From a virus (Duplodnaviria > Caudoviricetes): DNA of 60,518 nucleotides. The notes beneath the pieces were generated by a model. The model did no database searches. It was not told where the DNA came from and worked only from the letters and a program-made list of their open reading frames with translations. Shown in pieces: positions 1-60,518 of the stretch. The translations under genes and the position numbers were made by a program. Each line of letters starts with the position of its first letter. Position 1 is the first letter of the stretch. The stretch is from IMG/VR virus record IMGVR_UViG_3300042539_002213, positions 1 to 60,518 of that record; one strand, written 5' to 3'.

Positions 1-393
1 GGCTTTACGCTTAATGTGAGCTAGGATCTTTTCAATGTTTACAAAGGTAGTAATCGGATTAGCATAACCTTTACGTCTTGCGACGTAACAGTAAGCACAA
101 GCCCCTGTGCAGCCATTGGCTAAGCTGGGGGCAATAAAGTCAGTCGATCTACCGTTTGGACGAGAAGCAATTGCGGCTTTGACCCCTAGCACCAAGTCGT
201 GAGCTTTTACTTGTGTCCAGTTTTTAAGCATTTCTGGATTTTTATTAAGCTCTTCGGTTTTCCAGTGGTCTTCAACTTCTGTTACTACAGCCGTTGGATA
301 CTTGGATAATATTTCCTGGGTTCTAGAGTAGTCTTTTGCTTCTTTTTGCAGGTAGATTTTGCGTACAGAAAATAGTTCACTAGTTATAAACAT
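1..393 (-). CDS. Spore photoproduct lyase-like radical SAM protein (3' end outside window)
   Basis: Not in the ORF track; translated by hand from ATG at 393: MFITSELFSVRKIYLQ...RPNGRSTDFIAPSLANGCTGACAYCYVARRKGYANPITTFVNIE. CxxxCxxC motif in an SPL-family context. Confidence 0.8.
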   Translation of the reverse strand, partial: MFITSELFSVRKIYLQKEAKDYSRTQEILSKYPTAVVTEVEDHWKTEELNKNPEMLKNWTQVKAHDLVLGVKAAIASRPNGRSTDFIAPSLANGCTGACAYCYVARRKGYANPITTFVNIEKILAHIKRKA

Positions 394-799
394 CTGGTCC
401 ATCAAAAGAGTAATTACCTTCAAAAGAAAGCTCCAAGTCGGAATCTTTAAAAAGTTCCTGCAGTTTTGCTTCTTTTTCTTCTGGAATTAGTTCAAAGCTA
501 TCGTTAATACGTATAGCATCCCCTACTAAAGAAGTAGCCGCTACGAAACCCTTTGTGCACGTAGTTAAATCTTTAAATCCCGGCTTACCGCACTCATCGG
601 ATGTAATAACGTTCTGCGGTACGGCTATATTAAAAATAGCTTTATCTGCAAGACCTAAAGCCTTGCAGCAAAATCCAAGGCAGCACATAAAACCTTCTGT
701 GTTTAAAAGCACTGTCGCGCCCACTCCGGTAGCTACAGTAGAATGGCCGCCTGTTCTCCACTTACTTCGGTCAATTACAACCTTAATTTTTTCAAACAT
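380..799 (-). CDS. Hypothetical phage protein, paralog of 792..1190
   Basis: Likely start MFEKIKVVIDRSKWRTGG at 799; shares LLNxEGFMCCLGFCC with its neighbour. Confidence 0.75.
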   Translation of the reverse strand: MFEKIKVVIDRSKWRTGGHSTVATGVGATVLLNTEGFMCCLGFCCKALGLADKAIFNIAVPQNVITSDECGKPGFKDLTTCTKGFVAATSLVGDAIRINDSFELIPEEKEAKLQELFKDSDLELSFEGNYSFDGPDVYN

Positions 800-1190
800 T
801 TTCTTCTTTCTTTGGATAATCGCCAGTAAATTCAATCTCAAATTCAGAATCCTTAAAAAGCTCTAAAAGCTTTTGTTCTTTTTGATCGGGTGTGGTATCT
901 AGGTAGTCATTGATACACGTTGCACGTGAAGATAAAGAATCACCTGTTTCCCGAACAATCAAAGCCTTTAGACCAGGTAGTGCTTCCCTTAAGTCTACCT
1001 GTAAAAAGTGTGGTAAAGCTGTATCATATAAATCAGCAACAGAAACACCTGCTGCTTGACAACAAAATCCCAGGCAACACATAAACCCTTCTTGATTTAA
1101 AAGACGAGTATTACCTTCGCCCGTTGAATTAGAACCCTTCCCACCTGTTCTCCACTTACTTCGGTCAATTACAACCTTGATTTTTTCCAT
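792..1190 (-). CDS. Hypothetical phage protein, paralog of 380..799
   Basis: MEKIKVVIDRSKWRTGG...EGFMCCLGFCC; GGAGG RBS upstream. Confidence 0.8.
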   Translation of the reverse strand: MEKIKVVIDRSKWRTGGKGSNSTGEGNTRLLNQEGFMCCLGFCCQAAGVSVADLYDTALPHFLQVDLREALPGLKALIVRETGDSLSSRATCINDYLDTTPDQKEQKLLELFKDSEFEIEFTGDYPKKEENV

Positions 1191-1226
1191 ATTTTCCTCC
1201 AGTTAGATTAAGAAACTAAAGCACGA

Positions 1227-2288
1227 CTAAGAAAACTCTTGCTGTAGAAAACGCCCAAAATCAGCTGCTTTCTTTTTACGCACCTCGTAGGAATTTTTTT
1301 GCAAACCACGAAGGCTTAACTCAGACAGTTCCACTGCATTTTTTAAAGTATCGAAAATACTTAAGAATGAAACCTGTCCTATTGGATGCGAAGTAGACGA
1401 TACCGTTGTGGGTATAATTAGCCCCGAAATACCGTTAGATAGATACGACCTAGCAGGAGGTAAATCGTGGCAAATAAGCGGTGTTCCGCTTGCGCCTAAA
1501 TGCGAAATTAAAGAACCGTACCTGAAAGATGCCGAAGCTATGTAAATAAAATCACTTAGGTAGGAAATTGTTGAATATCGGCTGTAAGGAATGACTCCGA
1601 AATTAACTACTCGTGGTAAATGTTTGCTTGCTAGTCGTTTAATCTGGCTACGATATTGCCGAGGTAATGTTTTTTCACTTACAAACGATATCTTTAAACT
1701 GTCAACGGAACTAAGCAACTTATCTAAAGTAACAAGTAGATTAACTCCGATGTTTTCTACAAAATCGCTGCCTAGTATAACGGTTAAATGACAACTATCT
1801 TGTGAAAACCTTCCGCATTTCTCGTACATAACCTTATCACAAGAGGTAAGATCTGCCCACCTTTGATTTGTTTGCGAGGCATAAACGTTTGAGCTGAGCC
1901 AAAGCGCTATATCTCGATTAAGGCATATTGTCTTGTCGACATGTCCGAAGAAACCAGGGTTTAAACTGTTTACACCGCTAAACCCAGGGAAATACACATG
2001 CTGTGGTCTTTCTTTATCACTCATGTGAGCAAAGTAATTTATAACATTTGCCCCTAGTGTATGCGGGTAAAACCAACACACATAATTAATGCCAATCATC
2101 CAAGACAAGTTATTCTCAGTGTGGCGTATTACTCTTGAGTCCCAGAACTCATCTACGTTTTTGGCTACAGGTCCGTCAGAAACCATTTTAACCTTGTAGC
2201 CTAAACTCAAAAACCAATTAGCGACTTGTATTGCAGCTAATGTCCGGTCATTGTGTTTGTAGTCAACATAAACACCTACTTCAAGCAT
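1227..2288 (-). CDS. Putative GT-B (GT4-like) glycosyltransferase
   Basis: C-terminal SDFIYIAS...YGSLISHLGASGTPLICHD...NGISGLII resembles the GT4 donor-binding signature; neighbours are glycosyltransferases. Confidence 0.55.
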   Translation of the reverse strand: MLEVGVYVDYKHNDRTLAAIQVANWFLSLGYKVKMVSDGPVAKNVDEFWDSRVIRHTENNLSWMIGINYVCWFYPHTLGANVINYFAHMSDKERPQHVYFPGFSGVNSLNPGFFGHVDKTICLNRDIALWLSSNVYASQTNQRWADLTSCDKVMYEKCGRFSQDSCHLTVILGSDFVENIGVNLLVTLDKLLSSVDSLKISFVSEKTLPRQYRSQIKRLASKHLPRVVNFGVIPYSRYSTISYLSDFIYIASASFRYGSLISHLGASGTPLICHDLPPARSYLSNGISGLIIPTTVSSTSHPIGQVSFLSIFDTLKNAVELSELSLRGLQKNSYEVRKKKAADFGRFLQQEFS

Positions 2289-2988
2289 GGTTTTTGTGCT
2301 TTACATATCTGAAAAATGGAGATTCGGTACCGGATCCAGGAAGGATACCGTACCTGAAATTTGATTTCCACGCCACGTAGTTAAAACTTAATTGATCCCT
2401 AAAACTGTATTTTTGTATTTCTGTCCACCACTCAGAATTAAACAAAGCTGTAGGCTGATTTACTTTTCTAAGTACACAGCCTGTTTCAACCATACCGTTT
2501 AGCTCGGGATAACCTTCTTGACGGTAAGAAGCTACCTGCGTGTGCATTAAATGTGGGTTATCCTTGTTGTACCTAATGCAAGCATCTAGCTCTTGATATA
2601 CACAGCGGCGAATAGGGTGCTTAAACGTAAACAGCGAAGCAGAAGTGTTTGAGCCTATTGAAGCTTCAACTAACTGCGAACTTACACTTATTTTCTTAAC
2701 GCAATGTGTGCCGTCTATCCAAACAGCTACTTCGTGATCACCGGGTATAAGGTGACTGTTTACCTTATGCCAACGAGCTGTCCTGCGGTTACAAGATGGA
2801 TGTTTCCAGAGCAGGGGTTTAACCCTCCACTGCACACCGCTTTTGGTGCCGACACAAAATTCTTTGTTTGTGTTAGTAAATAAAACAAACCTGACATTAT
2901 CCTCTGGAAAGCACTCAGAGGCATATAGACTTCTAGCCAAATCGTCGTAGTCGCCTGATACACAACTATAAACTAGAATTTTTCTCAT
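2281..2988 (-). CDS. DUF616-family glycosyltransferase-like protein
   Basis: Likely start MRKILVYSCVSGDYD; motifs WIDG, HPxRxCVYQE and RDQLSFNYVAW. Confidence 0.75.
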   Translation of the reverse strand: MRKILVYSCVSGDYDDLARSLYASECFPEDNVRFVLFTNTNKEFCVGTKSGVQWRVKPLLWKHPSCNRRTARWHKVNSHLIPGDHEVAVWIDGTHCVKKISVSSQLVEASIGSNTSASLFTFKHPIRRCVYQELDACIRYNKDNPHLMHTQVASYRQEGYPELNGMVETGCVLRKVNQPTALFNSEWWTEIQKYSFRDQLSFNYVAWKSNFRYGILPGSGTESPFFRYVKHKNHA

Positions 2989-3772
2989 TTTGTCTAAACC
3001 ATTGTCCTCTCTTATATTTGTCACCGCGTGCAACTGAGCGGTAATGAAATATGAAACTGCTTAAAGCAATTCCTGATTTCAAACCGATCTTGTGCCAGCG
3101 AGCCTGAAGCTCATCTTCGTTAAGCGTAGTGTAAGGAGTTGGATTCTTTTTGCCAGATGAAGTAAAAAAGTTTGCAGGCTTGTAGAAATGCTTATCGTCG
3201 TATTTTCCTTTAATCCAGGATTGCATAGCTGCAAATTGAAAAAAACCATTTACGTAACTTAAATGATACAAGCCTTTGTTTTTCTCAAGTATTTTAAGCG
3301 AATAATTGTTTAAAAGCTCTAAATCATCAGACAACTGATAATCTTTTATGTGCGCCGATATTTCCTGTGCGCCTTTGGCTGTGATTCCAGGTGCGTTAGA
3401 TAGTGGACCAACCATAGCTGTTCCACTTTGATTTAACTGTATGAGGCCTTCATACCACCGGACAGGAAAAAGAATATCGTTGTTACCTGCTATACCGAAA
3501 TCAAGCTGTAAATCCGCGCATATTTCCAGCCCACGGTTCCAGCTACGGGTTAGACCTAATTGCTTTGAGAAGTGCTCTACAACAATTTGTTTAGCTGTTG
3601 GAGCTAAGACTTTTAATTTCTGGATGTAGTTTTTATCAAAACCTATAGAACCATCATCGACAACAACTGCAACACCTTGAGGTGTAGTATCAAAAAAAGT
3701 TCTTACGGCTTTAACTGTATAGGAGTGTAGCTCCAGGGCCTTATACGTTGGGCATACAAATCCAATACGCAT
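2966..3772 (-). CDS. GT2-family glycosyltransferase
   Basis: VCPTY, VVVDDGS, GLTRSWNRG, NNDI, VGPLSN and FIFHY motifs. Confidence 0.8.
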   Translation of the reverse strand: MRIGFVCPTYKALELHSYTVKAVRTFFDTTPQGVAVVVDDGSIGFDKNYIQKLKVLAPTAKQIVVEHFSKQLGLTRSWNRGLEICADLQLDFGIAGNNDILFPVRWYEGLIQLNQSGTAMVGPLSNAPGITAKGAQEISAHIKDYQLSDDLELLNNYSLKILEKNKGLYHLSYVNGFFQFAAMQSWIKGKYDDKHFYKPANFFTSSGKKNPTPYTTLNEDELQARWHKIGLKSGIALSSFIFHYRSVARGDKYKRGQWFRQNEKNSSL

Positions 3773-5688
3773 TACATCTGCCCTGAAGCCATTTGTTGCT
3801 GAAGCATTGCTCCACCCTGAGAACGTAGCTGATTGCGCGTTTCATCCATCTTGGTTCGCACACGACCGTGAAGAATAGGATTAAACTGCTTAAGTTTACG
3901 TAGCTCTGAATCTTTAACGCTCTCAGGTAGACCAAGTAGTTCCTGTGCCAACTGCGAGGCTGCAGCTTCCAGGTCATTTGGAGTGACCGGAACATTTGGC
4001 CCCATGCTTTGAATATAACTGGAAACAGGCGTCTGTCCTGCACCCATAGCCGATTGGGCATCTGGGCCAGTCGGGTTACCACCACCAGCACCACCGGCAG
4101 GAGCAGCACCAGGCTGACCGCCTTGTTGCTGCTGCATAGCCGGGTTCATACCCTTAGCAATCTCAGCGGCAAATCCAGCTTGCTCGGCTTCTTCTTGCAT
4201 ACGAGCTTGCATTTCCTGCTGCTTTCTTGCTTCGTCAGCAATTCGGCGTTGCTCGGTTTCCCAATCGTAACCGATAGCTGCAAGACCCGAAGTACCAGAC
4301 AGCTGCTGACCCATCATGAGCTGCAGAGCAGCCATTTGTTTCTGCATATCGTCTGCGATAGTAACAGGCTTAAGCTTGCAATCAATTTGCTGCCAAGACA
4401 AAATCTTGCTGATAGCATCTACAGTCCACTGTGCAAATTTATTGGCATCATCCACTAAACCACGGTGCATACTTTCAAATAAGCGTATTCCCACAGGCCC
4501 AGTTTGCATAGTCAAAGAGCCCTGGTAGAACTCTACAGGGACTCCTGATTCATTAAGAAGAGTATCATAGGCCTGCGTAATCATTTCGGTAGGAGCTAAC
4601 TGACTTGCTTCTCCACCTAAAATTTGATACTTAACCGGAAAAGGCAAAGTATTCCAGCCTGCTGGATCCCGCCTACGTCGATTAATCATGTTTCTAATTT
4701 GCGATCTGAAATCTCCCATGTTGTACGAAGCCATTGGGTCATTCATTGCAAAACCACCGGCACCGCCACCCCCGGCTTTAACTTCAGGTGTAATAAGCCT
4801 AAAAGGTATTACATAGTCTAAGGCAATTGCTTCGTTGTAACGTCGCAATACCTGCAAGTACCAAAGCTGCCTGTAGTTAACAAGACTCCTAGGCAAACCC
4901 CAGCCCATAGCTCGGATACCTGCAAGAGTAGGTTCCCGCATGTGATAAATAGTATCCGGGTAGAACCTAAATAGCTTGTCCTGCTTAATAGCCTGCAAAA
5001 CCTGCTTACTAACGCGCTCAAGATGGAAAAGATTACCTTCCTTAACCATCCTCTTATAATACTCTGGAATACGCCAAAGGTAGCTTACTTCGTCGGTGTA
5101 AGGATCGTGCAGTATTTCAATTTCATGCGGGTTCCATCGCTTTAAAATAAGCCGGTCGGACTCTTCTTTAGGCTTATCAACTACATGCCAAGGGCCTCTC
5201 CAACCTGTCTTTGGACAAGTAGCAACAAAATTAAACTGCGCGTCAAACTGGAAATTAAAATTGTTGTACACCACTTTTAGTGGATACATGTCGCCAGTTT
5301 TTGGACATTGTAGATAACGTCTAAAAGGAACAATTACGCTACCAAAGAAGTTACCGTAGCAAAGTCTATCCTTAAGCGCGATAGACATGAAATTTAAAAG
5401 ACCTAACTTGTCGTTTAGGTATTCTTTGTATTTCTTTTTTTCATCGTCGCCTACTTCCTCGCCGCCTATTTCTAGTTCGGTAAGGAAGTGAGAAACAATT
5501 CTTTCCATGGCAGTGCGGTAAGTACCTACAATCTGCCAGATGTATTCTGACCACCAAAGTGCCGACTTCATAGTAGTCGGCATCTGCGTGGTTGCTATGT
5601 CATTAAAAGGATCGGCAAAACCATGCTCACCGTGGGTTACACCGGCACCACGACTAAAAAACGGGCTGCCAGAGCTTAAGTAAGTCAT
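3772..5688 (-). CDS. Probable portal protein
   Basis: 638 aa, helical, with CYGNFF and GWGLP motifs and a Q/G/A-rich low-complexity C-terminus, as seen in large-phage portals. Confidence 0.55.
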   Translation of the reverse strand: MTYLSSGSPFFSRGAGVTHGEHGFADPFNDIATTQMPTTMKSALWWSEYIWQIVGTYRTAMERIVSHFLTELEIGGEEVGDDEKKKYKEYLNDKLGLLNFMSIALKDRLCYGNFFGSVIVPFRRYLQCPKTGDMYPLKVVYNNFNFQFDAQFNFVATCPKTGWRGPWHVVDKPKEESDRLILKRWNPHEIEILHDPYTDEVSYLWRIPEYYKRMVKEGNLFHLERVSKQVLQAIKQDKLFRFYPDTIYHMREPTLAGIRAMGWGLPRSLVNYRQLWYLQVLRRYNEAIALDYVIPFRLITPEVKAGGGGAGGFAMNDPMASYNMGDFRSQIRNMINRRRRDPAGWNTLPFPVKYQILGGEASQLAPTEMITQAYDTLLNESGVPVEFYQGSLTMQTGPVGIRLFESMHRGLVDDANKFAQWTVDAISKILSWQQIDCKLKPVTIADDMQKQMAALQLMMGQQLSGTSGLAAIGYDWETEQRRIADEARKQQEMQARMQEEAEQAGFAAEIAKGMNPAMQQQQGGQPGAAPAGGAGGGNPTGPDAQSAMGAGQTPVSSYIQSMGPNVPVTPNDLEAAASQLAQELLGLPESVKDSELRKLKQFNPILHGRVRTKMDETRNQLRSQGGAMLQQQMASGQM

Positions 5689-5707
5689 CGTGCGATCCTC
5701 TTTATAA

Positions 5708-5890
5708 CTACTTCTTAGATGCGTTCTTTACCGCATCGGAAGCCTGCTTCATTAATCCATCTTCGGCTTTATCATAAGCAGCAGTGTTGTCAAAAGGTAG
5801 GTCAAGCTGCTTAGCTACCTTTTCATTTTTTCTACAGCAGTCCGGTCTTTGACACGGTGTATGACCGCCGATAGCTCCATTTTTTTCCAT
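5708..5890 (-). CDS. Small hypothetical protein
   Basis: 60-aa ORF packed in the operon upstream of the portal-like gene. Confidence 0.6.
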   Translation of the reverse strand: MEKNGAIGGHTPCQRPDCCRKNEKVAKQLDLPFDNTAAYDKAEDGLMKQASDAVKNASKK

Positions 5891-5894
5891 GGCT

Positions 5895-6650
5895 TTAACC
5901 TCTAAGTAAGACTATAAAATCAAGGCAACCTAATGACCATTGCAGACCCACTGACGCAACAGAAAAGCTTTGTTTCGATTCGGCTACAGTCAAATTAAGC
6001 ACCTGCTCGGGAGCCAACGCTGGAGGTAAATACTGCTGCCCGTATTCAAATCGCGCATCGTAGACAAGCACAATACAGTCTTTTTCTTCGATTACAGCGT
6101 GATACCTAGCGGCCATAGTACCTAGCTGGCCAAATTCAAAATATACCGTAAAACCAGGTTTCTCTGGAACACCACTAAGAAGAAATGGTATTTTTAGCGA
6201 CTTTAGAGCGTTAAATGCGGCTTTAAGGCTGTCTGGAGCCGTGTTTGATTTTTCAACGGTCGCTTGAACTGCAAAATCAGGCCCACTAGCTGTATCGGAC
6301 ATATAGAACTTAGGTGGCCCGTCACCCCAAACCATATTAGACTCATACTGCATAGGTGGCGCTACACCTTGTACTACAGAAGTAACAACTGCAGCCTCCT
6401 TTACGGGCGAAGGTTGAAGTGCCTTAAAAACCTCGGCAGGTGGTTTTCCGCTGTTTTTAGCAAGTGTTTTAGTGTTTACATTTGATAAATCCAGTACAAA
6501 TGCATCGGGAGTATCGGGGTCAACGACCACATTAGAGTAAGGTTTATTATGGTCAAAAGCGGTAGACCTGCCGTCAAACTCCTGTCTATTAGAAGCAGGT
6601 ATTTCCGTAGCGTTAGGCAAATGAATGCTGGGTTTGTATTCGGTGCTCAT
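5895..6650 (-). CDS. Hypothetical protein
   Basis: 251-aa ORF with tight operon spacing. Confidence 0.7.
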   Translation of the reverse strand: MSTEYKPSIHLPNATEIPASNRQEFDGRSTAFDHNKPYSNVVVDPDTPDAFVLDLSNVNTKTLAKNSGKPPAEVFKALQPSPVKEAAVVTSVVQGVAPPMQYESNMVWGDGPPKFYMSDTASGPDFAVQATVEKSNTAPDSLKAAFNALKSLKIPFLLSGVPEKPGFTVYFEFGQLGTMAARYHAVIEEKDCIVLVYDARFEYGQQYLPPALAPEQVLNLTVAESKQSFSVASVGLQWSLGCLDFIVLLRG

Positions 6651-6655
6651 TTTTC

Positions 6656-7255
6656 TTAGTTGTTGTTAAAATCCTGGTCGTTGTTGTCACTTTTATCGTC
6701 AATTTTTTTGATTTCTTCTTTTTCGGTGATACCTTGGTTAAAGTACTGCGAGGTCATAACCGAGTCGTCGCCAAGCCAGCCGTGGTTAAGATTCTCAAGT
6801 GATTCGGCGTCTAAATCATCAGAGTTGACCGCAGTAGTATCACCACTTGAAGTAATTTTTACTGCTGCCTTGTTTGGAAGTAGTAAATAATACTCATCGG
6901 CTGTTTCTGGTTTTTTGATCTTAGCTACCGGTAGAGGTAATCCGTAGAAAATCCAAACTGACGTTTCTTTACCTATCCTTGATGACAACGCCTTCAACAA
7001 GTCCTTAAACTTGTTATAGGCGTAGACATTTGGATAGTCGCCCTCTGGTGATTCACATAAACACCATTTATGCGACGGCAAATCCAGCTTGTACTCCTGA
7101 TTGTCTGCGGGTAGTAGTGCTTCCTTCACTTGTAACGGTAAATGCGCTATAGACGCTAGATAGTTCAAAGTCTCTTCGTCTACGCTAGATTCCTGCTTAG
7201 CAAATGACTCTAGGACTATTTCTACGGGTGATCTATCTGGTTTTTGGTTAGGCAT
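6656..7255 (-). CDS. Hypothetical protein
   Basis: 199-aa ORF overlapping the upstream stop. Confidence 0.7.
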   Translation of the reverse strand: MPNQKPDRSPVEIVLESFAKQESSVDEETLNYLASIAHLPLQVKEALLPADNQEYKLDLPSHKWCLCESPEGDYPNVYAYNKFKDLLKALSSRIGKETSVWIFYGLPLPVAKIKKPETADEYYLLLPNKAAVKITSSGDTTAVNSDDLDAESLENLNHGWLGDDSVMTSQYFNQGITEKEEIKKIDDKSDNNDQDFNNN

Positions 7256-7505
7256 TATTTATTCCACTAGTTGCTGGGACATAGGTCAAAGTCAAATAAT
7301 AAACACCAGCTGAAACCGACACACATCCTGGAACAGCTATTACGCTTTTACTCGAATCTACCCAAGAATTTACCTTATCAATTAAATCCTGTACAGTTTC
7401 CGCTTGAAAAACTTGCACAGAAACTAACTGATCGGGTAGCAAAAAATGGCGAAGGCTTGCTATAGGGAATTGTTGATCTGAAGGCAAAGAAAAACTATCT
7501 GCCAT
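7248..7505 (-). CDS. Hypothetical protein
   Basis: 85-aa ORF with GGAG RBS. Confidence 0.65.
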   Translation of the reverse strand: MADSFSLPSDQQFPIASLRHFLLPDQLVSVQVFQAETVQDLIDKVNSWVDSSKSVIAVPGCVSVSAGVYYLTLTYVPATSGINNA

Positions 7506-8187
7506 TTTTATTTCTCCTTAGTTCCTCTACGCGGTTGTAATAGTTTTCGTCCTGCTCCTGTAGCATAATCTTCTTATACTCTTGAAAAGCCGCGTCTGAG
7601 TTTTTGTGGGACATTGCAAAAAGCCGGTCTGCTGCTCTAACATGAACATTATCGGGTGGATAAGACACCATACCGGGAAGCATTGCAACATTGCTTCTGG
7701 GTGCAAAAGCACACTGTCTTTCGTTTGAAAGAACGGCAAAAGCGTTTATCTCAATTACAGGTGTCTTAGGCCCGACTATTCGCTCTAAATCCGAATTTAA
7801 CGGATCGTATATTTGCAGCTTTTGAAGTGCGTACTGATAGAGTTTATCCTGCTCTAAGTCAAACTGAACGGTTTGAAGAATCCCATCTACAATCTTTTCA
7901 AAATCCTTTTTCTCAGCTGCCCACAGAAGATGGTTCCACGATTTGTCGTCTTTAAACTGAAATCCGGTAAATATAGGTTTGTCAAACTGATACCAGAAAA
8001 TCTTGAAATTGTATTTCTCGATTAAATCAGAAAGATTCTTTTCGGTAAATCTACCCCAGAGATAAAGAGCAGCTGGTGAATACCACTCGTAACCTTGGAT
8101 ATCTGCCAGCGACCTAGCGTTGCTAAATTGAATCCGGTACTTAGGTACTCTAAACGGTTTAAACGTGTAAAAGCTGTCCTTCTCCAT
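7495..8187 (-). CDS. Hypothetical protein
   Basis: 230-aa ORF in operon. Confidence 0.7.
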   Translation of the reverse strand: MEKDSFYTFKPFRVPKYRIQFSNARSLADIQGYEWYSPAALYLWGRFTEKNLSDLIEKYNFKIFWYQFDKPIFTGFQFKDDKSWNHLLWAAEKKDFEKIVDGILQTVQFDLEQDKLYQYALQKLQIYDPLNSDLERIVGPKTPVIEINAFAVLSNERQCAFAPRSNVAMLPGMVSYPPDNVHVRAADRLFAMSHKNSDAAFQEYKKIMLQEQDENYYNRVEELRRNKNGR

Positions 8188-8196
8188 GAATTTACC

Positions 8197-8940
8197 TTAG
8201 ACTACCGCCTCGCGTTTATCACTTTCCTTAAGTCCATCTATAGTAGATGCTGTAATTAACAGATCCACAAGGCTGTCTACACTGCCTGAACTGTAATTAG
8301 CCACAATGTTTTGAAAAGCAGTTAAGCTGCCTTCTTGCGTAAGTTTTTCAGTGTTAGCCTGAATATAACTTTTAACCAGAGCTATGTCTTCAAAAGGATC
8401 CCGTACTATATGTCGGTGAAGCGTGCTGTTTACTCCTGAATAGGAGAAAGGAGAGTTTAGCACACCGCAAGACTTTAGCAGGTTTTGTAGCAAAAACTGA
8501 CTATCTGCGGCTGAGTATGCTTCTTTCTTGTAGCTAACAAACGTCAAACGTTGTTCAGGATCAATGTCATAATTTGATGGGAAAGCTTTAGGAAAATTGG
8601 CATTAAAGAAAGCTTTACAGCCTAGACAAACAGGCGGTTTGTTTCCACCGGGAAGCCTGCTGCTTAGATTGTACTTAACACCTTTGTTTAAGTCGGGAAC
8701 AGTTATCCTGACAGATAGAAGATCGTTTCTAAAGAAATTCTGCTCTAGCATTGACCTTACTTGCGAAACGTCATCTTCAAAGTGTTTAAGTAGCAAAACT
8801 AAATCGTAATGACATTTAACAAGGTTAGCTTTGAATTGAGCTATTTCTTCCTTTGGGCTGTCGGCATTTATCTTTAAAAAAGATTGCTCATATTCGTTTA
8901 ATTCTACGTGCGTGCTTAAAGCGCCCACAAAAACTAACAT
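8197..8940 (-). CDS. Hypothetical protein
   Basis: 247-aa ORF overlapping the endonuclease VII stop. Confidence 0.7.
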   Translation of the reverse strand: MLVFVGALSTHVELNEYEQSFLKINADSPKEEIAQFKANLVKCHYDLVLLLKHFEDDVSQVRSMLEQNFFRNDLLSVRITVPDLNKGVKYNLSSRLPGGNKPPVCLGCKAFFNANFPKAFPSNYDIDPEQRLTFVSYKKEAYSAADSQFLLQNLLKSCGVLNSPFSYSGVNSTLHRHIVRDPFEDIALVKSYIQANTEKLTQEGSLTAFQNIVANYSSGSVDSLVDLLITASTIDGLKESDKREAVV

Positions 8941-9410
8941 TGCGTAGGATCCTTTCTGCCTTCAATTAAAAGTTTGCGGTAAAGAGCCGAACGTTTAGCT
9001 GCACTTTTACAACCTGCAATCTGCTCAACCCCCGCTCCCATAAGATTAAGAGCTTCAATTTGAGTTTGTTTAGGTAGCCTGCTAAAGCGACGAGTGACTT
9101 GTTTAAGTCCAACCGGATGGTAAGGGCCTTGTTCAGACTCTAGATAATCCGCTATTTCCCTAAGTACAGTAGGTAAATCCTTTTTAGTGTTTACACAGCG
9201 TGATTTAAAGAAATTCTCTATCTTGCCAATCAAAGCGTTTACCTCTAGTGAAATAATCCCGCGTACCCGACCTGATTTATGATCGTGGTCGACTACAGGG
9301 GAAAACTTCTCAGAAGGTAATTCTAATAAAGGACAGGTACTTGGCTTACGTTTTTCACGGTAATCTGCAAGCTTATCGTACGGAACATACGTCGAATATT
9401 CGTTTGACAT
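8934..9410 (-). CDS. Recombination endonuclease VII (T4 gp49-like)
   Basis: CPL...VVDHDHKSGRVRGII...NALIGKIEN His-Me finger motif. Confidence 0.85.
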   Translation of the reverse strand: MSNEYSTYVPYDKLADYREKRKPSTCPLLELPSEKFSPVVDHDHKSGRVRGIISLEVNALIGKIENFFKSRCVNTKKDLPTVLREIADYLESEQGPYHPVGLKQVTRRFSRLPKQTQIEALNLMGAGVEQIAGCKSAAKRSALYRKLLIEGRKDPTQC

Positions 9411-10375
9411 TAAACAGGCCTTTGCTTTCGTCTATGTGCTGGCGATACAGCTGGTTTTGAACGTTGCGGCCTTTCTATTTTGGGCGGTGCTGAAAAATTT
9501 TCAACTCGTTTTGGCTTAATTTCGGCATTTATGTTCTTTATTTCTTCCTCAATATAAGATCCAAGCTCTTTAGCGGAAAAACCGTTAGATGGTTTAATTA
9601 CTGAAGGCTGCGGTTCAATTTCCTCTGCCTTTATAATCGACCTGTAGTGTTGCATAATGTAATGCAAACACATTGCATCATACCCAGCGCTGTGCATACT
9701 GTCAGGGTCTATATTATGCAACTTGTCTAATCCATAATAGGATAGAATTGAGCTTAAATTCCACTTTAGACCTGCAATTCGTACACCAGCTACTCTTAAA
9801 AAGTAATCTCGCAGGGTCTCGCCGGAAACCGGAAGCATGATTGATTTGTAGTTTGCAAAACTGCTACCTGGATCCCATACCCGGGTAGCCTTAAAAATTA
9901 GACCTGTATCAAAATAGCCGGATGCAGGTATATCGAAGCTTCGATTTAAATAACGATTAAAATTGCTTCTAATCATTTTCTCGTCAGCCCATATGCCGTT
10001 TTGAGCTACAAAAGGCAATTCTTTTTGTCTGCAAACAGTGAATAGCTCATGATAGAAATTTAGAACAGAAATAGGATCGTGGCCTTCTACCTTAACCGTG
10101 GTAGGTAAAAGCCTCCAGCCAGCTCCCACTATACCCCTTAGATTTTGAAGCTTGTAGTCAAGCCAACTTGACTGAATATCTGTCTTGTACCAGTTTAGGA
10201 TAAAACTCTTATTGTCGACCACTTTGTTATCTTCTACCATAACGTGGCCGATTTCTAAGACTAAATCTGTATCCTGACTGTTACCGGTAAATTCAGTGTC
10301 GAAACAAATATAGGAGGTAGGGAAGCTACCTCCGTATTGCTTTTTAAATCTAGGACTCCATTCGTTTACTATCAT
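9410..10375 (-). CDS. DEDDh 3'-5' exonuclease (DnaQ-like)
   Basis: ExoI CFDTEFTG, ExoII AQNGIWAD, ExoIII HSAGYDA. Confidence 0.8.
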   Translation of the reverse strand: MIVNEWSPRFKKQYGGSFPTSYICFDTEFTGNSQDTDLVLEIGHVMVEDNKVVDNKSFILNWYKTDIQSSWLDYKLQNLRGIVGAGWRLLPTTVKVEGHDPISVLNFYHELFTVCRQKELPFVAQNGIWADEKMIRSNFNRYLNRSFDIPASGYFDTGLIFKATRVWDPGSSFANYKSIMLPVSGETLRDYFLRVAGVRIAGLKWNLSSILSYYGLDKLHNIDPDSMHSAGYDAMCLHYIMQHYRSIIKAEEIEPQPSVIKPSNGFSAKELGSYIEEEIKNINAEIKPKRVENFSAPPKIERPQRSKPAVSPAHRRKQRPV

Positions 10376-10385
10376 GAATATCTGT

Positions 10386-10898
10386 TTAGCCTTTTATAGC
10401 TCTAAACGCTGCTTTAATGCGTTGAGTTAGCCGATAAATCTTTCTTAACCAACGCGGGTACCGCATGTATTTAAGCAAATCACTTGCTTGACGGACAAGC
10501 TCTTGTTCTGAAAGCAATGGCCCTACGTTGCCCATCGTGGCTTCACGAACACCTACATGGTGCATACCAGCATACACAGTACCTATCATTGCCATAACTG
10601 CAACTTGCGCAGCAGGTTTGGTTTTGAAAAATCCAGCGTCCTCAATTGCGTTGGCCATAGGCTTTTTTGGGTTATCTACTGCCTGTATTAAATACCTGCA
10701 GTAAGCAGCACAAGCCTCACCCAAATCATTTTCAGACACTTTTTCTCGCTTTAAAATAGCTGCAAGTTCAGTCCAGGTAGAAGTATGTTCTAGCCTGTCT
10801 GCAACCATTTCCATAACCGATTTAAAGTTGTGAGCTACATCCCTGCTCGGGTTGTAAAGTCTCGGCTCACCTTCAGTCATTCTAGCTTGTAGGCTCAT
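10386..10898 (-). CDS. Hypothetical protein
   Basis: Likely start MSLQARM at 10898 after an AAGGAG RBS. Confidence 0.7.
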   Translation of the reverse strand: MSLQARMTEGEPRLYNPSRDVAHNFKSVMEMVADRLEHTSTWTELAAILKREKVSENDLGEACAAYCRYLIQAVDNPKKPMANAIEDAGFFKTKPAAQVAVMAMIGTVYAGMHHVGVREATMGNVGPLLSEQELVRQASDLLKYMRYPRWLRKIYRLTQRIKAAFRAIKG

Positions 10899-11244
10899 TT
10901 TTGTCTCCTTTGCTGCGTTGGTAGATGTCAATTATAGATCTAAGGTCTTTGTCGTTCAGATTGTCCAAATTAATTTTTCTAGCTGCAGCCGTGGCGTTAC
11001 GAATTAAAGCTCTTCTTAAAAAAAGTGCTTTTAATTCTGCGGTAGGTTTTCCTTTACATAAAATCCAGCAGCCTTGATGGGGCCTACCGCCTCTAACCTT
11101 TAAATCGGGCTCAACTTCGTAACTAGCTGTTTTAAGTCTGCCGGAAGGTGTGATTTTAACAATTGTTTCAATTACAGGTGTGCTGCTTCCGTAGTTATGC
11201 TCTAAAAAGTAGAGTTCATCCCCTACTTTAAATTCTTCCTCCAT
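10882..11244 (-). CDS. Small SH3-like phage protein, paralog of 12004..12357
   Basis: Shares KVGD, KITPSG, DLKxRG and DxDLxSIxDxYQ with 12004..12357. Confidence 0.7.
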   Translation of the reverse strand: MEEEFKVGDELYFLEHNYGSSTPVIETIVKITPSGRLKTASYEVEPDLKVRGGRPHQGCWILCKGKPTAELKALFLRRALIRNATAAARKINLDNLNDKDLRSIIDIYQRSKGDKNEPTS

Positions 11245-11365
11245 TCTTTTATCCTTTACTGCGTAGATGGTTAATTATTGTTAGTATAAACTTTTTTTAG
11301 ATAAAATACTCCGTAAACTATTACGCACAGTTTAATGTTATGTATTTAATTGTGCTTCAGTCATA

Positions 11366-11959
11366 TTATGCTGTTTGAGTCTGTACAAACTCTTTTGAAT
11401 CCATCCATTTTAGATGTTCCATAGAGTAAACTTGTTCTACAGCTTGAATCAAAGGCAAGCAATGAGTAGCAATGAAAAATTGAGTTTTGTTTTCCATTGC
11501 GGTTTTAATTGCACTGACTAGTTTGTATTGATTTCTTATTGAGAGTCCTGATTCTGGTTCGTCAATAGTAACAATGCAGTTCTCAGCCTTTGCTATAGGA
11601 TTGACAGTAAATTCTTTTATTACTTCACCGTGAGACTTAAATCGACTTTTAAGTGCAGCCGAAAAACCGATTCCGCTATCCTTACCATCTGCTGTACTAA
11701 AAAGATGTGGGTCTTTTATACGAGGATTGTGCTTTTCAGAATCAAAATAATAGGATTCAACACCTTTTTCGCCTTCTGGGGTTAACTCTACACTTAAAAA
11801 TGATTCTTTAGCTTGACCTAGCTGAGCCAAGCCTTGCAAGACTGTAGACTTACCTGCACCTTGATCACCGACAAGCAGTGTTAGCTGCCTAGCTTCTATG
11901 TTTAATCCCTGTTTTAAGCATCTGTTGTCTTGGTTTATTTTGATTGTTTTAATGTACAT
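11366..11959 (-). CDS. ABC-type (AAA_21-like) ATPase
   Basis: Walker A GDQGAGKST, signature SHGE, Walker B/D-loop IDEPESGLS, H-loop ATH. Confidence 0.85.
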   Translation of the reverse strand: MYIKTIKINQDNRCLKQGLNIEARQLTLLVGDQGAGKSTVLQGLAQLGQAKESFLSVELTPEGEKGVESYYFDSEKHNPRIKDPHLFSTADGKDSGIGFSAALKSRFKSHGEVIKEFTVNPIAKAENCIVTIDEPESGLSIRNQYKLVSAIKTAMENKTQFFIATHCLPLIQAVEQVYSMEHLKWMDSKEFVQTQTA

Positions 11960-12003
11960 TTTTTCCTCGTTGAGTTCTGTTTTGTTTCGATTTTACTTTA
12001 AAT

Positions 12004-12357
12004 TCAGCTACCATTCTCTTCTCCTAGTTGTTTTTGATACATATCCACTATTGATTTAAGGTCTTCGTCGCTAAGAATATCAAGCTTAATTTTTCTACAA
12101 GCTAATGTAGCTAAATCAATCAACTGATTTCTTTTAGTACGCTTATACACTTCTTTTGGATATTTACCTAAACACGTTACACTCCGTCCCGGATTCTGGG
12201 CACCTCTAATTTTTAAATCCGAAGTCATTGTGTAGCTACGTGTTTTAATAATACCAGATGGTGTAATTTTAAGTATTGACTGGGCTCTGTATATTTTTCC
12301 TGCTCGATATTCTACCTTAAACCAAATATCGTCACCTACTTTAAGTTTAGATTTCAT
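12004..12357 (-). CDS. Small SH3-like phage protein, paralog of 10882..11244
   Basis: KVGD...KITPSG shared with its paralog. Confidence 0.7.
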   Translation of the reverse strand: MKSKLKVGDDIWFKVEYRAGKIYRAQSILKITPSGIIKTRSYTMTSDLKIRGAQNPGRSVTCLGKYPKEVYKRTKRNQLIDLATLACRKIKLDILSDEDLKSIVDMYQKQLGEENGS

Positions 12358-13265
12358 TCTCTTCTCCTAACTGCTGCACATGAAATACAGATTGTGCCGT
12401 AAAGATTATCGCCCGAATCGCAATAGTAAGGCTTGTTACAATCCTTACATTTAATCATTGAATAAGTCCTAGGGTGTGTGGCTATTTCACATTTGTCGGA
12501 TCCGTAAGGACAGTGAAAACACTCAATATCGTGACCGTAACCCTTTAAACAAGGGTTAATTATCCTATTGCGTCTGACTATTAAATTGGTGTTATACGAA
12601 GTTGTAGCCCCGTTGTGCCCTACTTCTATAGCTACCGGTGCATTTTGAATTTTAGACTTATAAGGATCTATCAACAAAAAACAACGTAAGCCGCCGTATT
12701 GTCGATAATCCAAAAACAAATTTCGTCCGGTCTGATCACCGCGTTTATTTAAACGACTTCGGCTAAAACCAAAACCATTGTTTTTATCGTCTCGAAACGT
12801 GGCTAAGTACGATGTCTTCTCAAACGACCAATACTGAATCAAAGTTTTAGGTGCAATAGAACCAGTTAAACTTTGAAATATCAGCTGGTTCTTAATCTTT
12901 CCGTTGAATTTTACAACGTAGATTTCAGCTATCTCAACTGGAACCCATTCAAAATCTTTCTGGTAAACCCACTCTAAAACCGGCTGACTATTCCAAAGAG
13001 AATCCATGTTAGCGGCTATTCGCCAACAGAAATTAAGCAAATCCTTGTCGGAAAGTGTTTTGCCTGCCAGATTTTTAATGCTGTTTTCTACAGATGAAAC
13101 CGGAATGCCCTGTGGTAGCGCTGCAATTAAAGTGTGCTTAAACGCTTCATACTGTCCTTCCGTAAGCTTGTGACCTAGGTAGCCGGTTAAAGCACCCGTG
13201 AGCTTATCTCTTCGATCAAGCACCTTTTTAATGGATAGATTAGGTACAGGGGGTAGCTCATTCAT
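12354..13265 (-). CDS. Hypothetical protein with Cys-rich (Zn-binding) C-terminus
   Basis: Likely start MNELPPVP; CFHC, CKDC and CISC pairs. Confidence 0.65.
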   Translation of the reverse strand: MNELPPVPNLSIKKVLDRRDKLTGALTGYLGHKLTEGQYEAFKHTLIAALPQGIPVSSVENSIKNLAGKTLSDKDLLNFCWRIAANMDSLWNSQPVLEWVYQKDFEWVPVEIAEIYVVKFNGKIKNQLIFQSLTGSIAPKTLIQYWSFEKTSYLATFRDDKNNGFGFSRSRLNKRGDQTGRNLFLDYRQYGGLRCFLLIDPYKSKIQNAPVAIEVGHNGATTSYNTNLIVRRNRIINPCLKGYGHDIECFHCPYGSDKCEIATHPRTYSMIKCKDCNKPYYCDSGDNLYGTICISCAAVRRRE

Positions 13266-13746
13266 CTTCTTCGTAATCAGCGGCTTGAAGATCAATGTAA
13301 ACCCCGTGCTCCCAACGAACACCGTCAGGATGCTCAGACTCAGAGTTTATAAAATCAAGGACGTAATTACCATCTGAAGAATGACCGTAGTCAAACAGTA
13401 CATAAGGCCCGTAGTCAAACACAGGTTCAGACGTTGATACACCGTTTCTTCGCATATGTGCTTTAATACGTTTTGTAATGTCAATTATATCATCTAAAGT
13501 ACCGCCTGCGTTTAAGTAAGCAGTGAAAGCTGATAATAATAACTTGTTACGTATAACTACTGCATCACTACTTAAATCATTCAGACTGTCCAAACTATAA
13601 CTACCAAAAAAAGACGCCTTTGTATCGCTAGTAGTTAAATTTAATTTTACACCTACAATTTCAGGATCAGATTCGTGCTGTGATATCACAGCACTCCAAC
13701 CGTAATGCGCATCAATATTTGCGAATGGATGATTATCTCTATTCAT
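13258..13746 (-). CDS. Hypothetical protein
   Basis: Likely start MNRDNHPF overlapping the upstream stop. Confidence 0.65.
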   Translation of the reverse strand: MNRDNHPFANIDAHYGWSAVISQHESDPEIVGVKLNLTTSDTKASFFGSYSLDSLNDLSSDAVVIRNKLLLSAFTAYLNAGGTLDDIIDITKRIKAHMRRNGVSTSEPVFDYGPYVLFDYGHSSDGNYVLDFINSESEHPDGVRWEHGVYIDLQAADYEEDE

Positions 13747-14569
13747 TTTTTCTTCCGTATTTTGTAATGGATGTTGAAAAATTTTGGTGTAACAAGTCAG
13801 GATTCGCTTTACCATCTGCGAAAACATATTTTTCATTTTGTATACCTAGTCCTCTTCGTCCGGCCCTTCCGCCTACATTAATGTGTACCAGTGACTGAAT
13901 ACCGAAATCTCTCTGCTTAGATTTAACGCGACTGCAAGCTTCACAATGGCATTTAGCCAAATCCGGCGTCACCTGGCCTATAGATAAATCCTGCTGTCGG
14001 GTAAGTTCGCCTAAGATAGAATCACCACCGTTATGGTGTAAAGCCGAAAAAGGGTAATCCCAGTTTCTAGCTACAGCACTATTTAAAACCCACCAACCCC
14101 CTGTAGCAAAACGATAAACATGCTCTGGCTTCACAGGCTTTTTAGAGTACCAGGGCTGATGCTCAATAGCCATGTATTGCTTATTCCGCTGCTTAATACG
14201 ATGTACGCTACCTACAACGGCATGCAATTCGGCATACTTATGTACTGCGTACCACCAAATCTCAGAGGAATTTTCTAGCCAACTATCATCATCAAACCAC
14301 ATAATGTATGGCGATTTAATGTTGTGGAACATCCTTTTCATCAAAGGATATTTACCTACGTTTTTATTAGACGACTCTTGATAAACAGACACAGGGGTTT
14401 TTACTGATATTTTTTCAGCCCACATGTGTGCAAATCTATAAGTCTCGTCACTAACGGCATTTAGACCTAGCCGTATGTCTTTTACTCTCCAGTGATTTTC
14501 AAGAGAGTTTAAAACACGTTTGGCTAGGTCTAAATAATCACCGTAAAAAAGAACACAGATTGTAAACAT
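13739..14569 (-). CDS. GT-A (GT2-like) glycosyltransferase
   Basis: NVGKYP, YIMWFDDDS (DxD), TGGWW and GGDSILG motifs. Confidence 0.65.
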   Translation of the reverse strand: MFTICVLFYGDYLDLAKRVLNSLENHWRVKDIRLGLNAVSDETYRFAHMWAEKISVKTPVSVYQESSNKNVGKYPLMKRMFHNIKSPYIMWFDDDSWLENSSEIWWYAVHKYAELHAVVGSVHRIKQRNKQYMAIEHQPWYSKKPVKPEHVYRFATGGWWVLNSAVARNWDYPFSALHHNGGDSILGELTRQQDLSIGQVTPDLAKCHCEACSRVKSKQRDFGIQSLVHINVGGRAGRRGLGIQNEKYVFADGKANPDLLHQNFSTSITKYGRKNE

Positions 14570-14601
14570 TAAGCTTTCTGCTTAGCTATGATTTTCTTTT
14601 G

Positions 14602-15333
14602 TCATTTAAGCAATTGTGCCTTGGTTTCCGACAGTCGTTGAGTAGTCTCTTCTACCTGCTGTAAAGCAGCGTCAAGATTACCAACGAAAGACGGGTCGGC
14701 TTCAGCTAGATCCATCTCACTCAAAGCTGCAGCTAGTGGGTCAGTGATAATGTCCACGTAATTAGCTGTGCTTTGAGTGCTATTAATTAGCTTCTGTAGC
14801 ATAGCATTTGGAGACTTCGGCACACTTGGCTTTCTTCCCCCACTACGCTTAATATCCGACTCCTGATTACTAGTTAGCTCTAACGCCAGATCTTTAGCGC
14901 TCCAACTATTCTTAAGTGCGCTTTGAATCAGTTTTTCTCGACGGCCTTCATTTGAAATTTTTTGCAGCTCGTAAAAATGACTCCAGGTCAAATACTTGCC
15001 ATTTTCCATTGGTGACTCAAGATAGCCAACGATTTTCTCCCGCGTAAAAACTGTCGCTACGTTTTTCAGATTAGCCAGCATCGTCAGTGAAAAGTCTTTG
15101 CCGAGATAAGCTGAAAGCTTTTTAAGCTCTTTTTGCTTATCGGCTGCAGAGATAGAGGCACTGTCGTAAATTTCTTTAATGGCTGCTCCCATGTCATAAT
15201 AAACTACCGCACCTATTTTGCTTGCTGCGGCTAGCTTTTCAGTACAAGTAGTTGCCACTTTTCTAGTAGTTTCGTGCATCTTTGCGATCAAATCTGCACG
15301 CTTCTTTATAGTAAGCTCCACGTTAAACCTCAT
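14602..15333 (-). CDS. DUF1016 N-terminal-like helical DNA-binding protein
   Basis: YYDMGAAI...LTWSHFYEL...R..L...A...WSAKDL matches the YhcG/DUF1016 N-domain pattern. Confidence 0.55.
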   Translation of the reverse strand: MRFNVELTIKKRADLIAKMHETTRKVATTCTEKLAAASKIGAVVYYDMGAAIKEIYDSASISAADKQKELKKLSAYLGKDFSLTMLANLKNVATVFTREKIVGYLESPMENGKYLTWSHFYELQKISNEGRREKLIQSALKNSWSAKDLALELTSNQESDIKRSGGRKPSVPKSPNAMLQKLINSTQSTANYVDIITDPLAAALSEMDLAEADPSFVGNLDAALQQVEETTQRLSETKAQLLK

Positions 15334-15874
15334 CTCGTTGTTTTAAATTACTCAAAAAACCAGTAAATGACTGGACTATCAAGGTACTTCCGCCTTCTTG
15401 TTTGTAAATATGACACCCGGAGCTTTCCGGCACATATTTTTCAAAAGAACCATTATGCACGATTAATCCTTGCTGAAAACCTTTTCGCGGAAATACCAAA
15501 CCTACAGGGCAACAATCAAAATCCCAGGAACACTGCTTTAGCTTTTCTGTGTACCTTTTTATTACAGGCAAAGCAGTGAACGATTTAAACCACATCGGAT
15601 GTACGGATTTGTTATCTCTATGAATGGGTATCTGATCGCTTAAAGTATCAAAGAAAAGATGCATTGGAAATGCACTGCAGACTTGAAGAAAAGCGTCAAA
15701 AGTAAACAAATCGGTAACCGTAATGTTTTTTATCTGCGGCTTTAAATGCGTTAACTGCATAACTTGCAGTAAGTGTAAGATTCTTGAATGCTCCCAAGAC
15801 GATTTCACCGCCTCTGCTGACGCGTAAGGATTTATTTTCGCCAGCAGAGGGTGATTAGGATTACCTTGTGTCAT
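15323..15874 (-). CDS. Hypothetical protein
   Basis: 183-aa ORF with an ATGA overlap with the recA stop. Confidence 0.7.
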   Translation of the reverse strand: MTQGNPNHPLLAKINPYASAEAVKSSWEHSRILHLLQVMQLTHLKPQIKNITVTDLFTFDAFLQVCSAFPMHLFFDTLSDQIPIHRDNKSVHPMWFKSFTALPVIKRYTEKLKQCSWDFDCCPVGLVFPRKGFQQGLIVHNGSFEKYVPESSGCHIYKQEGGSTLIVQSFTGFLSNLKQRDEV

Positions 15875-17721
15875 TCAGCTGCCTCTCGTTGTTGCTGCAC
15901 AATCTTATCTAGCGCGATACCATTAATTAACTTAGGTCGCACTTTAATGCTTAACGCTTCACGGATATCCGCACATATTTTTGGGTTCTCGTGAATCATT
16001 CGTCCTACTTCCTGGTAATTTAGGTATTCTTCCTTACCCATACCTAAAGCAGTTAGATTAGCCATACATTCAACATCGGCGGTAGGGGATTTTGTCTTGA
16101 TATTTATCCCGCGATCCTGCAAACGCTTCTTGTAAATACCTTCAGCGCTATTTAGTAGATCGCAAATAGACCAATCCCAATCCCAGGTCACTTGTTGAAT
16201 AAGCTCACCGGTGTTCGGATCTTCTTCATACCACCAGATAAACCGAGTTTTAATTGACCTGTGTGTAGGCCCAAACGAATTCTTAGCGCAAGCAATCTTA
16301 ACCCCAATTCCTTCAAATTGGTTGTTCTTGAATTTGCTCTTCCACACAGAATTGTGTAGCTCAATTGACTCTCGGAAATTAACATTACCGCCGCCAAGTG
16401 TGTACTTATGCTCAATACCCTGATCGTCAGTCTTGGTTTTCAAGTGATTAACGATCAGAAGCATAAACGGCCAATCTGCCATTTGCGGTACAAACGCATT
16501 AATAAAATTCTTGTTCTTCAATGCGTCAACAGGGTGCGCTCGGCCTGCGTGACCGGCTGCAAACACCTTATCTTGAATTTCTTCAGATAAGCCTGCTGCA
16601 AGCGAGTCTAGGCCCATAGCTACAGGGACAGTAAGCCCTGGACCAGGTTCTTCCTTTGTGCCGGTTAAAGCTTTCTTAGCCTCGTTGGCATAGTGTGTGA
16701 GCATATTTTGCCACTCTTCAGTAGAGTGTGCCCGGTTAGAGATATAGGGCTGCAGCCCAGGTGGCGCTCGCATAATATTGCACGCAAAGTCACCGTCAAA
16801 TTTATGCTCAACGTCAACGTGAAACTCAATACCGTTGCTCTCGTGAACCCATCTGAAAAACTCGAACAACAACGATGTTTTGCATGAGCCCCAACTACCA
16901 GCCAGCATGATTAACGCAAACGGTAGAATATCGTTAGCAATAACGTACTCCATTGGCAACGAAGGTGTTGGAATACCTACGCAAAGCTGCTCTAACTCTT
17001 TCCTGGATCCGAATACACGCGTAGCCCCGAATTTCTCTTTAGCTGCTGCCACGAAATTATCCATCATGGCATTACGGATGTTTTGCTTACCATGCCATTT
17101 TTCTTGTGCGTCTTGAAGCTTAGATTTAGCTACTCGACCTGCACGTGGATCATGAAACACCGCTAGCTTAGACTCTTCCGGTTTAGCTGTAACCTTTTCG
17201 GGTTTAATTTCGGATTTAGGTGCAGCTTCTTCTTGAGGATCTGATTCATTAAATTCGGTGTAGTCTGCGCTAACACTACTGGCTGTTTCAGGTTTAGCTG
17301 GCCTGCCTCGTTTCTTAGGTGCTGTGTCAGCAAGTTTCTCGCCGCTCTTAGGGGGTCTTCCCCTGTGTTTAATTTCCACAGGTGGAGCTGCGTCTACTAC
17401 AGCCGAATCGGCTAAACCCAAAAGTAGGTTTTCATCGCTGTTGTCATTATTTTCCTGGTTGGCAGCTAACGCAAGCAAAGCAGATTCTTCTTCAAGCTTA
17501 GGGTCGTTTTCTACCACTGATTTATTCTTTGGCGGTCTACCTCGCCTTTTAATTAGCTTTGTAGTGGTTTCCTCGGGATTGACTTTACGCGGCCTGCCTC
17601 TGCCCCGAGTAGGTGTAACCTCAGGTAATTCGTCGTCTATTAAATCCATAGGAATGTCAACCGTATCCTCGGTTTCAAGCTCGTTAAATTCAAACGGATT
17701 TTCATCATCATATTCAGACAT
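15871..17721 (-). CDS. RecA/UvsX-like recombinase with acidic, AT-hook-containing N-terminal extension
   Basis: Walker A GSWGSCKTS, DVEHKFD, Walker B LDSLAA, VNHLK, LGGG, KNSFGP; four RGRP motifs in the N-terminus. Confidence 0.85.
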   Translation of the reverse strand: MSEYDDENPFEFNELETEDTVDIPMDLIDDELPEVTPTRGRGRPRKVNPEETTTKLIKRRGRPPKNKSVVENDPKLEEESALLALAANQENNDNSDENLLLGLADSAVVDAAPPVEIKHRGRPPKSGEKLADTAPKKRGRPAKPETASSVSADYTEFNESDPQEEAAPKSEIKPEKVTAKPEESKLAVFHDPRAGRVAKSKLQDAQEKWHGKQNIRNAMMDNFVAAAKEKFGATRVFGSRKELEQLCVGIPTPSLPMEYVIANDILPFALIMLAGSWGSCKTSLLFEFFRWVHESNGIEFHVDVEHKFDGDFACNIMRAPPGLQPYISNRAHSTEEWQNMLTHYANEAKKALTGTKEEPGPGLTVPVAMGLDSLAAGLSEEIQDKVFAAGHAGRAHPVDALKNKNFINAFVPQMADWPFMLLIVNHLKTKTDDQGIEHKYTLGGGNVNFRESIELHNSVWKSKFKNNQFEGIGVKIACAKNSFGPTHRSIKTRFIWWYEEDPNTGELIQQVTWDWDWSICDLLNSAEGIYKKRLQDRGINIKTKSPTADVECMANLTALGMGKEEYLNYQEVGRMIHENPKICADIREALSIKVRPKLINGIALDKIVQQQREAAE

Positions 17722-17735
17722 AGCAACTCCACAGA

Positions 17736-17764
17736 AGTGTAGCCGGTATTACACCGGCTACACT
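17736..17764. promoter_or_regulatory. Perfect 12-bp hairpin just upstream of the recA RBS
   Basis: AGTGTAGCCGGT-ATTAC-ACCGGCTACACT; no U-tract directly downstream on either strand. Confidence 0.5.
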
Positions 17765-17793
17765 GTAAAAAGAAGGGTTAATTAAAAGGTTAA

Positions 17794-19593
17794 TTATTGT
17801 TTGGGCTTAGAAGAACGTGCTTTAGCCCTAGAAATAGCTTTTGCGGTTGAAAGACTTTTCTCGACTTGGTCTTCAAATGTATCAGAGGTGTTATTTTCTT
17901 CAACCGGATCAAAATCAGCAGATACTTCATCCGAATCATCAAAACCATCATCCGATGCTTCAAACTGATCTTCAGTATCACCTTGCTCTAGTTCGATTTC
18001 GTCTCCAAATTCGTCATCAAAACTATCTACTAGTTCATCTGCCTTACTTGCAGGTGCCGATTTAATTTTTTCGGCTTTATTTTTAGCAGGCGATGTGTCT
18101 TCAGCAGAAAACTGGTCGTCAAACGAATCAAAACTTTCAATGTCATCTGGCACGGAATCTACTTCTGGTAATTTTTGTGCCGAAGCTTTTGACGTATTCT
18201 TTTTGACAACTGGTTCTGGTTGAAAAGCTTCTTCCTCTTCGGCTGGATCATTAATATCATCAGCAGCGTCAGGAATTGTTACTTGAGTTCGATTACGCAG
18301 CACAGCTTTTACCGAATCAAATTCCAAGTATTCAGGATTACTCATCCAGCATAGTTCTACAAGCTGCGGTACAAACCTAAAAGCTTTAGCAATCCACAAG
18401 CAACGTTCTTCGATAGATGGCTCGTAAAGCAAGAAAGAATCAGCTGGATCTGATTGGCCTTCCCGCCAGAAGAACAAATGCTTTGAAGTAATATTCTCAA
18501 CTTGCTCTGTAGTCAACGAAGGCCTGAGTTCGCCATTAGGGCCAGGAATCATCGTGGACAAGCTAACTTCATACTCAGTGATTTCCTTAGCGCTTTGACC
18601 TGATACATAAGTGCTATATGCGGAAAGCTGTCGGTTAAAGACATTGTAAGGGTCTTTTTCGCCCTTCTTTGTATCTTGCTTAGGCAAGAATTTATCTGGA
18701 TTAAAAAGGTGTACAAACACACCGGCTTTAACTGTCCTAGTCTGATGGCTGTAAATGCCGCATGGATCCCCGTATTTATACATCAACGAAGGATTCAAAT
18801 CTAAATTACCCTCAACGGCAGTTTCCTTCGGCTTACAAAACATTTGAAGTATTTTTCGACCAGTTGAGACACTAATTGGTGTAACTACCAGTGGGTCATC
18901 GGCGCGGTCACCTAGCGGCACTCCATCGCGGGCAATTTCTTTGTCTACAGACTTATTGCCGGACTCATAATGAATGTGTTCACGAACAAGGTCTAAGTCT
19001 GGACCATTATTGTAGACAGAGCCGATAATAAAATACTGCTGCTTCCACTTTGAAATAGCAGGCGTTTTACCTGCAAGCAAACAATTCCAATCAGAATCCC
19101 ATTTACGATTCTGTGCAAACCTGCCGCTTTTAGCTGCATCCTTGGCAACCTTACTAAATTTAATGTAAGGCTCCTCCCAAAACGAAATGCCATCTGCTAC
19201 AGACTCTTTATCTCTGGCAATGATATACGACACAGGGTTACAGTCCTTAGCGTCGTAATTGATGTTTTGCGCCGGAGTATTGTTTGGATGAATACCCGCA
19301 TAGGAACAAATGTAAACAGGTTCAGAGATAGAGACACCGCCAAGACCTGCTACATCGTTTGTATCCAATCTACCGTTTAGCAGTTTGGTTGGATCTTCTG
19401 GATCTAGCATATTCCAGATTCGAACAGAATAAGTACCGCCTTTACGGTAGCAATCTGGATTCAGTAGCCTAATGTTTTTGGCATTCGGATTAATAAAGTG
19501 ATTGTTCTTTGGTAGCAAATTTCCGCTGTCAGAATCCTTCGGCAACAAATTTCGCTTAACGGTTGACTTACTTCGTGGCTTTAGCCTGCTCAT
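17794..19593 (-). CDS. Hypothetical replication protein, possible ssDNA-binding protein
   Basis: 599 aa with a long D/E-rich C-terminal tail; lies between the polymerase/dTMP kinase and recA. Function inferred only. Confidence 0.45.
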   Translation of the reverse strand: MSRLKPRSKSTVKRNLLPKDSDSGNLLPKNNHFINPNAKNIRLLNPDCYRKGGTYSVRIWNMLDPEDPTKLLNGRLDTNDVAGLGGVSISEPVYICSYAGIHPNNTPAQNINYDAKDCNPVSYIIARDKESVADGISFWEEPYIKFSKVAKDAAKSGRFAQNRKWDSDWNCLLAGKTPAISKWKQQYFIIGSVYNNGPDLDLVREHIHYESGNKSVDKEIARDGVPLGDRADDPLVVTPISVSTGRKILQMFCKPKETAVEGNLDLNPSLMYKYGDPCGIYSHQTRTVKAGVFVHLFNPDKFLPKQDTKKGEKDPYNVFNRQLSAYSTYVSGQSAKEITEYEVSLSTMIPGPNGELRPSLTTEQVENITSKHLFFWREGQSDPADSFLLYEPSIEERCLWIAKAFRFVPQLVELCWMSNPEYLEFDSVKAVLRNRTQVTIPDAADDINDPAEEEEAFQPEPVVKKNTSKASAQKLPEVDSVPDDIESFDSFDDQFSAEDTSPAKNKAEKIKSAPASKADELVDSFDDEFGDEIELEQGDTEDQFEASDDGFDDSDEVSADFDPVEENNTSDTFEDQVEKSLSTAKAISRAKARSSKPKQ

Positions 19594-19623
19594 TTAAAAA
19601 TTCCTTAAAAAGTTAAACAAAAA

Positions 19624-20274
19624 CTAACCAATGTACTTGCAAATTTCGTCTGCTATTTCAGCAAAATCTTTTAAAACACCTGGATTTTCTTCTTTTGTGC
19701 AATTTATCGTTACAAGTGTAGTTGGCGGGTGCCAATTCATTAGTTGCGAATAAAAGCTCGAAGCATTATGTAATAAATCTCGCTTCGATTCAAGTATGTC
19801 CATTGTGTTTTCAGTGTAAATTCTTTTTTCTTTTTTAGCGATATTTTGTATGGCTAAATCAAGCGGCATTTTCAGATAGAAAATAAAATCCGGTACAGGA
19901 AGCCCCATTTGGTTGTATTCCAGGTCTACCAGAAATTTGATTATATCTTCCTCTTCTCCCTGCTTTGCAGCAGCGGCAGAATATACCAAGTTGCTCGGTA
20001 CATATCTGTCCGCAAAAACAAAGTCATTTGTGGAAATCGCTTGCTCTAGCCTAGGTTTAGACTCCAACCTTTCTAACGCAAAAATACTTGCGTGAACTCT
20101 TAACGGGAAAATACCGCCGTAATCTCCGTTAAGATACTCTCCAATTGTTTTACCCCAGGAAGAATTAGCATAATCCGGGTAAGAAAAGATTTTGCTATTA
20201 CCTTTCATCTGAGCCAGTTTTTTAGTTATTGTACCTTTACCTGACCCATCAATTCCTTCAATACAAATAAACAC
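19624..20274 (-). CDS. tmk: Thymidylate kinase
   Basis: IEGIDGSGKGT P-loop, SYP, ADRYVPSN and PDFIFYL motifs. Confidence 0.9.
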   Translation of the reverse strand: MFICIEGIDGSGKGTITKKLAQMKGNSKIFSYPDYANSSWGKTIGEYLNGDYGGIFPLRVHASIFALERLESKPRLEQAISTNDFVFADRYVPSNLVYSAAAAKQGEEEDIIKFLVDLEYNQMGLPVPDFIFYLKMPLDLAIQNIAKKEKRIYTENTMDILESKRDLLHNASSFYSQLMNWHPPTTLVTINCTKEENPGVLKDFAEIADEICKYIG

Positions 20275-20276
20275 GA

Positions 20277-23200
20277 TTACTTTTTCCAGCCTTTCTTTTG
20301 CTTGGTGTTAGGATTAAACGCAGGCGGTGGTTCAATTTTACGTGCAACCGTTCGGTTTTTTACGTCCGATACTGACCGTAGGTCTTTTGGACCCGAAGGT
20401 TTACTGTAATGGAAAACACAACCGTCAACAATACCCGTACCCGTAGGCAACTTGTACTGCTTTGCTTCCGCGTCGGATAGCTTCTCACCCCAGTGAAGCA
20501 TAACTTCACCCTCAATACCTAGGTAGTAAGGGCCGACACCCGTAGGCTCTCCCTCAAACTGACCGTCTAAATGCGTCGGATATATAGGTACTGATTTTCG
20601 CATGTACGTAGGTAAAACGTACGTGCAAACGTGCTTTACGTACTTATAGGGTACTTCCAGCAAAATAGCGTCGTGTACCTGAAGCAGTAGCCTGAACATA
20701 TCGTGTCCTTTGACTCTTTGTTTTTTCCGGTAGTCCATTAAGTAACCAAGCGCCCGGCTTACAACCGAAGCAATCATAGACTGAATCGGAAAATTCATAG
20801 CCTGCCGTTCAAACTCAGCTCGTATTTCAGGGTTAGATGAACTGTCTGGAAATCGCCTAAATCGTCCAAAGCAATTAGCAAGATAGCGGGGTACTTCTTT
20901 AAACTCATTGCCTTCAAAAACTACTCCGCTTCCACGCTGCTTACAAGTTTCAAAGAAAGGCTTAAGTCTTGGATAAGTCTGGAAAATAGCGTTAATTACA
21001 GCCTGTGCTTCATCAACTGTAATATCAATACCTTCTTCTTTAGCTGCAATTGCAATAGCCCGGGCTCCGCGACCATAGGCTATACCGAAAATAACAGACT
21101 TAGCTACGATACGCAGGTGTTTTTTACCTGCATTTTCAAGTCCGCTTTTAGTCGGAGCGCAATTTAACTTAAAAGCACGAACTGCCACATTGCTATGGAT
21201 ATCGTAAAAATTAGGATCGTCTTCAGGTAGCTGATTTCGTGTAGCATGGTCAATCATAACCGAATCACCAGCCATAACTGCCATTCCAAAAAGCTCAGCG
21301 CCTACATAATCTGCCTCAATTAAAACGTGACCAGGCGATGCTTTAAGCACACTTCTAAGGCTGTACTTATATTTTGAGCCCAGCAATCGTTTGTAATCAG
21401 GATCCCGCCTTTTACTGATATTCTGCAGGTTAGGTCTAGCACTAGACCACCGACCTGTTTCCTTAGTTTGATATATGTGCGTTCGGATTTTACCGTCGTC
21501 GCAGCAAGCAGAAGCTAATCCTTTATCGTACTCTAGGTTTCCATCATCGTCGTAGATAGGGTCTTCTGTTTTTTCATCTACGCAGGGTGGTCTGAGAACG
21601 TTCTTTAACGCCTGGTCCAAAAACCTAAAATCGCGAAACAGCCCTACAATTTCGGCTTTCTTTTTGTCAGTAACCGTTTGAGCCAGGATCGACAAAACTT
21701 GTTTGTTAGTACAAGGACTATGCAAACTTTCGGCTTTGCTCTGTTTTATCTCGTCCCAAGGTTTTGGCGGTTTACTGGTGTCAAAAATAGGAGTTAAACT
21801 AAGGCTAATTGCGTCTGCCGGTCTAATTCTTACGTGCTCACCTGTTTCAGGGTCCCGCTTTCCATTTAGCTGGTGCCCGAACAAAGCTTCTTTAGTTTGA
21901 ATCAAAGACCGAATATTAAAATCAGGCCAATTTAATCTTTTCCTAATATCGGCTTCTAATTCTGTTCTTGCCTCCATGAACCTAGCTGTCAGAAAATCTA
22001 TTCGACCCCTGTCTAGCTTTATACCGTTTTGATGTATATCTAAAACTGCAGGCGTAGCTATTTGAGATTCCCAGAATGCTTCCCTACAGCAGTTACCATC
22101 GTAGTCGCTATCCAGCAAAGGGCTTAGCTTGTGGTATAACCGCAAAGTAACGTCTGCATCGTACATACCGTACGGCAACAGAATATTATCCGGACACTCG
22201 CCGTAACCCTCTAATTCCGCATCAGATAATCCATTTTGTTTGCAGTAATTAGTTTTCCACTCTTGAAGTTCTTTATCGTACCTTGGGCAGTTTAAATACC
22301 TTGCTGCAAGAAGCTCTAATTTGTAATTAGCTGTTTCCTCAATCGCATGGCACATCAAACCAGTATCCGCACCCCCTTCATATTTTGTACGATACCAAGC
22401 GGGAACAGTATCTTCAGGAGTAAAACCGTCAGCAAAGTATGTCTTAAATAATGCGAGCGATCCTTTAGGTGCCTCATCTAAGGAAGTCAGCTGTAAGTCG
22501 TAAAGCTTACACGAAAAGCAGTCTTGTAGATTTAATCCTGCAGCTTCTAGCCACTCTAAGTCAGCATTAAAGAAATGCCCTACTACTCTTTTTCGCTTAA
22601 AATTAAACTCAACATCAGATCCATCATGCCGTTTAGTTTCAAGCTTACCGCCTTTAAAGAAGGTATTGATCGCAGCTAAAACAGATTCGTTTGTTAGAGC
22701 TAACTCCTCGTTAACTGCACCTCCGGCGTGATGTAATATAACACCTATAGCGTGCTTGGGTTTCCACGCTATTTGAATAGTACGCATGTAAGATCCTTTA
22801 TTTACAGGATGCTTACCGTGCCACTCGGCGTCGACTGCAATTACGGATTCAAGCGGATCGTAGTCGCTGTCTATTTCCCCTAGCCAGTACAGCAAATCAT
22901 CAAAAGTAGAAACAACCGTGTGCTTTATATCGGAGTCAAAACCTACGTCTTGGCCTCGGGCTAGATTAACAAAAGCAGCAACACCTGCCTCAAGTGAGCG
23001 TATAGACGATTGATCCCTCAACGTTTGTCTCGGGTGTACCACCGTCATCACAGAAGCTTCTTTCCAGGAATTTTCAACCTGAGCTTCATTTAAAGCGTAG
23101 TTGTATTTGTATTTTACAACCTTGCCCATCATATCATTTACACTATGACCATCTCCAAGCAAAGCTTTGCTTGCATCTGTACCTAGGCAAAGTATGTAAT

Positions 23201-23798
23201 CAGGCCGAACAATCTTTATTTCGTGTTGAAGTAAATAAGCTCCGTCTTTAACCCACTGTGCTCTGAAATTGGTCTTAAAGTTCGGAGGCATAAACTTCAC
23301 CACGTTGGTGACGTATATCTGACTAATCTTAGGCATTTTAAACTGAGTCAGCAGCTCTAAAAGCAATTTGCCATCAGCATCAATAAGACAACGTTTATTC
23401 TTTAATTCAGTCTGCCAAGGGTTTTTACCTATAATCATGACCTTTGCTGGTCGTGGCCCTGTGCCAGACTCGCCACCCCATATATGTCCCGGTAAAAACG
23501 CGGCGTCCTTTGTCTGGTAAGCGGCTATTTCTACAGGTAAAACAAATTCACTGGATCTAAGTGCATCTTTGACCAGGGAGTGCAAAAAGTCCAAATCATT
23601 GCTGCGACCTACAGCTTCCGCGTGAGCCGTAAAAGCACTACCGGCATAAAGCGTTGGCATGTGCGGAGCATCTAAAGGAAATATGTCATTGCCGGTTCTA
23701 ATTGCCTGCTCTTTAGACAAGGCAAGTTGCTGTGCTTTTATATTCTTAACGCCACCTGCAACGACATTGGCCCCTAATTTCTGTATTTTCCTAGCCAT
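20277..23798 (-). CDS. polA: Family A DNA polymerase with N-terminal uracil-DNA-glycosylase-like domain and 3'-5' exonuclease
   Basis: UDG-like (KVMIIGKNP, TNVVK, VRPDYILCLG, HP); Exo VDAE and YGMYDAD; TGRWSS, PNLQNI; motif A ADYVGAE, B RIVAKSVIFGIAYG, C QVHDA. Confidence 0.92.
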   Translation of the reverse strand: MARKIQKLGANVVAGGVKNIKAQQLALSKEQAIRTGNDIFPLDAPHMPTLYAGSAFTAHAEAVGRSNDLDFLHSLVKDALRSSEFVLPVEIAAYQTKDAAFLPGHIWGGESGTGPRPAKVMIIGKNPWQTELKNKRCLIDADGKLLLELLTQFKMPKISQIYVTNVVKFMPPNFKTNFRAQWVKDGAYLLQHEIKIVRPDYILCLGTDASKALLGDGHSVNDMMGKVVKYKYNYALNEAQVENSWKEASVMTVVHPRQTLRDQSSIRSLEAGVAAFVNLARGQDVGFDSDIKHTVVSTFDDLLYWLGEIDSDYDPLESVIAVDAEWHGKHPVNKGSYMRTIQIAWKPKHAIGVILHHAGGAVNEELALTNESVLAAINTFFKGGKLETKRHDGSDVEFNFKRKRVVGHFFNADLEWLEAAGLNLQDCFSCKLYDLQLTSLDEAPKGSLALFKTYFADGFTPEDTVPAWYRTKYEGGADTGLMCHAIEETANYKLELLAARYLNCPRYDKELQEWKTNYCKQNGLSDAELEGYGECPDNILLPYGMYDADVTLRLYHKLSPLLDSDYDGNCCREAFWESQIATPAVLDIHQNGIKLDRGRIDFLTARFMEARTELEADIRKRLNWPDFNIRSLIQTKEALFGHQLNGKRDPETGEHVRIRPADAISLSLTPIFDTSKPPKPWDEIKQSKAESLHSPCTNKQVLSILAQTVTDKKKAEIVGLFRDFRFLDQALKNVLRPPCVDEKTEDPIYDDDGNLEYDKGLASACCDDGKIRTHIYQTKETGRWSSARPNLQNISKRRDPDYKRLLGSKYKYSLRSVLKASPGHVLIEADYVGAELFGMAVMAGDSVMIDHATRNQLPEDDPNFYDIHSNVAVRAFKLNCAPTKSGLENAGKKHLRIVAKSVIFGIAYGRGARAIAIAAKEEGIDITVDEAQAVINAIFQTYPRLKPFFETCKQRGSGVVFEGNEFKEVPRYLANCFGRFRRFPDSSSNPEIRAEFERQAMNFPIQSMIASVVSRALGYLMDYRKKQRVKGHDMFRLLLQVHDAILLEVPYKYVKHVCTYVLPTYMRKSVPIYPTHLDGQFEGEPTGVGPYYLGIEGEVMLHWGEKLSDAEAKQYKLPTGTGIVDGCVFHYSKPSGPKDLRSVSDVKNRTVARKIEPPPAFNPNTKQKKGWKK

Positions 23799-24888
23799 CT
23801 TTTTTACCCCAGTCAGTAATTACGTCTTTTTTCTTCGCTTCTTCAGTTATGTAGTCCTTTAAAAATTGAACGTCGGTAAATATAGCCGGATCCGTACCAG
23901 TTGGAAGCCACACACTGCAACAACCTCCAGCAAGTAAACCGTCTAACTCGGCCTCTGCTTCAAATACGCTTTTAAGCTTCTTCTCGTTTTCAGCCTTTTC
24001 CTTTACGTCCGGATCAAACAAAAGTACGCATGAGTGAAAATTCTTTGCAATCATTGCAATCTGTGCGCTAGAAAGAGAAGACCCTAGTACCGCACCAAAG
24101 TGGTTCCCGCCACGCCAAACGCTGGTTACACCTTCTACAATAACGGCCATATTACACTTAAGCATGTTACCGAAGTTGTAAATTATGTTCCGCTTAGGTG
24201 TACCAGGTGCCGTGAAATACTTAGGTATGTTTGAAAGCTTCCAGTTTGTCTCGTATGCTGCACGAGCTTGCCAGCCTACCATCTTTTTGTTGCGGTAAAT
24301 TGGAACTATTAGCTTTTCATTGCACAGTACTTTAGTGCTTTTAGTGCACCAGTGTACATTGTAAAACTTACCTAAATGCTCAGGCTCAAAATGCCTGCTT
24401 TTTAAGTAAACTACTGCAGGATGGTTTTCAGGTAAATTGTCTACTCGAACTACATCCCCAGGCCAATTCATACGAACAGAGTCTACGTCAACTTCTTTGC
24501 CTTCTTTGACACTTACCTTGGTTAAATCATAAAGCTTATGTCCTGTAAGCATTTGTTCTAACTTCTCGTAAACTTCTGTCTGCTTTAAAGCCAAAGGACA
24601 ACCGGCGTTAAAACAAACTACTAGACGAGTTTGTTTTTTACCAAATTCGTCTAGTGTTCCATAGCGATGACTTATCAAACACCTAAATCTTGTATCATTA
24701 CAAAATGGACAACAGACAGCGTAATGCTCACCCCAGTTATCTATCTTTACTACGTCTCTACCGGTGATTATGTCTCTTGTTTTCTTCCTTAGTTGTTTTT
24801 GACCTGTATTTCCTATCCTAACATTTTTAAACGTGTTTTTTATTCGGTTAAAAAGTATCAAATTCAAAACATTTTTTGTCGTGTTCAT
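23791..24888 (-). CDS. DNA primase (Zn finger + TOPRIM)
   Basis: CPFC...CFN Zn finger, GWQAR, KYF, IVEG and FDPD motifs. Confidence 0.85.
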   Translation of the reverse strand: MNTTKNVLNLILFNRIKNTFKNVRIGNTGQKQLRKKTRDIITGRDVVKIDNWGEHYAVCCPFCNDTRFRCLISHRYGTLDEFGKKQTRLVVCFNAGCPLALKQTEVYEKLEQMLTGHKLYDLTKVSVKEGKEVDVDSVRMNWPGDVVRVDNLPENHPAVVYLKSRHFEPEHLGKFYNVHWCTKSTKVLCNEKLIVPIYRNKKMVGWQARAAYETNWKLSNIPKYFTAPGTPKRNIIYNFGNMLKCNMAVIVEGVTSVWRGGNHFGAVLGSSLSSAQIAMIAKNFHSCVLLFDPDVKEKAENEKKLKSVFEAEAELDGLLAGGCCSVWLPTGTDPAIFTDVQFLKDYITEEAKKKDVITDWGKKDG

Positions 24889-24902
24889 GTGAAATCATTT
24901 CG

Positions 24903-26582
24903 TTAGTCGGCATAAGTAGTTTCAGGTAAAGCAGCTCCTTCGTCGTCAATTACATCTTCGTCTTCATTTGGATCAAACATAAAATCACTTGCATGCAGTA
25001 AAGCCGAATTAGCCGCAGGCATGCCCATGTTGTTATCCCCGGTTAAACTCTTGTGTACTATCTTACCGGTTCTATCGATTTTATAGTCGTTCAAGACAGA
25101 AACAGTATTAAACATACCGTCAACCTGTATAAGCACCGGTGGGCTACTTCCTGCCCTGCGATGTTTTGTACAGGCGATTTGTCCTTTTCCATCTGGTGTC
25201 AAACAGCCACCTGCCATGCAGAAGGCTAAATTCTCACCAAACATTTTTGCTCCCTTTGCGTCCGTATGCCGTACAATCTTAGCTGGGTTGCTTATAGCAT
25301 TAGCTTCACCATTTAACTGATGCAAAGCCCAAAGTGGACAATTAAAACGCTTAGCTACCTCAAACGTTAAGTCCTTACCTGCTTGCTGATAGGTAAAGTT
25401 TGTACGCTCCTTTTGCTTTGGAGGTATAGTTGCATCCTTATCAACCATTAGACCAACGTAGTCTACAATAATTACATCTACAAAGTACTCGGGGCCTCGC
25501 CTTTTAAGCTCAGCGTTTATTCCACTAACAATAGCCGAGACACCCTCAGTACTTGCTTTGGCATTTTCTTGTACTGCACCTGAATAATCCAAACAAAACG
25601 CATGCTCATTTAAAATCGGTATAAGCTTTTGAATCCTAGTTCTCTCTGGCTCAAAAATACCTGCGTCTATTTTGTCTTTAAACAAAATCTTCTCGTAATC
25701 CAAAGGGTGATTAGGATCATTACTTAGAGCATTTAATCCGTCAAAACCCATGTTTTCAAGACGGTCACGCCGTACCTGTGCTGAATACATAAGTAGCCGG
25801 TGCTGTAACTCAGGAGCTAAAGACGCTTCATAAGAAACAAATACCGATAAACCTTTACGCTTGTTATTTTTAGTTAACGCATCGGTATAACAACGCGTAG
25901 CTGCAAGCGACCAAAGCATAACGCCTAATGTAGTCTTGTAAGCACCCATAGGTGCCATGATGCCGTAAGCCTCACCTTTTTGTGTACCGCCGCCAAGAAA
26001 AGTATCTAGAAAACCAATTCCACTGGTTGTTTTATATGCTAGCTCTGTTTTATCCCAACTATTCGGTAAAGTCAAAGTGGCTGCTCCGGAAAAAGATAAC
26101 GACTGTAGAGATTCAATCTGCGATTGAGCTTCTTTAAAAATTGAAAGCATGTCCGTTACACCGGACGTTTTCAAAGTTGCAATCGTAGACTTTTGAAGCT
26201 TACCTATAAGAATTTTCTGTGCGACTTTTTGCGCAAAAACTTCTAGTTTAGGTGTATTTACACCTGAGGATCCAAACAACAAAGGATCAAAGGCATACTC
26301 CAAGAATTCCTCTAGAATCGATATGTCATCGTCATCTAAAGGAGCATCGCCAGTCTCAACGTACGTGGCGATTTCAGCTGTGATTTCAGCAAAGCTGGGT
26401 AGGTTTTTGTTTTCATTGTAATAGTCCAAGACTACACGGAAAACAAGCTGATAACCTACAAAATCAAAATGTTCAACTGTCAGCTTCGATTTAAGGCCGC
26501 TAAAAATAGATTCATTCTGAATCAAAATTGCAAAAAACAACCTTAAATGAGCTTCTGACAGTTCACCTGCCTGTTTGCTCAT
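24903..26582 (-). CDS. Replicative DnaB-like helicase
   Basis: LDTFLGGG, Walker A APMGAYKTT, VSYE, IIVDYV, HQLN and KHR; adjacent to the primase. Confidence 0.85.
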   Translation of the reverse strand: MSKQAGELSEAHLRLFFAILIQNESIFSGLKSKLTVEHFDFVGYQLVFRVVLDYYNENKNLPSFAEITAEIATYVETGDAPLDDDDISILEEFLEYAFDPLLFGSSGVNTPKLEVFAQKVAQKILIGKLQKSTIATLKTSGVTDMLSIFKEAQSQIESLQSLSFSGAATLTLPNSWDKTELAYKTTSGIGFLDTFLGGGTQKGEAYGIMAPMGAYKTTLGVMLWSLAATRCYTDALTKNNKRKGLSVFVSYEASLAPELQHRLLMYSAQVRRDRLENMGFDGLNALSNDPNHPLDYEKILFKDKIDAGIFEPERTRIQKLIPILNEHAFCLDYSGAVQENAKASTEGVSAIVSGINAELKRRGPEYFVDVIIVDYVGLMVDKDATIPPKQKERTNFTYQQAGKDLTFEVAKRFNCPLWALHQLNGEANAISNPAKIVRHTDAKGAKMFGENLAFCMAGGCLTPDGKGQIACTKHRRAGSSPPVLIQVDGMFNTVSVLNDYKIDRTGKIVHKSLTGDNNMGMPAANSALLHASDFMFDPNEDEDVIDDEGAALPETTYAD

Positions 26583-26594
26583 GACGATTTTTCC

Positions 26595-27392
26595 TTACGT
26601 GTCCATAGCTTTTTGAACTATAGACGAAGCCAATTCTTTTAATCTGCTAGGCATTGTTTTTCCGTACAAGTAATCGTACGCGTCCGGAAAAACGGTGTAG
26701 TCCAAAGCTGCCAAGAATTCTATCTGCTCTACGTATTCTTTTAACTTGGAGTAGATAGAACTCTGGTTCACAATAGCTTTGTTCAACTGTGCCTGGCTTA
26801 ATGCATCCGACACTAAACAATATCTGAATAGCGGAGATAGCTCAAGCCTTGCATCCAACACTGTGGAGTATACGATGGTAAGTAGATCCTGAACAGTGGT
26901 TCCTTTATTTACGGAATTAAAAACAATAGCCGATTTGGCTCTGTTTGACTCCGAAATAAAAGCTGCCTGCAATTTATTTACCTTAAATTTCATAAACTCA
27001 TTTACTAAATCCAAGTAACGCTCGCTAGCTAGCTGCAAAACTGTAGGAGTATCTAAAGCGCTCCTACGCAAAAGAAAAAAAAGAATACGCAAATGCTGTA
27101 TAGGCGATTGCGGTTTAGCTAGCTGCAGTAGTTTTTTATATGCCTCGACCCACTGATTAGGTTTTTCTTTTTCCTCAGGTGTGTTGTAACGCTTACCACC
27201 TTCAAGGCTTTTAGCAGGGTAATATACCGTCGCGCCAGAGCCTAACCTAATAGAATCAAGCGTACGCCTTTCCATTACGTATGTTTTTTTAAACAAGTCT
27301 AGACTTTTGTCACTGCCGCTAATTTGCCTTGGCTCAACTACACGTTGTGGCTTAGCTTTAGCTGAAGGCCTAGGTTGCTTTGAGAATGTCAT
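26595..27392 (-). CDS. Hypothetical protein
   Basis: 265-aa ORF with an ATGA overlap with the SF2 helicase stop. Confidence 0.7.
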   Translation of the reverse strand: MTFSKQPRPSAKAKPQRVVEPRQISGSDKSLDLFKKTYVMERRTLDSIRLGSGATVYYPAKSLEGGKRYNTPEEKEKPNQWVEAYKKLLQLAKPQSPIQHLRILFFLLRRSALDTPTVLQLASERYLDLVNEFMKFKVNKLQAAFISESNRAKSAIVFNSVNKGTTVQDLLTIVYSTVLDARLELSPLFRYCLVSDALSQAQLNKAIVNQSSIYSKLKEYVEQIEFLAALDYTVFPDAYDYLYGKTMPSRLKELASSIVQKAMDT

Positions 27393-28879
27393 AAATATTC
27401 CTTTTCAATTGCTTCAGATGGAAAGTGCTGCTTCCATCCGTGCGAATTATACACCTTTGCTCTTTGCTTTGCTTGTCGGTTAAAGCCTAAGTCAAAATTA
27501 TCAAGGTAATCGTGAATAATGCCATGCGTTTTGTCTTCAGCTATACGGCTAACACGACCAGGTATCTGTGTGTCATTAATTGCACTACCGCCACCGCCAC
27601 CACGAACAAGTACAGTCAATTTGTTAAAAGAAACACCGACATTCCATACTGTGGTAGCAATGACCTTTTTCAAAATACCTTTCTCAAATTGAGACGTTAG
27701 CAGTTTTTTGCGCTCAGCCGTCATTACCTGTTCGTCTTTGCCGCAAAATCCTTTTGCCTTGTATTTAGCTAGTTCGGAAGGCTGCAAACCTTCATCGGCA
27801 TAAACCAGCGTAAATTCAGGTAAAAGCTTTTTTAAGTGGAAAGCATGAATCATAGTATCGACCGTAATTAGAACCTGGGTATCGCTGCTGTAGGATTGTG
27901 CGTCTTCTGCGATAAGCATATTACGGTAATCGTTACACCAGATGCCAATTCGTTTACGTTCTACAGTGTCGTCAACACCTGCGCATGGCTTGTAATCCAT
28001 TTTGACTTCACGCCATTTAATGTGAATCGGCACAACGAGTCCAGCACCTTGTGCAGATTGGTAAGGTACTCGGTAAATAATAGGTCCGAATATTCCTTCA
28101 AGCCGTTTATCCTTGTTGTCAAATCGAGCGTCGTGACTTGCAGATAAACCGTAGTTTCGACTGCTTTGCCAGCGTACAAGCTCTGCCGCTGCGTTGTCTG
28201 CTGCTAGTTCGTGGCACTCATCGCCTATTAGAATATCGCAATCGGCTGGGCTGTGCTTTAAAGATCCGGCAGTGTAGCACATAACCCTGCGGTTTTTAAT
28301 AGTTTTACCGCCACCTACAATACCTACATCACCTACCATAGACACAAGCTCAGGGTAAATGCGATCCCTAAGAACAGCAACTCGTCTTGAAACTACGTCT
28401 ATTTTAGCTTTTGGAAAAACAGAAGCTACGATTCCGATCATAAATGATTTACCGAAACCGGGTGCGCAGTCTATGCGTCCACAACTATGTTTGATAACTG
28501 CGTTTAAAAATTCAGGTTGGTATTCTCTAAGCTGATAATCCTTTATGTTTTGCATACGAAGCTCAAACTTTTTTGGGTCTGCGGGCGACATGTTTTTGCA
28601 TTTAACAATGTAACCTGATTGTTTAAGTTTTTTGCTTATAGAGGCCCAAAATCCATAAGGAGTAGCCAGTCTACCTTTGTGATCAAGTCTAAACAGCTCG
28701 TGCTTATCGATAACAAATGGCCTCTGTCCTTGTTTTTTAGCCCAGTAAAGCTCCTGGCCCACTAGATTTCGGTACGAAGTAAAAGTTAAAAGTGGAGTCA
28801 GAAGATTCTTCACTTTTGGGTCTTCAGAATCCACCAGCAGAATGTTTCCGGTTTTTATTAAAAGTATTTCTTTAGCCAT
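27389..28879 (-). CDS. Superfamily 2 helicase (UvsW/SSL2-like)
   Basis: LREYQ, APGFGKS, DECH, GLSAS, ATTVWNVGV and QIPGRVSR motifs. Confidence 0.9.
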   Translation of the reverse strand: MAKEILLIKTGNILLVDSEDPKVKNLLTPLLTFTSYRNLVGQELYWAKKQGQRPFVIDKHELFRLDHKGRLATPYGFWASISKKLKQSGYIVKCKNMSPADPKKFELRMQNIKDYQLREYQPEFLNAVIKHSCGRIDCAPGFGKSFMIGIVASVFPKAKIDVVSRRVAVLRDRIYPELVSMVGDVGIVGGGKTIKNRRVMCYTAGSLKHSPADCDILIGDECHELAADNAAAELVRWQSSRNYGLSASHDARFDNKDKRLEGIFGPIIYRVPYQSAQGAGLVVPIHIKWREVKMDYKPCAGVDDTVERKRIGIWCNDYRNMLIAEDAQSYSSDTQVLITVDTMIHAFHLKKLLPEFTLVYADEGLQPSELAKYKAKGFCGKDEQVMTAERKKLLTSQFEKGILKKVIATTVWNVGVSFNKLTVLVRGGGGGSAINDTQIPGRVSRIAEDKTHGIIHDYLDNFDLGFNRQAKQRAKVYNSHGWKQHFPSEAIEKEYL

Positions 28880-28923
28880 AATAGACCTGTTGTCTTCGCT
28901 AGAAAATGCAATAGAATGCTATA

Positions 28924-28984
28924 AGCTGCTTGACGACAGCTAAGCCAATTACCACTTGAGGGTCACAACTCAAGTGGTTTTTTT
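28924..28984 (+). ncRNA. Putative ~60-nt small RNA (hairpin plus intrinsic terminator)
   Basis: TTGTCT(28890)-16 nt-TAGAAT(28912) promoter-like element; hairpin AGCTG/CAGCT; 10-bp stem ACCACTTGAG/CTCAAGTGGT followed by a T-run on the + strand. Confidence 0.4.
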
Positions 28985-29462
28985 ATGTCTGGTTGCAGAC
29001 AAATTTCCGTGGAAATAAATCTACAACCTCGTAATGCCCGTAATCACCAGGCTTCCATGGTGATAAACCTTTGTAGCGACCTGCAGTTGACATTAAATCA
29101 GAAAAAACATTGTCGTCTAGGTCTAAAGGTAAAACACAGTTAATGCCTATTGTTTGACCTGGCATAATCGCTTCGTGCATAGAATACCTTTCTCGACCGG
29201 TACTGTTTCGATAATAAACTCGTTGCCAGCGCTTTTCAGTTAATTTAGCGTCAATTTCAATGTCCCAGCTAATACCTCTAACTAGTTCAGGTCGAATAGA
29301 AAGTAAAGTTGCAGCCATTAGCATATTTGATTTATGCCAGGCTGGAAGGAAAATAATACAACCCAAAGAGCTTCGCATAAACAAAAACCTACCTGTGGTT
29401 TTTTCTTTAGCGTTGCCCAAACTAGGCTGGGTAAATCGTATTCTAACTGTGTAATCCTTCAT
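28983..29462 (-). CDS. Stand-alone RAMP/Cas7-like protein
   Basis: Likely start MKDYTVRIRFTQPSLG; N-terminal beta-strand PxLG, HEAIMPG before a beta-strand, C-terminal G-loop AGRYKGLSPWKPGDYGHYEV. Confidence 0.65.
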   Translation of the reverse strand: MKDYTVRIRFTQPSLGNAKEKTTGRFLFMRSSLGCIIFLPAWHKSNMLMAATLLSIRPELVRGISWDIEIDAKLTEKRWQRVYYRNSTGRERYSMHEAIMPGQTIGINCVLPLDLDDNVFSDLMSTAGRYKGLSPWKPGDYGHYEVVDLFPRKFVCNQT

Positions 29463-30252
29463 AGCAATTAATGTAGTGCTCTTTAGCTTTCTTTGTTTTA
29501 AAAAACATGTCTGGCTCAAACTCAAAACATTTTGTATCGTTTGCAAGCCAATGCCTAAACACAAAATGCAACATCAAGTAACACGCAGTTAAATCTTCGT
29601 TGCGACTGTTTCTTTTGATTGCTTCTTTGTGTAAAAAACTATCTGCAGGTAATTGCTCAAAAATGTGTAACAGTAAATCAAACCTGTGCACTACTTGAGC
29701 CAACGACGCGTTCTTAAAGCCAAAAAACCGGTCAAGCCCCACTATCTTTCCGTCTGCGGATTGAAACCACTTTGGATTTATAATTTCGGAAATAAATGAA
29801 CATACCGCAACTTCATTCTTAATTCCTAAAAAATAAAAGGCTTTCCGGGCATGATGTACCTGCGCCAAAGTGCTTGCAAGTTCAATTTCATTTTCTCGAA
29901 ATGCCTTTGCTACTGTAAGGCTTAACCCTAGATCAGGATTAAGTTTGTGCCAGTGCGGAGACTGCCTTTTATATACAGGCATTGAAACTAGATTGTAAAG
30001 AAAAAACTCAGATTCCAAAAAAGACTTGTTCCATAAAAACGGAGAACCTACATATACGTTTAAATCTTGGTTTGAGCTTTTTTTAAAATGCAAATCAGTG
30101 ATTAAACCGTAGTTAGATGCAGACCCTACAACAAATACGTCACCTGAAACCAAGTCGGATAACCTTTGCTTTTGTGCTTTATTTCCTGCGCGTAGACCCC
30201 AAATTTGGCCTTTAGGGTCTACGTGTAAGCAAATGCTATTGTTTGTTGTCAT
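29443..30252 (-). CDS. Divergent IS110-transposase/Nop-domain-like protein
   Basis: FLGIKNEVAVCSFISEIINPKWF...LDRFFGF resembles IS110 Transposase_20 IPGIG..A..LLAEIGD..RF....L..YAGL; no DEDD tetrad is evident. Confidence 0.45.
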   Translation of the reverse strand: MTTNNSICLHVDPKGQIWGLRAGNKAQKQRLSDLVSGDVFVVGSASNYGLITDLHFKKSSNQDLNVYVGSPFLWNKSFLESEFFLYNLVSMPVYKRQSPHWHKLNPDLGLSLTVAKAFRENEIELASTLAQVHHARKAFYFLGIKNEVAVCSFISEIINPKWFQSADGKIVGLDRFFGFKNASLAQVVHRFDLLLHIFEQLPADSFLHKEAIKRNSRNEDLTACYLMLHFVFRHWLANDTKCFEFEPDMFFKTKKAKEHYINCYEGLHS

Positions 30253-32414
30253 TTTGAAATCTGTACTATGTGGTCAAAAGCATTGGTCAAACCTTTTTCG
30301 TGGGTAATGACTACAATTTGCTTGTTTTTTCCCATGCTGCTTGACCACTCCTGTAGTGCGTCATGGAAATAAGCAACGTTGTCTTCATCTAGTCCATCTG
30401 CCGGTTCATCAAGAAACATTATACCAATGTTATGTCCAAAAAGCCTATCTAACGCAGACCTAAAAGCAATCGCGAGAATAACCTTTTGTCCGCCGCTAAG
30501 CTGCCGGGCTGAAACACTGTGCTTATCTGAGAAAAATACATCAAACGATAGGTCTTCGGTAGCCTTCACTAAAAAAGGATTATTAAATCTACTTAGTTCT
30601 TCGTTAATGTGCGATTCTAGCCTTTTTAAGTTGTTGTGAGCTACACGTTTAGGTAAGCATGTCCAGTGAAAAATTTCCGATGCTCGGCTAATAATTGACA
30701 TAAGATGCTTAGCTTTAGCGTCTTTTGCCAAGTTTGCTTTTAAACTAGAAAGAGTAGCTTTCAACCCATTTAAAGTGTTTTGATGTGATTTCAGCATACG
30801 TTCAAGCATTTCAATCTTTGTTTTAGACGACTTATGCTTTTCAATTTGCTGTTGATATTCGTCACACTGCTCGTTAGAGCAAACCTTACCTAGCCCATTA
30901 AGTTCTTCCTGCAATTCTGTGAATCTACTTTGACGCGACTGAACGTTTCCAGTATGTATACCAACAGCACTTACGGCATGATTGTACGGATACTCAGTCT
31001 CGCCAAGTAACTTATCTGCCTTAACCTTACTAGCTAAAATAGATTTGGCCTTATCTAGCGATTCCTGTGAAACAGTCTTACCTTCAACCGTAGACTCAAG
31101 TGCCTTTAACTTAGCTTCTATGTTGCTCAGTCTAACTTCAGCCTGAACTACATCGGTATTAGCATACTCTAGTTTTTTAACTGAAGCGCGGCTAGATAAA
31201 ACAAGTGTTTTTAGCTCAGTATAACCTTCAACCTTAGAATTATACTGTGAAATCAACTCCTTAATATGACTAGGTTCTACTTTTTGCTTACAGTGATCAC
31301 ACTCAGCCTTCTTACCTTCCTTTAGGTTTTTAATTACAACTTCTAACTCAGATAAACTAGCTTGAAGCTGTCTAAATTCAGCTTCTTTTTCTTCTAACTC
31401 AGATCCCTGCAACAAACCATTATCACAAGCTTCTTTAGTTAAATTCTCAAGTTTAGTTTTAAAACTGTTTAGATCAGTTTCAGCATCTTCTTTTGCCTTT
31501 TTGTGTGCAATAATAGACGCAAAAGTTTTAGCTAGCGTATCGGTTGAAGCGACAAGCGATCTTGCTGATTGAATGTTTTCGCTGTTACGCGAAAGCCAAT
31601 CTTTAGCTTTTTGTCTCCTGGCTTCAATGTCAGCTGCATTTCCTTTGGCTGTATCTAGTTCAGCCAAGTAGGAAACAAGCTCTTTTTTAAGTGTAGCTAG
31701 TTGCAATTTAAGGTACGAATACCGCTGAAAATCACCTACTGCTTTTTCAAGCTGTACTAATTTTTCTGCCGAAAGAACTTCGACCTTAGCTGCAGCGATA
31801 TCTTCTTCAGTAGACTTAATCTGCGTTGCAATTGAGTCAATTTGAGCTTCTATGTCTAAACTGTTGTCAACCGTCGTTTTAAGCTTGTAATAATCAAGCA
31901 TGGTTGAACAAGCTGAAGAAATATTAGCTGAAAAATCAACACCGCAAAGGTGCTGGAAGGTCTTTGCTCTTACACTAGCTGACTCATCCAGGAATGTAAA
32001 CATTGCCCCTTGGTTAACAAAAACGTACTGATCTACTACGTTTCGAGTTAAACCTAAGCTGCCAAGTACTGTTTCATTAACAGCAGTCGCTGATTCTGCA
32101 ATCGTGTCGCCTAGCTTAAAAAAGTTTTCGTTAGGTCTAAGACTACGTTTTAGCTCAAACAGCTTACCGTCGTGGGTACCGGTAATTCGGACAAAACTAG
32201 GTTCGTGTTTCTTGCTTGTGTTAGTAATAACACCCGCTTTAGTACCAGCGTTAAATCGACCAAAGTCACCTGTGATTCCTGCGTAAATTGCATTCACAAG
32301 CGTGCTTTTACCTGCACCATTGGATCCGATAATTCCGGTAACACCCGCCTCAAATGAAACTTTAAGTTCTCTGTGCGGTCCAATATTTTTAAGTTCAACA
32401 GTATCAATCTGCAT
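30249..32414 (-). CDS. sbcC: SbcC/Rad50-like ATPase (gp46-like)
   Basis: GSNGAGKST, coiled coil with CDHC hook, LSGGQ, FLDEP and ITH motifs. Confidence 0.92.
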   Translation of the reverse strand: MQIDTVELKNIGPHRELKVSFEAGVTGIIGSNGAGKSTLVNAIYAGITGDFGRFNAGTKAGVITNTSKKHEPSFVRITGTHDGKLFELKRSLRPNENFFKLGDTIAESATAVNETVLGSLGLTRNVVDQYVFVNQGAMFTFLDESASVRAKTFQHLCGVDFSANISSACSTMLDYYKLKTTVDNSLDIEAQIDSIATQIKSTEEDIAAAKVEVLSAEKLVQLEKAVGDFQRYSYLKLQLATLKKELVSYLAELDTAKGNAADIEARRQKAKDWLSRNSENIQSARSLVASTDTLAKTFASIIAHKKAKEDAETDLNSFKTKLENLTKEACDNGLLQGSELEEKEAEFRQLQASLSELEVVIKNLKEGKKAECDHCKQKVEPSHIKELISQYNSKVEGYTELKTLVLSSRASVKKLEYANTDVVQAEVRLSNIEAKLKALESTVEGKTVSQESLDKAKSILASKVKADKLLGETEYPYNHAVSAVGIHTGNVQSRQSRFTELQEELNGLGKVCSNEQCDEYQQQIEKHKSSKTKIEMLERMLKSHQNTLNGLKATLSSLKANLAKDAKAKHLMSIISRASEIFHWTCLPKRVAHNNLKRLESHINEELSRFNNPFLVKATEDLSFDVFFSDKHSVSARQLSGGQKVILAIAFRSALDRLFGHNIGIMFLDEPADGLDEDNVAYFHDALQEWSSSMGKNKQIVVITHEKGLTNAFDHIVQISK

Positions 32415-33561
32415 TTAATTTTTCCTCCAACCAAGTAGCTAGTATAATCGACGGATCGCCGCCAGAAAGTAATCGGCTAGCAAGTTCGTAAGCAGCTGGT
32501 TCTTTAATCTTGTCTACCTCATCATCTAGACACTCCATAAGCGTAAGCTTAGCTGTGTCAGCGGTTTTATCGTCAGCTAAGTTTGTAACCGCTAAACCTT
32601 CAAGCTTAAAAAACAAATGAGCGTCGTTTGAGTATTTCTCTTTAATCCTGTTTACAAGCTCGTTATCTTCCGGCTTGTGTACAATTTTGATTAAAGGTTT
32701 TTTAAGCTCTTCAGCTAAAAAAATAGGTTGAGCTAAAACCTTAGCGATAGCTTTTTCTAATTTAAGCGGTGTTAAAGTAGAAGGATGCTTAGTATTAAAA
32801 TCGTAGTAACTGCGCGTAGGTATAGGAATGCTTGTAATTTTTAGCTTTCGCAAACCCGCTGCGCTTGCATCTGACTCAGCTACAAAGAAATACTTGTTCG
32901 GTGGCTCACTGAGGCTACGCATATGCGTACTACCTGGACTTAGGACGGTAAGTTTGTTTTCACCGTGGTATTTGCAAATGTGATCATGATAATCACCGGT
33001 CAACAAATATCTTACATTTGCTGGCACATCGTCAAAACAACCTTGTGGGTTACCTAGGTCACCCATAAAGTCTTTCCAGACCTGGTGACATACTAGCAAA
33101 AACTCACCTGGTGATTTTGCGACAAACTCTAACTTTTCAGCCAGTGTCTTTGCGTTGCAATAGTCAAAGCCTGCAATTTGAAGGCCATTTGAAAATTTAC
33201 AGTCAAATACAGGAGCTTCTAGATTCAGGTGAAAAACATTCCCGTTTACATTTCCTAACTGAGCCCAATGAGTTTCTAGTTGAAACTCATGCTGACCTTG
33301 GTTGTAAAGTACGGTAATGTTATTGTTAGTCAGTGCAGCAATTCCTTTTGCCAAGTTATAAACAGGACCGGCTAAGTTTAGTTGCTTATCCAGTAAGTCG
33401 CCCGCTAAAATAACAGCGTCTACCTTGTTAGATAGCGCGTACTCTACAATGTAGTTCCAGCTTGCATAACTGTCACCGTATATCGGTCTGTGCTTCCAGA
33501 TTGTGTCCGAAAGATGCAGATCGCTTGTAAACAAAACTTTGTTAAAAACGTAATTAAACAT
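32404..33561 (-). CDS. sbcD: SbcD/Mre11-like metallophosphoesterase nuclease (gp47-like)
   Basis: SDLHL, AGDLLD, GQHE, CHQ, GDYH and SPGS motifs. Confidence 0.9.
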   Translation of the reverse strand: MFNYVFNKVLFTSDLHLSDTIWKHRPIYGDSYASWNYIVEYALSNKVDAVILAGDLLDKQLNLAGPVYNLAKGIAALTNNNITVLYNQGQHEFQLETHWAQLGNVNGNVFHLNLEAPVFDCKFSNGLQIAGFDYCNAKTLAEKLEFVAKSPGEFLLVCHQVWKDFMGDLGNPQGCFDDVPANVRYLLTGDYHDHICKYHGENKLTVLSPGSTHMRSLSEPPNKYFFVAESDASAAGLRKLKITSIPIPTRSYYDFNTKHPSTLTPLKLEKAIAKVLAQPIFLAEELKKPLIKIVHKPEDNELVNRIKEKYSNDAHLFFKLEGLAVTNLADDKTADTAKLTLMECLDDEVDKIKEPAAYELASRLLSGGDPSIILATWLEEKLNAD

Positions 33562-33946
33562 GGTAAAACCTATTGCAATGCCAATAAACGAGCTGTGCGA
33601 CAGATTGACTATCGCACAACTTAAACTTGAACGACTGTCTGCTATGGAGCTGGATAAAAACCTGCTTCAAAAACAGATAGATTACTTGCTAGAAGGTGTT
33701 GATAGCTCAAATTCAAGCTTGCTAGAGCTTATCGGTGAGCTAAAAACAATCAACGGCAAAATGTGGGATCTGGAGTACGAGATTCGCAAAGGACTAGATG
33801 CAAAACTTGGTTACGAAGAAATCGGCAAACGAGCGCTAGCGATTAGGGATTGTAATAGAGAGCGTGTGGCTATCAAAAACAAAATCGCCTCGCTAGTCGC
33901 TCAACCGGAGTTTTTAGATTGTAAGATGAACCACGCTTCTAGTTAG
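33560..33946 (+). CDS. DUF6165-like protein
   Basis: PINELCDRLTIAQLK...LKTINGKMWDLE..IR...NRERVAIKNKI pattern. Confidence 0.7.
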   Translation: MVKPIAMPINELCDRLTIAQLKLERLSAMELDKNLLQKQIDYLLEGVDSSNSSLLELIGELKTINGKMWDLEYEIRKGLDAKLGYEEIGKRALAIRDCNRERVAIKNKIASLVAQPEFLDCKMNHASS

Positions 33947-34237
33947 TTAATCTTTAAAATTAGCCTGATATTCTTCTAACTCGGAGTCTGAAAGAGATTT
34001 CCAATATACAGCTTCACTTAACCCCGGTAAGTCCTTTAAATTTGAAGGAAAGTCACCTTCAAAAGAAGCGACAAATAACATTTTAACGGTTAAAAAACAG
34101 TCGTGGCATAATCCGGCTATTTGAGATGCGTCAATTTCAGTGTCTACCATTACCAATCTTCCATCGCAATACAAAGCTTGATAGTCGTCATTAGCGCTAT
34201 CTATTTCAACAATCACCACGTCTCTGACTTTAGTCAT
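33947..34237 (-). CDS. Hypothetical protein, paralog-like to 34249..34503
   Basis: Likely start MTKVRD after AAGGAG; QALYCDGRL motif. Confidence 0.65.
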   Translation of the reverse strand: MTKVRDVVIVEIDSANDDYQALYCDGRLVMVDTEIDASQIAGLCHDCFLTVKMLFVASFEGDFPSNLKDLPGLSEAVYWKSLSDSELEEYQANFKD

Positions 34238-34248
34238 AAGTTTCTCCT

Positions 34249-34503
34249 TTAAAGTTTTGAAGGTATCCAATCGCCGGTATCGACTTCGGTAAAGTTCTTT
34301 AACAGCTTAGGTGGTTTTTTTTTTTCAAAATTATCTACGTTTACTTGCCGGAGTGTAAAAGCCCAACCGTCCGCAATTTTAGCCAAATCGCAAGGATAAA
34401 ATGTACTCTCAGTACTATGTAATTTACCGTTAACGTAAAGAATTTGGCTTTCATATAACTCATCTACAGTTAAATTCACAACCACAAAATCAAGAGGAGC
34501 CAT
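34249..34503 (-). CDS. Hypothetical protein
   Basis: QILYVNGKL, similar to its neighbour. Confidence 0.6.
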   Translation of the reverse strand: MAPLDFVVVNLTVDELYESQILYVNGKLHSTESTFYPCDLAKIADGWAFTLRQVNVDNFEKKKPPKLLKNFTEVDTGDWIPSKL

Positions 34504-35158
34504 TTTGCACCTTTGCTTTAAGGTGATTGTCAGCTAGATATTTGTTCATATGCTCTTTCTTAAACTCACAAGCCTGATCGTAGTTAGAAAAAACATCAAA
34601 CGAGTAATCGTTTAACGTAGATAGCCGGTAGTGAAAATTTTCAAAGTTAGGCAATGTTCCCTGCAAATACTGTTTTTGTTTGTTTTTTGCGTTTGTAAAA
34701 GTCACTACTTTAAAGATTTGCCTAGGCATGCTTGCGTTTAAATGCAAAGGCGTAGTTGTATAAACATACTGGCCATTTTGCAGCTGGTTTATTTTTTTGT
34801 GCTGCGAAAACCTTTCAAAACAAGCTTTTCGCCAAGATTCAGCGTTCTCTCTAAACGACTCAGGTAAAGAATCAAGCGGTGTAAGCTTAAGTAAAAACTT
34901 CATAGGGCAATCAAAGTAATACGGCCCCATAAACTCTGAAATGTCTTTATATGAGTAGTACCCGCCTTTTTTGCTTATCAATACTACCGTGACAGTATTA
35001 ATGTTTTGGTCAGAGCCTTTTAAAGCCCTTGTCTCTAACACATACGCAACGTTTCCTTTAACACTAATACCATGGACAATAGTGTTAGTATCTTCAAATT
35101 GTCGGCGTATAAATGTTTTTACGTCTTTGTAATGCGTGTTAACAGTTGTCCATCCCAT
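34490..35158 (-). CDS. DUF6927-like protein
   Basis: Likely start MGWTT; YKDISEFMGPYYFDCP...AESWRKAC motif. Confidence 0.65.
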   Translation of the reverse strand: MGWTTVNTHYKDVKTFIRRQFEDTNTIVHGISVKGNVAYVLETRALKGSDQNINTVTVVLISKKGGYYSYKDISEFMGPYYFDCPMKFLLKLTPLDSLPESFRENAESWRKACFERFSQHKKINQLQNGQYVYTTTPLHLNASMPRQIFKVVTFTNAKNKQKQYLQGTLPNFENFHYRLSTLNDYSFDVFSNYDQACEFKKEHMNKYLADNHLKAKVQNGSS

Positions 35159-35168
35159 GTAAGTTCCT

Positions 35169-35723
35169 TTAACTGTCTGAAGGATTATCGCTACTATCAC
35201 CATGAAACAAACGGTCGATATCGGCGTCTGAAATACCGCCTGTTTGATTGGCGTTTCCGATAATATTCTTAAACAAATCTGTGACATCTTGAATAAGAAC
35301 TTGAGTTTTGCTGCTCTTTTTAATCTTAGCTTCGCGCTTTTCATCATCCAAAAATGCGTACTCTAGAAGCAAAGCTGCACGGCTAAAAAGTTGAAGCCGT
35401 AGAAAAATGCACGCATCACTATCCCAAAGGTCAACTTCTTCGTAGTTACGAAGAATGTCGTCGTACATTTCTCGGATAACTCGAACTGCCGCAAGATTTC
35501 TACCTAGCGTCATTACCGGCAGTTCTTTAAACGGTTCTAGTTTGCAGCTGGGTACAAACGCAAGATCAGGCAAAAACGGTTTTGTTGGAGCGTCTAACCG
35601 CTCTGCATTAGTTTCTGACCATTCTCGATTTTCTTCAACCCAATTGTAAAGTTCAATCAAGAGCGAATGCAATTTCTCGGAATTGCAATTCTTGCGTGGA
35701 TACGGTGGACTTGTAATTTCCAT
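35169..35723 (-). CDS. Hypothetical protein
   Basis: 184-aa ORF in operon. Confidence 0.7.
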   Translation of the reverse strand: MEITSPPYPRKNCNSEKLHSLLIELYNWVEENREWSETNAERLDAPTKPFLPDLAFVPSCKLEPFKELPVMTLGRNLAAVRVIREMYDDILRNYEEVDLWDSDACIFLRLQLFSRAALLLEYAFLDDEKREAKIKKSSKTQVLIQDVTDLFKNIIGNANQTGGISDADIDRLFHGDSSDNPSDS

Positions 35724-35738
35724 GTTATTTCTTTCTGT

Positions 35739-36242
35739 TTAAGTGTTTGATTCGTAATGGTTAATGATGTAATCAAGGCGACGAAGTCCTTCTTTTAGCC
35801 CTTCTTCATGTGAAATTTCCTGCTCGTCTAAAGCAAATTCGCTAAAATCAAATTCTAGCAAATACTGCGAGGTTTCATCCAAATTAAACCTGGTGTCCTC
35901 AAAATCGCTAGCGTAAAATAAAAAGTAGCTTTCGCTATCGGTAAGCTCTAGCCACGCACCCGCAGAAAGGCAGCCGGTAAATTCATCTTTAACCTTTTTG
36001 CCTTCAGTTAGCATTATTGCGTTAGAAAAACCTATAAAGCAGCCACAAGCTCCACAATTGTGTAAAGAGTCAGAGCCGGAAAGTAATTCCCTATACGCTT
36101 TATTTACATTTTTTTTTAAAGAACGATTCGGTTTTTCTTCGACATAAGCATTGCGGTAACCGATTATCGTGTTGTAGTTAAAATTCTGATTAAAGCTAAG
36201 AACAGTTTGCTTTAGTAGTTTAAGCCTTTCTAAATTAGCCAT
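35739..36242 (-). CDS. Hypothetical phage protein
   Basis: 167 aa with CGACGCFIGF motif; AGGAG RBS. Confidence 0.7.
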   Translation of the reverse strand: MANLERLKLLKQTVLSFNQNFNYNTIIGYRNAYVEEKPNRSLKKNVNKAYRELLSGSDSLHNCGACGCFIGFSNAIMLTEGKKVKDEFTGCLSAGAWLELTDSESYFLFYASDFEDTRFNLDETSQYLLEFDFSEFALDEQEISHEEGLKEGLRRLDYIINHYESNT

Positions 36243-36253
36243 AACAAAGCTCC

Positions 36254-37168
36254 TTACTTAAGTTGTTGAAAACGGATCAAATTTTGATCTGGAAAAAGAG
36301 ACATAAGCTGGCTAAAAACGTAAGTCGAATGTGGACTAAAAAGCTCTTTCCAGTCTAACGCCAGCACACAAGAAAGACCACGGGCTACAGTTTTTTTCTG
36401 TTGAATCTGTGATTTACCTGTCAGCGAAAAACTACCTTTAACGGTAAACCCAGGTCGACGCTTAACCAACACGGCAACCGGATCAATTTCAGCCGGTATG
36501 ACTTGAATACCTACGTGGTACAAAACAGGTACACCTTTTTTGTCAATCACCCTGCCGCGTTTTGTAACGTAAGGTGAAGCCAGCGTTACAGTTCGTGTAA
36601 AAGGAACAACTACTTGTGCAGTAAAGTGCGACTTAAACCAAAAGTGCGGACCAGTTTGCCGATTAAAAAAAGGCAAACTAGGCGCGTTAAGGTCTAAATC
36701 CAGTCGTTGACTCCAAAAAGCAATGCGCGAGCGGTCTAAAACAGTCTGGTCTAAAGCTAGTATTCGACTGTAAATAGGTAAAACCCGATACCGCACAAAA
36801 CAAAACGGACAGATGCGGTGGTTACGACAAATAAAAAGCTTAGGCTCTACATCAAAACCACATGGAGGGCAATTAGCGCTGTGTGTGTAGTCAAGTAGCA
36901 AAGCACGCGTTTCTACCTGCAACCGGTTTAATTCAACAGCAGACAGCTCTTCGTTTTTAGCTTGCTGGTTTGCAAACTGAATAACTCGTTTACGACTGCG
37001 ACTAATCTGGCGTCGGTAGCAGTAGTGCAACTCACGCATAGCTTTAGCTAATTTAGGTGCAGACCTGTGTCCTAAAAGAACCCGCTTAGTCAGGTAACCT
37101 TCATCAGAATCAAATAAATTGTGAACCTGAATAGGCTTAAAAGACGACGGAAAAGTAGATTTGTTCAT
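36254..37168 (-). CDS. Basic Zn-finger protein (Rep/IS91-type CxxxxxCPxC motif)
   Basis: Likely start MNKSTF; ICRNHRICPFC motif; Arg/Lys-rich; next to a large inverted repeat. Confidence 0.5.
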   Translation of the reverse strand: MNKSTFPSSFKPIQVHNLFDSDEGYLTKRVLLGHRSAPKLAKAMRELHYCYRRQISRSRKRVIQFANQQAKNEELSAVELNRLQVETRALLLDYTHSANCPPCGFDVEPKLFICRNHRICPFCFVRYRVLPIYSRILALDQTVLDRSRIAFWSQRLDLDLNAPSLPFFNRQTGPHFWFKSHFTAQVVVPFTRTVTLASPYVTKRGRVIDKKGVPVLYHVGIQVIPAEIDPVAVLVKRRPGFTVKGSFSLTGKSQIQQKKTVARGLSCVLALDWKELFSPHSTYVFSQLMSLFPDQNLIRFQQLK

Positions 37169-37206
37169 AAAGGTTAACCTTAAACAATTAAAACCGATAC
37201 AAAAGG

Positions 37207-37446
37207 TATACACTTATGTATCTTTATTTACTTCTACAAAGTAAATAAAGTCATTGTAAAACCAAAATTCCGTGGATTAGTATTTTTAATATTAATTATA
37301 CTTGAATCAGAACTGTTGATTTGTAATGAGTAAAGACGGCAGACCTTTAATTTTGATTTAGATTTAGTCTAGTTTCTTATAACACTTTTTATTGTATTTT
37401 AGCTTTATTTACTTCGTAGAAGTAAATAAAGATACATAAGTGTATA
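37207..37446. repeat. 44-bp inverted repeat pair, each arm internally palindromic, flanking an AT-rich 152-bp core
   Basis: 37207-37250 TATACACTTATGTATCTTTATTTACTTCTACAAAGTAAATAAAG is the reverse complement of 37403-37446 with one mismatch. Confidence 0.92.
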
Positions 37447-37449
37447 GGT

Positions 37450-37791
37450 TTAGGTAACTAGCTGTTTGATCTGGTTTATTTTGGTTGCAAAGTAAAGTAG
37501 CGAACTCCATTCGCTTGTAAGGTTAAACTCTGACCCTTGGCTGTTGGCTGTGTTTACCAGCACTTTGTAAAACTGGTTTGCAATAGCTGTGTCGATTCCA
37601 TCGTGCGTTACTGTTGCACCTAGGTAGTTTTCAAACGCAGGTCTAAACCTTTTTTTGTACAACCACAGCTCAAAAAACCTTTCTTTGTCGTTGACGTAAA
37701 AGTCCTGAATAAAAATAGACGGATGACAGCCTACTTTTCTTTGCTTAACCGCTACCGCAATATGTCCAGCATCTAATTTTATTTTACTCAT
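37450..37791 (-). CDS. Hypothetical protein
   Basis: 113-aa ORF. Confidence 0.65.
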   Translation of the reverse strand: MSKIKLDAGHIAVAVKQRKVGCHPSIFIQDFYVNDKERFFELWLYKKRFRPAFENYLGATVTHDGIDTAIANQFYKVLVNTANSQGSEFNLTSEWSSLLYFATKINQIKQLVT

Positions 37792-37837
37792 TTAAAGGCC
37801 CCTGGAATCGCGTAGAACGCGTTTAGATTGTTTTTGG

Positions 37838-38182
37838 CTACTTAGACTCGTTTTTACGGTTGCGTGCGTCTAATCGCTTTTTATCGCTTTGTAGCTTTAC
37901 TTCATCAACTTCGTTTAATCTGTGTTCGACTTCTAGTTTGTCTAAGAACAACCGTAGTGTTCTGATGGTAATAGCCCCTAGGTTTGGGATAGCCATTAGC
38001 TCAGGTACTGTTTTTTGAGCAAGCTGCGCCACAGTTAATACGCCGTGTTTTTCTAGCGTATTTTGAGTACGAAGCGCCAAATTAGTATTTGCAATACAGA
38101 TTGACATCACATCTACTGCAACGCTTCTTTTGTTTGCTGTTTGTAGTTTTTTACGTGAATCTGGTCCTCCTACTATTTTCAT
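37838..38182 (-). CDS. RNA polymerase alpha-subunit C-terminal-domain-like protein
   Basis: LALRTQNTLEKHGVLTVAQLAQKTVPELMAIPNLG matches alpha-CTD LSVRxxNxLxxxxIxxxxDLxxxxxxELxxxPNLG. Confidence 0.8.
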   Translation of the reverse strand: MKIVGGPDSRKKLQTANKRSVAVDVMSICIANTNLALRTQNTLEKHGVLTVAQLAQKTVPELMAIPNLGAITIRTLRLFLDKLEVEHRLNEVDEVKLQSDKKRLDARNRKNESK

Positions 38183-38197
38183 TTTTTGTTCCTTGTT

Positions 38198-38476
38198 TTA
38201 GTAGAATTTAGATTTTTTTGTGACGGTATCGTACCCCTTGCCGCTGCCACCAGTCCAGCCGTAATAACCGTTTCCCCAGCCAACATCGTTGTCGTCTGTA
38301 TTATCGGTACCACGGCTGCATCCGTCAGAAGTATCTAGACTGCTTCCATGTCCGTTGCCGATACTATCACCGCAGAGCCAACCATCACCACCTCCGTCGA
38401 TACCACACCCGTAGGGTTTTCCGTCGCCGTTGCCGCGACTATCACCTACCGGCATAAAAAGTTTAGTTTTGCTCAT
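38198..38476 (-). CDS. Gly-rich (GxG repeat) small protein
   Basis: FMPVG leader, GxG repeats, DTVTKK tail. Confidence 0.65.
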   Translation of the reverse strand: MSKTKLFMPVGDSRGNGDGKPYGCGIDGGGDGWLCGDSIGNGHGSSLDTSDGCSRGTDNTDDNDVGWGNGYYGWTGGSGKGYDTVTKKSKFY

Positions 38477-38739
38477 TTGTATTTAGCCTTTTTTTTATTT
38501 ATGACTGCTGTAACAGTTTTTAACCCTGAGCTTTCTACATCGGTATTGTCTAGTACGTAGCCTTGACCGTCGTTATCGTAACCACTCCCGTAGCCATTTC
38601 CACAGCCACTGCCGTTATCGTAACCGCAGTGAAATCCACATCCTTTACCACTGCCATCGTCGTAGATATAGCCGTAACCTGTGCCTGCGCCGTGCCCGTA
38701 TCCGTTGCCTACCGGCATAAAGCGTTTAATTGTAGTCAT
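38473..38739 (-). CDS. Gly-rich (GxG repeat) small protein
   Basis: FMPVG leader, GYG/GNG repeats, KTVT and basic tail. Confidence 0.65.
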   Translation of the reverse strand: MTTIKRFMPVGNGYGHGAGTGYGYIYDDGSGKGCGFHCGYDNGSGCGNGYGSGYDNDGQGYVLDNTDVESSGLKTVTAVINKKKAKYK

Positions 38740-38763
38740 ATCTTTACCTGTTTTTGCCTATAA

Positions 38764-38801
38764 ACTAAAACGCCAGCAGCGTTCACCACTGGCGTTTTAG
38801 T
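38764..38801. terminator. Probable intrinsic terminator
   Basis: ACTAAAACGCCAG...CTGGCGTTTTAGT stem in an intergenic gap. Confidence 0.6.
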
Positions 38802-38817
38802 CTTGTTTAAGTTACTT

Positions 38818-39114
38818 TTACTCGACTACTTCGCGAATAGATACCCACTCTAGGTAGTCTCTAATTTCTTGTAAAATTGCTTCTGTTGCTGCTCGTTGTT
38901 TACCTTTTGTGCAGCTTAAAGTAGATTCTGTATTTATTTTACTTGAAATGTAGACATCTTCAGTGCAGACAAATCGGCTGTATTTATGTTCGCCCTCGGT
39001 TACTACTTTAGTATCTGCGTGGTAAAGTATTTCGTTTAAAAGCACAGCAAGCTGACCGGGTTTAGTTCTACTTGCTCTTTCTATTGCTTTAGGGCCTATT
39101 GGGTAATTAGACAT
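38818..39114 (-). CDS. Hypothetical protein
   Basis: 98-aa ORF with GAGGAG RBS. Confidence 0.65.
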   Translation of the reverse strand: MSNYPIGPKAIERASRTKPGQLAVLLNEILYHADTKVVTEGEHKYSRFVCTEDVYISSKINTESTLSCTKGKQRAATEAILQEIRDYLEWVSIREVVE

Positions 39115-39213
39115 TTTTACTCCTCATTTTTTACTGCAAACTGCACCGTTAGACACTAAATATTAGTTAGTACACTCCAGACGGCTTGTTTACATATGTA
39201 GTTTTATTTGTCA

Positions 39214-39468
39214 CTAAATAGCAGTGGTGATATAAACTGATTTAATCCCGTTTTCATCTAATATGCGATAGATGCTAGCGCGAAGCCAGCTATTTTCTGC
39301 ATCATCTTTTCCGAACTGGGTTGTTACAAAAGTTTTTTTACTCGTTGGATATAGGTATTCGTCAGACATGGCTGTTTCAACTTCATCGTAAGTTTTACCT
39401 GTATCCTGCATGATGCAACCAATTATTTCATTAACTTCACATGAAAGTTGTGTTTTAAGCTTATTCAT
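39214..39468 (-). CDS. Hypothetical protein
   Basis: Likely start MNKLKTQ. Confidence 0.6.
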   Translation of the reverse strand: MNKLKTQLSCEVNEIIGCIMQDTGKTYDEVETAMSDEYLYPTSKKTFVTTQFGKDDAENSWLRASIYRILDENGIKSVYITTAI

Positions 39469-39475
39469 CTTTTTC

Positions 39476-39949
39476 CTAGTTGTCAGAGTCAATAGCATCA
39501 ATTATTTGTTTAGCCAGCTGATTTGCCGCGATGGCTTTATGGTTAGGTAAAAGCATATTAGAACCCAGTAATACCTCTTTAACCTTTAAAATTCGCTTAT
39601 CTGTAAAGCAGTCTTTCATTATTTTTTCTGCTTCAGTTGCGCATTTTTGGATTTTATTTACTAGTTGTTCGCCTAGTAAACTAAAAGTTCCTACACCGAA
39701 GCTAAAATTGTGTTTAAAACCCATGTAACCGTTCCACCCATGGCACAGTGAACGTGCACCTATGGCCCATCGACACTCAAAACCTTCAGCTTTTAGCAGA
39801 TTAAAAATAGAATATTGATAAGTAGTTGCTGCGTTATTCATATCTTCCTCAGGTATTCCTTCAAAACAAATACCGCTATAGACACGTAACCACTCTGTGT
39901 TTGAACATATTTCTAGGGTTAGTTTAGGTATCAAGTGTGCATCCCCCAC
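39476..39949 (-). CDS. Hypothetical protein
   Basis: 157-aa ORF. Confidence 0.6.
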   Translation of the reverse strand: MGDAHLIPKLTLEICSNTEWLRVYSGICFEGIPEEDMNNAATTYQYSIFNLLKAEGFECRWAIGARSLCHGWNGYMGFKHNFSFGVGTFSLLGEQLVNKIQKCATEAEKIMKDCFTDKRILKVKEVLLGSNMLLPNHKAIAANQLAKQIIDAIDSDN

Positions 39950-40566
39950 CAGCTAGAGTTATCTCCGACTCGGACTGTAAACGTTTGACCTGCACCTGGG
40001 CCGTGGTAGATAATTCCACCGTTGTATCCACGCGCGTAACGAATTTTGACGTACTGATGCTTGTCAGCTGACCATCTGCGTTCAGTGATGTCTTGACGAT
40101 TTGGCATTTCTTCTATAATCTGAAGCTGCCGATTAACATTTTTAGTTACGTTTTCTCTAGCGGTGTAATGCTGGCGATCTTCTTCGCTTAGTTCTTGTAA
40201 CTTTTTATCGTATAGCTCCTGCCAGGCTTCAGCACTTACTGGCCTGTACGTTACAAAGCCAAAGCTGTTAAACGACCCGTCGTCATGTAGAAGGTATTTA
40301 AGCCGTGGAACTTTTATCCCGGAAACTTCAACGTCGTCCACCTTTAACCTGTTTAACATATTACAAAACTGCTGCGCAGCTTGATTTGCCATTTCAACTG
40401 AACCGGCATGGTGTAGACCTGTAATCCAGCCCAGGATGCTGCCCATGCGGGCTTCTGCTTTTTCCGACAAGTAGACGTTAGACGGAAAACCCTTAATATT
40501 TAAGTATCCGTAAATTGTGTCTAACGTTTGGTTTAGTTCTTTTTCTAGTTCAATTGTGCTCATCAT
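39931..40566 (-). CDS. DUF4120-like protein
   Basis: C-terminal YNGGIIYHG...TFTV...WGMHT motif. Confidence 0.6.
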   Translation of the reverse strand: MMSTIELEKELNQTLDTIYGYLNIKGFPSNVYLSEKAEARMGSILGWITGLHHAGSVEMANQAAQQFCNMLNRLKVDDVEVSGIKVPRLKYLLHDDGSFNSFGFVTYRPVSAEAWQELYDKKLQELSEEDRQHYTARENVTKNVNRQLQIIEEMPNRQDITERRWSADKHQYVKIRYARGYNGGIIYHGPGAGQTFTVRVGDNSSWWGMHT

Positions 40567-40684
40567 TTAACCCTTTGTGTGGACTGTATTCGTTTGATTC
40601 TTGCGTTCGTGTCGTTGCATGATTCAATTAACATAACAATAAACGCAAATACAATTAAAAAAACTATTACACCTGCTTTTTCCA

Positions 40685-40897
40685 TTAGCTTTCTTCTTTA
40701 TCGGATCTAGGAGGTAACAAGGTGACAAGCATTACTGCGTCTACAAACAGATCGTTTAACGCTACTTGGATATCCGAGCGGTCAGTATTTTTTTCTTCTA
40801 GCTTGTAAATCCATTGTTTAATTGACTCAAAAATGTTATCCGGATAGTTAGGTTGACTAACAGGCTCGCCGTCTTCTGTGTAAATTCTAAGTGTCAT
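40685..40897 (-). CDS. Hypothetical protein
   Basis: Likely start MTLRIY after GGAG. Confidence 0.55.
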   Translation of the reverse strand: MTLRIYTEDGEPVSQPNYPDNIFESIKQWIYKLEEKNTDRSDIQVALNDLFVDAVMLVTLLPPRSDKEES

Positions 40898-40910
40898 TAA
40901 TTTCTCCAAT

Positions 40911-40936
40911 AAAAAACCCACCGTTTAAGGTGGGTT
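40911..40936 (-). terminator. Intrinsic terminator downstream of dcd
   Basis: AACCCACC/GGTGGGTT stem followed by a U-run on the minus strand. Confidence 0.7.
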
Positions 40937-40964
40937 GTGTTTGTTTAAGTTTTGAAGCTAGCTG

Positions 40965-41528
40965 TTATCTATTCCACTCTTGGTGTTCAAGATAAATCTT
41001 GCTAGCGACCGGTTCATTTTGCTGTTGGTACTTACCTGAATACAGTTTCAACGGCACCTCGGATTCTGAAACTGGATTTAGAACACTGTGGAAAAACACC
41101 TGACAAATGCGCATACCTGCGTAGATGCGTATTGGGTAAATGGTTGAAACTTCTAGCGTCCATTTTCCATTAAACCCTAGATCACCAAAACCTGCTGTTG
41201 CATGTACGTTAATTCCAAGTCTACCAATAGACGAGCGACCTTCAATGCAAGGCACATATTTATCTGAAAATGTACGCTCAACTGTTGACATTAGATAGAG
41301 TTTATTTGGCTGCAAAATAATACCACTGCTATCAAACTCGTATTCGTCCATAGGTATGACTTTAGCGGTATCAAAAAAAGATAAGCTTGAAATCCAAGGT
41401 AGCTCTGCAACTTTATTTGAAAGTCGCATGTCGTACGAGTTTGGGCCAATTTGGTCTTCGTTAAAAGGTTCAACTTCAATCGAACCGTTTTGGACACAAT
41501 GTTTAATAGCTTTTCCAGTTAGTATCAC
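40965..41528 (-). CDS. dcd: dCTP deaminase
   Basis: GPNSYDMRL, EGRSSIGRLGI, AGFGDLGFNGKWTLE, RICQ and YSGKYQ motifs. Confidence 0.92.
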   Translation of the reverse strand: MILTGKAIKHCVQNGSIEVEPFNEDQIGPNSYDMRLSNKVAELPWISSLSFFDTAKVIPMDEYEFDSSGIILQPNKLYLMSTVERTFSDKYVPCIEGRSSIGRLGINVHATAGFGDLGFNGKWTLEVSTIYPIRIYAGMRICQVFFHSVLNPVSESEVPLKLYSGKYQQQNEPVASKIYLEHQEWNR

Positions 41529-41601
41529 TATTCACCTCTTGAAGAACAAAATATGTAAAACATAACAGCAGCTACGACTAGTGCTATTACAGGTACAGGT
41601 A

Positions 41602-41817
41602 TCATTTTCGTTTTGACTCTTTCTTACTTTCTTTCCAATCAGTAGCAAGTAATCCCGCAGAAACAGCCTGAGCTACTTGTTCGATTGTATCGTAATGAAT
41701 AGGTTTGCCTCCTGTACGCAAGATAAAACCATTTTGAATTTGCGTAATACGCACACTAGTAGTCGTGTCGTTGCCTTCGGATGTTACAATAAAGTTTGGC
41801 ACGATTGAAGAATTCAT
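41602..41817 (-). CDS. Hypothetical protein
   Basis: 71 aa; AGGAG RBS; IQNGFIL motif. Confidence 0.6.
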   Translation of the reverse strand: MNSSIVPNFIVTSEGNDTTTSVRITQIQNGFILRTGGKPIHYDTIEQVAQAVSAGLLATDWKESKKESKRK

Positions 41818-41829
41818 TTTTCTCCTAAA

Positions 41830-42081
41830 TTAGGTTAAGCATTTAGTACACCACCAGTAACAGGCAGTCTCGGCTGTCTGGCACCAGTATTTCTCTCCCG
41901 GAGTAAGCTTTTTGCGGCAAATACCGCAAACTATGTTTCTACTTCTAGCCGGTAAAGTTTTAAGAATAGGACCGAACGATTCGTCCTGAACAATTTGCGG
42001 TTTTTCTTCCTGCAATTTTTCCTGTTTTTCTTCCTGTTTGGGCGTTCCGACTAACTCATTCAGGTAGTCATCAATGTTCAT
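41830..42081 (-). CDS. Small Zn-finger protein
   Basis: CGIC...CTKC. Confidence 0.6.
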   Translation of the reverse strand: MNIDDYLNELVGTPKQEEKQEKLQEEKPQIVQDESFGPILKTLPARSRNIVCGICRKKLTPGEKYWCQTAETACYWWCTKCLT

Positions 42082-42593
42082 GCTTTAGGTTCAACATCGT
42101 AGATGTTATCCTTTCCAAGTATAAGAAGTGCGTTTTTTTCGTGATTGTCTTTTTTGATGTTGGCGTAAGCTTGTTTGCTAACAATATCCGCAAACTCGTT
42201 TAGCTTAATTGTTTGCCTTTCAAGCCAGTGCGTGTGAATTAAAAGACCGTAAGACAAAAACTGATCTAGAAATTTACGGCAGATATGTCCGTTACCTTTG
42301 TTAGAAGCTACAACTTGGCTATCAGTAACAATATGAACGGTTCGGAACTTACCTTTTTCACCTTGCGTGGCATACCACATTAGAGGTTGAACATAAGCCA
42401 TAAACTCTGCTACGTTTACTGTTCCTCTGTTTAAGCTACCGGCCCATACTTCTCGTTTAAAGGTCGCTCTTTCAATAGATACACAACCCCAGCCGCAGCC
42501 GTATTCCCAATTGCTGCCGGATCCGTCACCAATTAGCAACAGATCCCATTTGTCAATTTTTAAGTGAGCAAGTAGCTCATCTACTGTTTTCAT
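42078..42593 (-). CDS. RNase H-like protein
   Basis: IGDGSG, TVNVAEF, IVTDSQ and NEFAD match the RNase HI D-E-D-D pattern. Confidence 0.8.
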   Translation of the reverse strand: MKTVDELLAHLKIDKWDLLLIGDGSGSNWEYGCGWGCVSIERATFKREVWAGSLNRGTVNVAEFMAYVQPLMWYATQGEKGKFRTVHIVTDSQVVASNKGNGHICRKFLDQFLSYGLLIHTHWLERQTIKLNEFADIVSKQAYANIKKDNHEKNALLILGKDNIYDVEPKA

Positions 42594-42640
42594 AGTGAAT
42601 TAATGTTGTAAAAACAAATAATTTTGCTTTATAAGTTTTA

Positions 42641-42820
42641 TTAATCAAAATCTATTTCCGTAATTAAAAACGGATGATTTACGTCTAGAGCATCTAGTTC
42701 TTCGGTAAAATCTAGTTTACAGGCAGGGTAAAATTCACCGTTTATTTGAACTGTAATATCCATTTGCAGTTGTTCCTGTGTAAACTTGTTAAGTTTATTC
42801 AACAATTCCTTATAGGTCAT
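42641..42820 (-). CDS. Small hypothetical protein (59 aa)
   Basis: Hand-translated MTYKELLNKLNKFTQEQLQMDITVQINGEFYP...; below the ORF-track cutoff. Confidence 0.6.
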   Translation of the reverse strand: MTYKELLNKLNKFTQEQLQMDITVQINGEFYPACKLDFTEELDALDVNHPFLITEIDFD

Positions 42821-42886
42821 AGGTTTTTTTACTCGTTTTAAATTGACATCGCTATTGCCTGTAGATTTTAGGTTTTTTATGTGCTA

Positions 42887-43210
42887 TTAACATGCTGTAA
42901 GTGTGTGATATTCTTGCCAGGTAGTAGACCAGTCCATAACTGGAATGGCTTTAAATCCAAATTTATCTGACCAGCGACTATCAGAACTAGCGGCGTACGT
43001 GCCGCCAAATGCGAAAGGTGTTTTACCTTCAGGTGCATTAGATTCCGGAAAAAGTCTATCGCTATCCGGGTCGATAACAAAAACCGGCGTTACCCCGTCT
43101 GGCTGAAAAGGTCCCGGTAGATTTTTTATCAGGATGTAGTCGTGATTTTTTAGCAGGCTTCTATTATCTGAAGCCGTCGATGGGTGTTTGTACAAATTCA
43201 CTCTTAACAT
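42887..43210 (-). CDS. Hypothetical phage protein
   Basis: Likely start MLRVNLY; FGGTYAASSDSRW motif. Confidence 0.65.
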   Translation of the reverse strand: MLRVNLYKHPSTASDNRSLLKNHDYILIKNLPGPFQPDGVTPVFVIDPDSDRLFPESNAPEGKTPFAFGGTYAASSDSRWSDKFGFKAIPVMDWSTTWQEYHTLTAC

Positions 43211-43565
43211 TTTCTTCCTTTGTATCTTCAAAAAATTCTTCAAGCGTAAAACGAGGCGTTCGGCAACTAGCGTGAAAATAATCATTGCCAAGGTTAGCAA
43301 GCCTAGCTGCAGCAAAAGCGTAAATACCCATTTTGAATACTGCACCAATGCTATCGAGCCAGACTGCTAACCCAGACATAGGCAAATAAAGAATGCCGCA
43401 ACAAAACGCTGCAACATAAGGTGAGAGGCAAAAAGGACAACTAAGTAGCTCTCCTATTTTACTTTCCCAATTCTCGACAATAGCTCGCCACCCTGCAAAA
43501 AGGGACGAGTGATGCCATATTTCTACTATTTGCCATGTAGCTAAAGCTGCAACGATTAATTCCAT
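43164..43565 (-). CDS. DUF1360-like membrane protein
   Basis: Likely start MELIVAALATWQI; GELLSCPFCLSPY motif with hydrophobic helices. Confidence 0.7.
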   Translation of the reverse strand: MELIVAALATWQIVEIWHHSSLFAGWRAIVENWESKIGELLSCPFCLSPYVAAFCCGILYLPMSGLAVWLDSIGAVFKMGIYAFAAARLANLGNDYFHASCRTPRFTLEEFFEDTKEENVKSEFVQTPIDGFR

Positions 43566-43697
43566 TTGGATTACGATCCTATAATTCGCAATGTCACGTA
43601 AAACAACAAAAACGAAAAAATACACAGTCCAAAATTACCTGTAAACATCAGGTAAAGACTAGTGCATAGTAATCCAAGACACCAAATTGCCAAAGGC

Positions 43698-43922
43698 TTA
43701 TCCATCATTTTCCTCCGGGTTTTCCGGAGGAGACCAGCTATTTAAGACAACTCTATCTGAGGGAGGTGCACCTTCACCTGCGGCTAGTTCCTCCAACGGT
43801 TTTTCCGTTGGAGTAGTGTATTGATGGACTAGCAGCTGCTTTGGAGCAAGTCTAGACGTAGGCCAATTCAGCGGACGCCATTGTTTTCTCCGGCTAAAAG
43901 CGAAAGCACTTCTGGTTGGCAT
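43698..43922 (-). CDS. Small hypothetical protein
   Basis: 74 aa with a GGAGG RBS. Confidence 0.45.
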   Translation of the reverse strand: MPTRSAFAFSRRKQWRPLNWPTSRLAPKQLLVHQYTTPTEKPLEELAAGEGAPPSDRVVLNSWSPPENPEENDG

Positions 43923-43944
43923 TGCGGCCTCCCCCTCTTAAAAG

Positions 43945-44118
43945 TTAGTCTTGATCTTGGTCAACTGGTGGGCCTAGTATTGCATTTTGCAAACTACTAG
44001 TAGCTGTTAAAATTCCACTGCAAGCTAGAATAACTAGCTTAACTGAAAAGCTTGTTAGCCCAATTATAGCTTTTACAAGCCCGACTAGTAATTCAAAAAC
44101 TACATCGCTCATTTTCAT
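43945..44118 (-). CDS. Small hydrophobic protein (57 aa)
   Basis: Hand-translated MKMSDVVFELLVGLVKAIIGLTSFSVKLVILACSG...; starts 4 bp from the terminase ATG. Confidence 0.5.
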   Translation of the reverse strand: MKMSDVVFELLVGLVKAIIGLTSFSVKLVILACSGILTATSSLQNAILGPPVDQDQD

Positions 44119-44122
44119 AAAA

Positions 44123-47100
44123 ATGACCTCATCTTACGAAGAAATTAAAAACGCCAGAATGACGGCAAGTCAAGTTCTGGCTGCCGAACAGGCCCATGAT
44201 CCCTATGCAATTAGCGAAAATAAGCTGCTAGAGACAGCTATTTCCCAGGGTTACAGGCCGATATCTACTAGTAACGTTACAGACAGACGGCTGCACTTGG
44301 CAAAGTTTATGCTGGCAGATTCAGGGTATCTGACTTTGCAACCGCTTTTGCCTTTGCTTTTGTCTATCCGTGGTAAACCTTATCACTTACACGATCACTT
44401 TCCTTTTGCTCCTTTCTTTAGAACGAGAATGGCGCGAAAAACATTGTTAAAAACGGGCCGCCAAGTGTCGAAAACACTTAAAAAAGATTCTGAATTTAAT
44501 CGGGTTTACGATACATTTGGAAGGCGATACGCTCTACCGGATATTCAACCGGGGCTTAAAGTCCAATCATTAGACACTTCTAATTTTCAAACATGCGAAC
44601 AAGAAGTAGTCTGCCAGCACGCTAACCCAAGAAAAACCTGCTACTACGTGCGAACAAGGCGTGGTGTGGAAATGGAGTTAGCTGAAACGCATCCAATTTA
44701 TACCTACGAAGGATGGACTGCTATTTCAGAGCTAGAAGTAGGCGCACGAATCGCACACGTACGACAAGGAGGTAGATTTGGTCAGCTAAAAATAGAACAA
44801 GACAGAGTCTGTATTACGGCATACATGCTTGGAGACGGTTCATTTCGAGGTAATTATAGTTTTACAGCTGATAGAAACTCACAAGCTATTGTAGAGATGC
44901 GAAACTATTTAAAAGATTTTCGAGAGTACCCTAAAGAAGGAAGTACAGCTAACTCTCTAGTTCTTAATAAAGACCACAAAATTTATACTTGGGCAAAACA
45001 AGATAACTTAAACGGAAAGCTTGCACATGAAAAACACATGCCAGATTGGGTTTTTTTACTGTCTAGACAAGATACGCGTGTGTTTATTGAAAAACTTTGG
45101 GCTACAGACGGTATGGTTAAACCAACCAAAAATAAAGCCACAATAAGTTATACTTCTACGTCTAGATCTTTAGTCTATGACCTTAAATCTTTGCTTTCAA
45201 AGTTTGGTATACCTGTATCTATAAAAGAACGGCAGGGTGCTTATCGAAAGCTAACCGGTGAAATTGTTAGGTGTCGACGTTATTGGGTGCTTAGGGTAGA
45301 GACTCAAGAAGGGTGGCAGAAATTTTTTAAAGAGTTTTCAGTTCCGGACAAACCTAAATTTGAATTACCTAAATTAAAGTCAAACAACAATCGCTATACG
45401 ACACCTATTCAAATCAGCAGTCTTATAGCTGAAATAGCCGGAGAATGTCGTGGAATTAATAGTCACGGTGAAAACGCAACTTCACTTTTTAAACACAAAC
45501 TTAGAGTTAAACCTAAATATGCAGTTTCAAAAGAAAAGCTAAAGAAATACTTAAAGTTTTTTAAAACTCAGCGGGCAGATCATCATAAATTAAATGAATT
45601 TGAAAAGTATGTAAGTAACGATATTGACTGGGATGAAATTGTTGAAATTCAAAATATAGGAGAACACGAGTGTATAGACATTGAAGTAACTAACACTCAC
45701 AACTATCTGCTAGATGGAATAGCTTCTCATAATTCAACGTCACTTGCAGCTCAGGGAGTTTTGTTCTCAAACTGCATCCCGTACTTTAGCACGTTGTTTT
45801 TGACCCCGCTTTTTGAAATGATACGACGGTTCTCCCAGAACTACGTAGCACCGTTTATTGAAACCAGTCCTGTAGGCAAGTTGTTTACAGATGAAAAAAC
45901 TATTAACAACGTGCTACAGCGGTCATTTAAGAATCGGTCTCAAATGATCTTTTCTTTTGCTTACTTAGATGCTGAAAGAACACGGGGTATCTCTGCAGAC
46001 AAAAATTGTATTGACGAAATTCAAGATATGGATATTTCGTTTCTACCAATTATCCATGAGACAATTTCTGCATCCAGAAGCTGGGGTATTATCCAGTACG
46101 CAGGCACACCTAAGACACTTGATAACACGATTGAAAGGCTTTGGATTGACAGTTCCATGGCCGAATGGCTTATCAAATGCCCGCACGGAGGGTGCGGACA
46201 CTGGAACATACCGGCACTTGAGCATGATCTACTAAAGATGATTGGCCCAGTGCATAAAGAAATTAGTGAAACTTGCCCGGGTGTGATTTGTTCTAAGTGT
46301 GCAAAACCTATTAATCCCAGACCGCCTTACCAGGGTGGAACAGGCCGATGGGTACACCGTCATCCGTCTAAACGCTGGAAGTACGCTGGTTATCACGTGC
46401 CGCAGCTAATCATGCCTATGCATTATGCTAGCGTAGAAAAATGGCAGATACTTGTTGATAAGATGAACGGTAAAGGCAATACGCCTATTCACGTTTTTTA
46501 CAACGAAGTTTGTGGTGAATCTTGGGACAGCGGCAGTAAACTTGTTACAGTTACCGATCTTAAACGAGCTGCATGCTTGCCCTGGGAAAACAAACTAGAC
46601 GAAGCTCAAAATAATATCGAAGGCTATCTTTATAGGTTTGTTTCGGTCGACTGGGGTGGTGGCGGTGTAAGTAACGGTAAAAGCGATTTAGCTTTGCAGT
46701 CTTACACTTCTATTGCAGTGTGCGGCCTTTGTCCTGATGGTCGCGTAGATATTATTTACGGCTTTAGAAGCATGCACCCGCATGATCACATCCGAGAAGC
46801 TAAGCTGATTCTTGGAATAATGGCAGCGTTTAAATGCTCGCACGTAGTTCACGACTACACAGGAGCAGGTACAGTTAGAGAAACTGTTTTAGTGCAAGCT
46901 GGATTACCTATACGCAACATTTTGCCTGTAGCTTACACGGGACCAGCTAAAGGTGGCTTGATTTTGTTCAAGCCAGCAATACCTAAGCACCCCCGGGCAC
47001 ATTATGCAATGGATAGAAACCGTGCGCTTAATTACTGTTGCCAGTTTATTAAAAGCGGCGTGATACGGTTTTTCAGATACGATTACAAAGGATCAGATGA

Positions 47101-47350
47101 CGTTGGCCTCTTGCACGATTTTCTAAATCTTATTGAAGATAAATCTGAATCTGGATCTGGAAGAGACACCTACAAAATTCTACGCGATCCATCTGGACCC
47201 GATGACTTTGCGCAGGCTGTAACGATGGGAACGCTGATGCTATTTCAAATGCGCGGTCAGTTTCCTGACTTATCTGCCTACGAAGATATTGAGCTATCCG
47301 ATGACGTTATAGTATCATCTCAAGGCATTAAAGATCTTGATTGGTACTAG
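44123..47350 (+). CDS. terL: Terminase large subunit (GpA-like) with intein
   Basis: Spliced Walker A GRQVSK|STS, Walker B IDEIQD, AGTPK, Cys-rich Zn segment, nuclease VDWGGG...DDFAQA. Confidence 0.88.
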   Translation: MTSSYEEIKNARMTASQVLAAEQAHDPYAISENKLLETAISQGYRPISTSNVTDRRLHLAKFMLADSGYLTLQPLLPLLLSIRGKPYHLHDHFPFAPFFRTRMARKTLLKTGRQVSKTLKKDSEFNRVYDTFGRRYALPDIQPGLKVQSLDTSNFQTCEQEVVCQHANPRKTCYYVRTRRGVEMELAETHPIYTYEGWTAISELEVGARIAHVRQGGRFGQLKIEQDRVCITAYMLGDGSFRGNYSFTADRNSQAIVEMRNYLKDFREYPKEGSTANSLVLNKDHKIYTWAKQDNLNGKLAHEKHMPDWVFLLSRQDTRVFIEKLWATDGMVKPTKNKATISYTSTSRSLVYDLKSLLSKFGIPVSIKERQGAYRKLTGEIVRCRRYWVLRVETQEGWQKFFKEFSVPDKPKFELPKLKSNNNRYTTPIQISSLIAEIAGECRGINSHGENATSLFKHKLRVKPKYAVSKEKLKKYLKFFKTQRADHHKLNEFEKYVSNDIDWDEIVEIQNIGEHECIDIEVTNTHNYLLDGIASHNSTSLAAQGVLFSNCIPYFSTLFLTPLFEMIRRFSQNYVAPFIETSPVGKLFTDEKTINNVLQRSFKNRSQMIFSFAYLDAERTRGISADKNCIDEIQDMDISFLPIIHETISASRSWGIIQYAGTPKTLDNTIERLWIDSSMAEWLIKCPHGGCGHWNIPALEHDLLKMIGPVHKEISETCPGVICSKCAKPINPRPPYQGGTGRWVHRHPSKRWKYAGYHVPQLIMPMHYASVEKWQILVDKMNGKGNTPIHVFYNEVCGESWDSGSKLVTVTDLKRAACLPWENKLDEAQNNIEGYLYRFVSVDWGGGGVSNGKSDLALQSYTSIAVCGLCPDGRVDIIYGFRSMHPHDHIREAKLILGIMAAFKCSHVVHDYTGAGTVRETVLVQAGLPIRNILPVAYTGPAKGGLILFKPAIPKHPRAHYAMDRNRALNYCCQFIKSGVIRFFRYDYKGSDDVGLLHDFLNLIEDKSESGSGRDTYKILRDPSGPDDFAQAVTMGTLMLFQMRGQFPDLSAYEDIELSDDVIVSSQGIKDLDWY
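44474..45733 (+). mobile_element. Intein (420 aa) with LAGLIDADG homing endonuclease, inserted in the terminase P-loop
   Basis: Begins TLKKDS; block B AETHPIY; endonuclease blocks AYMLGDGS and LWATDG; block F CIDIEV..HNY; ends GIASHN followed by S. Confidence 0.9.
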
Positions 47351-49568
47351 CGGTTAACCGCAGGTAACCCTTTTGAATTACCTCAGGTGGCGTAGTCTTA
47401 AATACCTTTAGAAATTCTTCGCAGGTAAACTCTAGCCATTTTTGGTAATGCTTTCGGTAAGGTATTTTTTCCATTGCTGTAAAGTGTTGCAGATACAGTG
47501 GAACAATACTACCTACGCCAGCAGAAATAAGTCTTGGGCTTAAATCCTCGTCATCGGCCTGCACTTTAACCAGTTCGTCTGCTTTAGAAGTGTTGCCTAC
47601 AGTCACGAAATAATTATCGGTAGCGTTACGCCGAGCTTTATTTAGACAGTCAAATACCCTGGGCCAACTGTGTTCCCATTTACCCTCCGGGCTTTTACTT
47701 ATGTGCATTTTTTCTGTAAGTTGATACAGAAACGCATCGTATTCTTTCCTATCTATAAGTATTCCGTACGGTATTCTACTAGCTGCTGCGGCTGTTAGTT
47801 GTGCGCAAAGAGCAATACTAAATCCCCAGACTATTTCCATCTCAGGACCACTCTTGCTTAAATCTTCTTCAACCGAGTTTAAATCGTATGTGGTTTTGTC
47901 TGGCCCGGGTGTCTCAGGTAAGAACGTAAACTCAAGTGTTTCGTTAAATTTACCTTTAAGTATTTTTGTTCTTGCAAATTGAAATCCTTCTTTGTCCCAA
48001 CCTATACGCTCTAGTCCGACTACCATTTTAGGTTCATTAAACCTACAAGCAGCGTCGATAGGATTAAAGTTATCGGTGGTCTTATGTTTAAAAATACTGT
48101 GCTCGCTGGGAACCAGCATAGATACACCGTTTTTCTCGCCAAGATCTTTAAACCACAGTAAAGATGCTTCTTTAGTTGTAGTTCTAAACGGTATTTCTTT
48201 TTTAGTTGTTATTAGCTTTCCAATGTACTCTCTTTTGTTGTTTGGCCTAACTACAACGTAATCTACTCGAACAATACCAGGCAATTTAAGTTGACCACTA
48301 AAGTTGTACCACTTACCTTCTTTTTCTACGACGACTACGTAACCGTGAGTTCCAAGTTTTCCGCCTTTAGCTAGTGTAGGTACATTAACACGCCTAGGTG
48401 CGCTGCCTTTAAAATCAGGGCCTATGCTTCTGCGAACTAGCTTAGATACTTCGGCACTAAACTTATCCGCTTCAGTAATTAATTGAATCTTTTCTGCAAC
48501 TGATGCGCGACGTAACCAGTTTACAAGTGCCTGCTCATACGGCAGCGAATTGGATTCTATCTTACGCACATTATCTATAGCTGACTCGTACTTTATCCAT
48601 TTGTCCCAGTCTTCTTTGGGTGTAGATTTAACGTCAGCCGTTAGCCTAGAAGGGCCGACAAAAGATATTCTTGCGTCAGCCATCATTGCCTGGTGTAGCA
48701 TTAGTGGCGTTGGGTAGCGTTCCCAAAACACAGGCATAAACCCGTCTAGAATAGTCCACTGTATTTTTGGAACAGAAATCAAAGCAGGTTTCCAGGCTAA
48801 TATCGGTAAAGGAACATTGCTGGTTTGAAAATTACCGTGTTGCAGCTTTAAAGAATTGCGCACCATTGACGTAACAATAACGTACTGCGTTTGAAATTTA
48901 GGCATAAATTGCAAACCAGAAAAAGCTATGTCTGAAATAGAATTTTGCCTGCCCGGAGAGATTTCATTGTCTTCAGTTAGGTACAAAAAATACGAAATTT
49001 GTTTTGTATTTTTGTAGCACGGAACCATTACAAAGGCGTTATTTTTTACCCGTGCATTTGTCTTCACGTGCGTTCTTAATTCTTTGCAATTCATAACACC
49101 GTACAGTGCAGCCGGGCCTTCAAGCAGCCGTTCGTTACTCATTGCATCAGGCATAATGCCTATTTTTGTTAGTATTTTTTGCTCATTTAAATCCGGCTTT
49201 AACATCTTTCTGCGGGTGGCAATGTGCAATTTGTCTAGCCGACGTTGATTATTTTGATTTTTCACAAACAACGTCAAAGTGTCTTCGTTTAGCTGGAAAT
49301 TTAGCTTTTCGTGTAGATATTTAATCGTAGAGACAGGGTTTAAGCGTAACCGCTGGGAAGCTAATTCCAGCACAGTTCCTGATTTTTTACAGTTATAGCA
49401 GTAGTGCGTTTCCTCAAGATTTATGCTATCTTGTTGTATTGTCCAGGTGAACTCACCGCAAAACGGACACTTACCTGAAGAGTTTTGGCCCTCAAACGCT
49501 TCTAAACCAATGTATTTAGCGATAGCCGAATAGGGCAAACTGGCATGAATGTCTAGGAGATTTGACAT
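47328..49568 (-). CDS. Large protein with N-terminal DnaG-type Zn-binding domain
   Basis: Likely start MSNLLDI; CPFC...HYCYNCKKSGTVLEL; no clear TOPRIM or Walker motifs downstream. Confidence 0.6.
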   Translation of the reverse strand: MSNLLDIHASLPYSAIAKYIGLEAFEGQNSSGKCPFCGEFTWTIQQDSINLEETHYCYNCKKSGTVLELASQRLRLNPVSTIKYLHEKLNFQLNEDTLTLFVKNQNNQRRLDKLHIATRRKMLKPDLNEQKILTKIGIMPDAMSNERLLEGPAALYGVMNCKELRTHVKTNARVKNNAFVMVPCYKNTKQISYFLYLTEDNEISPGRQNSISDIAFSGLQFMPKFQTQYVIVTSMVRNSLKLQHGNFQTSNVPLPILAWKPALISVPKIQWTILDGFMPVFWERYPTPLMLHQAMMADARISFVGPSRLTADVKSTPKEDWDKWIKYESAIDNVRKIESNSLPYEQALVNWLRRASVAEKIQLITEADKFSAEVSKLVRRSIGPDFKGSAPRRVNVPTLAKGGKLGTHGYVVVVEKEGKWYNFSGQLKLPGIVRVDYVVVRPNNKREYIGKLITTKKEIPFRTTTKEASLLWFKDLGEKNGVSMLVPSEHSIFKHKTTDNFNPIDAACRFNEPKMVVGLERIGWDKEGFQFARTKILKGKFNETLEFTFLPETPGPDKTTYDLNSVEEDLSKSGPEMEIVWGFSIALCAQLTAAAASRIPYGILIDRKEYDAFLYQLTEKMHISKSPEGKWEHSWPRVFDCLNKARRNATDNYFVTVGNTSKADELVKVQADDEDLSPRLISAGVGSIVPLYLQHFTAMEKIPYRKHYQKWLEFTCEEFLKVFKTTPPEVIQKGYLRLTASTNQDL

Positions 49569-50721
49569 GACTATTTTTGCAGTTGATCCAACAACAGATA
49601 AAACAAAATCGGAACTGGTTAAAATTGCCGATGCATTCAATTTACCGGATTTTGTGAAAGCTGCGGATCTAGATGCAACAATGCACCCTGAAAACATCGC
49701 CGTTACAGCGTATGCCGATCCCTATTCGCAGCGCTATCCGTGTCATACGGCTGCTGCAACTTGGCTTTCTACTGCTTATTTTGCGACAAAAAAGGGATCT
49801 TTCAATCTCAAACACCAGAAAAAGATTCAGGAAAGGTTAGAAAAAGCTGCAGCTTATTTTGCTATTTCTAGCTTATGTAGTGATTTGTATAGTAAGGCTG
49901 AACTTCAAAAACAAAGCAATTTAACCGACTCGGATTTTGCCTACGTCTACCAAGTGGGTGATCAGAAAGAAAGACACTACCCTATTACTACGGCTGAAGA
50001 AGTAAAAACTGCAGCACAGTGGTTGCACGATAATCAAGACAACTTTATTTTTGCAGACAGAAATACAGTTGCAGATAAGATCTACACGAAAGCCGTTTCT
50101 AAAAATGTAGACCTCGGTGAAAAGCTAGCTGAGTTTATTGAAAAACAAGCGGGCTACGGTGTACCAGATATTAGCAACGTACATCAGGCATTGACCAATA
50201 GAGCTTTGCTTGCAGTAAATAAAGAACACCGAGCTTCAATTGAAAAGCTGGCTGAAGAAGTAACCGAGAAACCAGAATTGTTTCTAGACCGACAGTCTGC
50301 AATCAAGCTTGCCGCAACTATCGACCAGCTTGATTATTCATTGGGTATTAAAGGTAAGTACGGTAGTCTTTTATCTAGACCCGAAGATATCGTATTTACA
50401 GTGGCGCTTCGAAAAGCTGCATCAGCTTGCAGTGATGCCTGCGAGCTTCAAACTGGAAACGTGTACACCAAGGATCAACTTGCTAAACTTGCACGCCAAG
50501 ACTTAATTGAACTCTTTGGTGATGATTTTGCCAAAGAAGCCTGCGTTGGGTTGCAAGTTGATCCAGAGAAATTAGCTTCTATTGCACATACGCTGCCCAA
50601 ACCGGACGCAGAGCTACTGGAGAAATTACTAAAAGAGGCGGGACAAACACCTTCTATTAGCAAATCTGCAAGTAGCTCTGCGTGTTCTGTGTTGACAGCT
50701 GAAATGGCCGGTGACTACTAG
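49567..50721 (+). CDS. Probable virion/head-associated protein with two DUF6582-like repeats
   Basis: Start MTIFAVD after AGGAG; YADPYSQRYPCH and FAY...RHYPITTAEEVKTA repeats. Structural role inferred. Confidence 0.5.
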   Translation: MTIFAVDPTTDKTKSELVKIADAFNLPDFVKAADLDATMHPENIAVTAYADPYSQRYPCHTAAATWLSTAYFATKKGSFNLKHQKKIQERLEKAAAYFAISSLCSDLYSKAELQKQSNLTDSDFAYVYQVGDQKERHYPITTAEEVKTAAQWLHDNQDNFIFADRNTVADKIYTKAVSKNVDLGEKLAEFIEKQAGYGVPDISNVHQALTNRALLAVNKEHRASIEKLAEEVTEKPELFLDRQSAIKLAATIDQLDYSLGIKGKYGSLLSRPEDIVFTVALRKAASACSDACELQTGNVYTKDQLAKLARQDLIELFGDDFAKEACVGLQVDPEKLASIAHTLPKPDAELLEKLLKEAGQTPSISKSASSSACSVLTAEMAGDY

Positions 50722-51155
50722 CGTTTAATTAGAGGCTTAACGAAGTCTCTTCTGATGCCTAACCGCTCTATGCCGTAGCCTGAAGCGGTTTCCATAATCA
50801 GCGTCTTGTCTTCATGTGAAACAAAAGCTCTACGCAATTCAGCTAGCGTATTGATACCCCACAGTAGGCTAAATACGTAGGGAATCTCGGATTCAGCTTT
50901 ATTACGCATCGGAAAATCGATCAATTCAGACCGAAGATTCCAGGTATCAACGGTATCCTGATTGACGATCCCAGTATAACCGGTATCGTCATAAAACTTA
51001 AACCACAGGCTGCCGTCTAGGATTTTTCGGGTAGTACCGTAAACGGCAATTAGCCGATCACCGACTTGATAAATACGCACTTGACTGCGATTGTTGTTTT
51101 CCTTCTTGAAATAGTTCTTCTTGACTTTCTTTTGACCTTGTACGGATGCGTTCAT
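50718..51155 (-). CDS. Hypothetical protein
   Basis: 145-aa ORF. Confidence 0.6.
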   Translation of the reverse strand: MNASVQGQKKVKKNYFKKENNNRSQVRIYQVGDRLIAVYGTTRKILDGSLWFKFYDDTGYTGIVNQDTVDTWNLRSELIDFPMRNKAESEIPYVFSLLWGINTLAELRRAFVSHEDKTLIMETASGYGIERLGIRRDFVKPLIKR

Positions 51156-51927
51156 AATTCTTCTTGGTTTTCTTCATGTAAAATTTGCGGCGAGTACGGA
51201 CAGGCTTAGCTCCGCCGCAAGAAGCTAAGTCTGGTTTTTGTGTGACAACTTTATTGTTTATCCGGTGTAACATATCCGGCTTAAAACAAAGCTTACAGGC
51301 ACTACAAGTTGTCGTAGTAGTACCGTTTTCAACTGGACAAACTAGAGTTCCGTTTACCTTTTTTACAACAGTAGTTCGTTTATTACGAAAAAACAAATCT
51401 ACCTTGTAATTAGGTACATCTAGATTATCTTCCTGCAGATAACACCTATTGGTATTAGGTATTTCTACAGCTGGGCCTGTGTCACGGTCACAAGAAAGCC
51501 ATAATCGCATATTTGGTAGAGCCGCTAGTTCAGCTAGCGCAGCGATCATAGCAGAATTGTCCTTACCGTCTTCTCTACGCCAACTTCTTGTATATGCGTA
51601 GAAAACAACATCAGGTCTGCTTTTAGCAATGCGTATCCATTTGCGCACGTAACCAGGTGAGTAGAAATCTCCGGCTGCGTGTATGCGAACGATAGCGACT
51701 GCAAAAAGCACCAAGTAGCTTAGAACAAAAGATACAAACCTATTTGTCAAAGAAAGTTTATAGTTTCTGTCTAAGCATCGTTGAACATTTTTTCGCCGGT
51801 AGTGACTGCGAAGTGCGTAGCATAGCATTAAGCATTTTTTTGTAGCACCTATGCAAATATTACCTATACCGGCTGGTATACTCCATTGATGTATTTTTTT
51901 ACCGAGTTTGGAATTACCTAATCTCAC
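51058..51927 (-). CDS. Gene product 88 (GP88)-like protein
   Basis: GNSKLG, C.GAT..C...CYA, RIHAAGDF, YAYTR and CP...C..C..C motifs. Confidence 0.8.
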   Translation of the reverse strand: MRLGNSKLGKKIHQWSIPAGIGNICIGATKKCLMLCYALRSHYRRKNVQRCLDRNYKLSLTNRFVSFVLSYLVLFAVAIVRIHAAGDFYSPGYVRKWIRIAKSRPDVVFYAYTRSWRREDGKDNSAMIAALAELAALPNMRLWLSCDRDTGPAVEIPNTNRCYLQEDNLDVPNYKVDLFFRNKRTTVVKKVNGTLVCPVENGTTTTTCSACKLCFKPDMLHRINNKVVTQKPDLASCGGAKPVRTRRKFYMKKTKKNYERIRTRSKESQEELFQEGKQQSQSSAYLSSR

Positions 51928-52136
51928 GTTTCGTCCTCAACCAAATTGTTTTTCTCTGCGATCCAGTGAGACAATACAAAGTAACCGGTATCGTTTTCAG
52001 CAATACAGTCGGTGTTTTTTAATTGACTAGCTGGAATCCAGATACTCATTTTCTTAGGCTTAACTATGTCAATAAGCCAAGCTTTGCGCGTTATTCGTTT
52101 AACTGTACCTTCTACAGTCACATCGGCTTTAGACAT
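51924..52136 (-). CDS. Small phage protein
   Basis: TRKAWL...WIPASQ motif common in phage small proteins. Confidence 0.65.
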   Translation of the reverse strand: MSKADVTVEGTVKRITRKAWLIDIVKPKKMSIWIPASQLKNTDCIAENDTGYFVLSHWIAEKNNLVEDET

Positions 52137-52434
52137 CAGCGTTCTCCCTACAGTCTTCGGATAAAAGATATGCCTTAACTACAAAAGTAGCTGAGCCGTA
52201 CGGATTAATTAAACCGTTAGCTGGCAGTTCTTTGTAGTTATTATTTGGGCCGTAAGGTAATATCACCTGATGACCTAGGCGGCTGCTACACATATCTTCA
52301 CACTGAGCTAAAAGCCAACCTGTAGGCTTAAACTCCTTAATTTGCAGCTTCAAACGCGATAGAAGAGTCTCATGAGTACAAACTTGAGTTTCGCAATACT
52401 TGCTTGCGAAAGAATTAAAATCAGATTTTTGCAT
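52129..52434 (-). CDS. Hypothetical protein
   Basis: 101-aa ORF with overlapping neighbours. Confidence 0.65.
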   Translation of the reverse strand: MQKSDFNSFASKYCETQVCTHETLLSRLKLQIKEFKPTGWLLAQCEDMCSSRLGHQVILPYGPNNNYKELPANGLINPYGSATFVVKAYLLSEDCRENADV

Positions 52435-52636
52435 TTTCTGTGCTTAACAAAGGCTGCTCACCAGCACCGGGTGAGCAGCTACCATAACTTGTCCTTGGCA
52501 CAAAGTTAAGGCAACTATCAGGTAATGACTTGGGAGGTTTAAGCTTCGTATTCTTTGCACCTTTTTCATAACGAATACAATGCTCACGTAACGCGCAATT
52601 AACACCGCTACACAAATCAAAACATTTAGTTGCCAT
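52421..52636 (-). CDS. Small Cys-rich protein
   Basis: CSGVNCALREHCIRY...C. Confidence 0.6.
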   Translation of the reverse strand: MATKCFDLCSGVNCALREHCIRYEKGAKNTKLKPPKSLPDSCLNFVPRTSYGSCSPGAGEQPLLSTENAKI

Positions 52637-52638
52637 AA

Positions 52639-53136
52639 TTAAACCTTAGTTGATTTTGCTTTCTTAGCCGGTGTGTCCACCTTGGACACTACGCCACTGA
52701 CGCTGGTGTTACCTTGCTTGGTTTCTTTTCCAGCTAAGCTTTGAAAAGTAATTTTACACTGATCCAAGTGACTTTTCATAGCTTTCTCGATTAAATCGGG
52801 AATAACCATTTGAGGTTTCTTGGACAATGCATCTCGAATAACAAGACCCATAACACCTTTGTCACCAAAGATCTGAGAAAGCCACTCTAGACTTTCCTTG
52901 GGATTTTTCTTGTTAGAGTCCAACTTTGAAGCGTACAGTAGTATTGCTTGGATAATGTAATCGCCAGATTTAAACTGCGGTGATGTTTCTCCTGCAGCCG
53001 CTTTAACAAGACTGTAATCCACATTTAAGGTTATATTTCCATCATAAGCTCCGGGTTGGACTTTTTCAGACATGCGCTCTTGCATTTTGTCCAGTAGGCG
53101 CTTTGTAGCGTCTATTTCAACTATACTCAGTTCCAT
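52639..53136 (-). CDS. Hypothetical protein
   Basis: Likely start MELSIVEI after GGAG. Confidence 0.65.
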   Translation of the reverse strand: MELSIVEIDATKRLLDKMQERMSEKVQPGAYDGNITLNVDYSLVKAAAGETSPQFKSGDYIIQAILLYASKLDSNKKNPKESLEWLSQIFGDKGVMGLVIRDALSKKPQMVIPDLIEKAMKSHLDQCKITFQSLAGKETKQGNTSVSGVVSKVDTPAKKAKSTKV

Positions 53137-53443
53137 AATAAAACTCCAGTTTTTCTTCAATGAAATTAATTTCGGCAGCTAGTGCCGCTTGTCTATTTTT
53201 AAAAGGCCCAAGTACAGGCCCGTCAAATATCCTTGCTTGCCATTGGCAAGGCCAACACCTAGTCCAGCTTGCCAAAAGCGAATCGTCCCTGACTCGCTTT
53301 CGGATTAAATGAAATAGCTGCCTAAGCACAGGGTTTACAGGCTCGATGTGGCTGACTCGGGTTTTACTGTGTAACCCAAGCTCTCGCGTTATATCACTTT
53401 CTAAAGCCTCAACCCTACCGTCTGTGTGAATAATTAGGCGCAT
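53117..53443 (-). CDS. Small protein of the Ycf46/DUF1257 module
   Basis: RVSHIEP...W...GPVLGPFxxRxAALAAE motif. Confidence 0.65.
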   Translation of the reverse strand: MRLIIHTDGRVEALESDITRELGLHSKTRVSHIEPVNPVLRQLFHLIRKRVRDDSLLASWTRCWPCQWQARIFDGPVLGPFKNRQAALAAEINFIEEKLEFYYGTEYS

Positions 53444-54657
53444 GCTTTTTGTATTTTACGCCCTACACGATTGACTTTACGTAACTCTAATTCCTGCGCT
53501 GTAATTTTAGTTAGAAGCTCACCGAATGTCTTTTGAGCTGTCGACCGCGCGTAGTTGCTGTCGCGGATATTTTTAGTAATACCTTCAGGAGAATTACCAA
53601 TGTCGGTTAGTGTCTTTTGCACTTCTTCTGCTAAGTCTACGATTGGCTTGCCGTTTTCACCTAACATATTTTGAACGGCTGTAATCTTTTGAGCCAACCA
53701 AAGTAGATTGCTAAAACCGCTTTGAGTAAGCGATTTGTATTCATCGGTTTCGTACGGCTTAAGCTCCATGTATTCAGCTTCAGTCAGTACCAGCATCCTT
53801 TCTTTACCCACCTGCTTAAATCCGTTTTTAACCGGTACGCACTCTTGTAGAGTGATTTGAACATAACCGGCAGGTACATTTTCGTCATCCTTGTGTCGTT
53901 TAATTTCTCGAACTTCGGCGTTACGCAAGTTGTAATGTGGGTTATCTGAATTAGGTAAAAGCCTAATACGCTTGCCGCAGTTTTTAGCCACGGTATAAAC
54001 CATCTCTTTTAGCTCGTAGACAAGCTCACCGACTGCACCATCTACAGAGGCAGTTAGACGTTGTTCAGCTTGCTTGGCTAATTTCTCTGCAGTAGCAGGA
54101 GCCACATTTGCCAATGTAAACGTAGCGTCGTAAGGCTCGATTCTAGGTACGTCACACGAAATAGAATCTGCCAACTCTTTTGCGCTAGGATATTTCTTTT
54201 CGACAATTGCCCAGTCTTTACCTAACTTAATACGGTCGCTTTCTTTGATTTTTTCGTAATTGGAATCCTCAGCGACTCTAGCACCCCAGGCTAAATATTG
54301 ATCCCTAACAGCATTAAATCGCGTTAGAAATTCATCTACGCGAGCTGCTTCAATCAAATATGAGCCCGGTACTTTTTCTGGCTTTAGATTTTCTGCATCG
54401 GCTGCAGTTCCCACAAGCGTGTACTCAGGAATTGTAAACTCATCTCGAATCGTGCTTAGCATACGCTTAAGCTGGGTGCCTTCTTGAATCAAAGGTTCAC
54501 TTGAAGCACCTAAGATTGCATAAGAACCACGGATTACTTTGGAATCCAAGTCTTGGGTTTGAGCCAGGATATTTTTGGTTTGCTCGGTAAAGCCTACCGA
54601 AGAAGGTAGCCAGCCGATGGTGTACTTAACAGTACAGTATGTGATTGTTTCACTCAT
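53434..54657 (-). CDS. DUF3150-like protein
   Basis: Helical; GSYLI..ARVDEF...YPS pattern; typical neighbour of the AAA module. Confidence 0.5.
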   Translation of the reverse strand: MSETITYCTVKYTIGWLPSSVGFTEQTKNILAQTQDLDSKVIRGSYAILGASSEPLIQEGTQLKRMLSTIRDEFTIPEYTLVGTAADAENLKPEKVPGSYLIEAARVDEFLTRFNAVRDQYLAWGARVAEDSNYEKIKESDRIKLGKDWAIVEKKYPSAKELADSISCDVPRIEPYDATFTLANVAPATAEKLAKQAEQRLTASVDGAVGELVYELKEMVYTVAKNCGKRIRLLPNSDNPHYNLRNAEVREIKRHKDDENVPAGYVQITLQECVPVKNGFKQVGKERMLVLTEAEYMELKPYETDEYKSLTQSGFSNLLWLAQKITAVQNMLGENGKPIVDLAEEVQKTLTDIGNSPEGITKNIRDSNYARSTAQKTFGELLTKITAQELELRKVNRVGRKIQKACA

Positions 54658-54959
54658 TGATTTTTCTCCGTTTGAGGTAGAAGGTAACTAACCGCTATTT
54701 TCTGCGCTAAGTGGTACTTCCAGTTGTCCGTACATTTGCGCGTCTCGAATCTAGACATGATAAGTAACGCACGACTTTTTCTATGTAACTGAATCGTACC
54801 TTCGTATTTCCAGTAATCTTTTCCCACCCATTTATCTTTATGGTGGAATTTAATTTTTGTAGGAGCGTATAGCTCGTTGCTTTCATCCCACGGCGCTCCG
54901 TAGAGGACTTTATACTCGTCATAAGTATTTCGTCCTCTACGGATTAAAATGTTTGCCAT
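54654..54959 (-). CDS. Hypothetical protein
   Basis: 101-aa ORF. Confidence 0.6.
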   Translation of the reverse strand: MANILIRRGRNTYDEYKVLYGAPWDESNELYAPTKIKFHHKDKWVGKDYWKYEGTIQLHRKSRALLIMSRFETRKCTDNWKYHLAQKIAVSYLLPQTEKNQ

Positions 54960-54967
54960 AAATTACC

Positions 54968-56773
54968 TTATGCTGCAGATTCGTCAGCCTTTTTAACCTT
55001 ACGTGTTACACGCTTAGCTTCGGTTGCCAGAGCAGTTACGCCTTGTCGTTTATCGTGCTTAAACCGTTGACCGGTCTCAGCGCAAATACAACCTGCACTT
55101 TCAGCCCACTTAAGCAAATTATCCATCTGTTCTTTGTTCTTTTCGTAAGACGGTGTAATCCACTTAGAGGCTTCTACGAGATTGACGCGCTGCATTTCGG
55201 CAAGTCGACAACAAGCAGAAATATCGGCTGGAGTCCAGTAATCATCCTTAGGAAGCGATTGGTTTGGCAGATTATGCCGTTCCATATACATTTCCCAGGC
55301 ATGGTTCTTAGCCTCTGAGCTTGGAAACCCAACAAAGAACAAAGCGTCAACGCGACCAGAACGAGTAACCTCGTCAGGAAGATTAGCGATGTTATTTGCA
55401 GCCGACAAAATAACGCAGCTATTTTGATCGTTAAACCAGGTAAGCAGCGTACCGAGCATACGGTTTTCCAGTCCACCGGCTTCACCACTAGAGCCGCTAG
55501 GCAAAAAGCGTTGAAACTCGTCGATAGCCAAAATACCACCAATTTCTTCTACGGTGCGTAGCATGCCTGCTAGAAGCTTGTCAGTTTCACCCACCCACTT
55601 TGAATACAGATTTGCAGCCTGCATCGTAGAAAGCGGAAGATTAAACTGCCCCGCGCAGCATTTCATTGTCATGCTTTTACCGGTACCAGGAACACCTAGC
55701 ATAAGCACATGCTTAAGCTTCGATCTAGAAGGTACGTTATCTCTAAAGCCATTTGTAAGAAATGACTTTAGCCCGTTAAGGCCGATAACCGAATCAAACG
55801 TGTAGAAGTTACGCTCAGGTCGATATAGCTTATCAAACTCCGTACGCAGCATCGGATCTAGCCACTTTTCGACTTTTTTATCGTCTTGAACGTAGCTGAT
55901 TTTTGCTCGAATTTCTTCGTGCGAGACATGCTCCTCGGCAATCAAAGTCATGTCAATCGCGTCACGAAATTCTTCAACCTTATCTGGATCAGCCCAGAGC
56001 TTAATATTAGTCTGGAAATCTGGAGACCAAACATCAAGCTTGGACGCTCTAGCCAAATGCTTTGCTTTTTTACCAAACAGAAACTGTGGATCAAAAGCAC
56101 CCTTTTCGGCTAAAGCTTCAGCACCGTACTGCTTAAGCTTAGTTCGGCTAAGACCAGCAGTTGCAGAAATAGCGCTAGGTGTAACCGAAGTTTCTGCATC
56201 CAGGTCACTAAGTAGACTTTGACGCTCATCGTTATCTGGCAAATTGTGAGCCAGTACTTCGAAGTGCTCTACCAGTTCAGGTGGAAGCTCAACGTCTGGT
56301 GCAGACTGTGCTAGTAAATATACGCGAGCATTTTGACCCTCACCGATAAGCTTTTGCACTTGTGAAAGCAAAAACGAATCGACCTGTCCTGAGCTTTGAC
56401 CGTTTGGAAAAAGCCAGCGGTCAAAGTTCTTAATGAAGATAACAAGCTTCTTTTCGTCCTCGCTTGTTAGCTGGTTTTCCTGCTCAAGGTTAATTCGCAC
56501 TCGTGCGGCATTAATTGCAAAGTCCATCGCAGCATAGAGCGTAGCTTTTTGCGGCCCGAATTCATCTTCGGACAGTTTTACCGTTTGACCTTGAATATCA
56601 ATAAGGCCGTCAACAGCATCCCAACACAAAAGGGTAATTCCGTTTACCCCGTCTACTTCTCGGTTTTCAACCGCATGCGAAAGCAGCTCTACATATACGT
56701 CGTCGGGCTCAGCCGATGTAATCCACAAACCAGCTTGACCGGATGCCAAATACTTGGAAATTGTTGAAATCAT
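54968..56773 (-). CDS. Ycf46-like AAA+ ATPase
   Basis: GVPGTGKS, SKWVGET, IDEF, AANNIANLPDEVTRSGRVD; degenerate N-terminal AAA domain (WDAVDG). Confidence 0.88.
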   Translation of the reverse strand: MISTISKYLASGQAGLWITSAEPDDVYVELLSHAVENREVDGVNGITLLCWDAVDGLIDIQGQTVKLSEDEFGPQKATLYAAMDFAINAARVRINLEQENQLTSEDEKKLVIFIKNFDRWLFPNGQSSGQVDSFLLSQVQKLIGEGQNARVYLLAQSAPDVELPPELVEHFEVLAHNLPDNDERQSLLSDLDAETSVTPSAISATAGLSRTKLKQYGAEALAEKGAFDPQFLFGKKAKHLARASKLDVWSPDFQTNIKLWADPDKVEEFRDAIDMTLIAEEHVSHEEIRAKISYVQDDKKVEKWLDPMLRTEFDKLYRPERNFYTFDSVIGLNGLKSFLTNGFRDNVPSRSKLKHVLMLGVPGTGKSMTMKCCAGQFNLPLSTMQAANLYSKWVGETDKLLAGMLRTVEEIGGILAIDEFQRFLPSGSSGEAGGLENRMLGTLLTWFNDQNSCVILSAANNIANLPDEVTRSGRVDALFFVGFPSSEAKNHAWEMYMERHNLPNQSLPKDDYWTPADISACCRLAEMQRVNLVEASKWITPSYEKNKEQMDNLLKWAESAGCICAETGQRFKHDKRQGVTALATEAKRVTRKVKKADESAA

Positions 56774-56970
56774 TATTGCTTGATCCTTTCTGCGATCTTT
56801 TGTTCAGGTAGACGAAATTCAGGCTTAAATTCTTGGCTTTCAGGCTTTTCACCAATTAGTGTGTCTTTAAGTGGCTGCGTTGCTTTTACGCAACTTCCAC
56901 CTGTGTAGCCCGTAGCCTCGATGCCCACAGCACCATCTTCTTCGATAATGATACGAATAGTTTTATCCAC
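56773..56970 (-). CDS. DUF2997 family protein
   Basis: IxIxxDGxVxIEAxGYxGxSCxxAT...KPEF pattern. Confidence 0.8.
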   Translation of the reverse strand: MDKTIRIIIEEDGAVGIEATGYTGGSCVKATQPLKDTLIGEKPESQEFKPEFRLPEQKIAERIKQ

Positions 56971-56972
56971 AA

Positions 56973-57671
56973 TTATCTTCCTTTCACTTCGATAACGATT
57001 CTTCCGTCTGGTAGCGTACGCTTTTGCATTTGCTGATAAGCCGGATTGCGATTAGCCATTTCACGTTGGATAACTCTTTCGGCGGCTCTTACGCTGTAGC
57101 TCTGCTTAAGCTCATTTGCCCAACTGTCTACTCCGGCTTTGGATTTGTGTGCACCTAAGCCCTTGGCTGACAAAAGACCATTACCTTGAGCGTAAAAGTC
57201 CGTGAGCATTACGTACTCACCTTTCCTAAATGGATGCGGCACAAGGCCAATCTCATAGGCACTCTTTTTGTTCAGCTCTGGTCTGTAACGAATACAGTAT
57301 TTAGCATCCTTGCTCATTTCTTCTGTTGTAAGCTTGGTATACGCAGCCTTAACAGCTTCGTTCTGAAGCAGCTTTCGCTGTTGCTCTAGATTCCACGGAT
57401 TAGTTTCAAGATCCAGGATATTTTCTGGAATCTCAAAACCCATAGATTTTGCAAGCGCTCTTACATCAACGCCTTTTTCTTTTAGCCTGTGGGCTAAAAC
57501 TGCTTGGTAAATACCTGGAAGTGGGTGATCGCCAACAAGCCTACCGTTATCGGTAATCCAAGTGCGGTAAGTTTTACTTTCAATTAGCTCAAGCTCAGGG
57601 CATTGAGCTTGAACAACTGCTTTAAGCGCCGTGATATCTTTAACGCAAAAACCATTTACTAAGTGTGACAT
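56973..57671 (-). CDS. DUF1257 (Ycf35)-like protein with insertion
   Basis: MSH...KD..AL, YEIGL, LKQSY and DGRIVI motifs; adjacent to DUF2997. Confidence 0.7.
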   Translation of the reverse strand: MSHLVNGFCVKDITALKAVVQAQCPELELIESKTYRTWITDNGRLVGDHPLPGIYQAVLAHRLKEKGVDVRALAKSMGFEIPENILDLETNPWNLEQQRKLLQNEAVKAAYTKLTTEEMSKDAKYCIRYRPELNKKSAYEIGLVPHPFRKGEYVMLTDFYAQGNGLLSAKGLGAHKSKAGVDSWANELKQSYSVRAAERVIQREMANRNPAYQQMQKRTLPDGRIVIEVKGR

Positions 57672-57694
57672 TTTTGTCTCCTAAAAGAATCAAT

Positions 57695-57719
57695 AAAAAA
57701 AGCCGACTTTTGTCGGCTT
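57695..57719 (-). terminator. Intrinsic terminator
   Basis: AAGCCGAC-TTTT-GTCGGCTT hairpin with a U-run on the minus strand. Confidence 0.7.
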
Positions 57720-57738
57720 AACGTTGCTTTACTGGAGC

Positions 57739-58029
57739 TTATCTGCAGCACCGTCGCGACCGAAGCAGCGGTCGCTTGACGGTAGTTACTGCGCTGCTAA
57801 CTGTACGATTAGCAACGCAGCCTGCAGTTTGCACAACGTTTCGCGTTGTGCAGGCCACTTCTTGCGTAACGCCTGCTGCAAACCCTACGGCAGCTTCTGC
57901 CACTTGTACTACCGGCGAGGCTACAGCTTGCACGGTACTTCGAACAGGCCTATTGCATGTTCCGCTACTGCAATCTTGCGCGTAAGCGGTAGAACTCAAA
58001 ACCAAAACAGCCAAAATTGCCTTCTTCAT
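57739..58029 (-). CDS. Secreted Cys-containing small protein
   Basis: Signal peptide MKKAILAVLVLSSTAYA, CSSGTC, basic RPLLRSRRCCR tail. Confidence 0.7.
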   Translation of the reverse strand: MKKAILAVLVLSSTAYAQDCSSGTCNRPVRSTVQAVASPVVQVAEAAVGFAAGVTQEVACTTRNVVQTAGCVANRTVSSAVTTVKRPLLRSRRCCR

Positions 58030-58796
58030 TATTCTTCCTCGTTTCCTGCCCTAGATACAATTTGCTGTAGCTGACTTACTACAGCGGACGTTGAACCGTT
58101 GCTCAATGGTAGCACCTTTAGCTGATCCATCAAGCCCTGCATGTTCTCCAGGTAAACCGTACGTAGCTCACCTGTCTTTTCTTGTTGCATACTGTAAATA
58201 GCTGAATACATCTCTGGATCGTCTGCATATTCTAAATCGACTTTCCCGGAAGCATCCTGTGTAAATGCAAAACGCAACACATCAAAGGGTTTAAGTATAC
58301 CCTCCTCTTTTAGCACTTGGCTAATATATTCCCTAATCTCAGCAGAAAATTCTGTATCTTCTGGATCCTCGTTAGGGGGGTATAGCAGCAAAGCTTCTGT
58401 GATTCCAACAAGCATTTCACTAGCGTCTGCAGGCTCAAACTCATCGGGTTGAAACTCGTCGCCAGCTAAAATGTTACAAATCTCTACAAAACGGGTTACG
58501 TCTTTATAGAAGTAATTTGTCGTTAGAATCGTAATTGCCGCCATTATTTTATCAAGTGTGATTTTTGGCAGCTTTAATTGAAAATCCTGTTCTATTTCTA
58601 ACCTTATTGTTTCTGGAGCCCAGTTAAGTAGAGCTGTACCGTAGTGATCCAGTAGCATCAAAATCAAAGGAGTCGCGTAAGATTCTTCAGCAAGCAGAAG
58701 CGACCTTTGTACAGCTTTAGCTGCCAGAGGTTGGCTTAAAGTACTGTTTGCCTTTTTAATTGCTGTCTGCAGAATCAAGCTTGCGGCTTTGTCCAT
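58029..58796 (-). CDS. Hypothetical acidic protein
   Basis: 255-aa ORF with TAATG coupling to the downstream gene. Confidence 0.7.
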   Translation of the reverse strand: MDKAASLILQTAIKKANSTLSQPLAAKAVQRSLLLAEESYATPLILMLLDHYGTALLNWAPETIRLEIEQDFQLKLPKITLDKIMAAITILTTNYFYKDVTRFVEICNILAGDEFQPDEFEPADASEMLVGITEALLLYPPNEDPEDTEFSAEIREYISQVLKEEGILKPFDVLRFAFTQDASGKVDLEYADDPEMYSAIYSMQQEKTGELRTVYLENMQGLMDQLKVLPLSNGSTSAVVSQLQQIVSRAGNEEE

Positions 58797-59127
58797 TTAA
58801 TTTTCTCTCTATGAGTGCAAGGCAGTCGCATGTAATTATTGTAATTGAGGCTCTAGGCAACTGATTTATTTCTTCAGCTATTGAAGTATCCCAGAAATTC
58901 TCCTTACCTACCACAGCAACCCAGCGGCTATCGCAAACAGCAAGCGTTAATAGGTTTAACTGTTTGTGTTGCAAAAGCCTAGGTTTAGCAAATCTAATTA
59001 TATCGTAGATTTGCGCCTCAGAAAACATGTTCAAATGCTCAAGCCACTCGGCTACCCAAACAAGAACAGGACTATCATCTGCTACTGCTTTTTTAAAACG
59101 GACTATTTGATTTTGATCCACAGCCAA
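58756..59127 (-). CDS. Hypothetical protein
   Basis: 123-aa ORF. Confidence 0.6.
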   Translation of the reverse strand: MAVDQNQIVRFKKAVADDSPVLVWVAEWLEHLNMFSEAQIYDIIRFAKPRLLQHKQLNLLTLAVCDSRWVAVVGKENFWDTSIAEEINQLPRASITIITCDCLALIERKLNGQSRKLDSADSN

Positions 59128-59173
59128 TATCTAAAAAAAAGCCCTGAAATCTAAATCAGGTAGAAAGTAAAAA

Positions 59174-59223
59174 TCGCAGGAGCAAGCTTGTTACTTTTTA
59201 GGGTAAACAAGCCGCTCCTGCGA
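59174..59223. other. Long imperfect hairpin in an intergenic region
   Basis: Outer stem TCGCAGGAGC/GCTCCTGCGA plus inner stem GCTTGTT/AACAAGC. Confidence 0.6.
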
Positions 59224-59244
59224 CAAGGTTTATTCAGCTAAGCT

Positions 59245-59568
59245 TTAAAACTTAGCTGTAATTTCAAACGCCGCTTGATAATAAGCGGGTTGCATATCCG
59301 GGTGATTAAACGGCAACGGTTTGCCATCTTCACCTTTGATTTCTTCCAAGGCTTTACCCTTAGAATTTCTGGGGTTAGGCGATTCAGCCCAACCAGAAAT
59401 ACCAGGGCTGCCCTTGATACCTGCCGTAGCTGCTGCTTTAAGCGCAAGCTCTCTTGCACTTGCTGACTGCAGCTCTTCAATTTGCTCTGGAAAAGTTGCC
59501 TTTTCCGAGATTACGGTAACAACGGCACGCGAGCCATCTTTACCTAATGTCACTTGGGTTGCTTGCAT
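59245..59568 (-). CDS. Hypothetical protein
   Basis: 107-aa ORF. Confidence 0.7.
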   Translation of the reverse strand: MQATQVTLGKDGSRAVVTVISEKATFPEQIEELQSASARELALKAAATAGIKGSPGISGWAESPNPRNSKGKALEEIKGEDGKPLPFNHPDMQPAYYQAAFEITAKF

Positions 59569-59825
59569 TTTGCCCCTTCACGGATTACAGGTATTTCACG
59601 TGGCCCGTGAAATCCAATAGTTGCGGCTGTATCACCTGCCCGAATGCAGGTGATTTCTAGTCCTGCGAATTCTAACACATCTTCAACCGTAATAACATGG
59701 TTAAAGGTTTTTTCTTCACCTTCTATTTTTAGCTTAATTCTATTCTTTGTTGAACTGGATAGGGTGATGGAGTTAACTTCCGCTATCCAAACCTTTTCTC
59801 CGACTTTCAAAGTTGTTTTTAACAC
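59550..59825 (-). CDS. CsrA-like RNA-binding protein
   Basis: MLKTTLKVGEKVWI and IGFHGPREIPVIRE match the CsrA termini (MLxLxRxxGExxxI; IGIxAPxxVxVxRE). Confidence 0.65.
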   Translation of the reverse strand: MLKTTLKVGEKVWIAEVNSITLSSSTKNRIKLKIEGEEKTFNHVITVEDVLEFAGLEITCIRAGDTAATIGFHGPREIPVIREGAKCKQPK

Positions 59826-60109
59826 TATTCCTCCATGAATACCAAAGGTTGTTCTTTAACTGCCAGTTCGGCCACATCGGCCAAACTGATTCCGTAGTTT
59901 CTACGAAAAGCGGTAAGCTGCTTCCCCGGAATGCGGTTTAGCTTTTCATATAGGCTTGGGTTTTTCACCACCTTTTCAGGTGGAAGAAAATCAGCTGGGC
60001 TATTAAAGCCCACAGACTCAGGATCACTAATGTCTTCAGTGAAAACCCTGTTAATTGACCTTCTCTTGTTAACTCTCCGACCTGAAATTAAACGGCGTAC
60101 GGATGCCAT
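59825..60109 (-). CDS. Hypothetical protein
   Basis: Likely start MASVRR. Confidence 0.55.
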   Translation of the reverse strand: MASVRRLISGRRVNKRRSINRVFTEDISDPESVGFNSPADFLPPEKVVKNPSLYEKLNRIPGKQLTAFRRNYGISLADVAELAVKEQPLVFMEE

Positions 60110-60146
60110 TATTTCAAACCTTTCTAAAATTGGCAGTAGTTTCCCG

Positions 60147-60305
60147 CTACCAGACACCGAAATAAGCGACACCTACGGTGGCGTCACCAGTGGCTTCTTT
60201 GAGTTCAGACATGTGCATCTGAACATCTACTTTGATTGTTTGTCTTAGTGAAGGTGTAGAAGCACATCCGCTAAAAACCAGAATAACAAAAGCGATCCAT
60301 CGCAT
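60147..60305 (-). CDS. Small lipoprotein (52 aa)
   Basis: Hand-translated MRWIAFVILVFSGCAST...; lipobox FSGC; AAGGA RBS. Confidence 0.6.
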   Translation of the reverse strand: MRWIAFVILVFSGCASTPSLRQTIKVDVQMHMSELKEATGDATVGVAYFGVW

Positions 60306-60323
60306 AATTTTTTCCTTAAAAAA

Positions 60324-60387
60324 AGCGGGGCCGGACTTTCACCGGACGTAAGATTTAACTTACGTGAGCATACATGCCCTACCCGCC
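60324..60387 (-). ncRNA. tRNA-like cloverleaf RNA (non-canonical)
   Basis: Closing stem GGCGGG/CCCGCT; arms GGGCA/TGCTC, ACGTAAG/CTTACGT and CCGG-TGAAAGT-CCGG; followed by a T-run. Confidence 0.5.
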
Positions 60388-60405
60388 GAATATCAAAATG
60401 TAAGT

Positions 60406-60518
60406 TCAGCGCCCGTTGCGCTTTACTTTTTCTACAGTGTCGTAGCCGTTGCCGTAGCCGTTGCCGTAGCCGTTGCCGTAGCCGTTGCCGTTGCCGTAGC
60501 TGTAGCCGTAGCCGTAGC
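60406..60518 (-). CDS. Gly-rich (GYG/GNG repeat) small protein, 5' end outside window
   Basis: ...GYSYGNGNGYGNGYGNGYGNGYDTVEKVKRNGR*; tandem hexamers GGCTAC/GGCAAC. Confidence 0.65.
   Translation of the reverse strand, partial: YGYGYSYGNGNGYGNGYGNGYGNGYDTVEKVKRNGR

Follow-up and report, generated by a model that had tools for sequence, protein, structure and literature searches.

The DNA analysed here is a viral stretch of 60,518 nucleotides (the window), which carries a DNA-replication operon on its minus strand. The operon runs from sbcD (32404-33561; Pfam and PHROG matches, synteny) and sbcC (30249-32414; Pfam AAA_23, SMC_N and SbcC_Walker_B, phrog_77) into two genes, here called A and B. 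It continues with an SF2 (XPB-like) DNA helicase (27389-28879; phrog_16, XPBII-like in the PDB), a 265-aa gene with no named product (26595-27392), a DnaB-like helicase (24903-26582) and a primase (23791-24888), the last two assigned from Pfam and PHROG matches and synteny. As the first-pass annotation of this DNA had described, A and B are overlapping minus-strand genes placed between SbcC and the SF2 helicase. Gene A (29443-30252, 269 aa) has sbcC directly upstream and shares 20 nt with gene B (28983-29462, 159 aa), which begins inside the end of A. The start of B was placed at the ATG at 29462, as the resulting N-terminus is kept across 43 aligned homologues. Between B and the helicase lies a gap of 103 bp (28880-28982) that folds as two hairpins (z -3.2). 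Both hairpins and a promoter-like element had been noted in this gap from the outset; the promoter lies on the plus strand. Parts of the window were contained in 20 public DNA runs from lake or freshwater metagenomes, while no RNA run was among the public runs listed as containing it, and no DNA or protein match was found in INPHARED phage records.

Gene B was modelled from a deep alignment with AF2 at a pLDDT of 94.4. Comparison of this model with the PDB by Foldseek returned 125 matches at E≤0.001, of which those listed at the top were type III and type VII CRISPR effector complexes, with type VII Cas7 and Csm complexes ranking first. Likewise, the best 46 VIA rows were all RAMP proteins, with Z falling from 11.8 to 6.0 before the first non-RAMP row at Z 5.9. 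The fold spans the entire protein (Z 9-11.8, TM by query 0.58-0.71), at an identity of 8-14% to the closest RAMP relatives in VIA. Two further resources agreed with these results: the ESM Atlas's own model of B resembled a PF03787 RAMPs cluster (TM 0.73), and the best BFVD match bore the name RAMP superfamily protein (E 1.5e-8). Neither PF03787 nor any other Cas7 model in Pfam matched any of 43 B-family members at E≤10; the best Pfam match in the family was a weak BSD domain in five of the 43, and PADLOC, PHROGs and PDB sequence profiles gave no match to B. Across the same 43 homologues, the polar residues N46, H96, E97, K131, S134 and R152 were invariant, and H43, D67 and D71 nearly so. These models support, with high confidence, the identification of B as a minimal, type-III-like RAMP/Cas7 protein with the fold of Csm3, Cmr4 and type VII Cas7.

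The AF2 model of A, also built from a deep alignment, reached a pLDDT of 93.9 and a pTM of 0.90, with a predicted RNase H/RuvC-like domain at about residues 1-105 and a helical domain of Nop/IS110 type at about residues 106-264. Its best VIA match by far was TasR (9mty_B; Z 12.3, 229 of 269 residues aligned). Residues 106-264 resembled the Nop domain of TasH in four entries (Z 8.8-9.1), and the IS110 recombinases IS621 and ISCro4 matched along the whole length (Z 7.5-7.8), with the next unrelated rows at Z 5.8-6.5 and archaeal Nop5 (3nvm_A) at Z 5.4. All of the eight best VIA entries were TasR, TasH or IS110 proteins, and the six best Foldseek matches were all IS110 or TasR (E 0.011-0.031). 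That one of the two genes would have a Cas7/RAMP-like fold and the other an IS110/Nop-like fold had been suggested from the letters alone, and both folds were recovered from the predicted structures by Foldseek and VIA, with A nearest to TasR, then to TasH and IS110. The modelling supports the view that A combines a RuvC-like with a Nop-type domain and is closest to TIGR-TasR.

The RuvC-like domain of A has no conserved acidic column across 80 homologues. D12 is present in 52 of them, the column at residue 108 holds D in 42 but L in the protein of the window, and column counts showed no conservation of the DEDD catalytic residues of RuvC. Judged from these alignments, the domain lacks conserved acidic residues and is predicted to be inert. 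Since TasR proteins with a dead RuvC domain are known, the missing residues do not exclude a kinship of A with TasR. The profiles given as defining the TIGR-Tas family in the methods of PMC12045711, namely PF01798 (Nop), PF02371 and PF01548, matched none of the 80 A-family members at E≤10; PF02371 had no match in the window and was present in 6 of 14 control genomes. Searches with A of Pfam, PHROG, PADLOC and PDB sequence profiles found nothing meaningful (best, DUF3846 at E 0.17), and an ESM Atlas feature search gave only chance-level scores of 0.85-0.86. Because neither protein has a Pfam, PHROG or PADLOC match of this kind, the kinship of A and B with RNA-guided proteins is one of fold only.

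In a clade of jumbo phages from fresh water, the A-B pair is a fixed part of the replication-recombination operon. Of 33 related phage contigs, 32 had the gene order SbcD-SbcC-A-B-SF2 helicase-DnaB-primase, which persisted where proteins were only 20-45% identical, and A lay directly upstream of B in 32 of the 33, so that the proposed co-conservation of the two genes was borne out. When loci were instead found through the helicase at an identity of at least 34%, all 28 carried SbcC-A-B-helicase-DnaB. Across the clade, identity was 41-68% for B, on a par with the helicase (41-71%), and at most loci B was better conserved than SbcC (24-54%). This conserved order at such low identity marks A and B as a core gene pair rather than an accessory island. 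B is not invariably beside A, since in one relative, a 51.7-kb fragment (L008), B directly follows SbcC and no A is present anywhere in the fragment. In all five large relatives, A occurred as a single copy, always between SbcC and B. The idea that A is a mobile-element remnant was rejected on account of this single copy and fixed syntenic site.

As stated at first reading, the window contained no cas1, cas2, cas3 or cas6 gene, no CRISPR array and no IS ends; other cas genes and a TIGR-type array were likewise not found. Beyond the locus, no guide array was detected in the rest of the window, nor any CRISPR or TIGR array in two nearly complete relatives; interspaced repeats were also lacking in the two relatives of 175 and 194 kb. 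When the window and two relatives (G001 and G003) were scanned with TRF and for k-mer clusters, the only repeats detected were coding ones, with periods in multiples of 3. These searches covered tandem and interspaced repeats.

The plus strand of the gap after B, which runs counter to the operon, contains a predicted promoter-to-terminator unit. A sigma-70-type promoter is predicted at 28890-28917 (-35 TTGTCT at 28890-28895, 16-nt spacer, -10 TAGAAT at 28912-28917); it is the sole promoter-like site of the gap and has 9 of 12 consensus matches. It would be followed by a candidate small RNA of about 63 nt with predicted ends (28924-28986), which is supported by its fold z-score, a terminator-like site and a covariance model, R1. 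In the predicted fold, a 5' hairpin (28924-28941) and a single-stranded linker (28942-28951) lead to a terminator hairpin with a 9-bp stem and an 8-nt loop (28952-28977), which immediately follows the B stop codon, and then to a U run (28979-28985). Promoter-like sites were no more frequent in the 27-34 kb region than by chance (11, against 13.0 ± 3.4 in shuffles), and in a per-locus scoring that covered 21 loci, the scores of the AT-rich close relatives were not individually significant against shuffles (P 0.08-0.88). However, the promoter occupied the same place in 11 of 11 close relatives, with a -35 element starting TTG, a spacer of 16-17 nt and a -10 element of TAnAAT (10 loci) or TACATT (one locus). 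As individual scores do not exceed chance, the case for the promoter rests on this positional conservation.

The fold of the candidate small RNA had a z-score of -4.38, and none of 200 shuffles was equally stable. In the terminator hairpin, 10 of 11 pairs showed compensatory changes, 93.4% of cells were paired as compared with 21-42% when the partners were slid, and the covariation score was reached by none of 500 shuffles. The covariance model found one copy of the small RNA per genome; in genomes of 175 and 194 kb it gave no further strong match. It also recovered the element, in the same position, in two loci outside its training set (L077, E 5.6e-13; L062, E 2.8e-10). R1 was built from group-I loci, and against group-II loci it gave a single weak match (L018, E 0.024). 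The distant loci are laid out in the same way, from promoter through 5' hairpin and terminator to U run; this shared layout of the group-II RNAs rests on single-sequence folds, as their MAFFT alignment yielded no consensus structure.

No Rfam family reached its gathering score in the window, and relaxed E-values gave nothing credible for the gap and four relatives. Complementary 10-12-mers to the small RNA elsewhere in three genomes were not above shuffled controls, and one 14-nt complementary match in a relative (G003) was not significant. In its single-stranded motifs, the RNA is conserved, not variable, from phage to phage. These data make the gap RNA a candidate for a single small RNA running from promoter to terminator, and not for a guide array. 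Of the small RNA originally placed beside the pair, a conserved candidate gene in the gap has held up, but it lies on the strand opposite to the genes and is not accompanied by a guide array. Terminator-type hairpins are also present in other intergenic gaps of the window, and the unit could therefore have nothing to do with A and B, serving as ordinary punctuation of the operon or as a cis-antisense regulator. Further, since the whole module is collinear, adjacency does not mark A and B, rather than the helicase, as the partner of the RNA.

The first reading had gone on to suggest that the two proteins might make up a domesticated RNP, acting in recombination-dependent replication with SbcCD and the helicase, in transcription control or against competing phages. 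The analysis established the predicted folds, the loss of acidic residues from the RuvC-like domain, the synteny, the lack of arrays and the conserved promoter-hairpin-terminator unit; contact between A and B, binding of this small RNA by either protein and the cellular role of the pair are inferred. We propose that A and B form a pair of nucleic acid-binding proteins that is translationally coupled and lacks an array, and whose scaffolds would descend from, or converge on, those of two RNA-guided systems. The pair would bind, but not cut, a structured RNA or an RNA-DNA hybrid, and the best candidate for the RNA is the single opposite-strand small RNA directly after B. The resulting particle would act on or near the replication genes, where it might work with SbcCD and the helicase on R-loop or primer intermediates. 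It might instead repress transcription like known nuclease-dead TasR proteins, for which RNA-mediated DNA binding and transcription repression are described in bioRxiv 10.64898/2026.09.09.750476. Prediction of an A-B complex gave ipSAE values of 0.01 and 0.00, below the mark of 0.32, which speaks neither for nor against such contact. We give the proposal as a whole, an array-less pair that binds structured RNA or an RNA-DNA hybrid within the replication operon, a little short of an even chance. A pair embedded in an operon with a small RNA and no array may represent a new use of RNA-guided machinery. A more specific and decidedly speculative form, which we consider improbable, is that A, B and the small RNA form a ribonucleoprotein with a fixed guide, merging a Cas7-type backbone with a dead TasR/Nop subunit for replication and not for defence. 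For example, the small RNA could pair with its own template or a conserved site to give a stable R-loop that serves as an RNA-defined origin, at which the SF2 helicase, DnaB and primase would be loaded; alternatively, the particle could gate SbcCD at replication intermediates.

Several other explanations were weighed against this proposal. The pair could be a protein-only DNA repair and replication accessory that helps SbcCD and the SF2 helicase to process ends, with no RNA partner, in the way that NurA-HerA accompanies Mre11-Rad50 in archaea. A would then bind branched DNA through its dead RuvC-like and helix-hairpin-helix-like domains and B would be a single-strand binder or a small nuclease; the gap RNA would have no connection with them, serving to punctuate the operon or as a cis-antisense regulator. 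The fixed site between SbcCD and the helicase (32 of 33 contigs), the association with this helicase clade at 28 of 28 loci, the many invariant polar residues of B, which are common in enzymes, the terminator-type hairpins elsewhere in the window and the lack of a guide array are all in keeping with such a role. However, the closest structural relatives of A and B are all RNA-binding subunits of RNA-guided complexes, NurA is absent among the 50 VIA rows listed for A, and we know of no DNA-only function of a RAMP or Nop-type domain, which counts against a pair acting on DNA alone. We regard this explanation as unlikely, but as one to be taken seriously. A far smaller chance is given to the fold matches being prediction artefacts or common-fold coincidences of no functional meaning, with B a generic RRM and A a generic RNase H fold joined to a helical bundle. 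Identity to the matched structures is 4-16% with no sequence-profile link, and the Foldseek E-values for A are weak (0.011-0.055). Such coincidence is nevertheless highly unlikely, since both models are of high confidence and come from deep alignments, 46 consecutive best VIA rows for B are RAMP proteins and a second predictor agrees, and the two-domain match of A spans 229 of 269 residues, with TasR, TasH or IS110 in the eight best entries.

The likeness of A to TasR raises the further question of a true but highly diverged TIGR-Tas system, in which a dead TasR with one fixed stem-loop guide, being the gap RNA or one hidden in coding sequence, would bind at a defined DNA site to repress transcription of phage or host or to set its timing, with B as an added RNA-stabilising subunit. 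Structurally, A matches TasR best (Z 12.3), and a conserved structured RNA adjoins the pair. The preprint bioRxiv 10.64898/2026.09.09.750476 describes dead-RuvC TasR repressors with stem-loop guides, allows for guide units beside or inside tas genes, and gives arrays for only 6,685 of 20,096 tas loci. Set against this are the lack of tandem units, hairpin loops of 8 nt that are too small for two spacers of 8-12 nt (the architecture described in PMC12045711), single-stranded RNA motifs showing conservation, not variation, from one phage to another, the lack of an excess of complementary sites and, at E≤10, no PF01798, PF02371 or PF01548 in the A family. We consider a TIGR-Tas system of this kind improbable. 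Still less credible is an anti-defence decoy, in which a phage mimic of Cas7 and its helper would poison the class 1 CRISPR complexes of the host or their crRNAs, or titrate them away. B is indeed a stand-alone Cas7-like protein in a phage without other cas genes. However, counter-defence genes are usually variable and peripheral, which counts against a decoy, while this pair is fixed in the replication operon at 20-45% identity and B is as conserved as the helicase. An identity of only 8-14% to the closest RAMP relatives would also make B a poor mimic of any one host complex, and we find a decoy scarcely plausible.

The array-less, nucleic acid-binding pair that we favour would bring together RAMP/Cas7 and Nop/TasR/IS110 scaffolds, the RNA-holding parts of two separate RNA-guided families. 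We found no literature report of both scaffolds being encoded together, or of either belonging to the fixed core of a replication operon in a virus. Should the pair bind the small RNA next to it, a virus would have an array-less ribonucleoprotein in a housekeeping role; such a particle would bear on the origin and re-use of guide-RNA scaffolds and might lead to programmable binders of very small size (159 + 269 aa). Should it bind DNA alone, it would provide a case in which both scaffolds function in the absence of RNA. With hundreds of members, a conserved candidate partner RNA and clear neighbours, the A-B family is a tractable test case.

Among known systems, A is most like TIGR-TasR. Both have an N-terminal RuvC-like domain followed by a Nop-type domain, they are of comparable length (269 aa for A, about 290-330 aa for TasR), both occur in phages, and loss of the RuvC catalytic residues is also seen in dead TasR as described in bioRxiv 10.64898/2026.09.09.750476. 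In contrast to TasR, to which it has no detectable sequence-profile similarity, A is always paired with a RAMP protein and is fixed in a replication operon rather than a stand-alone locus. Its locus also lacks a TIGR array of either the dual-repeat or the stem-loop type; in PMC12045711, such arrays consist of tandem units with two spacers of 8-12 nt and box C/D anchors. The words "RAMP" and "Cas7" do not occur in the main text of that paper or of bioRxiv 10.64898/2026.09.09.750476. The IS110 recombinases IS621 and ISCro4 share with A a RuvC-like and an RNA-binding domain over a full-length match (Z 7.5-7.8), as well as one structured non-coding RNA encoded beside the gene. A differs from them in having no conserved DEDD residues and no IS ends and in occurring once, at one fixed syntenic position, in all genomes analysed, and the gap RNA differs in consisting of two plain hairpins on the opposite strand, with no large internal guide loops.

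B has the RAMP fold of type III and type VII Cas7 proteins (Csm3, Cmr4 and the Cas7 of Cas14 complexes) over its full length. It is much shorter, at 159 aa against about 200-300 aa, has no PF03787 match, occurs without Cas5, Cas10, Cas11, a CRISPR array or other cas genes, and is a single-copy gene in a replication operon. The HRAMP and ARAMP systems of Haloarchaea and Asgard archaea, described in PMC8730458 as array-less, highly diverged Cas5-Cas7 derivatives, also consist of diverged RAMPs that are somewhat nearer to type III and are encoded with nucleases and other enzymes. As given there, HRAMP is archaeal, is predicted to act in defence, and has a Cas5 homologue and no Nop/IS110-type protein, whereas the A-B pair is viral, lies in a core replication operon, and joins its RAMP protein to a TasR-like partner.

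The two genes that the first-pass annotation had placed between sbcC and a helicase gene, gene A (29443-30252, minus strand) and gene B (28983-29462, minus strand), were present as described, in a window where the minus strand carries nearly all genes. They follow the genes for SbcD (32404-33561) and SbcC (30249-32414), and a 103-bp gap separates gene B from the gene for an SF2 DNA helicase (27389-28879; phrog_16; XPBII-like in the PDB, E 3e-10), all on the minus strand. The operon continues on this strand with an unknown gene of 265 aa and genes for a DnaB-like helicase, a primase, a family-A DNA polymerase with a fused UDG-like domain, and thymidylate kinase; a UvsX-like recombinase and endonuclease VII are encoded farther along. 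In the polymerase (20277-23798, minus strand; 1173 aa), a single reading frame joins a uracil-DNA-glycosylase-superfamily domain at the N-terminus to a 3'-5' exonuclease domain. Outside this main replication block lie the genes for another primase-like protein, which bears a CHC2 zinc finger (47328-49697, minus strand; 789 aa), and for a small ATPase of SMC/AAA_15 type (11366-11959, minus strand; 197 aa). The large terminase subunit, GpA_ATPase (44123-47350, plus strand), is interrupted by an intein whose homing-endonuclease domain is of the LAGLIDADG type (Pfam Intein_splicing, LAGLIDADG_3). The window is an entire IMG/VR virus record (60,518 bp), and because its estimated completeness is only 28%, it was considered a fragment of a genome of about 200 kb. 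Related contigs reach 157-235 kb, one with terminal repeats, and the DNA runs containing the region are from lake and freshwater metagenomes.

Gene B matched no Pfam, PHROG or PADLOC model. Alignment of 43 of its 50 metagenome homologues yielded an AlphaFold2 model with a pLDDT of 94.4 and a pTM of 0.86. Foldseek returned 125 PDB matches to this model at E ≤ 0.001, and among the matches listed, Cas7 subunits from type VII assemblies and Csm/Cmr complexes ranked at the top (best E 1.7e-6; TM by query 0.58-0.71). In an independent VIA search of 48,161 chains, RAMP proteins occupied rows 1-46 (Z 11.8 down to 6.0), comprising Csm/Cmr subunits, Cas7 domains of gRAMP/Cas7-11, type IV and type I Cas7, Cas5 and Cas6, and the first non-RAMP row appeared at Z 5.9. 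The ESM Atlas model of the protein itself gave a TM of 0.73 over 157 residues to a bacterial cluster in which PF03787 RAMPs make up 98%, and the best BFVD match was a phage "Cas system-associated RAMP superfamily protein" (E 1.5e-8). These results bear out the original Cas7/RAMP-like call, and gene B is therefore predicted to encode a RAMP protein, an unusually small one nearest in modelled structure to the type III and type VII Cas7 branch. Among the 43 aligned sequences, the invariant polar residues are N46, H96, E97, K131, S134 and R152, and N17, K19, R30, H43, D67, D71 and R92 are near-invariant. The C-terminus bears the motif YKGLSPxxPGxxG, and glycine-rich loops of this sort are typical of RAMPs.

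A three-sequence profile of gene A recovered 383 representatives at E ≤ 0.001 among 1.84 billion proteins. The 25 relevant members sampled contained no Pfam domain; a 26th sampled match was rejected as an unrelated SprB-repeat protein. The AlphaFold2 model, built from an 80-member alignment (pLDDT 93.9, pTM 0.90), comprises an N-terminal RNase H-like domain of beta-beta-beta-alpha-beta-alpha topology (about residues 1-105) and a helical domain (about 106-268). The best six Foldseek matches were all IS110 recombinases (ISCro4, IS621) or TIGR-TasR, with weak E values (0.011-0.031) and probabilities of 0.90-0.99. By VIA, TasR (9mty_B) aligned over 229 residues spanning model residues 5-264 (Z 12.3), followed by four TasH entries over the Nop domain, residues 106-264 (Z 8.8-9.1), and by ISCro4 and IS621 over the whole length (Z 7.5-7.8). 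Generic RuvC/RNase H folds came next, matching the N-terminal domain alone (Z 5.8-6.5), and archaeal Nop5 scored Z 5.4. The proposed IS110/Nop-like identity thus agrees with both structure searches, and the TasR, TasH and IS110 matches assign the modelled protein the same RuvC-plus-Nop architecture that TasR and IS110 have. Sequence profiles gave no link to Nop, Transposase_20 or DEDD_Tnp_IS110, even at E ≤ 10. D12 is present in 52 of the 80 sequences, the residue-108 column is D in 42 of 80 (L in the window's protein), and no other acidic column exceeds 50%; as judged from this alignment, the usual RuvC acidic residues are lost or unconserved. Conservation is strongest in the Nop-type domain (I157, [DN]159, P160, [RK]161, W162, R169, G178, W235, F245, F250 and F251).

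The N-terminus M-[KR]-[DE]-[LY]-[TS]-V-x-I-[RK]-F is common to the 43 aligned gene B homologues, which places the gene B start at the ATG at 29462 and gives a 20-nt overlap with the end of gene A. The corresponding genes of relatives show an overlap of a few bases or sit no more than about 90 nt apart, a spacing that points to coupled expression. Synteny was compared in 23 IMG/VR contigs fetched as relatives of gene B, three matches from species genomes (all MAG contigs, one truncated by the contig end), and three and five new contigs reached through gene A and helicase relatives, respectively; some of these are near-identical to one another. Genes A and B proved to be co-conserved: of 33 contigs in which the B locus is complete, 32 have an A-family gene immediately upstream of B and retain the order SbcD-SbcC-A-B-helicase-unknown-DnaB-primase. 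In the exception, a 51.7-kb fragment without any match to the A profile, B directly follows SbcC and the gap RNA element is still kept (L008, 4849-7492). When loci were sought through the helicase, all 28 with ≥34% identity contained the pair; the four remote helicase matches (21-27% identity) were without A, B, SbcC and DnaB. Across the clade, identity to the window's proteins is 41-68% for gene B, 41-71% for the helicase, 24-54% for SbcC, 25-51% for DnaB and only 22-35% for gene A, which is single-copy in five large relatives. The fixed order, the single-copy A and this conservation are the pattern expected of a core gene pair rather than of a mobile or accessory island; the linkage of A and B to SbcCD and the SF2 helicase in the replication operon is strict and ancient. 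Many relatives carry an extra gene between sbcD and sbcC, whose product was sized at two loci as 228-255 aa (L002, 2386-3153; L008, 4196-4882), and others (L006, L015-L020 and L023-L025) have sbcD-sbcC gaps of about 650-1200 bp, similar to those loci. The window is without this gene, and its sbcD and sbcC overlap.

The gap downstream of gene B folds into the two hairpins first noted there (z -3.2). Hairpin 1 (28952-28977), of terminator type, lies immediately past the gene B stop codon. Across 11 loci it showed compensatory changes in 10 of 11 pairs, with 93.4% of cells paired versus 21-42% with slid partners, and its covariation score was matched by none of 500 shuffles. No U run follows it on the operon strand; on the opposite strand, a U run follows it in the window and most relatives. 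Upstream on that strand, a sigma-70-type promoter occupies the same place in all 11 close loci, with a -35 element starting TTG in all 11 (TTGCAT in six), a 16-17-nt spacer, and a -10 element of TAnAAT in ten and TACATT in one. The evidence for this promoter is its positional conservation, since single-locus scores are individually non-significant. Between promoter and terminator lie a 5' hairpin of variable sequence and a single-stranded linker, CCGCUACAC-like in most close loci and AGCCAAUUA in the window and one relative (L003). The RNA predicted for the window is about 63 nt (28924-28986, plus strand), with a fold z-score of -4.38 and none of 200 shuffles equally stable. The more distant loci keep the layout of promoter, 5' hairpin, linker and terminator: nine of the twelve have promoters scoring 9-10 out of 12, several share a conserved CACACC loop in the 5' hairpin, the linker is CACCGC-like, and the terminator is strong and followed by a U run.

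A covariance model trained on the 11 close loci gave one strong match each in the window and two complete relatives, and no second copy elsewhere in the genomes scanned. Outside the training set, it recovered two loci at the same place and strand (L077, E 5.6e-13; L062, E 2.8e-10) and, weakly, one distant locus (L018, E 0.024). The predicted anatomy is that of a single candidate small RNA gene, not a guide array. A complementarity search revealed no trans target that stands out. Because ordinary terminator hairpins occur in other window gaps, this RNA may have a mundane reading: it could simply mark where an operon ends, or regulate the helicase block as a cis-antisense transcript. Elsewhere, the gap that follows the gene for the UvsX-like recombinase (17715-17800) contains a perfect 12-bp hairpin, AGTGTAGCCGGT / ACCGGCTACACT, whose GTGTAGC stem is similar to a motif, GTGTAGCGG, that adjoins hairpin 1 in relatives. 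A 236-nt intergenic region (37214-37449) is bounded on either side by a hairpin of 12-16 bp (37219-37250 and 37400-37434); the two are near-identical and could also pair with each other at long range.

Consistent with the initial impression that the window lacks a CRISPR array, Tandem Repeats Finder, a direct-repeat scan and a clustered 9-mer scan detected no interspaced or tandem non-coding array in it. The wider search for guide arrays likewise found none in two fully fetched relatives (175 and 194 kb). The repeats found there appear to be coding, with periods that are multiples of three, and Rfam gave no match. Runs of a CGTAGCCGTTGC-like 12-nt unit, at 60441-60518 and 38227-38705 in the window and at 71525-71939, 104225-104402 and 108791-108992 in the relative G001, are probably minus-strand coding repeats that recur in relatives, their periods being multiples of three. 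A 135-nt tandem repeat (4.2 copies, 81% matches) was found in another relative (G003, the record behind L015, 157424-157981).

Collectively, the models identify with high confidence the folds of A and B as those of RNA-holding parts of two RNA-guided families, and the loci surveyed carry, alongside the pair, one conserved candidate small RNA gene and no guide array. We infer that A, B and the small RNA may form one particle, such as the RNP proposed in the first-pass annotation, and a role for it is suggested on the same footing. The best single reading, which we favor tentatively, is an RNA-binding, non-cutting complex: A and B would hold RNA without cutting it and would act in or on the replication module. 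A protein-only accessory to DNA processing would fit the linkage to SbcCD and the helicase, and would leave the covarying RNA gene beside the pair to the mundane reading; we rank it second and regard it as rather unlikely. Ranked third, and considerably less probable still, is a genuine TIGR-type repressor in degenerate form. A 2026 preprint (10.64898/2026.09.09.750476) demonstrated RNA-guided transcriptional repression by nuclease-dead TasR and by TasA, and reported that 6,685 of 20,096 tas loci had arrays.

The A-B pair has partial counterparts among known systems. TIGR-Tas includes clades with stem-loop units and a CPR clade with an inactive RuvC domain (PMC12045711). RAMP, Cas7, jumbo phages and helicases go unmentioned in the main texts of PMC12045711 and 10.64898/2026.09.09.750476, and our literature search found no paper joining "Nop domain" with RAMP or Cas7-like terms. 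HRAMP and ARAMP are array-less, highly diverged RAMP modules of archaea and, unlike the A-B pair, are described with a Cas5 partner and a predicted role in defence (PMC8730458). The A-B pair would be a novel variant assembled from part types that are already known.
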